DNA of 58,423 bases, filler included, from Dugesia japonica (Eukaryota): assembly GCA_001938525.1 (NCBI GenBank). It is 3 parts of 3 records of this genome, joined end to end, with 100 filler letters (N's around TTAATTAATTAA, not from the genome) between each part and the next. Parts side by side here need not be neighbours in the genome. Positions count along the whole stretch, not along the records: positions 41,713 to 58,423 come from MQRL01605638.1; 2 more parts are not named here. One strand, 5' to 3'. Numbering within the stretch: position 1 is the first letter of the stretch; the number at the start of each line of letters is the position of its first letter. A model generated the notes under the pieces. It did not search any database. It had not been told where the DNA came from and saw only the letters and a program-made list of their open reading frames with translations. The position numbers and the translations under genes were made by a program. This document shows positions 1-58,423 of this stretch, one piece after another.

Positions 1-1460
1 TTGTTGTTTACATAAAAAGGCGTGAACGGTGATTGCGTCACTTCCGAGCTCGACCCTGCCTAACTACCTACTTCGGTGACAGTTATGAGTGAAAAATCTT
101 GGATCAAAATTGGAAAACCGTTGTTGTTGATGTGCAATATCCGATTAAAGAGAACATTTAATGAGGACGGAGAAAAACACTTGGGTATAGCAGAATTAAG
201 TTATCAGTGTAACAAGAAAGGCAGGAAAATTAAAGTCAAAATAGTTAGACATATCCACTCAGAATAAATATGTGGTATTGATACAATGCAAAGATTTGGA
301 ATGAAATTATCAGAAATAAATAAAATCAAAAATGAGAGTCTGAAGATAACACATTTGGATGAAAATAGAAAAAATAACGCGTTGAAATTATTTAAAGAAA
401 TTGATAACAGAAAAATGGTTTAGTTGATCTAGAATTTTGATGAGGTATTCATGGTTTCAAAGTTCGATGTTGGACATACAAGAAAAGTAATACATGAAAT
501 AAAAAATAAAGGAGATCTTTATGTTCATACGTACAAGATGGTTATTTCTGGCCAGGGATGCGTGAGACATTTAATAAAAGTATTAATAATTGCGAGATGT
601 GTGCTAAAAGAAAAGTAGTACAAATTTGTACAAAAGAAAAACTATTACCGTGGAGAAGCCAATTTTTTTTTGGAACAAATGGTAGTAGATATAGCATATA
701 AAGAACAGTGCATGTCTGGAAAAAAATTTATAGTGGTAATTATTGATCGTTTTAGTAAACAAGTCAGCTTATCTGCAGTTTCAATAATAGATGAAGAGAC
801 GATTTTTATGATAATTTTAAACAAATAGATATACCGTTTTGGTAAACCAAAATCCATTTAGACTGACAGAGGTAAAGTGTTTAAAAGTTAAGTGATGGCA
901 AAGAAACTAAGAAAATTTTGAATTGTACAAGAATTTAGCTTCCGGTATCAACACCAGTTGAATCGTTTAGTAGAACAGATGATCAAAACAATGAGGGACA
1001 TGATTACGACATCAATAAAAGGAAAATTTAATGAGAAAGATTGGGAGACATTATTACCGAGTATAATTTAGTATTAATGTTACAATACAAGAGTCAACAA
1101 AATTCTCACCTTTTGAAATCGGATTTAGTCGAAAGATAAATTTGCATACCAAAGCGCAAACGCTCTCAAGAGGAAAAACAGTCAGAAAAGAGATAGTGCG
1201 ACAGAATTTGGAGAAGACATCGCAGAAAATGGAAAATTTTGAGAAAGATGGGTTAGGACAAAGATACCTTAAGGTTGGATAGTGGGTATTAATCCGAAAC
1301 AAACAACACAAACAAAAGAAAAAAGTTTGCAATATAAATTGGCTATATCAGATAGTAAGATTTGTATCAGCACATTAAGTAGAAATTAAGTTTCCAAATA
1401 GTTTGTAAACCAGAAGAATAGAATGGTTAAAAAGATAGAAAACATTTTGAAGGAGGGGAG
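1..1460 (+). mobile_element. Degenerate Ty3/Gypsy LTR-retrotransposon internal region (protease-like segment, integrase Zn-binding and core, polypurine tract)
   Basis: Interrupted frames give GYFWPGMRE..NCEMC (integrase Zn finger, ~540-600), VIIDRFSK and IYRFGKPKSI*TDRGKVF (rve core, ~735-885). A purine tract GAAGGAGGGGAG lies at 1449-1460. Many stops and frameshifts. Confidence 0.85.
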
Positions 1461-1860
1461 AGTTATGGAAATTCGAAATAACGTTGTTTGAATAATACGA
1501 ATTACCGTTGTAATTTATATGTAATAAATATTCTAAACACTTAATTATTCTTCCAATATGAGAGAGGACAAATAAATTTTAAATATTGCTTTTAAGACAG
1601 AGCATACATTTAATGAAAAACAGATTTTAATGAAATTTACAATTTAAGCAAACTAATCAAAACTAATGTGAGCGGCATATCAATCTAGAGCAACCACTGA
1701 GCCTGATTAAAATCACCTTGGCAACCCAAATTAATAATTTATCTGTCTCCGATTACACACCAACATTAAAATCTATCTGCTTTTTTATTATTTATAAACA
1801 CACTAACATAATTAATATTTTTCTTCGATTCATTTGACACAAATATACGATACCATCACA
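1461..1860 (+). repeat. Probable 3' LTR of the Gypsy element
   Basis: Starts right after the PPT with AGTTATGG and ends CCATCACA (revcomp TGTGATGG), i.e. imperfect TG..CA inverted ends. Confidence 0.6.
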
Positions 1861-2199
1861 AATTAAATTTACATTGACTCGTTAACCATATTTTAATTAT
1901 TTTCATGTGTTCCCTCATGTCCTATTTATTTCTCATTGTCGAATAAATAAATTTCTGGATTGGAACCATTGCAATGTTTTTTAATAAATCCCTTTTTGCT
2001 TTTTAGTATCAATCAATTAAAAGTGGATTTATATAATAGGTTTTTTAGTAAAATTACAGGTATATATAAACAGTAGCCTAGCCAGGAATATATGAAGGGG
2101 GGTTTTAATTTTTTTTCAAAATCTTTGTTTTTGTTTACTAACATTAAACAACAAAGACGCCAAGTTTTAAATAATGACATCATTAGCTGATTATGGGAC

Positions 2200-3460
2200 A
2201 TTTGAAAAAAATAAATAATTAAAGTGTACTGAAACTACAGACAGGTGTAATAAAATTGCTAATTTTTTGAAGAATATTGAAAATAATCGCTGGAACTTGT
2301 TAAAAATAATCGTCGAACTATTACAATCGAAGAATTCCATCTTGTTTTGATATCCAATTTTAACTTCATTTTTCCCCTATTTTTTGAACTATATTTTGTT
2401 GCAAAATAGATTGCTTTAAAGATGATTTTTTAAACATTCTTATAACATCTCTTAACNNNTTAATAATTTGACCAAAATCAATACTCAATGTCATAACATC
2501 TTTATTTTCTTCAACTAACTCCAAATTGTTATCTGAAAACAGATCTTCTCTGAAATCTTCTTCTACATCATCTTCAATTTTATCATCAACAAAATTTTCT
2601 AAGTCGTCCAAGTCCAAAGCTTCATTAGGAGTAGAATTTATTGGTATTTAAAAACAGTCCATTACGGCTAAATGGAGTGCATGATTATGGCAAAGCTGAT
2701 TCAAAACATCTAATATTTTTCCGTTTTTTATATTACAGCTGCTGTGTTGTTAGTTGTTGCAATAACATTACTTTTAAAGAAATTCCAAAGTTTGCTAGCT
2801 TAGCTTCAAATGAATGTTTAATAGTTTCTTCATTTTCTGCTTAACTATTTTTGTTAAACCCAGTACATAGCATTTAACTTTATTTGATTCCATTCAAACT
2901 ACAGGAACTATTACGTTTACGTAACGTAAGATGGTGCAATTACTGTCCATGCATCCACAGAAATAGCAAATTTACGATTTGCTTTTTTAAATTTTACAAA
3001 TTTATTTCGCAGTTCAATACATTTTTCTTTATAAAAGCTGATGATGAATTTTTGAAATAGTTGTTGGACTTTTTGACATTTTATAACCTTTTTGTTGCAT
3101 CGACTGCTGCGACTTTTGACAATATTTAATCTAAAGACTGTTTTGTACAAAGTTCAAAACAGTACTTGTTTCAATTTTTGGCTTTTTCTGTGGAATATTA
3201 TTTTATTCATAATTTTCACTTTATACAAATTTAGATATGTTGTGTATATGTTGTGTATATATTGTATATATATTTATATGTTGTGTCGTAATTTCAAATG
3301 ATGTATCATAGGAGTGGTTGAAATTCTACACCCAACGTTTGCATTACAGGTCACACATGTGGCTTCACAAATTTTATTTTTTCCAAATATTCGAATATCA
3401 AATAGTCAATTAAGATACGAATATATTCGAATATCAAGTGTTTGAATATTCAGTTTGGAA
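2200..3460 (-). mobile_element. Degenerate hAT DNA transposon (ZBED1/Ac-like transposase fragments plus subterminal repeats)
   Basis: ORF 2917-3150 ends KFAISVDAWT (first catalytic Asp motif); ORF 2366-2617 has LRDVIRMFKKS. TATTCGAATA repeats at 3385-3450. Confidence 0.7.
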
Positions 3461-3489
3461 TCTCTCAGTTGCATCAAAAAATTTTAAAA

Positions 3490-4570
3490 AATTTATACGC
3501 TAAGAGGGGGGTTTAACCCCCTGCCTACACCTTTTCTTTTTATCAGTCAATTGGCATCGCTCGATTTTTCTACAATTCTCATTGGCTCAATTATTCAAAC
3601 CCTATCACATGATTTCTTCTCATTGGTCCAAAATTAATGGAATCTAATAGGCTGTTTTTAAAACCTCTGTAACTTTCCTTTTGGTTCTAGCTCGGATTTT
3701 CGAAATCTTTGACATTTTCTTGACCATGATTTTCTTATCCATAACGTTTTCCTTAACGGGAAGTCTTCGTTTTCTTCTATTTTTGTTTTTCTTGTAAAAT
3801 AAATTCTTTTTTATAATAAATCATTTTAATTTACGTGATTTATTTTGTTTAATAAATTAATTGTTTATTTTTATTTTCTTCTCAATTACTTCATTAATTA
3901 GGTTGTCATTTCTCGATTCCAAGCTAAAAATTAATTTAATATAGGCATTTCTTTCCATAAATAATTTATTTCTTCCATCTTTAATTATTAATTTAATTTT
4001 TCATATTCTTATTAATAAATTGTTTGCTGTTTCTTTATTTTCTCAGTCTGCTGGTGTCTTCTGTCATTTCCTTTCTTCTTTGATTTTCTCATTTCCTAGT
4101 TGCTTCCTTTCTGTTTCAAGATTGCGCCAGTTATTACCCATATTTTAATTCCCTATTATTGGTTTCCCTGTAGTTACTTCTTTCTTTAACTAATCTTTGA
4201 CCTTCTATTTTCTGTATTCTTAACTTCTTTTTATGATATCCTCTTCTTTGATTTTTTCTTCACCTGTCGCTATTATTTTTATACCAGGTGTTTTACCCCA
4301 ACATTTATAATAAATATATGCTCGATTCAAGTTAATCTCTATAAAGAAAATCACGATACCATTATTATTCTTACATTCCAAACAAGCTCAATCTATTTCT
4401 TCAACGCCTAACGTATGTGTGAAACGTCACATTTTATTAAAATTAAAACATTTAATGTTTAACAATCGAAATACCCAATTTCGATGCTTACCTCCACACA
4501 CAAATTAAACTATTATTTCGATTTATCGTAAAAGTCACATCGTCATATCTATGACAACCTCTTCCCCCGA
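3490..4570 (-). mobile_element. Possible LTR-retroelement remnant (PPT followed by TG-start LTR, then decayed K/E-rich gag-like sequence)
   Basis: Minus strand GGGGGAAGAGGT-TGTCATAG at ~4550-4568. No diagnostic protein motif recovered. Confidence 0.3.
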
Positions 4571-4937
4571 TTTTCTTGACATAATTATGTTAAAACATGT
4601 ACTAAAATATCTAATGGAGACGTAATAATTTTTGCAATTCTTCGAAAAATATAGCGTAACATAACTTCACTATGAATACATTGATGCATATTTTTGTTTT
4701 TCATGATTCGTATTAAAGAAACCGAAAAATGATCATCAGACAAAATTGTCGATTAGAAATTTTCGATAAAAAAAAAACAAGACAAAATATAATTGAAAAT
4801 AAAACCGTATTTTATTTCATTTTACAAATCACCGATAAAAATAGCATAAGCATTTATATCTATAGCAGCAAACATTCAAATTTGGTTAACGAAATAAGAA
4901 CAAATTCATTACACAAATCATAAAAACTCAAACAGAA

Positions 4938-5686
4938 TTAATCGGGAATAGAAGGCACAATTTTCTGTGCCTTGAAATTATAATCTATATGGACTTGGTT
5001 TTTTGGATTTTCCGGTGATTTTTCGAACTCCTTTGATAAAAGTTGTTTCAATTGATTAAATCTTAATCCAGGATTTTCGATTTTTAATTCTGGCATACGT
5101 TTTTCTTCGTATGCCAAATAAGCTGCTTTAACTCTCTTTTCCGTATGTCTGTCAGGTTTGTCTTCAACACTAAATACAGTTAAAATACTATTTCCCCCTC
5201 TAAAAAAAATAATTACTTTAAAATTTTAAGGGCTTCGTCTATATTTCTAGCCTCATCTCCATCGATTATATTTCTATTAATATTTTCAGGAATTGATTCT
5301 TCAACTTCTTTCTTTTTAATACCTGCTGCATCATTTTGCTTCTTTTTGATTTCCTCTAATTGATAATGGGTAACTTTAGGAGCGGTTTCTCTTTTAACTA
5401 TAATTTCGTCCATTTCTTTGTCATGTAAAGTTTGAAGTTCCTTTTTCTTTTCAAGCTGCTGTAAACGTTTCCCCTCTTTATCTTCCTATAATGTAAATTG
5501 TTAAAGCATTAATTCAAATATCAATTTAACTTTGCGTTGGAGTTTTTTATTAATATGTTTGTCATCATCTTTCCAAAATTCATCTTCAACTTGTTTTTGT
5601 TTAGCTTCACTTTCTGACCTTTTCTTTTCATCTTTTCTGGCTTTAGCTTCAACAGCTTTACTATTTGTACCCATCTTTTTAGGCAT
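4938..5686 (-). CDS. CCDC124: Coiled-coil domain-containing protein 124 (Lso2/Oxs1 family), 3 exons: 5686-5531, 5485-5217, 5169-4938; 218 aa
   Basis: N-terminus MPKKMGTNSKAVEAKARK..EDEFWKDDDK; C-terminus DRHTEKRVKAAYLAYEEKRMPELKIENPGLRFNQLKQLLSKEFEKSPENPKNQ. GT-AG introns of 45 and 47 nt keep the frame to the TAA stop. Confidence 0.95.
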
Positions 5687-6419
5687 TATTACAAAATTAT
5701 TTCTTAATTTTACACTGAAAAGGAGATGTTGAAATTTTTATTTTCAAAAAGAATTAAGAACATATATTAAAACAAATAGCGTAATTTTAATTTTAATATA
5801 AAATTACTGAACATTAAATTGTTTATTTTCAATAAGTTTTATTTATGATTCCACCCATTAATAAAATAAACAGAAATAATTAATTTTTAATTTATTTTAG
5901 ATACTTTGTAAGATATTTTAAGAATATTTTAACATGCTCAAATTATTATTTAATAATAAATTATAACTAATAAAGTCATTTCAATAATAATTAGACTCTT
6001 TATTAAGGAAATCACTGCTTCTCTATTATTCTTACATTATAATTGATCACGATAATCATAACACATATTCTTAAACAACGTTGATGCATGCAGCACACTA
6101 ACAGGTCTGTTGTACATAACCGAATGTAATTCCAAATGATATTTAACAACATCAGTTAATGCCTGNNNNNNNNNNNNNNNNNNNNNNNNNNNNNNNNNNN
6201 NNNNNNNNNNNNNNNAAATAAACAGAAATAATTAATTTTTAATTTATTTTAGATACTTTGTAAGATATTTTAAGAATATTTTAACATGCTCAAATTATTA
6301 TTTAATAATAAATTATAACTAATAAAGTCATTTCAATAATAATTAGACTCTTTATTAAGGAAATCACTGCTTCTCTATTATTCTTACATTCAACATATTA
6401 ATTCATTAATAAGCACATA

Positions 6420-7990
6420 AATATATTCGCATTTTATTACTAAAGAATCCTGTTGTCTATAAAAATGTTCCTTGAATCATATTGTTATATTTCAAGAAGA
6501 AAAGTAAATAAACTCATTGAGGAAGTTATTATGGTATATGGATAAAAAGGACTAAATGATAAGGGAAATAAATTTAGAGAATTAAAAAAATCTGTGCTGA
6601 AAATGGAATGAAAATTTATCAAAACTAAAAAGTCTAATTATATTTCTAATTCTAGCTGATGAATATACTATTGGTAGTAGTTATGAAATAAAATAACATT
6701 TTAAAAATAATAATAAAATAACATTATGAAATAAAAAATAACATTTTATTTCAAAGATATCAAATTTTAAATCACTAACATAAGATTTAAACTTTTTCTA
6801 TAAATAATCTGTGGCATTATTAAACTTTTCAGGAAATTTTTTAATACATCACTCATATTAAATTTCACCTCTTGAGATATTTCCGACTTCATGTTTAATT
6901 TTTTCTGTAAACCCTAAAATTTCGAATGAATAAATAATATTAATTAACCAAAAACTTTCATGGCTAATGTATACTTTTTTCTTTACAAACCTGGACCAAT
7001 TATTTTTCTTCACTTTTCAAACAACTGTGTTAGTAAATTAGGAGCACAAAATTATCAAATTAGAAATCATAATAAAAATAAATAAATCATTACACTGATA
7101 ACCTTGCAATAAAATACAAGCGACTAAAGAAAGGCAAGAAAGAAGTTTTAAGATTGACAGAGACTCTCGCTCCTAGTTGATAAGTCAGAAAATAACAGTG
7201 GTTTCTTAAAATCAATTAGTATTAGGTGAAATCCTGCCCGAAATTGTGCATTAGTAAAAATCCACTTATATTAGGCGGAACGTTTCCCAGAAATTTTTAC
7301 GATCATGCCCTATAGGATGGGGTTTAGATTTCATAACTCCAATAACTTCCAGGAAAGTTAATATGAAAAATTCAAATTTGATTTCTAAGCAGCTGAATAC
7401 TGCAGGTAGTTAATCAAGATAAAATTAATCTCTTAACAAGTTCTAATTTAGCGGCTAATTTGACAAAGTTGATAAATTTTAGAAATCATAATTGAAACGC
7501 AGCCAACCAAAATGAAAAAATAAAATAAAATCACTCATAAAGCAACAGATAATTTTCTTTTAAGTAATATGAAGAATTTCCTCTGGTTTGGTCAAAAAAG
7601 CTGTCTTTTCTTGAGAATCTTCACTGAATTCCACTTGGGACTATGCATTTCCCAAGTCTATTGAGCTAAAATAATGTGCACCTTCCAAAGCACATAGCAT
7701 TTTGTCCACATTTGGCATAGGAAAAGCTTGTCTTTCTGTTATTGTATTGAGCTGTCTAAAGTCTAAGCATAATTGCATATTCTTTTTTTCCTTTTTCCAA
7801 AAGCAGATTATTGGCGTATTTCATTGAGAAATTCACTTCCTGATTATACCGTTATCATACAGATTCTTGGTGGCCTCTTCAATCTTTTCCTTTAGATTCA
7901 TTGGTTGGCGATACGGTTTTATGTTGATTGGACTTCCTTTCGTAGTAGGTAGATACGTTAGCACTGGAACACTTGCATTTGTCTGGTCGG
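6420..7990 (-). mobile_element. Degenerate Ty3/Gypsy pol remnant (RT N-terminus, integrase C-terminal traces)
   Basis: PINIKPYRQPMNLKEKIEE..GIIRK, then LCLDFRQLNTITERQAFPMPNVDKML (~7690-7780). Downstream sequence is heavily decayed. Confidence 0.8.
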
Positions 7991-7999
7991 GGGGGGGGT

Positions 8000-8160
8000 C
8001 ATGTTCTTTAATTTTTTGTTCGTCAAATTTTTGTTCTTTAATTTTTTTGTTCTTCAAATTTTTTGTGTTTAAAATTTTTTGTTCTTCCAATTTTTTGTTC
8101 TTCTATTTTTTGTTCTTCAAATTTTTTGTTCTTAAACCTTTTGTTCTTCAACCTTTTTTG
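8000..8160. repeat. Minisatellite, ~15-16 bp unit TTTTTTGTTCTTCAA
   Basis: About 9-10 imperfect tandem copies. Confidence 0.85.
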
Positions 8161-8289
8161 GTTGTTTTAAAAAACACCAACTAAATGCACTGTTTCAGTG
8201 TTTACGTATCTACCTACTATACATTTTTATGAAAAGATAATATAGTAGGTAGATATGTAGCATTGGAACAGTTGCATTTATCTGGGTGA

Positions 8290-9310
8290 AAAATGGTACA
8301 TTGGTTCAATATTTCCTCGGTATTGCTTGGTTTGGATAATTGTTGGGTGAATTGGTTCAATATTTCCTCGGGATTGGTAACTTTTAGGTAATTTAGATAA
8401 AATTGGTTGAAAATTTCCTAAGATTTGGGTAATTTTTGGTTGAGTTGGTTAAATTTTTCCTCGATTTGGGTAAATTTTGGGTGATTTAGAAGAAATTGGT
8501 TTAAATTTTTCTCGGTGAGGTCGAATGAGGTCGATTTTTGGTTGGTCTAGGTGAATTTACTTACTTATTTTCAAGGGATTTCTTGGTTTGGGTAATTTTT
8601 GGGCGTTTTGGTCAAAGTTTTTCTCGGGATTGGTAATTTTTGAATGATTTAGGTGAAATTGGTTGAAAATTTCCTTGGTGAGGTCGAAAAAGGTCGATTT
8701 TAGATTGATTCAGGTGAATTTAATCAAATATTTTCTCAGGACTGGAAAGATGTTGGTAATTTTGTGTACGATTTGGTCAATATTTGATTGGTTCAGGTTA
8801 ATTTGGTCGAATATTTCCTCGGATTTGATCAATTTGGGCAAACTTGATCGGTTTTAGGTTATTTTAGGGTGATTTGATTGAATATTTACTCAGGATTGGT
8901 CAATTTTGGTAATTTTTTTATTGGTTTTAGGTGATTTTTGTCCTAACTTTCTTCGGTGAGGTCAAATAAGGAAAATATTTAGTTGGTTCAGATGAATTTC
9001 GTACAATATTTTCTCATGATTGCCCGATTTGGGTAATTTTTTGATGAATTGGTCGAATTTTCTCACGGGATTGGTAATTTTTGGGGAGAATTGGTCGAAG
9101 ATTTCCTCGAGAATAGAATATTTTGGTAATTTTTAGGTTAATTTGGTAAATTATTTCGTCAGGAATGGTTAATTTGGTCGGTTTTGGATAATTCGGTCAA
9201 TTATTTACTCNNNNNNNNNNNNNNNNNNNNNNNNNNNNNNNNNNNNNNNNNNTTTGGTCGGTTTTGGACGATTTGGGCAATTATTTCCTCACAACGGTAA
9301 ATTTTAGGAG
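8290..9310. repeat. Degenerate T/G-rich tandem repeat (TTGGTCGAATATTTCCTCGGGATTGGTAATTTT-like units)
   Basis: Recurring TTGGT(C/T)GAA..ATTTCCTCGGGATTGG motifs every ~40-60 bp. Confidence 0.75.
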
Positions 9311-11879
9311 AATTTGAATAATAATTTTTTCGGTCTGGCTTGTTTCGATTGAATTTTAAGGAAATTCATGTGAAAAGTTGAATTTATTTAAATTTTCAAG
9401 TTTTTAAAACTTTTTTATGGGAATTTTTTATGGAATCCGGACAAATTGTTCATGTTGTTTAAATAATATGAAAATTTAAAATTTTTTAAATGAAATTTTT
9501 ATGGGAGTCTGGGCGAACAGTCTAAATTTTTGAGAAAATATGTTTTATATCTTAGATTTAAAAGATTTTTATACCAAACAGCTGATAATTTTACGGTGAT
9601 TATTTTACACAAATAAAAATTTTTCGAAAATATTTTTCTTCTTAATCAAGTTAAAAAAGTATTTATTCGATAGAGAAAGTTTCGCTGATTCTAAATATGT
9701 TAACCTAAAATCACCAAATTTAATATTCGATAAAATAAATGGGGTTTTGTGATGAAAAAATCTCAAATTTTGAACTTTTATACTCAATTTTCTCTGTGTA
9801 CATAACTCTTATGTTTTCAAAATTGGTATTATTTTACTCAAGAGGAAAAAGTTACTGTACAAAGCTAAAATTTAGTCTCGGGAAAAATGCTTCCCAACGA
9901 ATATGTACAGCCGCCTTACGGGATTTGGTGACATTTTTCGAAAGTATCAAAAGTACCTCAAAATTTATCGAAATTGATACTATTGGATGGGAAATTTTAC
10001 GGTAAATACAAATAACATGGTTAAAAGTCACATTATAGATAAAAAGTTATATTGAAACAACAAGTATTTAATATGGGAATCCGTGAGAACATATAAAAAT
10101 AAGATGNNNNNNNNNNNNNNNNNNNNNNNNNNNNNNNNNNNNNNNNNNNNNNNNNNNNNNNNNNNNNNNNNNNNNNNNNNNCTTCATTGGTCTTTAGTCA
10201 TCAATGTTCTGTCAACTATGCTCTGCTTACTAGATTCCAGTCATCATTGCTCTGCTCCCTAGATTTTAATACTCTGGGATCTGACCAGATTTCTATTATC
10301 AATGCTTTGTCCACTAGATTTCAGTTATCAGTGCTTTTGCTTACTGCGCACTGATTTTTAGTTATCAATAATTTTCTCACTCTTTTCAGGTCTTTACTCT
10401 TCACTAGTGGTAAACGCACTGTTTAATTATTATTTAATTATTTATTTCGTTCTAAATTTTTTACTTTTAATTTGAAATTAAAATATATCCGTGTATTTTT
10501 AATAAATTGTTCTATTTTTTATTGTAACAATCTAATTAATGATATGAATTTTTATTAAGATTAAATCAATGAAATTATTTGTAACTATATATTGAAAATA
10601 ATCCAAATAATATTGATTGAATAAATTAAGTATGATGAATTGATTAATTTTCAATGTGAAATTTAATTCAAACTATGCTTTTGTTGGTAAATTGAATTAT
10701 GTTTTGAATAAATTTTAAAAGGTAATTTTGAAAATAAATTAGATTCCATGTACATAGTTTCATGGCTAAATTAAAATCATAATAGCAAATATATTAGGTT
10801 TTGAAAATTTTGAAATAATTTGTAACTATTTTTTGAAAATATTGCAAATAATATTGATTGATTAAATTAAGTATGATGTATTTAATAATTTTCAAATAGT
10901 TATCAGAAAAGTACCTAAAACTTTTATTTTAAGTGTAAAATACAATAATTTTAGACATTTTAAATAAGAAGTGAATATTTAAGCTTTTTCATAAATAGAT
11001 GCTTTTTGTTGGTACCACTTTATAAATTTAAACTTTTACAATTATATAGAGGAAAACCTTTATTATTTATGGTTTCACATTCAGTAAATACTAAAATAAA
11101 TAAGGATTATTTTTTATTTTTTAATTAAGATATTTCAATTTATTAAAGTTATATTTAAAATTTTGTATATGTTATTCTAAATTTTAATTGATTGAATAAA
11201 ATTTCTTTGAAAATTTAATTAATTAATTTTTAAAGGTAAATATTAGGTTCATGAANNNNNNNNNNNNNNNNNNNNNNNNNAAAGAATAGATTTATAATAC
11301 AAGTATATGATTAATTGGTTAATAAAGCACATTAGAAGGTCTATTGTCAAAGGAAATTTCTATATTACGTTAAAAATATGTGAAGAAATAACCGGTTATA
11401 GGTTGCTGAGTATATATTTAGTATGAAATATAGAGTTGACTATACGAAATAAACGAGGAACAGATTAAACCATCAACTGAATAATCAATAGGTAAATGAT
11501 GATAACGAGTATTCTGTATGTTAAGAGCTGTTGGTAGCGAGTATTGTGTTGATATAGATGTTGTNNNNNNNNNNNNNNNNNNNNNNNNNNNNNNNNNNNN
11601 NNNNNNNNNNNNNNNNNNNNNNNNNNNNNNNNNNNNNNNNNNNNNNNNNNNNNNNNNNNNNNNNNNNNNNNNNNNNNNNNNNNNNNNNNNNNNNNNNNNN
11701 NNNNNNNNNNNNNNNNNNNNNNNNNNNNNNNNNNNNNNNNNNNNNNNNNNNNNNNNNNNNNNNNNNNNNNNNNNNNNNNNNNNNNNAAGTAATTATATGA
11801 ATACATTAGTGAGTCATGAAACTTGTTTGCATTAGAATCAATAATTTTCATTTATTCATTTTCTTGAGTTATATTAGAA

Positions 11880-13110
11880 TGTCGAGTGAGTGGCATTCAT
11901 ATTGCACTATTCTCATACTTCGATGCTTCGTTAAATGTGTGCATCCAATTTCCCATTTATCCGCCATAAATACATCCTTATTATTCTAAATAATCGCAGT
12001 TAATCTATGATCTTTGTTAACTTCCAGAATCTCGATTGCATGTTTCAATCGTTCACCCGTCTGTATCTGCCTTCCAAATTTTGCCTCGATGTTGCAAACA
12101 AATTTCTCTCCATGATTATTGATTTCTACCCTGCAATGTTTTAGAAGATGATACTCAAAAATATTCTGAAATTTCACTCCACCAATTAGATCTGGTATTA
12201 GTTTCTCTACTATTATAAATGTTACTTCCTTGCACCTCAGAAACTACATCTTTGACACATATCTTTAAAATTTTCTCCAATGAGCAATTATTTGCGTAAT
12301 GCCATCGTTCCTCGCTTGTCTCTAACATTGTTTCTCCGAGTCTACTAAATCCTTTCATTCATATTACATTTATTCTTGCTCCTGTATCTAACAAGCAATC
12401 AAAATTTACACCCTTTATCATCACTGAAATGCTTGGTCTCCCTTGAATTTTATCATACAAAATTTCTACGTTCTGTTTCTCTTAATTTGTTCTTATCAAT
12501 TCTGTTTTGTTTACTTCCTCATCATTGAAACTTTCTCTTTTTAGGAATCTGTAATTTATTTCTTCCACTTTACTCATCTCATCTCATTTCTCGGACTCTT
12601 GAGGATATTCAAATAGTATTTCGTTTAATGAATGACTCTGACCAACTCCTCTACTGATAGAGCCGTGCATTTTGGGTATTCTCTTCTCGGATCTTCATTT
12701 TCTAATATGCTCTCAGAAAATATATCTTCATTCTCATCATCATCGTCTTCTCGAATTGCATGGATTGGTTTGGTCCGACTCCAATCTTTTGTTTGTTGTA
12801 CGCTTTTAAAATTGTATCTTCTGTCTTCTAGTCTATATTTACTAATGTTCGAATAACACTCTTCCGCTCCGTTACCCGGTCTTTTACATACCACATACGA
12901 TTTCTGTGCACATTCGTCTGATATGACCAATCTTACCACACCCAAAACATTTTGGTGGTTTCTTGTCTGGGCAATTTCTACTTAAATTACACATGAGAAT
13001 ATTTTTGGACACTATCTTTTTGTATGCCCATATCTCTGGCATGTCCAACACTGTGATCTTGCAACTTCGCGTTCTTTTGGTGTAGTTCTGTACGTTTGTC
13101 TCTTTACATT
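11880..13110 (-). mobile_element. Degenerate Ty3/Gypsy gag-protease remnant
   Basis: Zinc knuckle QCWTCQRYGH (~13025-13055) and aspartic protease CLLDTGARINV (~12367-12399); stops and frameshifts. Confidence 0.85.
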
Positions 13111-13199
13111 TTATTTATTTAATTCATTCTGATGAGTTAATGTGATTGAAGAATTAAAAATTAGTTCCCAGATGGTGGTAGTACCTCGAATAAATTTAT

Positions 13200-14150
13200 A
13201 TGAAACTTATTCTCCAAATAAAATTAGGATCACCATGATTGCAGTCAATTTTACGATTATCAGTTGACATCTTGAGATAATTACTTTTCATTTTGAGAAC
13301 TGAATGAATAACAATGATGGATGTGATTCAATGTATTACCCAATAAAATTGTCTGATATCATAAAGTTTATTTTGATTTATTTGGGGTAATAAGAGAGCG
13401 TGGGTAANTGCAATCAATCTAGAGCTTCTATCGCTCAGCAAATAAAAATGAAAAGGAAATAGATGCGCAGCAACAGTTAATGATGAGTCACTGACGCTGC
13501 CGAACCTTCAATACAAGAAATAAAGATTCACCTCTAGTGCCAGTTTCCTAATTTTTGACAAAAAGCAATTACTGGCATATTCTTTTATGTATCGAACATA
13601 TGCCAAAAGAAATGCACTATTACCAAATAGTGTTGACTCATCTAATTGTAAAGAAAAGGAAAATCTTTGTAAAAACTCACAGAGAAAAGTCAACATCTTG
13701 AGCCATCTTATAAATTCCTTTTTGAACTGCACTATTGTTCTGGGGTACTTTCTTAATAATGCATGAAGCCGGCTTGTGTGTCACTGTATTAATTACCTCA
13801 CAAATCGCAGGAAAAATGAATTCGTCACTGATACTATGAGGGTTTTCAGTTTTAGCAATCAATAACGATATATTATGAGACACGTAATCCATCACTATCT
13901 TGTTTTGGCCAAGTTGAAAATAGATCCTTCAACTTAGGTTGGTTAACATATTTTCTTTTAAGTTCTTAAAAATAAGAAACATCTTTATATTCTAAATTAC
14001 TGTGAAATTTTGTCAAATGCTCTGTAATTTTGACGGTTTCATAGAGCTATTTAATAATAAAAGGTCATTTTTGATCTTCTCACGATGCTATAAATCCATG
14101 CCTAAGACATTTAATGCTATACTGTCTACTTTTTTTTTGTTCTATCATTT
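13200..14150 (-). mobile_element. Degenerate hAT (Buster/Charlie, ZBED8/SCAND3-like) transposase
   Basis: IAKTENPHSISDEFIFPA, FSLQLDEST and LLAYVRY; frameshifted. Confidence 0.85.
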
Positions 14151-14194
14151 TGGAGCTAAAAAAATTTTAAAATAGAAAATTACGTAAAAGTACT

Positions 14195-14985
14195 ATAAAA
14201 CCACGTAAAACACATTAAAACATTACATAGAATACCGTTATAAAATCTTTAAAAATACCCCACAAACCCCTAAAAATTCATGAAAACAACCATAAATCCA
14301 TTTAAAGTTTTGAAAGCCACCGTAAACTCCTTATAATTCATAAAAACACCATAAATCATTAAAATTCCCTAAAAACCACAATAAAATTCATGAAATATCC
14401 ACGAATCTTTATTATTTATGAAACCCCATAAACACCTTATAATTAATGAAAACACTATTAATCCTTTAAAATTTCCCCAAAAAATCGACAAATCCCATAA
14501 ATTTCATGAAATCTCCATAAATCCTTACATTTTATGAAACCCTCAAAAACCCTAAAAATTCATGAAAACTTAAAAATTTCACAAAAATTATTAAAAATTT
14601 CTAATAAATCTCAAAAATCCATGAAATTACCACGAATCCTTAAACGTCCTAAAATAATCTTTATAAATCTCATAAAATTCATGAAAATTTAGTGAATCTT
14701 TAAATTTCATGAATTTTTCCATAAATCCTTGAAATTTCAATAAATCCCATAAATTTCAAGAAATCTCTAGGAATCCTTAAATTTCATGAAGATCCACAAT
14801 ACTCTTAAAATTCAAGAAAGACCTCACAATTTCTTTAAAATTACCGAAAAATACCAATTAATCACATAAATTCCCAGAAAACCACTAAAAATTGTCGAAA
14901 ATCACATATATTCATTAATATACACAAAATCCCCATAATTCCCTTAAATTTCACGAAAACCATGTATCAAACCATTAAAATTATT
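14195..14985. repeat. Degenerate A/C-rich tandem repeat (AAATCC(C/T)TAAA(A/T)TTCATGAAA-like, ~28-30 bp)
   Basis: Many imperfect copies containing TTCATGAA. Confidence 0.75.
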
Positions 14986-16185
14986 TCGAAAAGGAAATTA
15001 TTTTCAGGGGGGAATTATTGCATCAACCCAGTGCATTATTCTATGAATTTTGTATCAAAAACATATAAAAGTTTATCACAATAATAACCTACTTTTTCTT
15101 ATGATTTTTGCTGTTGTTTTGTACCTTAAAAAATATCGATATTTTATTGTTTCTAAGATAAAGAAAAGCACGGAAAATAAAATTTTGTAATAATAACGAC
15201 ATTAATTAAACGAAATCTTATATTTTGTAATTTTAACTTGTCTTTTTCTTCAATTTGTTTTAAAATTTTTTTCTTCAATCAATTTATAGTAATTTTTTTG
15301 ATTTTGACTAAAAATAAATAATTAACTTTTTAGGTTGTGCCAAGTTTGATCATTCTAAAAACAAGGTACATAAAAAAGACTACTATATATGTATCAGTAA
15401 TTAAAGCTGCTAAACGGAATCGTACCAACGAAAATGTACCAAAAATACAAAAAACATAATTTATTAATCACAGACCCCCATGGACCCCCTTCTCTGAAAA
15501 ATTCCTTTACGGAACCCCTGAAACGTTCCACATTGGTTTAAAGAGATGTATAGAGTTTTATATGGGTTTAATTAGGCTTTATATTAGATTTTTCAAGGTT
15601 TTGATAATGAAAAAGATTTTGTATTTTTGATATGATAAAATAGTACCTATATATAAAACATTTTATTCTATGATTTGCTCCTTCAGAACTAACTTAAATA
15701 AAATAGTCATTTATCCTTTTCAGCGAAATCTCTATCTTTCATTATCATCATCTGCCTGCATCACTGCTTGTTCTGTTTATCTTTCCCTCTAAAAACCAAA
15801 TATTCAGTTTCATTGTTAATAAAATCTATATACAGTTGTATGAAATAACTCCCGAAAATTTTCTTTATACTGTTTTTAGATTAGATTTATAAATCGGACC
15901 CATTATTTGGTGTACTATTTCTTTTCCGGTCCGTGGTCATTACTACCTTGTATATTCTTATAGCCATAATTTAAAATTGATTATTTATAAACTCTCTTTT
16001 TAATCTTATTAATCTTATTAATCCCTTTTGGTGACTTCTCATAAAAAATATGAATAAAAACGAAAATAATTTCACAAATACGTTTTATAATTTTGGTTTT
16101 TAAGTACAAATTATTCTTTGCATATCGATTTTTTTCCAAAAGAAGTTTAGAAAATTGCATCTATCATAAATATCAGCAAAATAAA

Positions 16186-18636
16186 TTAGCTATCGTTTAC
16201 TGGTTCAACAATTTTTACATCCTCCGGTTTCTCTTCAGTAATACTAATTCTAGGGTGATTTTCTGATGAAACAGAAGACGGTGCATCACTTTCTGCTTTT
16301 TGTTCATTATCAAAATTTTCATCAATATCATAGTCATCATCACTTTCGATGAGATTCACTATTTCATTTGATGGAATTTCAAGTCTTGGATTATACTGAC
16401 GCTCTTTCATTATTAGATCTTTTAAGCGTTGCACAAACATTGTGATTATCCATATTTCTGTAACATTTAGATTTAACTTTAACGATAAATCAAATACATT
16501 ATCCGCTGCTGAGCTACCAATTCCAAATGTTCCTCTATATGAAAATTGTAGTGCTTTACATTCATTCTCTAATTTTTCGCGTTGAATTCCAAGATTTTCA
16601 AGTTTAACAAATGCACTTACTCTTAATCCACAACCAACTGAACTTGGAAAAGTTGTAAGATAACCATAACCCCAACGATAAGCATACTTTTGTTGCAATC
16701 TCAAATCTAAGAATCTCATTGTATTCACTGCTCTATCATAGCAAAGATTTAATTTTTCTCCAGTTGGATCAAGTGATATCACTTTAATATGATCATTAAA
16801 GTTTACTAAAATTGCTAGATAAATACTAGGATAATTAACATTCTTTTTAGCAAAAAAGATTCCACGATTCTTGGGCCAATTATTATACATTCCACAAGCT
16901 TTGCCTATTTCATTTATTGAAGGAATAAATTTGTATCTTATTATTTCTTCAAAATATACAGAGTTTTTTAAAGATTTTAACTGAACATAACTACCTTCCA
17001 TTTCAACTGGAAATTCTTCAATTAATTCTTTAATCATTTCTTCAAGCTCAGTGCGATCTTTGGAAGACATCATAATTGGAAATGGAAAAGCATCAATATT
17101 TCTGGTGAAACTTACTCGATAACTGTAAATACTTGAATGGTGAAGTTGAAACAATTTGTCTTCAGTTGAACCGTAACACGTAGCTTTTGGATGTTTAAAA
17201 ATTCTAATATTATTTGTCTGTAATAATATTGGATTAAAAAAAGATTGAAAAGTAAGATAACAATCGCTATCACAAGCTCGCGGAAAAAGGGAATTTGGAT
17301 GAAAAGCATTATTTCTTATGCAACTATTAAAAAGTGTACCAAATCGAGTTTTAACACCATCATATTGTTTAATCAGATCTTTTGTCAAATACTTTTTAGT
17401 GTAAGATTTTGAGTCAGTGTCTTGAATCAATTTATAAAGTGTCTCTATTTTTTCCACAGTTGCTACATCATTTTGTATTGACATTGGAGTACAAATTTCT
17501 AATTCATCTTCAATCAAAGATATTTTATTAAAAGCCAAAAGGAAATCAATAAAGATTTCATTTTCATTTTTATTTAAAGATTTAATTGTGTATAAATATA
17601 TCATGCCATTATTTTTATTTTCAATTTCATTTGAAATAGCACAATCATAGGGCTTCACTATTACATTTGCATCTGCCATTCGACTTATAAATGGAAACTT
17701 CGCTAAAACTCTTAAAGAAAATCCGGTTCCAACATGAGCTGGTGATAACGTCAAATGACCAAATACTGAATGCGCATAATAATTAACATCTTTGAGAATA
17801 TCATTACAAACAAATTTATACATTCTGTTAATCAACTCACCCACTTTCCCATTATTTGCCGACACAATAAATTGAATATGATCATCAAAATTTAAAATAC
17901 AGCCTTGATAAAAATTGTTTTCATCTTTAAAAGCAAGCATCAATCTTTCATCTGGGTAATCAAGCATAGATCCACTATCATCTAATTCATCAGAAATTTG
18001 ATTCATTCTTTTCTCCCATTCTAATGGAATTACTGGACGTTCAACTAAAGCTTCACAAATATGTCTTACTTTTGACTCCATTTGTGAAATGACATTTTTT
18101 CTTTCTGATTCCGTTATATAAGGAGTAAATGGAATGTCTTGGATATTTCTTCGAGTAATCATTTCAGAGTAAATTACTCTTTGTCGTCTTCTTGTATAAC
18201 TGTTAAGATCTATTAATTCATGATCTTCAAGTTTTCCGAAATATGGATATAAAGAAGTTTCTCTTTCAGGAACTCCGTGAATTCTTTCAATAATTTCACC
18301 AAAAAAGTCCGCAAACACGTTGTAACAGTCAGGGCTGGATGTGTAGGGGATAAGACATTTGGTATTATAGACATTAGGAAAAATGCATTGACCCAATCCT
18401 TCCTTCTCATATCCTCGTATATATTCAAATTCTTTAGCCATTTCTTTTGTTAAGACTTTTTTAGTCAAAGATTTATTATTTGGATCTTTAGCAATAATCT
18501 CTTGATATTCGACTAATTTTTTATTATGATCAAAATCTCTTACGGAAAATTTGGGTTTGATAGAAATCTTTTGTTCAGCTTCTTGTGGCGGAGCTTCAAT
18601 TTCAACTTTAGTCTTCTTGCAGCACCCTTTAGTCAT
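16186..18636 (-). CDS. Two-domain ATP:guanido phosphotransferase (arginine/taurocyamine kinase-like) protein, 816 aa, intronless, catalytic motifs degenerate
   Basis: Two repeats of the fold: KSLTKKVLT / KSYTKKYLT, SPDCYNVFADFF / DSDCYLTFQSFF, NFDDH / NFNDH, GHLTLSPAHVGTG / GYLTTFPSSVGCG; WPKNRGIFF in domain 2. Confidence 0.9.
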   Translation of the reverse strand: MTKGCCKKTKVEIEAPPQEAEQKISIKPKFSVRDFDHNKKLVEYQEIIAKDPNNKSLTKKVLTKEMAKEFEYIRGYEKEGLGQCIFPNVYNTKCLIPYTSSPDCYNVFADFFGEIIERIHGVPERETSLYPYFGKLEDHELIDLNSYTRRRQRVIYSEMITRRNIQDIPFTPYITESERKNVISQMESKVRHICEALVERPVIPLEWEKRMNQISDELDDSGSMLDYPDERLMLAFKDENNFYQGCILNFDDHIQFIVSANNGKVGELINRMYKFVCNDILKDVNYYAHSVFGHLTLSPAHVGTGFSLRVLAKFPFISRMADANVIVKPYDCAISNEIENKNNGMIYLYTIKSLNKNENEIFIDFLLAFNKISLIEDELEICTPMSIQNDVATVEKIETLYKLIQDTDSKSYTKKYLTKDLIKQYDGVKTRFGTLFNSCIRNNAFHPNSLFPRACDSDCYLTFQSFFNPILLQTNNIRIFKHPKATCYGSTEDKLFQLHHSSIYSYRVSFTRNIDAFPFPIMMSSKDRTELEEMIKELIEEFPVEMEGSYVQLKSLKNSVYFEEIIRYKFIPSINEIGKACGMYNNWPKNRGIFFAKKNVNYPSIYLAILVNFNDHIKVISLDPTGEKLNLCYDRAVNTMRFLDLRLQQKYAYRWGYGYLTTFPSSVGCGLRVSAFVKLENLGIQREKLENECKALQFSYRGTFGIGSSAADNVFDLSLKLNLNVTEIWIITMFVQRLKDLIMKERQYNPRLEIPSNEIVNLIESDDDYDIDENFDNEQKAESDAPSSVSSENHPRISITEEKPEDVKIVEPVNDS

Positions 18637-20199
18637 GATAATGTATACTTTTATTTAAAATTTAAATTAAGTCAATATTGTTTGTAAATAAATCTAATAA
18701 AGATCGTTAAAATTTTAATATTGAAATTTAGAGCTGATAATTAAATTATTAAAACAGGCTTATGATATGCAATCTTTTTCTTGTTATAAATGGATTCTTT
18801 AATTTTTTTTAAATATTAAAAACCTTTTNNNNNNNNNNNNNNNNNNNNNNNNNNNNNNNNNNNNNNNNNNNNNNNNNNNNNNNNNNNNNNNNNNNNNNNN
18901 NNNNNNNNNNNNNNNNNNNNNNNNNNNNNNNNNNNNNNNNNNNNNNNNNNNNNNNNNNNNNNNNNNNNNNNNNNNNNNNNNNNNNNNNNNNNNNNNNNNN
19001 NNNNNNNNNNNNNNNNNNNNNNNNNNNNNNNNNNNNNNNNNNNNNNNNNNNNNNNNNNNNNNNNNNNNNNNNNNNNNNNNNNNNNNNNNNNNNNNNNNNN
19101 NNNNNNNNNNNNNNNNNTTAACCAAAAAATTGTAATTTTAGTTTTACAGCTTTTTGCAGAAATATGTTAAAAATTATCCAACAATATATTAGATATCACA
19201 TGACCAGTTTCATTGATTTCTTTGAGCAATTTACGGTTGAATGAATTACTTATATCCTATTAATCATAGAGAGACCAGACTCTTCAAATTACTTTTGTAA
19301 GCTTTCTTTATTTCCTTTTTTTAAAATTTCATCTTTTTTGCAGCCAAAATTTTGATGGTAAGTGAAGATATATTTTCATTTTTTGAGATATCCGCAATCA
19401 AATAGTTTTTGTCAAAACTTTTCTAATGCTTTTCAGCAAATTGGCCGTAATTGTTCGCTTTTTTCGCATTATAACGGGGATTGAAATGTCCCCTGAAAAA
19501 TGAATGTATAAATAAAATTATTGTAATATTAATTGTAATGTAATGTTGAAAAGTTTTAAACATATTATTAAAAATTTTTTAATATATTATTGGAAAATTT
19601 TTAATATTTTTTTTTAAATTTTCAGTAAAAAAAAATTTTGCAGATACATCCAACTCTCCCAAGATAACCGAGTAAAAATATATGCTAAACATATTAAAAT
19701 TTGGAATTTGTTCCACAACTTTAAAAAATCGCGAAACTTGAAAAGCTTTACATATTTTTCCCAAATCCGTGCAAAGAACATATAATAATGAAACCTATCT
19801 TATATATAAACCCAATCATTTGCAAAGTAAAATCAGTATTACAGTGTAAAGGAAAAATTCCTATATAAATTTAAATAATTTTTAAAAATAATTCAAATAA
19901 CAAATTGGCGCAATATTTTGAAAAAATTAAATTAAAACTCTAAATTAATTAAAATTTGAAATATTCGTACTAGGCACACAAAAAATTCGACCAAAAATTA
20001 TGTGATCACACATAAAAATTGGAACCGTGTTATTTCAAAACCATGTAAAAAAAAGACCGTGTAAAAGAGTTTAGTGCACTTATATTAATAATGAATGAAT
20101 ACATGTGATTTCGGTTTAATATAAATATTCATTTTTATTAATTTATAAATAAAAAGAAAAAATCAAATTACAACAATAAATAATAAAAATCAACCATTG

Positions 20200-22876
20200 T
20201 TATTGGGACGAGTGGGCTTGTTTCCTATTTTTACATAATTCTTTTATGCCTCGCTTTATAGAAGATAGTTGAATCCTCATATTAGTTTCTGCATCGAGTC
20301 TGTTGCGGTATTTTGTTTTTGTGGCAGCATACGATGAAAACCCAGATTCGCAAAGATAAGTCGTAGCGAAAGGAAAAAGTATTTTAACAGATTTCATTGA
20401 TAAATCTGCATATTTCTCTCCTAAAGTTCACCAAAACTCTGGCAAAGATAGTTTTTCAAATAAGGGCTGTAATGAGAAATTTGAAATCATGTCAATGAAG
20501 ACTTTGTACTTCTTAACTGTGAATTCTTCTTGTCTTTTTTTAAACTATGAATGTGTTTCTAATCCATGTATAATTTTTAAGTTTCTCATTCTGTTCATTG
20601 GGAAAATACTGTTTCACCGAATTTAGCATATCTTCCAAATGTTCATGAATGCCACCATACAACATAAAAAGATCACTTTCTTCAATGTCGCCATTAATTT
20701 CATCGAATAAATCTTTAAGTATTGTGAAGCTATCAAGCTCATGAGTGTGAATGCAAAGAATCCGTAATTCCAATATTTTTTAAATGCTTGAATCTTATCC
20801 TTGACTGTGAACACAATTACTTGTTTTCTTTGAAGAGACATATTCCCTTCGTTTATCTTTGAAGAAATCTCAGCGAGGTATCCAAGTCGAAACAATCATA
20901 GTTTATTTGACAATCTTTCTTGTAAATCCATCCTGTTTTGCATGAAAAAAGTGCACAATTCAGAACGCAGCTCGAATAGTCGAACAAGTACTTTAAATCA
21001 ATACAGCCATCGTACCTCATTATGGAGCAGTAAACCTTTATGAACGCTGCTCATATCTTCACATAGAATTTAAATAGCCGTGTTTGTAATGGTCGCGATT
21101 TAATGAAATTTATGATCTTTACAGACTCGTCAAGTACCCTTTTGAGGGACAATGGCATCTTTTTAACTGTTAGGGCGTGTCGATGAAGAATACAATGGCT
21201 ATTGGTGCAGTTTGGTACTAAACTTTTGATTATTGCAACGGCGCCAGCAGTTTTTCCTACCATTGCCTTTGCACCATCAGATATCAGCACAGTTTTTCCA
21301 ATTTAAGTCATGAGTATTAAAAATGTTATCCATGATTTTGAATATTTTGGCATCAGTTGTATTGGTTGGCAATGGTTCACACAAAAGTAAATCCTCTTTA
21401 AGTAAATTAAAATGATGATATCGGGCAAAAACAAGTAAGACTGTAAATCCAGCTATATCTGTGCTTTCGTCCATTTGCAAAGAAAAATTACAATATTCAA
21501 GACGAGATATTAACTCAGCCTTTACGTTGCCTGATAAATCTTTAATTCGACGAGCTACTGTGTCATTGGATAGTGGCACAACAGTTTTTTCTTTTGCTGA
21601 GTTTTTATCAAGTATACATTTCGCAATACCGACTGCACACGGCTTGATTAATGTCTCAGCTATAGTATGAGCTTCGCCAGCCAGTGTAGTACGATAACTG
21701 ATAATGTAAGATGCTTCAGTGGCTTTCTCATTTTTATTTTTAGAAGTTGAAATAATTAGGCTTTGGTGGTTAAAGAGTTCATCACGCATACTTATAAAAT
21801 AATCAACTTTCTTATGGTTAAACTCTTGATGTACGATTTCAAAATGGCGGCGCATTTTTGCGGGCACCATAGGACTTCTTGGAAAACTTTTGCTGCATAA
21901 GACACATTGAGGCACATTATTAGCATCTATAAAACCAAGTAACATATAGCTTTCATCATATTTCCGTTTCTTAGTGACAGGCCTACATAATTTACTCATA
22001 GTGGCAGCAGATACCTTCTTTTCTGGATTTATGCAAGTTGTCACTGTTGTTTCATTTTCAATATATTTGGATGTAGACGTTCCAGGTAAGTATTTCTTTT
22101 AAATTTCTTATATTTATTATAAAAGATTTTAAACAAATGCAATACATACCTTATAATTGTTTTTTCATAAACACAAATCTTCAATTTATATATTACTATC
22201 ACTTTTACCAAAATTATAAATTTAAATATTAGTACGAAAATAAAACACTTGTATATTCAAACACCTTGCAACTGTGCTATTCAATTATGAACTGAATTAT
22301 ACTCAAGGAAATTTTTTTAATATTCTAAAATCTCGCTACCTAAATTGGGTTTTTACCAAAAGCAAAGTATGGGTAATGAATTAAAAATTGTATTCAGACA
22401 TATCACAATTTTTTAATATCCCCTATTCACTACTTTTGTTTCCCAATTTTTTATCTCCATTAATCCAACCCACAATCCCTTAATTTTCGTTATTATTTAA
22501 TTAAAAAATTTCATTTGAGAATTTAATTTTTAATTGATCCCTTCCACCTTCAATTGAAAAAAATCAATTAAGTTTTTCCCATAATTAATTTTCTTTAAAC
22601 TTTTTTTCAAAAATATTTTTTTCAGCACTATATTGAATTAACCGTTACAGATCTTTTTAGTTCAATAATTAAATAAATAAATCTTAACTTTTCAGAGCAA
22701 CAAATTAATTTTATATAAATTACTAATAATAGTAATAATTTTTAAAAAATATATTTGAATTTTTCGGGATTTAAATTTATAATTTTTTTTAAAAATTTCA
22801 TTATGATATACATGGATCCCTTTGATGCAGCTCGTGGAACCTCAGGGCTCCGCGGAGCAAACTTTGAGAAACACTG
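20200..22876 (-). mobile_element. hAT Buster/Charlie transposon (ZBED5/ZBED8-like transposase, frameshifted) with one TIR
   Basis: KRKYDESY..PQCVLC..H..H (BED finger), LSNDTVARRI, FSLQMDESTD, SDGAKAMVG, HCILHRHAL, PFATTYLCESGFS, KYRNRLD. TIR CAGTGTTTCTCAAA ends at 22876, next to the Buster-type target GTCTATAG. Confidence 0.93.
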
Positions 22877-24656
22877 GTCTATAGTTTATAATTTTGTGAG
22901 TTTGGTAAAAAATCAAACCTTTGATTCATAATTCATTACAATGTTGATTATAATTTTTAATATCTTGGATCAGTGTTACCATCAAGTCATACTCATACAC
23001 TACACTTATTATGAACAGCATCATTAACCCTATTCACGTTAGTAATATATCTCCATTAATTATTATCACTACTACTTATTGTTTAATCTTATTATCGTGA
23101 ATTCCTAACACTTACTATTCTTTTTGTTATTATTATTATTTCTCAAAATTGTCATTATAAATGTTATTAATATTATTCTTGCCGCTATCATTATTGTAAG
23201 CAGTTTTGAAAAGCAAGTTGAAATTTTTGTGTGACTGGTGATCATATTTTTAAAATCTTTTGTGAAAAGAGAGATTTAAATTATTGATGAAAAATTTAAA
23301 TAAACAAATATTGGTTTAAGGATAAATTAAAATTATTGAATAATAAAGTTTAACTTTTTAATAAATAAAATTTTAAAAGTGCGCTGAGATTTTGTCGGAA
23401 ATATTTTAAATGAAAATTAATGAAATAAATAAAATGTTAAAATTAATTTTAATAAATACAAGTTTCAATTTTTAAATTTTAGAAAAAAGATCACCAATTA
23501 AAACACATAATTTTAATTTGTTTGATTAACAAATAATGTTAGTTATAGAGTTGATTTTAATAAAGTGTTGTAATGAATTAGAATTTTGATATTGATGATA
23601 CGATGAGTTTTCCAAACTCAACTAACAATTATCATCACCATTATCATCATAATCATTATTATTCTTATTATTATCATTATAGTCTTTAAAAATTCCAAGT
23701 TGCTATTGAAGGTTATTTATTACTGATTAATTCCAAAGGGATATGTAATTTTATTATTTCCCAGTTATTATTATCATAACGCCCTGATTTTGCTATTAGA
23801 AATCATTATTATAAGTCATTATGAATTGCAATTACCAAAACATTAATTAGACATTAAAACAATAATTCGTTACTAACAGTTTAATTAATCATTATTAATA
23901 ATTATCATTAACAAGATTGTCATTAATTCAATATTAATTATAAAATCATTACTTATTAAATAACAAGAGTTCATTAAAGAAAATTATTTTACTAATATTC
24001 ATCTATTACAATGAAACATTTTTAATTTACATTAGTAATACCGTTTCCAAAGTGAATTAATAATTGATTAATTTCATCTGAGATCAATTTATCTTGGAAA
24101 CTCTCCACCCATTTCTTAATAATTTTTAAATCCTCTAAGATTTTGTTGACATGATAAATGGACAGTCCCTTATTACACCAAAGAAATGAATTTTCATCAA
24201 AGCTTTTATTTTAATGAATTTGGAACAACGATAAATTTTTTATGACCAAATATATTTTTATGTAAAATATATACTGACTTCAGATTTATTACCTAAAATA
24301 AAATTAAACCTTATAATATAAGACCATTCATAAATTAATAAACTCTATGGTTAACCTATGAGCTTTTCAAAGAATTATACGTCACTAAATATAGACTTTA
24401 AAAGTTTCTTATAAAATTTTGAACATACAATAATTCACAGAAACAGCTTGTGACTCAAAGTAGCAAATAATAATGGTTAACATTAAAAAAATAATTTCAT
24501 CAAATATTCCCAATTTATTGCGAAAAATTCAAAACTAGTTCAGATTTCAGAACAATTAGTTTTTGTTTAACTATTGTATTACAATTGCAATTATTGCGAG
24601 AATAATTGTTGGACATAACCATTAATTGTTTTATAGAATTCATTTAATATAAAAGC

Positions 24657-24756
24657 NNNNNNNNNNNNNNNNNNNNNNNNNNNNNNNNNNNNNNNNNNNN
24701 TTAATTAATTAANNNNNNNNNNNNNNNNNNNNNNNNNNNNNNNNNNNNNNNNNNNN
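24657..24756. other. Artificial 100-bp assembly spacer N44-TTAATTAATTAA-N44
   Basis: Exact 44/12/44 layout with stops in all six frames; an identical copy lies at 41613-41712. Confidence 0.95.
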
Positions 24757-24799
24757 CAATGAAATTTTGTTATAAATCTAATTTTTAATTGAGGCTTAC

Positions 24800-27700
24800 T
24801 TTTCCTGTTAAAGAACTAATAAAAAAGAAACCAACAACCGATGGGTAACGAAATTGAAATTCATTCGTTGATATTTCACTTTTATCAACCTAATAAATGA
24901 GAAATTACATAAACCAAAAGATTAATGCAAACTTTATCTGAATGTGTTCCAACAATAAAGATAGGCGCTGTTGGTGCATGACAAGTAATACTATTGAGCC
25001 AAAAATCAAGTCCAGCGTGTTCAAATCCTTGTCGTACATTCCAAATTAATAAATAAATAGCACGACCAGTAAGAAAAAATTGATGAGTGTTGTAATAAAG
25101 CGTTTGGCCCGCAAAGTCCCAAATTGAAAACTTCAAACTTTTATTATCCGTTTTAGTTGACCAACTATTGATATCTATACCATCGGTTATAGCTTCTTCA
25201 GCGATTTGAGGAGCACAGTATTTATCATTAGTCAAGGCTCTCATGAGACTATTATTGAATAAATATTATAATAATATATTGGTAAAATGTTATGAAACCT
25301 TGTTTTGCCAGCACCGCCTAACCCAACTAACATTAATTTCGTTCGATAACAAGCTTCACTTCCACTGACTAATCTTAATAAATACGAAATTGTTGTTCTC
25401 ATTCCTTGTTTACGAATTTCAAATGGCGGTGTTTTGAGAATATCACAGTTTTGACAACTTAGAACTTTTTATAGTTAAGAATAATTATATATAATTATTT
25501 TCAAATACCCTCTAATGGTAAAGTTCCAACATATGGACTTATTGCTAGTAATTTCAGACAACCATCGAATACTAAACGTTTCAGATGTTTTAAATTTTGA
25601 ATTTGATCAGGTACATTCGGAAAAGCTTGATTGGAGAAAATTATTGTTTGGAGTAAGTTACAGTTAAATATTTGAGGTGGAAATTCTGAAAAAGAAAATC
25701 TTCACTTTTTATTTGTTATTAATTTATTATATAAACTTATAATAAACATCATTTATTTTGTATTAATTTTTCAATACTACATAAAGAAAACCGGCTGTCA
25801 ATACACAGTCCATAAAAGAATCGTACAAAAATAAAAATCCATAAAATGTATTAGAGGAGTAAATTACATACTTTACTCAGTTGGCTATTTAGCAGAAAGT
25901 TCAAAATTCGTAGCACCATCATTATTATCAATAAATTTCAAAAATAGGAGTCATTTTTTCCTTGTATTGAATCTCAACCGAGGGGTTTTGAAGCTTTTCC
26001 GAATAAAGATGAAGGCGTTTACCAATAACTTTGTGCACTGTAGAACGTTGTATTTGCTATTTCCTGCTTGCATGGTGGACTGGAAATTGATGATTTCTTA
26101 CAAAACACGTTATAGATAATCTTCAAATGATAACTAAAAGAAATTGCACTAGTAAATTATAAGAAACTGTCAAATCTATAAAACTAAAAAGGAATATCTA
26201 AAAAAATATATCAATTTGAAAATTAAAGAATGATAAGTAAATCAACAAATCCCAACAAACTTAAATATGATTGATCATCATATGAAAAGTATGGAGAGAA
26301 ATAGAAAATCAGTATTAATTAAAGAAACCGAATTAAAGCAAGAAATTTGGAAATTTGCGTACTGAAAAATTGATGATGCAAAGTTCAATAATAAAGAGAG
26401 CTTACAAAATTAGAGTTTTCAGAATGTTTCGGAGAAAATATATTTTTCAAAAATATCTCTTATTTTTTTCATTGAAACAAAATTCTTTTGTAATAATTGA
26501 GATTGTGAAGTAAATGAATAATTAAGAAAACTTTGTATTGTTTTAAATTCTAAATTTATATATGCTTTAGAGTTTAAAAAGTAGATAATTTAAATGAGAA
26601 ACATTTTATTTTATTCAAGCTTCACGTTTTTCAACAAGTTATCATCTGTAAGTTTTTTTTTATACTATTTAAATTTGTGTAGTAATTTGTAATTTTTATA
26701 AACAATTTGTATTAAAAAAATTATAATTTCTAAAGTTATAAATTGTAAAATCTGAAGTAAAACAATTTTGTAAATTCTATTAATGATTGTTGTCTAATGA
26801 ATTTTAGAAAACAATTGATTATTATGCTTAAAATGAATCTGGATAAATTCGAGGTTTGGATGCCTTACGGGTTTAATTATAATTTAGAAGTTTCAACCAT
26901 CCGATGTTCTCGTCATTGATATGAATGATNATTACGTACTAAGATTGTTTATATGTTTATCTATGTTGACTTCTAACCTGAAGATTTCCGAATTTATTTA
27001 ATGCCATAAATTCATTGTTAATATAAAATTCAACTTAAAAATATTTATTTATTTGATTTTATTTTAAGTACTGCATTATGAAAATATGATTAATTTAGAC
27101 TAAGATGAAAAAGAAATAGATTAAGATAATCTTATAATAAAATTCATTTCTAATTTGATCACGGACATATTTGAAACATATACAGAACCAATTTATTTAG
27201 CTACGAATACGGTTAAAAAATCTATAAGAAAGTAAAATACAAACAGATCAACCATATATTTAATATGTTCAAGAGAGAAAGACATAACAGTTCATTGCAT
27301 CTGATTTAAACAGGAAACTAATGTTTTAAGAAGCACATAGTTGGAGTATGTGCGAAATTTCATAAAAAGCATAATATATAAGTTATGTAAATGGTTTTTT
27401 GTATTTAAAAATGATTAATATCTTAAAACATCTCGATAAAATAATTTTTTATAAAAAATGTATGTTTTTTAACTGGGGTGAAAATTCTCTGAAAATCATT
27501 TAGCTTTATAAAATTGCAACTCAGAACGAATGTTAAATAAATAAAAAAACCATTTTGAGAAATATGATTAATAGATTTTTTCCAGTCTGTTTAGAAGTTT
27601 ATTAAGAAAATCAAGTTTTGTTTAAAGTGAATTGATGTATTGAAATACTTGGGAGGTTTATTAATCAATTATTTATTAAATTGTATCTAGTTAAATTGAA

Positions 27701-30573
27701 TTGTAATATGGATGGAGTTTTAAATATTTTTAAGAAATTCAAGTTTGAAATAATTTTTTTTAATTTGAAATGTTAATTTATTAAATAACATTTGTTTAAA
27801 TCATGTAAATATTTCGTTAAAATAGGTTTTGTTATTATTTACACATTTTCTGAAGTATTTTATAGATTTTTTTTGCAANGTTTTCCAATCGCAACTTTAA
27901 TTAAATATTTTAGATGTAATTTNATAAAAATGAGCTTTGAATCCTGATTCGCTAATGTGGGAACCGATAAAAAGAAAGTGATAGTTTGTGCTTAATAGAA
28001 TTTTGAAGGTTATCTTCACTATAAAGCTATTTCGAATATTTGTGTTATCAACTTCGATTTTTACTGTCAAAACGTGGGTCGAGTTTACTACAGGCATAAA
28101 GAGAAGTATTCAGAATTGGTTCGCGGCAAATGGGATCTGCTACATTAGGATAATACCAAACGTAACAAAGTACAAGATGTGGAACAGATTCGAAGAATTT
28201 GATGTGGTCAAAGTTCTTCTATATACGTCGACAGCGTATATGTTGCGCCACCTGGCTATGATCTCTTACAATGATTCAAGTTTTCTAATGAGATTATTGA
28301 TTCTAGTCATTTCAGAAAATGGAAGAAGCATGTTAAAGATTCTTTGAATCGAAGCTGATTGAATGTAATTAAATTAGAATCATATGTTTGTAGATCAGTG
28401 GCAGAAAATTGATTAACTAGGTTTAAGAATAGTGGTTATTGCTTTTATAGCCATGAAAAGATTTGTTTGAAAAATGTAATTTTACATAAAATGGTAATAA
28501 ATTAATTAAATTAACCCTGAAATCTCGGAATATTTTCAAATATCAATGCTTTAAATTCATCTAATTTTGATCCAATTAAAGTGCTGTCATTGCCACTTAA
28601 ATGTTGAAATAAATCGAAAATTTTCTAAAATATTTTACAATTAAAAATATGACGTAATCATCAAAATAAAAATTTTAAAAAACCGTTTCTTTTAATACAT
28701 ATCCATTGATGTTAGTTTTATTGCAATATTCTGTCCATTGTCTTAAAGAGATTGAGGATTTTTTGGTAAAAAGACTTAGTATTGTAACTCCGCTCAATTT
28801 AAGAGTTACTAAATTCTAAAAATAATCCAATTTTAATTCAATGAAATATTGTGTAGTTCAATTACATTTAGTCGGGAAAACGATTCTGGCAAAGTAGACA
28901 ATTTTGTATGTTCAATGGATAAATATTTCAATAAATGTAAATTTCCTATTTTATCTGGTAATGCCGTTATCAATGTATTGTTTAATTCAAGGCTATTGAG
29001 CTGCTTAAATGAACATATTATTTCAGGAAGTTCTTTAATTGGATTGCCATCAAAGCAAAGTTGTCTAAGAATTTTAATCAAATAATTACACTTTTTTTAA
29101 TAATAAATATTTCTTAAATTATTAAAATTCTCATTTATTAGCAAAAAGTATTTTAATTATAAAAATAATTGATAATATATAACAAAATTATAAAACCATA
29201 ATAACTTGAACAAAATTAAAAATAAATTTTAAAAATATCTGCTTAGTAAGAAATACCTATGTATAAAATTAAACTAAACATAATTAAATTAAAGTAAATG
29301 TAAACAAAAAACAAGTAGATTCTGCTTTCTAAAAAAAACAGATGATCTTGATGTCTTAATATTATAATTTTTTAACTTTTGATATGTATTTTAAGTCAAT
29401 GTTGATATTGGATTGGTATTTGTTAAGCCCTTTAGATTTATTTATAAACTATTTACGTGTAATATCTGTGTATCAATAGATAAACCAAATGAAAAATATA
29501 CGATGTGTAAAAATAGCCTTAAAATAGTTTATATTATTACTAGGCTTTCTTTGGACTTNNNNNNNNNNNNNNNNNNNNNNNNNNNNNNNNNNNNNNNNNN
29601 NNNNNNNNNNNNNNNNNNNNNNNNNNNNNNNNNNNNNNNNNNNNNNNNNNNNNNNNNNNNNNNNNNNNNNNNNNNNNNNNNNNNNNNNNNNNNNCTGGAC
29701 AATATTCCCCAGAAAATTATTAAATTATATTATTCTTTTCAATTGAAAATTATTTTAAATTATTATTTATATTAAAACCGAAAAAAAATTTTATAAGCAA
29801 ATTTTAATAAGCAAAATGACTCTAGGACAATTTCTCCCCGGACAAAATAATTAAAATTTTGTAGGAAGTAAAATATTTTAAATTAAAATAAAGCTTTCAA
29901 AAATCTTTTTGTTGTCTAGGGGGTTATTGTCCTAGAGTCATTTTGCTTATTAAAATTTGCTATTAAATTTTTTTTTTCGGTTTTAATATCATAAATAATT
30001 ATTTTAAATAATTTGCAATTGAAAATAATAATATAATTAAATAATTTTCCGGGGATATTGTCCTAGAACCTCTAAAAAGACAGAAACGTGATCTCTTTCA
30101 AAATTAAATAAAGTTGTGGAACGTTGAATTATTAAAACAATTATTTAATTATTTAATATCAAATTACAAGTCGATTATTAATATATATTATTAAATTATA
30201 AAATAATACAACCATTCAAAATTTTACTTCAAGCTTTCTTTTAAATGAATAATTTCTGGACCGATTTCTTCCAGTTCACAATTTGACAGAGTAAGAGAAG
30301 ATAATGTTGGCAAATTAACAATCCATGATATATTCATCATAGTTCCAAAATCAACTTCAAGTTTCCTTAGTTTTTTGCAAGTTACTAATGCGGTTTCTGC
30401 CACATTATCCATTTCACTTCGTTTGATTACGATATTTGCAATGCATCGACAATATGCACCTAGATTAGTTCTTCCCATAACATTTGATGCCGACCTATGG
30501 CTTTCACATCCGATAAATTTTTGTTCAAGCATGTCTTGGATTTTTAAAATGTCATCATCAGTCCAGGGTAACT
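24800..30573 (-). CDS. ROCO-family LRR-Roc GTPase gene, multi-exon, 3' part (COR etc.) missing beyond the assembly join
   Basis: LRR exons at ~30228-30573, ~28860-29065 and ~25510-25687. P-loop exon KTPPFEIRKQG..CYRTKLMLVGLGGAGKT (~25300-25468). Exon with G3 WDFAGQ..YYNTHQFFLT and G4 IVGTHSDK (~24934-25249). G5-like ISSLTGK at ~24800-24820. Short GT-AG introns. Confidence 0.88.
27900..28450 (+). mobile_element. Old mariner transposase remnant in a ROCO intron
   Basis: An interrupted frame reads CA**NFEGYLHY..INFDFYCQ..KEKYSELV..LLH*DN..VAPPGYDLL, resembling the mariner catalytic domain. Confidence 0.7.
29339..29558. repeat. Dispersed repeat, near-identical to 37430-37650 (non-autonomous hAT fragment)
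   Basis: Shared CAGATGATCTTGATGTC...TTTGGACTT; ORFs 29413 and 37505 translate almost identically. Confidence 0.85.
29695..30070. mobile_element. Foldback/MITE with ~150-bp inverted arms
   Basis: GGACAATATTCCCCAGAAAATTAT...AAGCAAAATGACTCTAGGACAAT is mirrored by ATTGTCCTAGAGTCATTTTGCTT...ATAATTTTCCGGGGATATTGTCC. Confidence 0.8.
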
Positions 30574-31694
30574 AAATAAAGTTTGTATAGAATTAATGAT
30601 TTGTTTAAATAAACCAAAATTTGTTAAAAACAATCTTTCAATGATTAAAGATTGTAAAATGGAGAACAATTTCTTTAATCCGAAATATATTAGTCCAAAA
30701 CTCTAATCATTTGAAACAATAAAAAAAGGAAAGTTCTGTTACAAGAATTGTGGCACTAAATTAATCGTACGAAAAAACTTTAATTCTGAAGCAGAAACAC
30801 AGTACTAAGGTCACATCGATTCTCAATTTAGTTTATTTTAAAATATAATTCCTAACATATATACATACTATTTGACCAATATTAAAGGTTGTGCGTTAAT
30901 TAACTTTTCTACTGCGTTAATGATTTTATCAATTGATCTAGGATAAGAGTTTATATCCAATAAATTAATTAATTAGTCTCATAAATGAAAATAAATAATA
31001 AAAATAATTTAAAATATTTAAAAAAATCACTAATAATTTGAGATTAAAAGAAGATATTGTTATCAAGAAACAGAGTATTGGCAAAAGAAATCTTTACTTC
31101 ATCATAGCCTCTTTTAAAATTTGTAAACTTTGATTGAAAATCAAATTTATATGAATTTCATCCAGATTACTAGCGTACGTTTCTTTGTGCTCTGTTACAA
31201 AATAAATGTGTTTAATTCATTTGTGTTCACTATACTCATTTAAATACACTTTAGAAATTTGAGAATAGAGCGACATATAATGGGCATACATTAAAATGAT
31301 TGTTTTATAGCGTAATTTGACCTTTTGGAAGTTTGTAATCATAACGTATACGAATATTAAACTAATTTATTTTTGCAATTCTTTAATTATTTTTATCTGT
31401 CTTTTTGACATGTGCTTTAGGACTTTTATAATTTCTTTATATTCTTAGTTGGTTTAAAGTTTTCAACTACTGCTTTACCCCAAAAACATACACATGCGTG
31501 AAAAAATGTGAAAAATCAATATATTTTGTAGAGTTAAAATAAACATAACTATGTTGATAGATCATTTAAACTTATTTTCAACTTAAAATAAAATAAAGGT
31601 TAATTAAAAGAAATTTATTATTATTATTAATAATAATATAATAAACCTATTAAATATATTTAATAAAAAATATATTACATTAATGAAAAATAAC

Positions 31695-31900
31695 CTGCAT
31701 TAATTCATCGTTTTCTTCATATAATTTAGCCAATGTAGCTTTTTTAATTATAACTTTTTTATTTTTTTTATTCTAAACAAAATATACAATTATTATCAAA
31801 AACCAAAAAAAAAATTTTGATCTTAAAAAATATATAAATTAATTTAACAAAAAAATAATTAATAATAATAATAATAATAAAAATAATAATAATAATAATG

Positions 31901-31933
<33 letters not shown>

Positions 31934-32201
31934 NNNNNNNNNNNNNNNNNNNNNNNNNNNNNNNNNNNNNNNNNNNNNNNNNNAATAATAATACTTTTTG
32001 TTTTCTTGGAGTGAGACCACCTTCATTATCTCTATCAAAAGACAGAATATTATTACTATAGATGCTAATTTTAGCTACAATATCAAACAAAATAATATCT
32101 CTATAAACTTTGCTGATATTAGTAATAGCATCTCTTAACAAATCTTTATTTATATCAGGATCAATCTCCGGAAAACACTGGTCAATATTTTGATAAATTG
32201 C
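31695..32201 (-). CDS. Two probable upstream exons of the ROCO gene (32201-~31995; ~31772-31695)
   Basis: AG/GT-bounded, phase-0 open exons AIYQNIDQCFPEIDPD..GGLTPRKQK and NKKNKKVIIKKATLAKLYEENDELMQ. Same strand, just upstream of the LRR exons; linkage not proven. Confidence 0.55.
31855..31992. repeat. (AAT)n microsatellite spanning a gap
   Basis: Seen directly. Confidence 0.95.
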
Positions 32202-32560
32202 CTAAAATAATTATGACAAAATAATAACTTTGAAATAATATTACATCGAACACTTATTAATAAATGTGATTAACTTATGAAAGAAGATCTACTATTCCTG
32301 GAACTTAAATACTAATTACTAATTACTAATATAAATTACTAATATATACATATATAATATATATGCATATATTAGTAATTTATATCAGTAATTATTAATT
32401 AGTATATATATTGGAGAATAATTATCTGAAAAGCATTGATAATTAAATGCAAAAATCCAAAAATATATTTTCAGACTGATTTTTATAAATCTTTATTAGA
32501 CAAAGTTTTAAAATTACGATTAAAGATTTTTTAAAGATACTTATAAAATTTTTTAACATA

Positions 32561-33590
32561 TTAGATTGTCCCAAAAATTCCGTTGCAGCTGCGAAAATTT
32601 CAATTTAATGTATTATTATACTTTGTTTCAAATGTAATTATGTTTGAATGCTTTATTCACATCAACCTTAATCGCTAATTAATCGAAAACTAATCGTTGT
32701 AAGGATAACAACTATAATATAATATAGACGATGGAGAATTGCAACTTCTTTAGAATCCAAACCATCGTGAAGCTCTCGTGATTTAAAATCTAAACTTGGG
32801 CCTGCCTAATCAACGATTAATCAGCATTTTCAGCAACCTGATTATTCCCACAAGAAGCAGCGTTAGTATCCACACGACCTCATTGAAACAAAAGCAGTCA
32901 AAATAGTAGAAGTATGTAGTCAACTGCTCAGACAACCTACTCAGGGAACGGGATGTGATCTCGAATGAGACGCAGGTCTTTCCAGCTAATCAATCGAAAT
33001 AAGTTCCTCTTTCCATAAAGTCAAAATTGATTTGGCAAAAAAATAATAATTTGTGTAAGATGGAACTTTGAAGGCGTTTTGCACTTCAAACTAGTTCCGA
33101 ATAGTCGTGTTATCAATGTTGAACTCTGTTGTCAGCAACTTGGTCATGTTTACAACAAGTTATTTGAGAAGTATCAGGCTCTAATCCATTAGACAAGCGC
33201 CTTGTTTTACCATGACAACGCAAAGCCATAAACTGCTAAGAAGATTAAGGAGAAATTTGAAAGATTAGACAGTGTCGAGGTTTAACAACATCCCCCATTC
33301 AGCCTGGATGTTGCACGATCTGACTACTGGCTTTTCAGATTTATACAGCACTTCCTGAATGGTTGACGAATATAATCATTTGATAAAGTCAAAGAGGCGT
33401 GACAACAGTTCTTTCAATCGAAGAACTCAAATTGGTATTTTGAACTGATTCGGAAACTTGTAGACCAATGGCAGAAAGTGGTGCATAATGATGGACTGGA
33501 CTTTGAATATTTGTTAATGTTTTTAAATTCAATGAAATATTCTTTTTGTATTTTTTACGCATCTGTAACAGAATTTTTAGGATAATCTAA
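32561..33590 (+). mobile_element. Mariner transposon, internally deleted and decayed, with both TIRs and TA target duplication
   Basis: Left TIR TTAGATTGTCCCAAAAATTCCGTTGCAGCTGCG vs right revcomp TTAGATTATCCTAAAAATTCTGTTACAGATGCG; TA on both sides. HDNAKP and HPPFSLDVARSDYWLF motifs. Confidence 0.92.
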
Positions 33591-34041
33591 TATATTGTGA
33601 GATTGGTTTAAAACTGAATTGAATTATTTCCCATTTCAGCTGAAATCTTTTTGAAATTAATTTGAAAATAATTTAAATTAAATTAATAAAATATATGTGT
33701 AAAAAATATAGATTTTTTTTGAATTTTTGAAAATCAAATTTTCTAAAAGCAAACTTCAACGACACTTATACGGATATTTATGTGTAATTGAGATAATTTT
33801 CATATAGATCCTTAAAGAAAAAGGTTTTGTGTAAGAACATAAGAAAAATAGCTAAATTAAACGCAAAAATTTTATTTAATCTTATGCTTTTTTATTTTAG
33901 TTTAAAAAAACATTTTTTTATATTTTCCGATTATTTTGTAAAACTTCAAACATAATTCTTATGATTATTAGCATTTTGTAATACAGCTCGCTGAAAAATA
34001 AGTACAAAAAGAAAATATTATCTTTGTAATTATTATAAAAA

Positions 34042-34290
34042 TTAAATGTTAGTAAAATAGAAATAATAAGTACATAATTGTGTGTGGAATTCAGTTTCAT
34101 TTATAATAACAACTTCATTGCATGCGCATGGTTTCCCCTTTTTATTCATCAAATAAGATGATACATGTGTTGATTCATCGGCCAATAATGTTTCACTAAA
34201 ACTTAATAAATTTTGTTTCGTTGGACATAAATTGTTGGTACAATCATGATTTGTATTCGTGTTATCAGTCATTAATGATTGTCCGTAGGA
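34042..34290 (-). CDS. Possible exon (Cys/Asn-rich) of the ROCO gene or a neighbouring gene
   Basis: Open frame MTDNTNTNHDCTNNLCPTKQ..KPCACNEVV with coding-like composition; splice sites unresolved. Confidence 0.35.
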   Translation of the reverse strand, partial: SYGQSLMTDNTNTNHDCTNNLCPTKQNLLSFSETLLADESTHVSSYLMNKKGKPCACNEVVIINETEFHTQLCTYYFYFTNI

Positions 34291-34660
34291 TAAAATACAT
34301 ACTTACCAATGGCTGAAAAATTCTAATTCATATTATTGATTTAAAATAAAGTATTTTACAATTGCAATTATTGCGAGAATAATTGTTGGACATAACCATT
34401 GATCGTTTTACAGAATTCATTTAAAATAAAATCTTTGATCAAAATTTTTGATTTATTTATTGATATTTGATAACAATTCGATATTTTGATCTTGTTATCA
34501 AATATCAATAAAAAATAACAAAAATTTTGATCGAAGCTTTTATTTTAAATTAAAACAAAGTAATACAAACTCAGATGTTTATAAATGGGAAGCTAAAATA
34601 CAATTCAAATTCCAATTAATATTAAAAGAATAATAACACAAACGGATTGAAGCCTTAGCT

Positions 34661-34967
34661 CAGTGTCTCGCAAATTATTTAGTCTGCGGCACACCAAAAA
34701 ATATTTTTTGCCCGAGGCACACCAAATTTCTTTTTTCATTCATTCCTTTTTAAATACTTGTCATTCTATATATTATACACTGTATATTACCAAAACAATT
34801 CTAGAATTTGTTTAGATTCTAGAAGAAAATTTATATTTTTATGTGCCGCAGCTTAAAAAAGTTTGCGATACACAGTTCTAGATGCTACATTCTAGAATTT
34901 TATTAAAATTTAAAAATTCTTTCGGCACACTTGGATTTCATCGCGGCACACAGTCTGTGAGACACTG
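34661..34967. mobile_element. hAT-type MITE (307 bp)
   Basis: TIRs CAGTGTCTCGCA / TGTGAGACACTG; internal (C)GGCACAC subterminal repeats; 8-bp flanks CCTTAGCT / ACCTAGTT with central TA. Confidence 0.85.
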
Positions 34968-35644
34968 ACCTAGTTGAAAGAAAAATTTACTTTACAGCTG
35001 AATGAAATTAAAAGAAAGACTAATGTCATAGAGAAAGTTTTTGAGATTTTAATTAATTAATTAATAGCTTTAATTAATAGCTTTATTTCGGTTAATTTTA
35101 AAAATGGTTTAATTTTTAAGTATTTAAAAATGTAAAATAAATGAGATAAAATATTTAGAATAAAATTTTAAGATTAAAAGTTGATAAAATTGAAATTAAT
35201 TTAAAAGTAAAAATTGAGTCTCAAATTAATTAATTGGTTTGTAAAAAAAATTTAAATCTTTATCTTTTAATTTTAATAAATACTTTATGGATGTAAAAAA
35301 TCTTAAATTAAACGGTGAGCGCCTTAGACGAACCTAACAAAATATAAATAGCAAAATATTTATTAGGTTAAACGTTCATCGACGCTAAACAATTAAAGTC
35401 TAACAGATTAATCACATCTATAACATTTATTCAAACATAAATCTAAATAAACATCAACTCTCATTTAAACAAATTTAATTTCTTTTTATTTTTCAATTTT
35501 ATATTTTCAAAATATTTATTATAATTTTTATAATTTCAATTTCATGTCTCTTTTATTTAAAAAATTTTCAAACTTTCCAGATCTTTTCATTACTAATTAA
35601 TTAAAAATTATGAAAAAAATTAGAAAACAAAATTAAAATGACTC

Positions 35645-35783
35645 ACAGAAAATGAGGTAGAAAAATTTTTTATAATTATAAAAACGTCCACAATAAAATC
35701 TCCTTGAAAATAATATTTAGCTTCTCCTTCATTCATATGATAAGGAGCTTCATTCATTGGATGAGTATCTCTGATATAATTTC
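35645..35783 (-). CDS. Possible exon (GNYIRDTHPMNEAPYHMNEGEAKYYFQGDF..)
   Basis: AG...GTGAGT-bounded open segment in AT-rich intron-like flanks. Confidence 0.45.
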
Positions 35784-36129
35784 CTATAAGATACAAAGAT
35801 ATAAATTATAAAAATTAATTTTACATATTGCAATTATATATGAATTTAATGGAAATGAAAATTGTTTTTTAATTAATTTAAAAATAAATGTTAGTTTTTC
35901 TATTTTCAATAAAATTTTAAGGATCCATAAAATACTAGGCAATTAATTATTAAAAAAAATTCTGCAAAAGAATGGGAAGAGAGAAATTATACACGTGTTA
36001 AAATATTATTTAAAACTTTTAAAATTATCTAATTAAAAGTCGTATAAAATGTGTCTTAAAAGTAGTGAGACTTAGGTGAAATGATACATATCATAAATTT
36101 TTTAGCATAATTAAATAATGCATATAAAG

Positions 36130-37264
36130 TATTTGAAAGATGTTTTATGGATTTATGTGCACTATTTCAGACTACAATAACTGAAAAGAAATACATTTTT
36201 GGTATAATTGATCAATTTAATAAATATACTATTTCAAAGGTTATGACATCACAAGATGATAAAACCATTACGAAATTACTTTTAAATGAATGGATTTTAA
36301 AATTTGGGACCCCGAAAACAATTCATGTAGATAGAGGAAAAGCTTTCGAATCAAATTTATTACNTAATTTGTCAGAAAGACTTCATTTCAATATTATTTA
36401 TTGAAGTCCCTATCATCGCCAAGCCAATGAACAAAAAGAAATACAATTTCGTACAAAAGGAGATTGACTGTCTGTAATTTAAAAGATCAATCACATAAAA
36501 ATTAGGAAGATGCGCTCCAACGTATAGAATTTGCTTTGAATGAGACAACACAGAAAAGTATAAGATTTAGCCCAGCAGAACTTGTTTTTGTCAAAAAAGA
36601 CAAACAAAGAAATATTTATCCATAAAACTTAATCTTGCGAACGTCCATTGATACATATTAAATTGTTGAATGATGTTCGGTGCGAACGAAAGGAAAGTTA
36701 TTAATAATGCTAATATGATTAACTATAACAATAGTGATAAAAGAATCAATATACATTTCAAAATTGGTGGTAGTGTCCATGTAAAACTAGACATAAGAGA
36801 TAAACAGGATATATGAAGGGCCTTATAAAATTATACATGAAATACACAACAATATCCTTAAATTGAGGAATTCTAAGGGTAAAGAGATAGTTCGAAATAG
36901 AGAATGAATAAAGCCATTTAAAACTAGGTGGTGTGAAATGATTACACAATCATCTCTAATTGCCAGTATAAATAAATTATGTATGATTACATGTGTGTAT
37001 GATAAGGGATGCTGTTTTATTTGTTTGAGTCCGACAAAATTATTTCTTAGATTTTTTCCCAGACTGCTGGCTTCTAGGACAATCTACTCTAAATTACATG
37101 TTCCCAAACTTATTTGGTTTAATGTCTCTTTTTTGGGGATGGTGCTGATGTGCTTTTAGTAACTTTTATATATCCGGATACATTTTTGTCAGCATCATTC
37201 TCAAATCTCCATGTTCAACTATTTGCAAGCGATTTTTTTTGTAGATAAAAGACTTGTGACCACA
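36130..37264 (+). mobile_element. Gypsy integrase remnant with probable PPT and 3' LTR
   Basis: MDLC..IIDQFNKY..EWILKFGTPKTIHVDRGKAFES..SPYHRQAN; GPY motif near 36820. LTR-like tract ~36932-37264 ends in CACA. Confidence 0.82.
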
Positions 37265-37429
37265 GTAAATCTAAGTTTTACTAACTATGATGATGGGAAT
37301 GCAATAAAAAATTTTATTGCAACAGACCACCATTATGGTAAATGATGAAATATACATATCTTTAGCATGGATATATTTATTATTATTTCTATATTAGAAG
37401 CAAAAAAACATTTAAAACGTCTGAGTAGA

Positions 37430-37728
37430 ACAGATGATCTTGATGTCTTAATATTATAATTTTTTAAATTTTGATATGTATTTTAAGTCAATGTCGATAT
37501 TGAATTGGTATTTGTTAAGCCCTTTAGATTTATTTATAAACTATTTACGTGTAATAACTGTGTATCAATAGATAACCCAAATGAAAAATATACGATGTGT
37601 AAAAATAGCCTTAAAATAGTTTATATTATTACTAGGCTTTCTTTGGACTTTCAGGGACATCCACCAGGGCTCCCTTTATTCTCTCCAATACCGCCAGGAG
37701 GAAGTGTACCACAGTTTGGGAATCTATG
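37430..37728. mobile_element. Non-autonomous hAT end fragment with TIR
   Basis: Ends CAGTTTGGGAATCTATG (revcomp CATAGATTCCCAAAC), followed by the target-like CTCTAAAT; second copy at 29339. Confidence 0.75.
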
Positions 37729-38684
37729 CTCTAAATTCTTGAATAATTTCCACCTCTTTATTTATTGAAAATTTTTCAAAAAAATATAATTACCTATTCC
37801 TTGAATAGGAATTTAAATTAACTCCAACTCATTTAAATGTTTATTTATTTTCTATTAAAAGTGTAACGGGGCACCAAAATTTGTAAGTGCTTAGGACTTT
37901 ACAAAGTGTTAATCTTGTCCCGTGTAATCATTTATTATGCATGCATTTATTATATTATCAGTAATGCAAATTGACAGAAATAAACAAAAATTATATTTAA
38001 AAAGAAACTTGGCAACTGCCAAATATTTTAGATTTGTAGAAATTGAAATAATATTTGAAAAATTACAAACACTAAAAATATTCTTTTTTTACAATTCAAA
38101 TCAGTTTTAAAATATTTATCCAACCAAAATGAAAAGAAAGAATCCCACAATTTAAATTCAAATTAAAGAGATAGAAAACAGAAGTAGAAAAATTCTTTTA
38201 TTGTTAATCAATTAAGTTAACTTGTTAAATTTTTGTTATTTTTATTTTATTTTTTTAATTTACTAATTTTTCTAATTAATATTAGTTATAGAACAAGCAC
38301 CCCAGTTGTCACCACAAATTTTGATGGACTCCGTTGGGGCCAATAATTTCTTCTATAAAAAGAATTGATTAATTAATATTTACAACCCAAATTTAGATAA
38401 TACAAGAAATAAGATTACAATATAGAAATTTACAACTATATTATTCCTGTTGGTTAAAATAAATATAATTAATTGTTACTTAATTTTATAAATATATTAA
38501 TGATATTTTAATAATTATTATAATAATTATTAATTATTATTAATTATAATTAATTAATTACTTCATTATAATTATATTGATCAATAATTAACAAATTAAA
38601 TTAATTTTACAATTGCAATTATTGCGAGAATAATTCTTGGACGTAGCCATTGATCGTTTTATAGAATTCATTTAAAATAAAAGT

Positions 38685-38721
38685 CAATTCCTAAAGAAGA
38701 CTAAGTCGAAATATCGAATTG
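38685..38721 (+). ncRNA. Minimal type I hammerhead ribozyme motif (Penelope-like), core G5>A mutated
   Basis: CAATTC-CTAAAGA-A-GAC TAA GTC-GAA-ATAT-C-GAATTG: 6-bp helix I, 3-bp helix II, palindromic ATAT helix III. Confidence 0.6.
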
Positions 38722-39042
38722 TTATCAAATATCAATAAAAAAAACAAAAATTTTGATCGAAGCTTTTATTTTAAATAAATTAATTAATAATTATAATTAG
38801 TGAATTAATTAATTTAAAAAATCTTAATTTAATATAATTTTCAATTTTTTTTTTCGTAATTATTTGTTAGAAATAAATACGGGAAGACCCTTTAGATTGC
38901 TTGCATAAAACATAAATAATAATCTGTGGGCTACTATAGTGGTTTTGAAGGAATTCAATTCTAATTTATTCCTCTTTATAAGCATTATAATTATATTTTT
39001 TCCTTTTAAAAATAATATATTTTATATATTTTTGTTATTTTA

Positions 39043-39610
39043 TTATTCCAATATTACCAAGTTAGACATGAAAATTTCAATATAAATTATGGAATGAAAC
39101 TTACTCCATAAACTTCCCGGACAAAGTCTGTGTAATGCGTGATTCTGATTGTGACTAATCACATTTCGTTGGGGCATTAATAATTGAATTGGAGTCAATG
39201 GATGAGGTAGTGGCAGAAAAGAAGTTAATGTTCGATTAGACAATGGCTTATTGAAAAACATTAATTTCAAAATCTTTGAAGGACAAAAAACATTGGTAGT
39301 ACATTCCCGGGATTCATCCCCGAACATTGATAACGGTGCATAGGCTGGCTAAAATAAGTGTATTAATTAATAAAATAAGTTATATTAAAAAGTAATAAAC
39401 AAAAAAGTATTTCTTTGAAAACAAATATGATTCAAAAAGTTATCATTGTCAAACGTTTTTTTTTTTGAAATATTTATTTTCTTTATATTTTTATGGAAAT
39501 TTATTTTACCTTGTCAACCAGTCTGGGAAATAATCCGAATGGAACTGCTGTAAATTCAGAATACTGGCTAAATATCTTATACCAACTGTCAGCCAAAGCT
39601 TTTTGATTTT
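39043..39610 (-). CDS. Two probable exons (~39610-39511; ~39349-39058) of unknown assignment
   Basis: Splice-bounded open segments ..QKALADSWYKIFSQYSEFTAVPFGLFPRLVDK and PAYAPLSMFGDESRECTTNVFCPSK..; no family recognised. Confidence 0.5.
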
Positions 39611-40799
39611 CTAAAAATTACGAAGTAATATTCATTAATGTCACAACAGATTCAAAGAGCAGGAATAAATTCTACATAAATATTCCAATTAAATAACTAT
39701 TCTATATTAAATAATCATTAATGAAAACTAAAACATAACTTTTAATCAAATTATTTTTATTATAACTGTGTTGAAATAACACTGGGTTGAATTATTTTCA
39801 TGAGTAATAAATAATGTTTACATAAGAGACTCTCCGTTAATTATGTCAACAATTTTCATAAACAAAAATTTTTATAAACAAATGTCAAACTTTCAGTGAT
39901 CCTCCTTCTAAAAAAATATATAAACAAATGTTTACCTCTACCCAAAAAATTAACAATATTTCAACTAACTTTATTGATTTATTATATTTAGCGTAAAACA
40001 TGGTTGACATCAATTTATCTTGGACACCCTTCTCCATTGTTAACAATTGTTAAACTTCTTTAAATCTCCTTACTCTGATTTTGTTGGCATAATTAATGGG
40101 CAACCCCTAAGTAAGAATTACTCAAAATTTTAAATGATTAAATAGTAATTCTATAAGTGAGNTATACCTAACTCAGATTCTAATGAACCTTCTTTTATCA
40201 GGATTTACAAATATAAATATAAATACGGATTTATACATCGAAGTTATATACGCAAATTTGATTTTAATCAAATATTTATTTAAACCAAAATAACAATCAA
40301 TAAAAAACCATAAATACTATTATTTAACATTTACAATTACGAAAATTTTAAAACTTATAACGAGGATAAAGTTGAAAGACTTTTAAAAATACAAACTATC
40401 GAGAATACTAACAAGAAAGCAATTTCACAAACTCCATTTAAGTCATCTTTATTAAATGTTTCAATTCAAATGCATATCAGTTTTAATAAAATCAATAAGA
40501 ATTTAAAAAATACTTTTTAAATTCGTCATTTTTTATTCTACTGATTTGCACTTATAGTATTAATATAATTTACAAAAAAAAGATCATAAAATACTTTAAG
40601 TAATTTTCACAATAAAATAAAATATAAATTAACAAAATTTGTTTACTTAAATATTTAAAGAAAAATTTANTATTGAAACANATTTTTTTAATATTTTAAT
40701 TTATAATTAATTAATATTTTACATATTTCTAGAATGTATTGTAAATGTTTGTCAGTATGTTTAGCGATACTAAACTCTCCGAGTGTTTTAACGATTTGT

Positions 40800-41505
40800 T
40801 TGAGTACTCGAATACTTGATATTCAAATATATTTGCCTATTTTTTAACTAGTTGATATTCGAATATTTTTTCCCCATATTCGAATAATTTCAATAATGTA
40901 AAGGTAAAGTAAGCTTTGAAAAAGATACTATCCATTTCTCTTCTTACAAACAAACTATTTCTTATATGTTAGAAAAAGGAAATAAAATTCTCAAATACAA
41001 AAAATAATATTTAACATTGAGTCAAGGATGGATGAGAGAAGAGATCGAGCTTTAATGACACTGATAATTTATCTACAGAGTGAAAATATAGCAAGTTCTA
41101 GCGATCATTTTAAATATTTCTCAAAAAATGCAGCAATTTAATTCGCTGTTAAAATTATGGAACAAATATATCCTCAAATGTTTATAGAATTGCATATTAA
41201 TAATGATTTTACCTCATCTTCATCCGATGCAGATGATTTAATAGAATTAACGTCACAGATTTGATTGTAAAATAAAAGTCTAAAATGCAATAATTTCTAT
41301 TACAGATCCACAAAAATATCATATTTGCAATTGCAGTCAAATTGATAAATATAACGAATTGAAGAAAGGATTTCGTCAATTAGAATGTTTCAAAAAACTG
41401 TATACAACGCCGGATGTTTTGTATCACGCTTTTTCATTAACAACTTCTGAAAGAGTATTTTCAACAGCAAGTTCAATTAAAACAAAAAGAAGAACATGTT
41501 TATTT
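40800..41505 (+). mobile_element. Internally deleted hAT element (subterminal repeats plus C-terminal dimerisation remnant)
   Basis: TTSERVFSTASSIKTKRRTCL at ~41441-41503. 40802-40868 resembles the revcomp of 3384-3451. Confidence 0.75.
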
Positions 41506-41612
41506 ATTTATTTTCGTATTTTCTAATTTATCGGTCTTTGGTTAGATTTTTTGTTTGCGTTTGATTGTGATTATTTTGATGAGACTTTTATAATATTTTA
41601 AGTTATCTACTT

Positions 41613-41712
41613 NNNNNNNNNNNNNNNNNNNNNNNNNNNNNNNNNNNNNNNNNNNNTTAATTAATTAANNNNNNNNNNNNNNNNNNNNNNNNNNNNNNNN
41701 NNNNNNNNNNNN
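41613..41712. other. Artificial 100-bp assembly spacer N44-TTAATTAATTAA-N44
   Basis: Identical to 24657-24756. Confidence 0.95.
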
Positions 41713-43505
41713 TGTTGGTATAACCATATCTACTTCTAATGTGTATTCATATGGTAACGATTCGAGATCTCCTATTCTACATTCTTTCAATACTGAATCC
41801 AATCCAGTATATACCCACTCAAAATTGGCATAAGGCAATTTCTGACTTAATACCCATCCATATAGATTGTTGATGTCGATGTATAATAAATCGGTGTTTT
41901 CGTTAGTAACAACATGATGTTTATTTACAAATGATAGCCCTCCTCTTATACCTCATTCGAAAAAGGTATACAAGTCATTATCAGTCAACAATTCAATTGG
42001 CTCATTTAATGACATCAATGCAGATGCCCAACTCATACCTGGGATGCNNNNNNNNNNTAATGGCTCCAAATTATTGTGTGCCAATGATTTATTTCTGAAT
42101 TGTTGAAAGAAATCGGCTAACAAAAACACATGTAGTTTCAAATATACTAGCATGTAATCCAATAAATTGTTGCATCCTGTTATAGTCCACATTTCCACTG
42201 CTTTTTGATAATCTTGCCCACTAACATCCTTTCATCTTGGTGGCATTGTTGTTGTTTCAATCAGAATTTCTAAACTGGTGGCATAGAAAACTGGTGGCAA
42301 GAAAATATCCCCTTTGGCATTGTTATTCTTTTGTCTTTAAATTCGTTTGTTGTCAAAGGTGTCTCTTTTAAGGATTTGACTGCTGCATCCAATGGTGAGT
42401 TTATAAATTGGTACGAGTCAATTAATCTGATTGTATTTTCTTTTAGATGTTCAATGAGACATAGGAATTTTTCTGATGTTGTTAGTATATATGATATGGT
42501 CCAATGTGGAAATTAATTTAATCCATACTTTAATATATGATGAAGGTCATATCCTCTGAAATTATGGAAGACTACTGGTAATTGATAATTAATACTGCTT
42601 AAATTGCATTTATTACAGGCCGCTCCAATATACTTGCCTGTAAAATGATCATGATCCCGAACTGGATTACATAAAGGTTTTTTGCACTGATGACATATTG
42701 TACTTTGTTTAAATTCTATTTCTTGATCGAGGTTCATAATTCGTTTGTTTTTTCCTTCTTTAATATAATTTGAATATACTATATTATTACTAATTTCCTC
42801 CACTGCCTTTAGGAATTTATGTACACATTCATTTCCAACAAACTGACTTATTTGACTTCATTGGTAAAATTATTTACCAACAACAGTCCAGCTGAAACAG
42901 GTAAATGTTTCTGGAAATGCTTGCCATCGCTTGGTAATACTGATTCAAAATCAGCATATATAACAAAGGGTAGAGTTATAGTTTTAGAGTAATCCTGAAA
43001 CTCCAGATTTTTTTCTGTTGGCATCTTGTATAATGTGGTGCCCTTCTGAATTTTCTCACAAATTTGTTCATGCGTCTTGTAAGCCGTAGTATCCTTGAAT
43101 CCGTTGAGACAATTTTCGCAACAGATTGATTGAATTCGAACACCACTCTTTTTAATATCTCGGTTTATCAATCTATTCAAATTCATTACGGCAGTGTAAT
43201 GAAATTTATTAGTATCTTCCAATAACAATGAATTGATCTTTTCTCCATCACATTTAGAATGATATATAATGTCTAAATTCGGATGCTTCATGATAACGTC
43301 ATCATCATCTTCTACTGATTGTGGATTCCATGAGAAAACATTAATTGATAAGCCTGGGTTCTGTTTTTCAAATTTAGGGATATTTGCAAGCTTCATTGGC
43401 ATGTCCCCTTTATCAAATACAAGTTTGGACGTATATTTTTGATAATTAGACACCCTAAATTTATTATTTCTAACTTTATCTTGTTTGAGAATTGCTAGAA
43501 TACTA
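41713..43505 (-). pseudogene. Adintovirus/Polinton-type protein-primed PolB, partial copy B2
   Basis: FEKQNPGLSINVF; CENCL..HEQIC zinc finger; YADFES (ExoI); endonuclease VII-like CHQC..RDHDHFTGKYIGAACNKCN; FHNFRGYD (ExoII); YLKL..LLADFFQQFR; YIDINNLYGW. Stops and frameshifts. Confidence 0.92.
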
Positions 43506-43555
43506 NNNNNNNNNNNNNNNNNNNNNNNNNNNNNNNNNNNNNNNNNNNNNNNNNN

Positions 43556-45061
43556 CCAATGCGGAAATTTATTTAATCCATACTTTAATATATGGTGAAG
43601 GTCATATCCTCTCAAATTATGGAAGACTTTTGGTAATTGATAATTGATTCTTCTGCTTAAATTGCATTGATTACAGGCTGTTCCTATATACTTGCCCGTA
43701 AAATGGTCATGATCCAGAACTGGATTACTGAAAGGTTTTTTGCACAGATGATATATTGTACTTTGTTTGAATTCCATTTCTTGATCCGACTTCATAATTC
43801 GTTTCTTTTTTCCTTCTTTAATATAATATGGATATACTATATTATTACTNNNNNNNNNNNNNNNNNNNNNGAATTCATGTACACATTCATTTCCAATAAA
43901 CTGGCTGTATTTGACTTCATTGGTAAAATTATTTAACAACAACAATCCAGCTGAAACATGTAAATGTTTCTGGAAATGCTTGTCATTGCTTGGTAATACT
44001 GATTCAATAAAACAGCTCGATTGGATAATCTAGAAGTTTTTGTTTCGTCTTCTTTTTCGAATTCGACATTTATCCCAAATTGGATTTTGACAGTTTTTAA
44101 TTCTTCAATAATTTTAAACAACTGCCCAATCAAGGAATTTAGTAAAACGATTTCTCTCGTATTCCACTTTGAAACATTCATTTTTAATATCGGGTGACAT
44201 TTATATAAGTCACTTTCTATTANCACATCTTCATTGAGAGAGCCACCAACTTGTGCTTCTTCTTCATCTATAAAACTTTGCATGACAATATCCTCTTCAT
44301 TTATTTCATTTATGATTTGAAAATTGGACTTGTTATCTTCAGTTATCTGAGATTCAACCTTCATTTTTCCATCTTCTTTTCTCTTCTTCAATAGTAGGCC
44401 ATCTATCTCTTTATCTAATATCATCTTCAATAATTGTTTTTTATTTGTTGTAAACTGACCTAAGTGGTCTGCATGGAACCTATAAAAGTCTAAATATTCA
44501 CCTATTCCTATAGACCTGCATGACGGACATATGTAATACTTTTCCTTATAATAAGATTGTGCATAGTATCTCTGCATAATACTATGGCAGCCCCTTTTAC
44601 AATTTGCACAATATTGTTTGTACATTGTACAACATTCTGGAAAAAAATAATTTTGATCCATTTTATAAAATTATTAAAACATAAAATAAATTATAAAATA
44701 AAAAACTAACTTTTATCATAAATAGGAGGAGCAACTGGAGCAAAAACAACAGAAGCATCATAATTCTAAAATAAATAATTTTAACAACTATCAACAGTTG
44801 ATAATAAATTTACTTTATTTAAACTCTTTCACTTGATACCTCTTCCACCTTGATTTGAATTATTATAATTCTAAAATAAAATTAATTATCATTAAATAAT
44901 AAAAATAAATTTACATTATCCATCATTAAACTTGTCAAATTCATACTTCATTTATCGTTTATATTATTCATAACCTGAAAACAATTAAATAATAATAATG
45001 AAAATCAATAGTTTACCGTTTCTTCGCTCAACAGTTTTCTCAATATGCTTTAATTGTTCAT
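43556..45061 (-). pseudogene. PolB copy B1: intron-split 5' end, Cys-rich and acidic N-terminal region, deletion into the exonuclease/endonuclease VII segment
   Basis: ORF 43933-44661 (YCANCKRGCHSIMQRY..CPSC..QVGG). 43556-44006 closely duplicates ~42500-42948. Four GT-AG introns lie upstream in phase. Confidence 0.85.
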
Positions 45062-45119
45062 AGTTTTAATTAAATTGTGAAAAATTCTAAAAATAAACTA
45101 CTTTTATAATGTCAAAATA

Positions 45120-45320
45120 ATTTTTCTATTGTATGTATGTATTATACTTTTTCAATTCCTTCTGTATGTATGTATCATATTTTTTTATCCTCTTTGTACG
45201 TGTTTATCATATATTTTCTATCCCCATTTAACTATTTGTGTGTGTGTATTAAAATTTTCTATCCTCATTGTATGTGTGTATCATAATTTTTCCATCCATT
45301 TTGTAAGTGTGTATTAGAAC
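45120..45320. repeat. Short tandem repeats (TGTATGTGTGTATCATATTTTT-like, ~28-38 bp) upstream of PolB copy B1
   Basis: About 6 imperfect copies. Confidence 0.7.
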
Positions 45321-45624
45321 TTTTCAAATACCGCAACGCAGTATATTTAGTTAATTTTAAAATATTGCAGCTTAATATATTTTTAATATATATTTTAAAA
45401 TTTTTGATAAATTAATTATAAGGTATTGCAACGTAGTATATTGTTACATTTACAAAGTAATTAGTCATGAAAATAACAAAGACATGTTATAACAAAGGTC
45501 AATTAACTACTTTATATTTTTATGATTTTAACAAAGATTAATTATTATTTTATAAATAAAATAAAAATAAATTAAATATATTCATAAAATACATTTATTT
45601 ACATAAAACATATACATTTTCAAC

Positions 45625-48600
45625 TACAATGTTGAATTAGAAGTATCAAGTAGCTGATCTCTCACCATACTTGCTGTTATGTTTTCTTATTTAGTATTTT
45701 CTATTTCTAGAAAAAAACTATCTGTATCCCCGGCTACAATATTAATTATACAATTATATTCCTTCCTTTACTGGTCCAACTCAGTGTACTGAAGTTTGTA
45801 CATTCTCAATTTTGAGAGGTCAAGTACAGTTTGTCCTATGTAACTCAGACGATCTAAACAAACTATGTCCTTATTGANNNNNNNNNNNNNNNNNNNNNNN
45901 NNNNNNNNNGTTGTTTTCTTAAATCCGGCTTTTGATGTGTATGTAATCAGCTTCTTTGCTGAATTACATAAGCGGAGATTGATCCTGTTCTTGAGTTTCT
46001 CCAATGATTTTCCATATAAACTGTTATTTAATAGTTTATAATAGTTTTTATCCAATTCAGTAACACAATTTGATCCGAGAACTGTGTTAGTATTGATATA
46101 ATTCTCAAAAATTGAAGCTTATCTGAATTTCACTCGTCGATGAACCTCCGTTACTTGAACCCTTAAACTTATATACATTTGAAGCAATCTCCAGTGCACT
46201 ATGTAATTGTTCTTGGAGTAGTGCGTTAACATTTATTTCTTCAATTTACAACCTGGAGCGCTTCTATGTTCTGCTGCAACAGGTAAATCATTCAAATAAT
46301 CATGAATTTTCGCAGGAATCACCATGTTCACTTTTAGAGTGTATCCGTATGACAATGAGTCTAAGTCTGCATTCTTACACTCTTCCAAAACGTTATCTAA
46401 TCCATTTTAGATCCATTCGAAATTTGCAAAGGGCAACTTTTGACTAAGTGCCCAACCATATAGATTATTAATATCTATATACAAAAGGTCAACATTCTCA
46501 GTAGTATCAACATAGTGCTTGTTAACGAATGTTAACCCTCCTCTTATACTTCCTTTAAAAAAGGTATACATATCATTATCTTGAAGCAACTCAATCGGCT
46601 TTTCTAATGAAATTAATGCAGATGTCCATGACATTCCAGGTATTCCAAAGAAATTTAGCGGTTTCAAATTATTGTGTGCTAAAGACTTTGCGCGGAATTG
46701 CTGGAAAAAATCAGTTAATAAATACACATCCAGCTTCAAATATAACATCATATAGTCCAGCAAATTTGTACAGTTGAATATTTCCCACATCGATAATGCT
46801 TTCTCATACTCTTCTCTACTAACATCCTCTCATTTTGGTGGCATTTGCTTGGTTTCTTCCAGAACCTGCAAGCACGTTGCAAAACTGTATGGAAATATCC
46901 CCTTTGACTTGGTAATAGTCTGATTCTTAAACTGCTCAGTAGTCAAAGGTATCACTTTTAAGGATTTAACAGCAGAGTCTAATGAAGAATTTATAAACTG
47001 ATAATTGTCGATGAATTTAATTGATGTTGATTTAATTTGTCGTACAATTAAACATAGAAATTTTTCTGATGTTGTTGGGATGCATGATATTTCCCAATTA
47101 TTAAACGTCTTAATACCATATTTGAGGATATGATCTTCATCATATCCTCGTTAATTATGAAAGACCACTGGTAGTTGAATATATAATTTTCTACTTAAAT
47201 CGCATTGGTTACATGCTGCTCATCTATATTTCCATGTGAAATGGTCATGGTCACGAATGGGATCTCTTATTTCCTTCTTACATAAATAACAAACTTTTGC
47301 AGCTTTGAATTCTTTATCCTGATCTATTGTTATTATAATTTTCTTTTTTCTTTCTGTTTCATAATAAGGAAACACAGTGTTTTTGCTTATTTTCTCCACA
47401 GCCTTTAGGAAATTATACACACAGTCATCTCCAATAAACTGTCTGTATGTTGATTCGTTGGTAAAATTATTTACTAACAGTAGACCAGCCGAAAGGGGTA
47501 AATGTTTCTGGAAATGCTTCTCATCTAGAGGTAAAACCGACTCAAAATTTGCATATATAACAAAAAATGGTGTTATGGTTTTCGAATAATCCTTAAAAAT
47601 CAAGTTCTTCTCTGTTGGCATCGTATACATGGTGGTACCTGTTTGGACTTTTTCGCAAATCGGTTCATGTTTCTCATATGCGACTTCATTTTTGAATCCA
47701 TTCAAACAGTTAGGACACCATGTTGATCGAATGCAAACACTTTGTCCTTTATTATCCCTCTTCATTAGAAGATTTAGATATAGTACTGCGGTGGATTGAA
47801 ATCTGTTGTTATTTTCCAGTAATAACAGATATACTTTCTCTCCATCTATCACTTTCGAACGATGTATTATATCCAAATTTGGATGTTTCATTACTACGTC
47901 ATCTTCTTCATCATCCACTGATTCTTGATTCCATGATCGGACATTGATGGATAGTTATATTATTCTTCTCAAACTTTGGTATATCAATCAGTTTCATCGG
48001 CATATCCTTATCATCAAAAATAAGCTCCAACATGTGTTTTTTATATAATGTTACACGGTTTCTATGCTTTCTTTCAACTTGATCTTTTTTATTGATAGCA
48101 AGAATACTGTAAATAAAACAGTAATTATCATCGTCCTTGATGTAAACAATTGCTTCTTTCCTTTTAAAATCTTTCGGTGCTGCAAAATAACTTTTCCCCG
48201 AAAGTCGACATATATTTGCAACCTTGGTGATTTTGAAATTAATTCCCAGTATTCTGTTTAACATCCAACTAGAACCTAATTCGCTTCTTATTGTTATTTT
48301 CTCATTTAATTGATTAATCCTATCTTCAAAAAAGTTATCAGTTAATGCAACGGCTCTAATTGATATCCCAGAGGTTTTAAACTCAAATTCTTCTCCATTT
48401 TTTAACATTTTAACATTTTTCATTTCTTTTATTGACTCAAATACTTTGTTGACTGTTGCTTCTGGTACAATAATTTCACGACAATTCCAACTTGTGACAT
48501 CTATTTTTAAAACACGATTTAAATCTGTTTCTTTTATCACACCATCATCAGTTTTAATTATTCATCCACCGAATTGAATATTTTCTTCTGCATCCGTGAA

Positions 48601-49323
48601 ATGTTGTAATAAAATCACCTCATCCCCAATTTCGTCAAATAGTTTGGTATCATCAGCAGCATTAATTATCGATCGACTATCTTGCAAATTTTCGTCTGAA
48701 TCCATAAACTGATGTAATAAAATGTCGTCATCCCCAATTTCTTCAAAACGTTGAGCGTCATCATCAGTATTAATTATCGATCTACTATCGTGCATGTTTT
48801 CTTCTTCATCCATAAACTGATGTAAATTATTGTTCTCGTCCCCGATTTCGTCAAATAGTTTAATACGATTCCTATTCTCTTCATCTGGTTCATTATTGAT
48901 TGTTCGTTCTTTTTCTTCAGATTCTATATTGATTGTTTTTTCTTCTTTGTCATCTTCAATAATATTCTTAATTGTATTAACTTCCGGTTCATCTAACTCA
49001 CTAAGCATCTGTCTGTCTAATAATGATTTTAGTAAATTTTTTTTATTTTTAGTGAAGCTTGTTAAATAGGTTTTATATGTATTATAAAAACTTAAATAGT
49101 CTTCTAAGCCTAATACCTAACAATTAGGACAAACGAAATAATTTTTCCCATAAAACCAATGTTTCTAGTATCTTTCCATAATACTATGACAGTCACCATT
49201 GTGACTCACACTAGCGCAATGGTTTCTGTACAAGATGCAAGTATCTGTATTCCAAATCATTCTTGGATTAACGTCTTCTGCTGAATCTCTATCTCCAATT
49301 TCAAAAATATTTACCATTTTCAT
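45625..49323 (-). pseudogene. Adintovirus/Polinton-type protein-primed PolB, near-complete decayed copy A
   Basis: In order: CHSIMERY, acidic repeats, QFGG, DNYCFIYSILA, CPNCL..HEPIC, YANFES, DHDHFT, KGIFPY, YLKLDVYLL, RGG, YIDINNLYGWALSQKLP, KLLNNSLYGK, AGDTDSFF, LDTSN, then truncated. Confidence 0.93.
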
Positions 49324-49374
49324 ATATAAAATAAAACTTATACCAATTTGTTTATGTATATTGACCATTTACCA

Positions 49375-52300
49375 TTCTTTATCATATTATTTGACCCTGT
49401 TCTTTTGCTTTACACTCTCCCTTTCTTTTACCCTCTCCCTTTCTTTAACTCTCTCCCTTTCTTTGACCCTCTCCCTTTTTTTAGGCTCTCCCATTCTTTT
49501 ACCCTCTCCCTTTTATTTAACCCTCTAACTTTCTTTTACCTTTTTACTTTTCTTTTACCCTCTTCCTTTTCTTTACCCACTCATTTTCTGTAACACTCTC
49601 ACTTTCTTTTACACTCTTATTCTCTTTTACACTGTCCTTCTCTTTTACCCTCTACCTTTCTTTAACAATATTCCTTTCTTTTACCCGCTCTCTTTCTAAA
49701 ACCCTCTTCTTTTCTTAAAACCCTCTTCTTTCCTTTTACCCTCTTTTCTTTTTTTACCCTCTCCCTTTCTTTTACCCTCTCTCTTTCTTGTACCTTCTTT
49801 TATTACTTTAACCCGCACCTTTTCTTATAACCACTCCCTTTTTTTACCCTAACCCTTTCTTTTACCCTCTTCCTTTATTTTATTCTTTTCCTTTCTTTTT
49901 TCCTCTAATTTTCATTTACCTTCTTCCTTTCTTGTACCTTATTTTATTTCTTAAACCCTCTCGTTTTATTTTTACCACTCCCTTTTTTACCCTCTCACTT
50001 TCTTTTACCCTGTTGCTTTCTTTACCCTCTTCTTTTCTCTTAAACTGTTCTTTTTTTAACCTCTCCCTTTCTTGTACCTTCTTTTATTTATGTAACCCTC
50101 TCCTATTCTTTTAACCACTCTCTTTTTTTACCCTAACCCTTTCTTTTACCCTCTTCCTTTATTTTAGTCTCTTCCTTTCTTTTAACCTCTCCCATTCCTT
50201 GACTCTCTTCTTCTTTTTACGCTCAATTTTTTTTACCATCTCCTTTCTTTAACCCTTTCCCTTTGTTTTAATCTCTCTTTCTTTTACTGTCTCACTTTCT
50301 TTAACCCTCTCTTTCTCTTTATTCTTTACTTTTCTTTTACCCTCTCCTTTTTTTGTACCTTCTTTTATTTCTTTAACCCTCTCTTTTTCATTCCACCACT
50401 CCCTTTTTTTACCCTAAATCTTTCTTTTACCCTCTTCCTTTATTTTACTCTCTCCCAATCTTTAACCCTCTCCCTTTCTTTTACCCTCTTCTTATCTTTA
50501 ACACTCTTCCTTTCCTTTTCCCTATTTTTTTGTTTTACCCTCGCTTTTTCTTTTACCCAATAACTTTCTTTTACGCTCCCTTTTTCTTTATTCTTTACTT
50601 TTCTTTTACCTTCTCCCTATCTTGTACCTTCTTTTATTTCGTTAACCCTCTCCTTTTCTTTCCACCACTCCCTTTTTTCACCATCTCACTTTCTTTAACC
50701 CTGTTGCTTTCTTTACCCTCTTCTTTTCTCTTAAACTGTACTTTTCTTTTACCCTCTACCTTTGTTTTACCCTCTTCTTATCTTTTACAATCTTCTTTTC
50801 TTTTACCCTCTCTCTTTCTCTTACCTTCTACATTTCATTAACTCTCTCCTTTTCTTTCCATATATCCCTTTTTTTACCATAAATCTTTCTTTTACCCTCT
50901 TCCTTTCTTTTACCCTCTTCTTTACTTTAACCCTCTCACTTTCTTCAAAACTCTCCCTTTCTTTTACACTCTCCCTTTCTTTAAACATTCTCCAATTCTT
51001 TTACTTTCTTCTTTTCTTTTACAATCTCCCTTTCCTTAACCCTCTTCCTTTCTTTTTCCCTCTCCCATTTCTGTACCCTCTTCTTTTATTTTACCCTCTC
51101 ATTTTTTTGAATCCATCTCCTTTCTTCTATCCTCTCTCATTCTTTAACACTCTTCTTTTCTTTTAACCTCTCCCCTACTTTTAACCTCTCTCTTTCTTTT
51201 ACCCTATGCCTTTCTTTTAACATCTCCCTTTCTTTATTCTTTACTTTTCTTTTACCCTCTCCCTTTCTTGTACTTTCTTTTATTTCTTAAACTCTCTCCT
51301 TTTATTTCCACCGATCCCTTTTTTTACCCTAAATCTTTCTTTTACCCTCTTCCTTTCTTTTACTCTCTCCCAATCTTTAACCCTCTCCCTTTCTTTTACC
51401 CTCTTCTTTTCTTTAACACTCTTCCTTTCATTTTCCCTATTCTTTTGTTTTACCCTCGCTTTTTCTTTTACCCAATAACTTTCTTTTACGCTCCCTTTTT
51501 TTTTATTCTTTACTTTTCTTTTACCTTCTCCCTATCTTGTACCTTCTTTTATTTCGTTAACCCTCTCCTTTTCTTTCCACCGCTCCATTTTTTCACCATC
51601 TCACTTTCTTTTACCCTGTTGCTTTCTTTACCCTCTTCTTTTCTCTTAAACTGTACTTTTCTCTTACCTTCTACATTTCAGTAACCCTCTCCTTTTCTTT
51701 CCAACAATCCTTTTTTTACCATAATTCTTTCTTTAAACCTCTTCGTTTATTTTACCCTCTTCTTTTCTCTTACCCTCTCACTTTCTTCAACAGTCTCCCT
51801 TTCTTTTACACTCTCCTTTTCTTTGAACATTCTACAATTCTTTTACTTTCTTCTTTTCTTTTACAATCTCCCTTTCCTTAACCCTCTTCCTTTCTTTTTC
51901 CCTCTCCCATTTCTGTACCCTCTTCTTTTATTTTACCCTCTCATTTTTTTGAATCCATCTCCTTTCTTCTATCCTCTCTCATTCTTTAACACTCTTCTTT
52001 TCTTTTAACCTCTCCCCTACTTTTAACCTCTCTCTTTCTTTTACCCTATGCCTTTCTTTTAACATCTCCCTTTCTTTATTCTTTAATTTTCTTTTACCCT
52101 CTGCCTTTCTTGTACTTTTTTTTATTTCTTAAACCCTCTCCTTTTATTTCCACTGATCCCTTTTTTTATCCTAAATCTTTCTTTAACCCTCTTCCTTTAT
52201 TTTACTCTCTTCATTACTTTTACTCTCTTTTCTCCTAAACTGTACTTTTCTTTTACCTTCTACCTTTGTTTTACCATCTTTTTTCTTTAAAACTCTTCTT

Positions 52301-55300
52301 TTCTTTTACCCTCTCTCTTTCCCTTACCTTCTAATTTTCATTTATCTTCTCCTTTTCTTTTAACCTCTTCTTTTTTTAACCTCTGACGTTCTTTAAAAAT
52401 CACCCTTTCTTTTACCCTCTTACTTTCTTTAACCTCTTCTTTTCTTTTACCTTCTTTTTTTCTGTTAACCTCTCTATTCCTTGACTCTCTTCTTTTTTTT
52501 TATCCTCTATTTTTTTAACATCTCCTTTCTTTTAATCTCTCTCTTTCCTTATTCTGTCTCTTAATTTTACTGTCTCACTTTCTTTTACCTTCTTGTTTTC
52601 TTTATTCTTTACTTTTCTTTAACCCTCTCCCTTTCTTTTACACTCTTCTTTTCTTTCAACCACTCCCTTCCTTTTACCCTCTTCCTTTATTTTATTCTCT
52701 TCCTTTTTTTATCCTCTCCCTTTCTTTTACCCTCTTCTTTTCTTTAACACTCTCCCTTTCCTTTTCCCTATTCTTTTGTTTTACCCTCTCCTTTTCTTAT
52801 ACCCTATCACTTTCTTTTACCCTCTTACTTTCTTTTACCCTGTTGCTTTCTTTACTCTCTTTTCTCCTAAACTGTAATTTTCTTTTACCTTCTACCTTTG
52901 TTTTACCCTCTTCTTTTCTTTTAAACTCTTCTTTTCTTTTACCCTCTCTTTTTCTCTTACCTTCTAATTTTCAATTATTATCTCCTTTTCCTTTACCCTC
53001 TTACTTTCTTTAACCTTCTCTTTTCTTTTACCTTCTTTTTTTCTTTTAACCTCTCCAATCCTTGACTCTCTTTTTTTCTTTTACCCTCTATTTTTTTAAC
53101 ATCTCCATTCTTTTACCCTCTCCTTTTCTTTTAACCTCTCTCTTTCTTTTACTGTATCCCTTTCTTTCACCCTCTCATTCTCTTTTATTCTTTACTTTTC
53201 TTTTACCCTCTCCCTTTCTTGTACCCTCTTTAATTACTTTAACCCTCTCCTTTTCTTTCAACCACTCACTTTTTTTATCCTAACTCTTTCTTTTACCCTC
53301 TCTCTTTCTTTAACCCTCTTGCTTTCTTTACCCTTTTCTTTTCTTTTAACTTTTTCCTTTCGTTAAGCCACTCCCTTTCTTTAACACTCTCCATTTCATT
53401 TACCTCTCTCCTTTTCTTTTACCCTTTTGCTTTTTTAACCCTTTNNNNNNNNNNNNNNNNNNNNNNNNNNNNNNNNNNNNNNNNNNNNNNNNNNTCAACC
53501 ACTCACTTTTTTTATCCTAACTCTTTCTTTTACCCTCTCTCTTTCTTTAACCCTCTTGCTTTCTTTACACTTTTCTTTTCTTTAAACTTTTTCCTTTCGT
53601 TAAGCCCCTCCCTTTCTTTAACACTCTCCATTTCATTTACCTCTCTCCTTTTCTTTTACCCTTTTGCTTTTTTAACCCTTTTCTTTTCTTTAACTCTCTT
53701 CCTTTCGTTTACCCTTTTACTTTCTTTTACACTATCCATTTATTTTACCTTCTCCTTTTCTTTTAACCTCTTCTTTTCTTTTACATTCTCCCTTTCCTTT
53801 TCCTTCTTCTTTTGTTTTACCATCACCATTTCTTTTAACCTCTATTTTTTTTAACATCTCCATTCTTTAATCCTCACCTTTTCTTGAAACCTCTCTCTTT
53901 CTTTTACTGTCTCACTTTCTTTTACCATATCCTTTTCTTTTATTCTTTACTTTTCTTTTAACCTCTCCCTTCCTTGTACCTTTTTTTATTTCTTTAATCC
54001 TCTCCTTTTCTTTCGACCACTCCCTTTTTTTATCCCACCTCTTTAATTTACTCTCTTCTATTCTTTTACCCTCTTCGTTTCTTTTACCCTCTCTCTTTCT
54101 TTTAGCCTGTTGCTTGCTTTACCCTCTTCTTTTCTTTTACACTCTCCCTTTCATTTTCGCTATTCTTTTGTTTAACCCTCTCCCTTTCTTTAAACCTCTA
54201 CTTTTCTTTCAACCACTCCTTTCCTTTTACCCTCTTCCTTTATTTTATTATCTTCTTTTCTTTTACCCTCTCACTTTCTTTAAAACTCTCCCTTTCTTTT
54301 ACCCACACCCTTTCTTCTTGAACAAACTCCCTTTCTTTTACCCTCTACCTTTCTTTTACCCTCTCCCTTTCTTTTAACCTCTTCTTTCATTTTACCATCT
54401 CCCATTCTTTTATTCTTTTCTTTTCTTTTACCCTCTCCCTTTTCTGTACCATCCTTTTTTTCTCCAACCCTCTCCCTTTTTTTTACATTCTTACCTTTCT
54501 TAAACCCTCTTCCTTTCATTTACCCTCTTATTTTTTTTACACTCTCCCTTTTATTTTCCCTCTTCTTTTGTTTAACCCTCTCCCTTTCTTTTAACCTCTC
54601 CCTTTCCTTTTCCTTCTTCTTTTGTTTTACCCTCATACTTTCTTTTACACTCTACTTTTCTTTCAACCAATACCTTCCTTTAACCCTCTTCCTTCATTTT
54701 ATTCTCTTCCTTCTTTTTACTCTCTTCTTTTCTTTGACCCTCTCACTTTATTTAAAACTCTCCCTTTCTTTGACATTCTCCCTTTCTTAAACCCTCTTCC
54801 TTTCATTTACCCTCTTCTTTTCTTTAACACTCTCCCTTTCCTTTTCCAATTCTTTTGTTTAACCGTCTCCTTTTCTTATACCCAATCACTTACTTTTACC
54901 ATCTCACTTTCTTTTACCCTGTTGCATTCTTTATTCTCTTCTTTTCTCCTAAACTGTACTTTTCTTTTACCTTCTACATTTGTTTTACCCTCTTCTTTTC
55001 TTTTAAACTCTTCTTTTCTTTTACGCTCTCTCTTTCTCTTACCTTCTAATTTTCATTTACCTACTCCTTTTCTTTTAACCTCTTCTTTTTTTTACATTCT
55101 TACTTTCTTTACCCTCTTCTTTTCTTTTACCTTCTTTTTTTCTTTGAACCTCTCCATTACTTGACTCTCTTCTTTTCTTTTACCCTCTATATTTTTTAAC
55201 ATCTCCTTTCTTAATCTTTCTTTTACCCTCTTTATTTATTTGATTCTCTTCCTTTCTTTAACACTCTTCTATTCTTTTACCCTCTTCTTTTCTTTTACCC

Positions 55301-58300
55301 TCTCCCTTTCGTTTACCTTCTCCCTTTCTTTTAATCTCTTCTTAAATTTACCCTCTCCCATTCATTTTATTCTTTTCTTTTCTTTAACACTCTCCCTTTT
55401 CTGTACCATCCTTTTTTTCTCTAACCCTCTCACTTTCTTTTACATTCTCCCTTTCTTAAACCCTCTTTTTTTCATTTTCCCTCTTCTTTTGTTTAAACCT
55501 CTCCCTTTCTTTTAACCTCTCCCTTTCCTTTTCCTTCTTCTTTTGTTTGACCATCATTCTTTCTTTTACACTCTACTTTTCTTTCAACCACTACCTTCCT
55601 TTTACACTCTTCCATCATTTTATTCTCTTCCTTTCTTTAACACTCTTCTTTTCTTTTACCCTCTCCCTTTCTTTTACCCTCTCCCTTTCTTTAACCTTCT
55701 CTCTTTCTTTAAACCTCTTCTTAATTTTACCCTCACCCATTCTTTTATTCTTTTCTTTTCTTTAACCCTCTCCCTTTTCTGTACCATCCTTTTTTTATCT
55801 AACCCTCTCACATTCTTTTACATTCTCCCTTTCTTAAACCCTCTTCCTTTCATTTTCCCTCTTCTTTTGTTTAACCCTCTCCCCTTTCTTTTAACCCCTC
55901 GCTTTCCTTTTACTTCTTCTTTAGTTTGACCCTCATCCTTTCTTTTACACTCTACTTTTCTTTCAACCACTATCTTCCTTTTACACTCTTCCTTTATTTG
56001 ATTCTCTTCCTTTCTTTAACACTCTTCTTTTCTTTTACCCTCTCCCTTTCTTTTACCCTCTCCCTTTCGTTTACCTTCTCCTTTCTTTTAACCTCTTCTT
56101 AATTTTACCCTCTCCCATTCTTTTATTCTTTTCTTTTCTTAAACCCTCTCCCTTTTCTGTACCATCCTTTTTTTCTCTAACCCTCTCACTTTCTTTTACA
56201 TTCTCCCTTTCTTAAACCCNNNNNNNNNNNNNNNNNNNNNNNNNNNNNNNNNNNNNNNNNNNNNNNNNNACTTTCTTTTACATTCTCCCTTTCTTAAACC
56301 CTCTTCCTTTCATTTTCCCTCTTCTTTTGTTTAACCCTCTCCCTTTCTTTTAAACTCTACTTTTCTTTCAACCACTAACTTCCTTTTACACTCTTCCTTC
56401 ATTTTATTTTCTTCTTTTTTTTACCCTCTTCCTTTATTTTATTCTCTTCCTTTCTTTAACACTCTTCTTTTCTTTTACCCTCTCCCTTTCTTTTACCCTC
56501 TCCCTTTCTTTTACCTTCTCCCTTTCTTTTAACCTCTTATTAATTTAACCCTCTCCCATTCTTTTATTCTTTTCTTTTCTTTAACCCTCTCCCTTTTCTG
56601 TACCATCCTTTTTTCTCTAACCCTCTCACTTTCTTTTACATTCTCCCTTTCTTAAACCCTCTTCCTTTCATTTTCCCTCTTCTTTTGTTTAACCCTCTCC
56701 CCTTTCTTTTAACCTCTCCCTTTCCTTTTCCTTCTTCTTTTGTTTGACCCTCATCCTTTCTTTTACACTCTACTTTTCTTTCAACCACTATCTTTCTTTT
56801 ACACTCTTCCTTAATTTTACTCTCTTCCTTTCTTTAACACTTTTCTTTTCTTTTACCCTGTCCCTTTCTTTTACCCTCTCCTTTTCTTTTAAACTCTTCT
56901 TTTCTTTTACGCTCTCTCTTTCTCTTACCTTCTAATTTTCATTTACCTTCTCCTTTTCTTTTAACCTCTTATTTTTTTTACATCCTTACTTTCTTTACCC
57001 TCTTCTATTCTTTAACCTTCTTTTTTTCTTTGAACCACTCCATTACTTGACTCTCTTCTTTTCTTTTACACTCTATATTTTTTAACATCTCCTTTCTTAA
57101 TCTTTCTTTTACCCTCTTCATTTATTTGATTCTCTTCCTTTCTTTAACACTCTTCTTTTCTTTTACCCTCTCCCTTTCTTTTACCCTCTCCCTTTCGTTT
57201 ACCTTCTCCCTTTCTTTTATTCTTTTCTTTTCTTTAACCCTCTCCCTTTTCTGTACCATCCTTTTTTTCTCTAACCCTCTCACATTCCTTTACATTCTCC
57301 CTTTCTTAAACCCTCTTGCTTTCATTTTCCCTCTTCTTTTGTTTAACCCCCTCCATTTCTTTTAACCTCTCCCTTTCCTTTTCCTTCTTCTTTTGTTTGA
57401 CCCTCATCCTTTCTTTAACACTCTACTTTTCTGTCAACCACTATCTTCCTTTTACACTCTTCCTTTATTTTACTCTCTTCTTTTCTTTAACACTTTTCTT
57501 TTCTTTTACCCTCTATCTTTCTTTTACCCTCTCCCTTTCTTTTAACCTCTTCTTAATTTAACCCTCTCCTATTCTTTTATTCTTTTCTTTTCTTTAACCC
57601 TCTCCCTTTTCTGTACCATCCTTTTTTTCTTTAACCCTCTCACTTTTTTTACATTCTCCCTTTCTTAAACCCTCTTCCTTTAATTTACCCTCTTCTTTTC
57701 TTTTACACTCTCCCTTTCATTTTTCCTCTTCTTTTGTTTAACCCTCTCCCTTTCTTTTACCCTCTCCCTTTCTTTTTCCTTCTTCCTTTGTTTTACCCTC
57801 TCTCTTTCTTTTAACCTCTCCCTTTCTTTAAGCCTCTTGCTATCTTTACTCTTTTCTTTTCTTTCAACTTCTTAATTTCGTTAAGCCCCTCCCTCTCTTT
57901 TACACTCTCCATTTCTTTGACTCTATCCCTTTCTTTTACCCTCTTGCTTTCTTTACACTCTTCTTTTCTTTAACCCTCTTCCTTTCGTTTACCCTTTTAC
58001 TTTCTTTTTCACTCTCCATTTCTTTTACCTTCTCCCTTTCTTTAAAACTCTTCTTTTCTTTTACCCTCTCCCTTTTCTGTCCCATCCTTTTTTTCATAAA
58101 CCCTCTACGTTTATTTCACCCTCTAACTTTCTTTTAGCCTGTTGCTTGCTTTACCCTCTCCCTTTCTTTTATCCTCTCCCTTTCTTTTACTCTATCCATT
58201 CTTTAAACATCTCTCTTTCTTTTACCCTCTCCCTTTCTTTAATCCATTGTGCTTTCTTTACCCTTTTCATTTCTTTAAACTTCTTCCTTTCGTTTAGCCC

Positions 58301-58423
58301 CTGCCTTTCTTTTGCACTCTCCATTTCTTTTACCCTTTCCCTTTCTTTTACCCTCTTGCTTTCTTTACCCACTTCTTTTCTTTAACCCTCTTCCTTTCGT
58401 TTACCCTTTTACTTTCTTTAGCA
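49375..58423. repeat. >9-kb polypyrimidine/polypurine satellite, ~18-bp unit CTTTCTTTTACCCTCTCC, with higher-order blocks
   Basis: Hundreds of diverged TTTTACCCTCT/TTTAACCCTCT-centred units; G is nearly absent on the + strand; continues to the window end. Confidence 0.95.

Follow-up and report, generated by a model that had tools for sequence, protein, structure and literature searches.

Probable remains of two families of capsid-coding Polinton/adintovirus-type elements at a locus of Dugesia japonica

Polymerase pseudogenes at the locus

We analysed a window of 58,423 nucleotides from Dugesia japonica (assembly GCA_001938525.1), which joins parts of three records; positions 41,713 to 58,423 come from MQRL01605638.1. 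Segments of protein-primed family B polymerase (pPolB) occupy positions 41713-49323, all on the minus strand, and no PolB match was found elsewhere in the window. Fragment coordinates are given relative to P0002, an intact relative of 1242 residues, and PF03175 (protein-primed family B polymerase) matched in A, B2 and P0002. An earlier note on this DNA had described three copies of pPolB here. The three segments A, B1 and B2 are real, but none is whole and they are not three copies of one gene.

Copy A (45636..49323, minus strand) is a pseudogene covering reference residues ~11/117-1104. Its reading frame shifts once, near 47955, and is broken by 11 stops; a short N gap is also present. In agreement with the truncation noticed earlier, it breaks off directly after Pol motif C, so that the final ~140 residues are missing. 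Its regions comprise a Cys/His N-terminal module, acidic repeats, TP-like and vOTU-like regions, an exonuclease with an EndoVII-like insert, and Pol motifs A-C. The TP and vOTU names are assigned from position, conserved Cys/His residues and published descriptions (PMC11161782). Within its acidic N-terminal region, a repeat search located 2.6 tandem copies of a 108-bp unit (48580..48862).

B1 consists of reference residues 1-193 (44011..44661, minus strand, no stops) fused to residues 465-615 (43556..44005, minus strand), the latter holding the end of ExoI, the EndoVII-like insert and ExoII; residues ~194-464 are deleted. As already noticed, a 50-N scaffold gap (43506..43555) marks the boundary with B2 (41713..43505, minus strand), a pseudogene piece that spans residues 276-878, carries two frameshifts and 3 stops and has both ends on gaps. 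Residues 465-615 are the only reference part present in both B1 and B2, which share a stretch of 452 bp at 91.6% identity. Upstream of B1, a block of 32-33-bp tandem repeats (45128..45325) probably belongs to element B's left arm, judging from its likeness to the relatives' loci L022, L028 and L037. Short putative coding-like pieces at 44662..45080 (minus strand), with GT..AG spacings of 42-76 nt between them, could possibly be a spliced leader or a small ORF of B; no homologue of these pieces was found among the relatives' loci. The end of A lies ~1.0 kb from the PolB-homologous start of B1 (44631-44661), and the ~560 bp reported before is obtained only when counting to the intron-like pieces near 45075.

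The EndoVII-like module attributed earlier to each copy is matched in all three, around the Pfam cut-off of 23.6 bits: 19.4 in A (PF02945, below cut-off), 23.0 in B1, 23.5 and 25.0 in B2. In A it lies at approximately 47190..47300 (minus strand) and contains a stop, while in B1 the deletion clips the ExoI motif and the module's first Cys is altered.

A and B are clearly diverged, as the earlier note stated, with 69% nucleotide identity over 1.8 kb and 68% amino acid identity. Comparison of A with B2 over 528 codons gave a dN/dS of 0.10 (CI 0.05-0.15), with saturated synonymous sites. On these sequence comparisons A and B are two separate families that diverged under purifying selection. Such selection, together with the saturation, argues against a concatemer of one genome, and the proposed concatemerisation is not retained.

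Edges of the array and missing genes

B2 stops mid-gene at a 100-bp assembly spacer (41613..41712; 44 N, a 12-mer and 44 N), the 12-mer of which gives stops in all six frames. The spacer is identical to the one at 24657-24756, which points to an artificial join, so that missing genes left of 41713 are uninformative. On the other side, a pyrimidine-rich satellite of 9 kb (49409..58419, ~500 copies of an 18-bp unit) begins ~85 bp upstream of A, at the expected site of A's left arm; it showed no relation to the repeats upstream of B (best E 0.33). Neither a terminal inverted repeat pair nor a target-site duplication was found in the window. Remnants of Gypsy-like and mariner elements are present elsewhere in it.

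The absence of virion, packaging and integrase genes reported earlier holds for capsid, ATPase and protease, which gave no match in six frames of the window, but two rve integrase remnants are present (~525-1140 and 36126-36931). With an H2C2 domain, a GPY motif and 23-26% to Polinton integrases, these look Gypsy-like, and both lie beyond the spacer; the remnant at 36126 was for these reasons rejected as the integrase of B. One of 120 capsid queries gave a tblastn match within the satellite (E 3e-4), which was likewise dismissed as low-complexity sequence. That virion genes are lacking in the window says little, since the spacer ends B2, B's left arm cuts A and the satellite adjoins A. Genes farther downstream in B escape view because the assembled sequence breaks off within its PolB.

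The array itself may be in part a product of assembly, in which scaffolding linked short-read contigs from separate loci of one repeat family, so that B1 and B2, and perhaps further pieces, are not neighbours; alternatively, B1 and B2 may represent two haplotypes of one B element. We consider this reading possible though doubtful. The window contains five gaps of exactly 50 N, probably a placeholder size, one of them at the B1/B2 join; N runs occur inside A, B1 and B2, and the spacer forms the left edge. Furthermore, the N-terminal part of B1 (residues 1-193) and B2 (276-878) are colinear and non-overlapping, and a 175-bp duplicate of 100% identity sits beside another 50-N gap at 6166. However, 36 of 427 columns and a large deletion distinguish B1 from B2, more than a simple overlap error would leave, and the A-to-B1 stretch is gap-free between 45910 and 44224. 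This reading is compatible with the Polinton identity of the fragments and alters only the array.

Capsid-coding relatives of the polymerases

In a FastTree phylogeny the window copies fall inside a clade of 21 rows together with locus L026 (SH-like support 99); the alignment held 50 of 57 rows, five loci and two distant proteins being left out. L026, whose PolB overlap is just 224 residues, carries protease and capsid genes downstream of PolB and is the sole close-clade contig whose gene content was read directly. Its 406-residue protein found its best Atlas matches in PF21738 double-jelly-roll clusters (score 0.98, the family being on 15-30% of members), and its 111-residue protein matched Peptidase_C5 clusters (0.97; 14-54% of members). 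The adenain-like protease matched a PDB protease weakly (E 0.9). Pfam gave no match for the L026 capsid, the L026 protease or three capsid relatives, and scans of viral contigs confirmed none of 7 candidates with the L026 capsid and none of 3 with copy A. The single-sequence model of this capsid had a pLDDT of 29.

Beyond L026, co-location of PolB and capsid rests on equally long contigs: for 7 of the 19 PolB relatives on contigs of at least 10 kb, the contig is exactly as long as one with a capsid relative, and 12 are unmatched. The seven include the sister-group member P0006, and their PolBs are 46-55% identical to A. No virion gene was found in the 0.9-2.2 kb downstream of PolB in L017, L018, L020 and L024, and none of the best 120 of 1496 integrase matches lay on a contig exactly as long as a close-clade one.

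More distant loci of at least 10 kb (25-35% identity to P0002) carried an ATPase, integrase, protease or capsid in 18 of 19 cases, with an integrase in 16 and an ATPase in 17; among these 19, L001 and L056 look like one contig. One distant relative, L069, has integrase, ATPase, capsid and protease all present, plus the insert seen in the window copies (PF02945).

These results bear on the earlier proposal of a capsid-less, PolB-centred self-synthesising element that concatemerises or inserts into its own copies. The earlier note had itself named relatives within complete Polintons/adintoviruses as a refuting result, and this result was obtained with the capsid- and protease-bearing relatives of the same PolB clade. 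All pieces are co-oriented, the window is without a virion gene, and PolB stands alone in many relatives on short contigs; at face value, this resembles linear plasmids and the capsid-less Polintons mentioned in PMC4028283, in which pPolB occurs without virion genes. In contrast to these systems, absence in the window appears to result mainly from truncation, both sides being cut by spacer or satellite, and capsid and protease occur within the same PolB clade. Most of the relatives' short contigs break off at PolB or within it, a duplicated PolB part was found in none of the 89 relatives' loci, and A and B belong to different families. We therefore regard this proposal as very improbable.

The clade resembles Polintons/Mavericks and adintoviruses (PMC8502044; PMC11161782) in its protein-primed PolB, its N-terminal extension and its conserved Cys and His at vOTU-like positions (Cys272 and His381, invariant in 36 of 36 relatives). 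Clade relatives likewise carry a double-jelly-roll capsid and an adenain-like protease, ATPase and rve-chromo integrase being found more distantly, whereas polymerase fragments alone survive at the locus. The model of P0006 (pLDDT 87), with a folded alpha/beta region at residues ~85-197, best matched bidnavirus-like PolBs (top three), adintovirus PolBs and the phi29 polymerase; the named PolBs were 17-24% identical to P0006 by structure alignment. A search of the PDB with the PolB profile returned no sequences. Although bidnavirus-like PolBs are closest in structure, relatives encode a capsid and protease of Polinton type rather than a parvovirus-like capsid. Alpha adintovirus PolBs are reported to be closest to bidnavirus PolBs in BLASTP, and we lean towards an Alpha adintovirus assignment, which comes from a model-based structure search while the published Alpha/Beta criterion is BLASTP. 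This clade of metagenomic PolB relatives, 40-56% identical, seems to be unnamed.

Endonuclease inserts within Polinton PolB are already published. As in the window copies, an EndoVII/HNH-type nuclease module lies in the polymerase of Spodoptera Maverick 1/2 (EndoVII; weak domain calls, E 0.02 and 0.32; PMC5803895) and of nematode/oomycete pPolB2 (HNH; bioRxiv 2023.08.22.554363).

Origin and meaning of the locus

Decayed fragments of two families were observed here, with capsid and protease in close relatives. With a probability of roughly 0.8, we interpret the locus as holding what is left of defunct, capsid-coding elements of the Polinton/adintovirus type, which belong to two families and were nested or became joined through a deletion in an AT-rich animal genome. 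This anatomy agrees with the earlier idea of a graveyard, with one element lying within another or fused to it; our literature search for nested or concatemeric Polintons did not find a direct precedent. Intact members would encode, close to their left end, a ~1200-residue protein-primed polymerase, followed downstream on the opposite strand by protease and capsid genes. The polymerase would comprise a zinc-binding-like N-terminal module, terminal-protein and vOTU regions, an exonuclease with the HNH/EndoVII insert, and the palm. A presumably integrated first, by an rve integrase if more distant relatives are a guide, and the left arm of B, oriented like A, would later have ended up within the polymerase gene of A, either because B inserted there or because two elements lying side by side were fused by a deletion. 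A stretch of B may have been duplicated, or another B copy with an internal deletion may adjoin, and the satellite would have replaced A's left end.

The locus might be a piRNA source gathering Polinton fragments in one orientation, which we judge unlikely. Its co-oriented fragments adjoin a satellite, PMC8532177 mentions piRNA silencing of planarian Polintons, and bioRxiv 2026.01.28.702291 mentions their enrichment in one cluster type; but for three pieces derived from two or three events, a shared orientation has a chance probability of at least one in four.

We give very little credence to the reading in which cleavage of related polymerase genes by the HNH insert directs new elements into resident Polintons, the capsid-coding clade perhaps lacking an integrase. 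B's arm interrupts A within PolB, the Cys/His residues of the insert do not vary among 36 close relatives, and the close-clade integrase was missing among the best matches given above. Yet this is a single junction, and the insert also occurs by motif in 6 of 24 distant loci, integrase-bearing relatives included (looser pattern; 2 of 24 with a stricter one). Highly speculative too is a combined picture of an unnamed capsid-coding Polinton-like clade in a flatworm-like host, possibly integrase-free, whose HNH polymerase directs insertion or recombination into resident PolB genes and whose co-oriented nests are piRNA sources. If it held, this combined picture would explain what the endonuclease inserts of Polinton polymerases do.

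The locus has little significance as it stands, degraded endogenous Polintons/Mavericks and adintoviruses being widespread in animals (PMC8502044; PMC11161782). As a by-product, a metagenomic Polinton-like clade that seems unnamed and has a capsid family of its own is linked to a probable flatworm host.

Polymerase gene pieces and their divergence

Copy A (45636-49323), B1 (43556-44661) and B2 (41713-43505) are pPolB pieces on the minus strand. A single-frame translation of copy A, in which X replaces each stop, retrieved 815 relatives, the best of which is 56% identical over the full query. P0002, an intact relative of 1242 aa, was mapped back onto the window: A corresponds to its residues 117-1104, with a weak match reaching N-terminally to about residue 11, and carries one frameshift near 47955 and 11 stops. 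B1 joins residues 1-193 directly to 465-615. B2 covers residues 276-878, with two frameshifts, 3 stops and gaps at both ends; residues 465-615 are the sole stretch common to B1 and B2. The PolB profile recovered every PolB piece of the window in six frames. The N-termini of A, B1, P0002, a second relative P0015 and the relatives' loci L015, L016, L022 and L023 share a Cys/His-rich module that matches nothing in Pfam and precedes an acidic linker of variable sequence. In L027 and L037 this module is its own frame ahead of PolB. Upstream of B1 (44662-45080, minus strand), several GT..AG spacings of 42-76 nt suggest a spliced leader.

The structure model of another relative, P0006, has a pLDDT of 87; it matches bidnavirus-like PolBs and those of adintoviruses and MELD viruses (17-24% identity), and also phi29 polymerase. 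PMC11161782 gives the pPolB layout as TP-vOTU-exonuclease-palm, and PMC8502044 describes the gene set of adintoviruses, their OTU-PolB and degraded copies in many animals.

A and B2 share 68% amino acid identity, with a dN/dS of 0.10 (CI 0.05-0.15, 528 codons) and saturated synonymous sites; B1 against A gives 0.16. A and B are each other's nearest rows in the tree (FastTree). A and B thus parted while functional and are two families rather than copies repeated within a single replicating genome. B1 and B2 differ at 36 of 427 columns (91.6% identity), too many for a plain overlap error, and their dN/dS is 0.51 (CI 0.25-1.20, 140 codons). This divergence fits equally well two B copies, a single B gene into which a duplicate was inserted, or mis-scaffolded loci.

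The endonuclease VII-like module noticed earlier in each copy was recovered as a Pfam Endonuclease_7 match in all three, with scores near the cut-off. Both ExoI and ExoII motifs are present in 77 of 120 listed relatives; an HNH motif occurs in 68 of these 77, between the two motifs in 67, and the module is thus a clade trait. Published work reports an HNH insert in pPolB2 of nematodes and oomycetes (bioRxiv 2023.08.22.554363), EndoVII within PolB of two complete insect Mavericks (PMC5803895) and diverse homing endonuclease inserts in polinton pPolBs (PMC11161782). HNH-directed nesting of elements, perhaps without integrase, seems very improbable. Among the papers listed in our literature search, none is a direct precedent for nested or concatemeric Polintons.

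Gene content of related loci

Our set of loci numbers 89: 14 are viral, and 75 are metagenomic, drawn from the 80 best of 493. About 15 of the 89 are close but short. In four close loci, no virion gene lies within 0.9-2.2 kb downstream of PolB. L026 groups with the window copies in a 21-row clade (FastTree, SH-like 99, with an L026 overlap of only 224 aa). Past its PolB, a 111-aa protein encoded on the opposite strand resembles Peptidase_C5 clusters, and a further protein, of 406 aa, is similar to double-jelly-roll PF21738 clusters. Both calls are Atlas leads, the named family being found on a minority of cluster members; the protease also matches that of the distant locus L069 (35%).

For the L026 capsid, 170 relatives were found, 18 of them on contigs of at least 10 kb. 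Among the 19 listed PolB matches on contigs of that length, seven lie on a contig whose size in bp is exactly that of one of these capsid contigs, about 0.02 matches being expected by chance on our own estimate; an eighth pair shares a size of 12,578 bp. PolBs on size-matched contigs are 46-55% identical to A. At least one of ATPase, integrase, protease and capsid was found on 18 of 19 distant loci of at least 10 kb; L069 carries the full set of four, and its PolB contains EndoVII. Among the integrase matches listed, none was found for the close clade.

The earlier note put first a PolB-centred element that concatemerises or inserts into its own copies, and named intact relatives within complete Polintons or adintoviruses as one result that would speak against it. 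Relatives with capsid are indicated by L026, which also has the protease, and by the seven size-matched PolB/capsid contigs, and a duplicated PolB part was found in none of the 89 loci; that interpretation is thus unsupported. An element lacking a capsid would itself not be new, since PMC4028283 describes nine Polintons without capsid, protease and ATPase together.

Accessory genes were also observed: a dual-specificity phosphatase (L018:2926-3234), TBP-like, PLA2-like and KilA-N genes (L030:11783-15139), and look-alikes of the TBP-like and PLA2-like genes (L029:5977-6477).

Flanks of the cluster and the rest of the window

B2 breaks off inside the gene, at a 12-mer that places a stop in every frame and has 44 N on either side. 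This 100-bp unit forms both spacers, 24657-24756 and 41613-41712. We take the 12-mer to be a contig-joining linker, a reading supported by its exact repetition, and the sequence left of 41613-41712 need not be B's neighbour. The identical spacers mark the window as a probable join of separate pieces, which bears on other findings there.

A ends at residue 1104 and is followed by about 1 kb with a 32-33-bp repeat block, then by B1. As tandem repeats lie immediately upstream of PolB in the relatives L022, L028 and L037, this stretch is by analogy probably B's left arm. Within about 85 bp upstream of A starts a satellite of about 9 kb (49409-58419) with an 18-bp unit, extreme asymmetry between the strands (GC skew about -0.9) and a higher-order period of 379 bp near its end.

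Capsid, protease and ATPase profiles had no match in six frames of the window (best E 0.06-2.9), in line with the reported lack of virion and packaging genes. The reported lack of integrase holds less simply: the profile found two remnants, at about 525-1140 and 36126-36931 (both plus strand). One has an H2C2 domain and the other a GPY motif, which occurs in 0 of 120 Polinton integrases; they are 36% identical to each other against 23-26% to Polinton integrases. We therefore regard both as decayed and Gypsy-like.

Eukaryotic and rich in AT (GC 17-36%), the DNA of the window contains many N gaps. At 16186-18654 (minus strand), set apart from the PolB pieces by two assembly spacers, a frame of 822 aa that lacks introns is predicted to be a two-domain phosphagen kinase. 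Its closest structure, at E 6e-90 against 1e-39 for the second, is 4wo8, a taurocyamine kinase of a blood fluke, which suggests a flatworm host. Further features are a mariner transposase remnant (33001-33519, plus strand, PF01359), a 273-aa frame without Pfam match that we take by its look to be hAT-like (21277-22098, minus strand), a faint hAT dimerisation-like piece (41260-41520, plus strand, E 0.09), a 222-bp duplicate of 97.7% identity (29337-29558 / 37429-37650), palindromic MITE-like repeats (29697-30063; 34343-34565 / 38593-38789) and an exact 175-bp duplicate beside a 50-N gap (5864-6038 / 6216-6390).

Nature of the locus

The observation in the earlier note is largely real, while its lead interpretation is unsupported. 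Polymerase genes of Polinton type, from two families and all dead, lie nested here where an assembled piece ends, and the locus is now non-functional. Planarian Polintons are described as piRNA targets in PMC8532177 and bioRxiv 2026.01.28.702291. Formal Polinton membership of the A/B clade, incomplete as to integrase, ATPase and termini, is likely. The ancestors of A and B were most likely Polintons that encoded a capsid and replicated by protein priming.

Follow-up and report, generated by a model that had tools for sequence, protein, structure and literature searches.

Candidate spliceosomal introns in the 5' end of a decayed Polinton-type polymerase copy from Dugesia japonica

Introduction

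Can the polymerase gene of a Polinton-type element carry introns of the kind used by its host and, where such introns are seen, do they belong to the element or to the locus in which one copy happens to lie? The question is raised by a 58,423-nt stretch of assembled Dugesia japonica DNA (hereafter, the window), in which two copies of a pPolB gene are arranged head to tail on the minus strand (copy A, 49317–45636; copy B, 45061–41716). A preliminary description of this DNA had proposed that the 5' end of copy B is split by four spliceosomal introns, and had offered three explanations: an intron-bearing pPolB lineage, a spliced viral leader, and the capture or domestication of host exons.

Results

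Anatomy of the 5' end of copy B

Read on the minus strand, copy B begins with an ATG at 45061 and its 5' end is interrupted by four GT-AG gaps. Predicted exon 1 (45017–45061, 45 nt), which begins with this ATG and contains one stop, is followed by predicted intron 1 (44975–45016, 42 nt, phase 0), exon 2 (44915–44974, 60 nt; one stop, with in-frame ATGs downstream of it), intron 2 (44871–44914, 44 nt, phase 0), exon 3 (44814–44870, 57 nt; one stop, common to no other copy aligned), intron 3 (44766–44813, 48 nt, phase 0), exon 4 (44711–44765, 55 nt; stop-free, with read-through leading to a stop at 44708) and intron 4 (44637–44710, 74 nt, phase 1), which contains an in-frame ATG at 44661. Phases of 0, 0, 0 and 1 lead into the frame of ORF 44670–43933, entered at 44636. 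The introns with their sizes and phases, the exon coordinates and the ATG are all as first described. The claim that the exons join an ORF at 43933–44661 stands as regards the frame join at 44636, but the ORF itself proved chimeric after ~44005, where the polymerase jumps ~270 residues forward. Upstream of this point, exon 5 (44006–44636) is an open frame with a Cys/His repeat, an acidic linker and the start of a conserved domain. The fragmented rest of copy B (41716–44005) shows the internal jump, a duplicated Endonuclease VII, N gaps and frameshifts, and lacks a 3' end.

A simple intron rule recovers all four introns, and the same type of scan gave a fifth candidate (45147–45087) 5' of the ATG at 45061. 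The GT-AG ends, T-rich 3' ends, host-like size and restoration of the frame on removal are those expected of U2-type introns. The GC content of the individual candidates is 0.07–0.17, and in total the introns have 13.0% GC as against 27.6% for the exons and 30.9% for the ORF. Chains of four candidates arose in 3 of 5000 dinucleotide shuffles when phase was not required, and in one of 328 500-nt windows of real host DNA, in a low-complexity stretch at 10822–11235. Exon peptides searched against 206 retrieved proteins gave no match (best E 2.4). Two host genes with minimal introns lie in the window, at 4938–5737 (which we take to be CCDC124-like) and at 24885–30571 (LRR/Roc-domain). The sizes of copy B's introns do match those of the CCDC124-like gene (45 and 47 nt), as had been noted, and also introns of 43, 50 and 51 nt in the Roc-domain gene; the second intron of the gene at 4938–5737 has an inner AG after 17 nt.

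The mutual similarity of the four introns is no greater than that of shuffles (123–881 of 1000), and no intron-like copies beyond AT-rich noise were found elsewhere in the window. Within the window they thus do not look like introners, which would leave many near-identical copies at unrelated sites. The signal of exon duplication is likewise weak (exons 2 and 3, 42 of 1000; exons 3 and 4, 38 of 1000; 12 tests), and tandem duplication was not retained as the origin of copy B's own exons.

CA-rich short repeats upstream of the gene (45120–45325, minus strand) are likely to mark the promoter region: CAYAC words number five in 300 nt, compared with a host mean of 0.23 and a maximum of three in 276 windows. 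The count is also five upstream of the related contig L014, and 0–1 in six other relatives. A putative TATA-like box (45101–45108, minus strand) lies 47 nt before the first ATG; the spacing is 36–42 nt in L011–L013 and 72–88 nt in L014 and L017. As a rival reading, the sequence of this box may simply be part of the candidate 5'-UTR intron 45147–45087, within which it falls.

Stops, decay and surroundings

Three in-frame stops (45052, 44950 and 44831) interrupt the mini-exons. They had been put down to general decay, a view that the counts contradict: three stops fall in 72 exon codons versus three in ~921 codons of the rest of copy B (P ~0.002), and the excess is also seen within the gap-free piece of the copy (P 0.011). 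At the exon-3 stop, the window's letter differs from 32 of 32 contigs of run X1, four of four contigs of X13 and seven of seven X24 reads. The window's own copy is seemingly absent from the runs (word share <=0.35, with many places differing in all contigs), so this private stop may also reflect strain variation or faulty assembly. A non-standard genetic code was rejected as the reason for the stops, since the standard code reads host genes without interruption. Copy B makes no polymerase; the copy is dead.

The Endonuclease VII stretch occurs twice in copy B (43556–44005 and 42501–42948, 90% alike), beside N gaps, and this duplicate and the jump at 44005 reflect either rearrangement or misassembly. 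The N gaps at 24657–24756 and 41613–41712, with their central TTAATTAATTAA spacer, are an assembly artefact. Copy A (45636–49317, minus strand) is a decayed sister with 69% DNA identity to copy B and a missing 3' end. The same scan found no intron candidate in it, which bears out the statement that it lacks equivalent introns. Three 108-nt tandem repeats (48543–48866) expand its acidic linker, in the same arm that gains exon–intron units in relatives. Just before copy A ends a 9-kb array (49409–58419) of ~500 copies of a degenerate 18-bp unit with extreme strand skew; its minus strand reads as K/E/R-rich repeats with >200 stops in each frame, and it is either a satellite or a decayed coding repeat. 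Elsewhere in the window lie an intronless two-domain phosphagen kinase gene (16186–18654), best matched by taurocyamine kinase (306 bits versus 139), and, at 1–1350, 11986–13114, 20200–22098, 32700–33500 and 36111–36950, what we take to be fragments of Gypsy integrase/gag and of hAT-type and mariner-type transposases.

Polymerase domains and element context

Matches to DNA_pol_B_2 and Endonuclease VII, together with polymerase motifs, are present in both copies; PF03175 scores above cut-off in copy A, and relatives carry PF03175 and PF02945. Where a vOTU domain would lie, a conserved Cys is found in 65 of 70 aligned rows and an HY motif in 29 of 38 full-length rows, and by this placement the Cys and His of the region would belong to a putative vOTU. 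A predicted fold model (pLDDT 79), of a fragment without the His half, found no match in three fold searches; nor did a search of solved structures with the clade profile find one, and an Atlas search of a homologue gave no usable match.

None of the 20 window ORFs scanned encodes an integrase, ATPase, protease or capsid protein, the copies being fragments and the contigs of the clade 1–4.5 kb long. No convincing inverted repeat was found in 39400–49500, and the element ends lie outside the window. Judged by sequence, copies A and B appear to work like the pPolB of Polinton/Maverick elements and may derive from a full element.

Introns in relatives

An HMMER search with the N-terminal ORF identified 45 proteins sharing the Cys/His repeat and the conserved domain that follows it; word-index protein searches with this ORF gave no match. 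The polymerase core retrieved 249 pPolBs, the best 60–76% identical, and a metagenome scan yielded 80 loci, ten of which (L011–L020) fall in the clade of copies A and B. A quick 85-row tree pairs copies A and B as sisters (support 99), joins them to P0005–P0008 (94) and places them, with L014, L015 and L017–L020, in a clade of 41 rows (99). A single assembly supplied six of the ten contigs, and the other four may stem from one campaign.

Four of these ten contigs contain 14 introns in total: three each in L014 and L017, and four each in L015 and L020. All are 42–53 nt long, with a GC content of 0.04–0.19, and all are in phase 1. Their removal would lengthen the open frame from 94 to 767 codons in L014, from 99 to 659 in L017 and from 41 to 484 in L020, in each case to the contig end, and from 40 to 1232 codons, to a natural stop, in L015. 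The first intron position is common to L014 and L017. An acceptor at the position of the L020 intron after LLQN stands at the start of L018 and L019, and this position is read through in P0026; the position of the intron after INL[ST] recurs as the protein ends of P0151 and P0160. Several database proteins start or end inside apparent introns. Two of the L020 introns lie in conserved sequence. In L015 an exon–intron unit is repeated (76% over 173 nt), and in L020 the end of the first exon is repeated.

No coding intron was found in L011–L013, and in L016 a 41-nt intron candidate ends just before the ATG. In L013, the stretch 310–965, just before an intronless pPolB, holds a tandem repeat array and a small 65-codon ORF split by one intron; upstream DNA is common to L011 and L013 (126 nt at 87%). 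Outside the clade, intron candidates were detected in eight of 70 metagenome loci, seven of the eight inside a long open frame. Viral-contig scans returned only distant pPolBs, with intron candidates in one of ten loci; one viral contig of 51% GC (L001, 45–12200) has a distant pPolB gene free of introns, along with probable capsid genes.

None of the relatives' intron positions matches the four of copy B. Those of copy B lie before the Cys/His repeat, and those of the relatives, all in phase 1, lie after it or in forms that have no repeat. In P0168 and P0178, acceptor-like letters without an ATG stand just before the first Cys, a hint, read from protein letters only, of an acceptor at this point. 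In 18 of 23 proteins the linker before the conserved domain contains a Gly-Gly-type motif (loose pattern), with instances in the linkers of P0005–P0140 and, in the window, in exon 3 and at 44250–44240; presumably it resembles adenovirus-protease cleavage sites.

Copy number and transcripts

Four sequencing runs of the host species (X1, X13, X23 and X24) were aligned to 43871–45500 (1630 nt) at 85% likeness. DNA run X1 contributed 3993 contigs covering 30 of 30 bins at a summed depth of 29,000–123,000 over exons as well as introns, and the 440 nt upstream of the gene had a similar depth. The region is therefore part of a repeated element and not a one-off host gene. Run X23 gave only eight partial reads.

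In the comparison of copies proposed as a check of the gene model, seven of seven indels listed for 44637–45061 (40 of 186 variant rows are listed) fall in introns, as expected of coding exons, although they represent ~4 independent records (P 0.057 on four) in AT-rich DNA that is indel-prone anyway; in copy B itself, the stop excess in exons 1–3 points the other way. One X1 contig (depth 31, short side 23 letters) lacks a net 42 nt in exact register with intron 1, and as a single record suggests either precise loss or an intronless relative.

A search for spliced RNA, also proposed as a check, found no joint at the four copy B sites among the 15 joints listed of 28. Unspliced reads were seen: of six X24 reads over intron 1, four have indels within the intron, and X13 pieces run through introns 1 and 2. 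Over the introns, X24 has a depth of 2–11 from the quarter of the run that was read, its source copies are ~90% alike, and exons of 45–60 nt are hard to seed in read alignment. At 44366–44585, all reads of RNA run X24 carry differences at eight places that are rare in X1 (1–13%); for this reason a minor subfamily appears to be transcribed there.

Discussion

The rarity of the chain, the GC contrast, the intron-split open frames of relatives and the high copy number together point to real introns in a repeated element, and we consider it very probable that the four introns of copy B are genuine. As to what they belong to, our main reading, to which we give a probability of roughly 60%, is that the 5' end of copy B is a decayed copy of a natively spliced, multicopy Polinton-type pPolB gene with coding mini-exons. 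Of the explanations offered at the outset, the intron-bearing element lineage is the one favoured by the multicopy region and by open-frame relatives with introns of the same kind.

In an intact member, host RNA polymerase II would start near the TATA-like box at 45108, the host spliceosome would remove the AT-rich introns of 42–74 nt, and translation would run into the polymerase from a start in exon 1 or from an ATG further on, in exon 2. The mini-exons would supply an N-terminal arm, short and variable, before the Cys/His repeat, followed by predicted terminal-protein, vOTU, exonuclease and palm domains. Across the clade, introns probably arise and multiply in this poorly conserved arm, partly through tandem copying of an exon together with its intron (evident in L015 and L020, weak in copy B), and sometimes undergo precise loss. 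Whether an animal-associated clade of Polinton-like viruses or self-synthesising elements as a whole has a natively intron-split replicase, with introns gained via tandem duplication of phase-1 units that reshape the N-terminal arm, some lost precisely and some positions kept in diverged members, we judge to be evenly balanced; such a lineage would likely need the host spliceosome.

The introns could be real and yet exons 1–3 or 1–4 might serve only as an mRNA leader for the polymerase, either non-coding or with uORFs, and translation might start from an ATG close to the last acceptor or beyond it. We regard this as unlikely, though it is the most serious of the alternatives. It would account for the stop excess in exons 1–3 (three seen, with 7.2 expected if non-coding, P 0.07), it agrees with the Met found 2–4 residues before the first Cys in 14 of the 18 proteins listed, and the intron candidate of L016 ends just before an ATG. 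In copy B, however, the first in-frame ATG to follow the acceptor at 44637 comes only beyond the first conserved Cys, 44626–44636 has no indel in other copies among the rows listed, the listed indels avoid the exons, and stops in exons 2–4 are fewest, or tied for fewest, in the annotated frame. It seems more doubtful still that exons 1–4 form a separate small gene with three introns, ending at 44708, and that the polymerase starts at ATG 44661, intron 4 being no intron. This ATG is in frame, a Met stands about as far from the Cys in copy A, and L013 offers a parallel in its one-intron ORF upstream of an intronless polymerase; yet the gap between stop and ATG would be only 44 nt, and TATAAA abuts the ATG with no box at promoter distance. 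Moreover, other copies differ in the length of the T-run ahead of the acceptor (847 of 2720 depth in X13 show a 1-nt loss at 44641), and such variation would disrupt a coding frame; intron 4 has a strong donor and acceptor and the phase 1 of all 14 introns in relatives.

Very improbable, in our estimate, are the two readings that detach the pattern from the element. Capture of host-gene exons at this locus, or a copy in the course of domestication, would fit the host-like size and composition of the introns and their absence from copy A, and nematode Mavericks do carry intron-bearing host cargo (10.1101/2022.07.12.499685). Against this, exons, introns and 440 nt of upstream sequence are all high-copy, relatives have introns of their own in element-type sequence, and the copy is broken in many places by stops, frameshifts and truncation, where a domesticated gene would be single-copy with an open frame and conserved synteny. 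Capture or domestication, as put forward in the preliminary description, is hence not what the copies suggest; an old capture of the exons by the whole subfamily would still be compatible with them. A chance pattern in AT-rich upstream DNA would be consistent with the one real host window that holds a four-candidate chain and with the want of a spliced read among the joints listed, but not readily with the shuffles, the GC contrast, the frame join, the exact-register loss of intron 1 or the intron-split relatives.

If a whole clade is natively spliced in this way, splicing would act as an on/off switch for replication, active members would depend on minimal introns of host type, and the elements would be transcribed in the nucleus and controlled there by host splicing. 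Catalogues built on ORFs would give wrong N-termini for the clade: with intactness judged from long open frames, its spliced members would pass for broken or truncated copies, and their N-terminal domains would go unnoticed. Intron positions could be used to trace descent and host transfer, and recent gain and loss of introns could be studied in the clade as a compact, testable case from an animal lineage.

Mavericks are reported to have expanded in planarians (10.64898/2025.12.11.693146). Copies A and B resemble Polintons/Mavericks in DNA_pol_B_2 with an Endonuclease VII insert, in their polymerase motifs and in high copy number, and the pPolB order given for Polinton/Maverick (Eupolintoviridae) is TP-vOTU-EXO-PALM (10.1101/2024.03.18.585575). 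They differ in that the polymerase gene itself is split, and in that integrase, capsid, ATPase, protease and terminal repeat are not seen beside the copies. Intact vertebrate elements are described as having no introns (PMC8097293), and nematode Mavericks as having intronless core genes and cargo genes with introns (10.1101/2022.07.12.499685). Intronless core genes, a described trait of intact elements and not a formal criterion, are not what we see here, with four introns in copy B and 14 in four of ten contigs. In the literature searched, no Polinton polymerase was described as natively split by introns; such introns may nevertheless be noted in Repbase or in supplements.

A gene of a pPolB system that starts in a tiny upstream exon is also found in adenovirus E2B, where the polymerase, too, probably starts in such an exon. 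For pTP the first exon is 9 nt, and the same table lists the polymerase as unspliced (PMC2397415). The E2B arrangement is a single long splice of the leader, within a compact virus; here there are several introns of host size (40–75 nt), and in L020, unlike E2B, two lie inside conserved domains. Mirusviruses have GT-AG spliceosomal introns that are read as a sign of nuclear transcription (PMC12768974), but belong to another realm, infect protists and have introns enriched in virion genes. Ginger1 transposons have a core gene with 1–4 spliceosomal introns, some at conserved positions (PMC2836005), although theirs encodes a cut-and-paste transposase and not a self-synthesising polymerase. Dinoflagellate polinton-like elements carry introners, that is, transposon-made introns mostly gained after integration (PMC12166617), and these share with the present case spliceosomal introns inside eupolintoviral elements. 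By contrast, the introns of copy B are short, AT-rich and minimal, have no repeats of their own and lie in the 5' part of the polymerase gene, and in this clade, unlike the introners, positions are common to diverged members.
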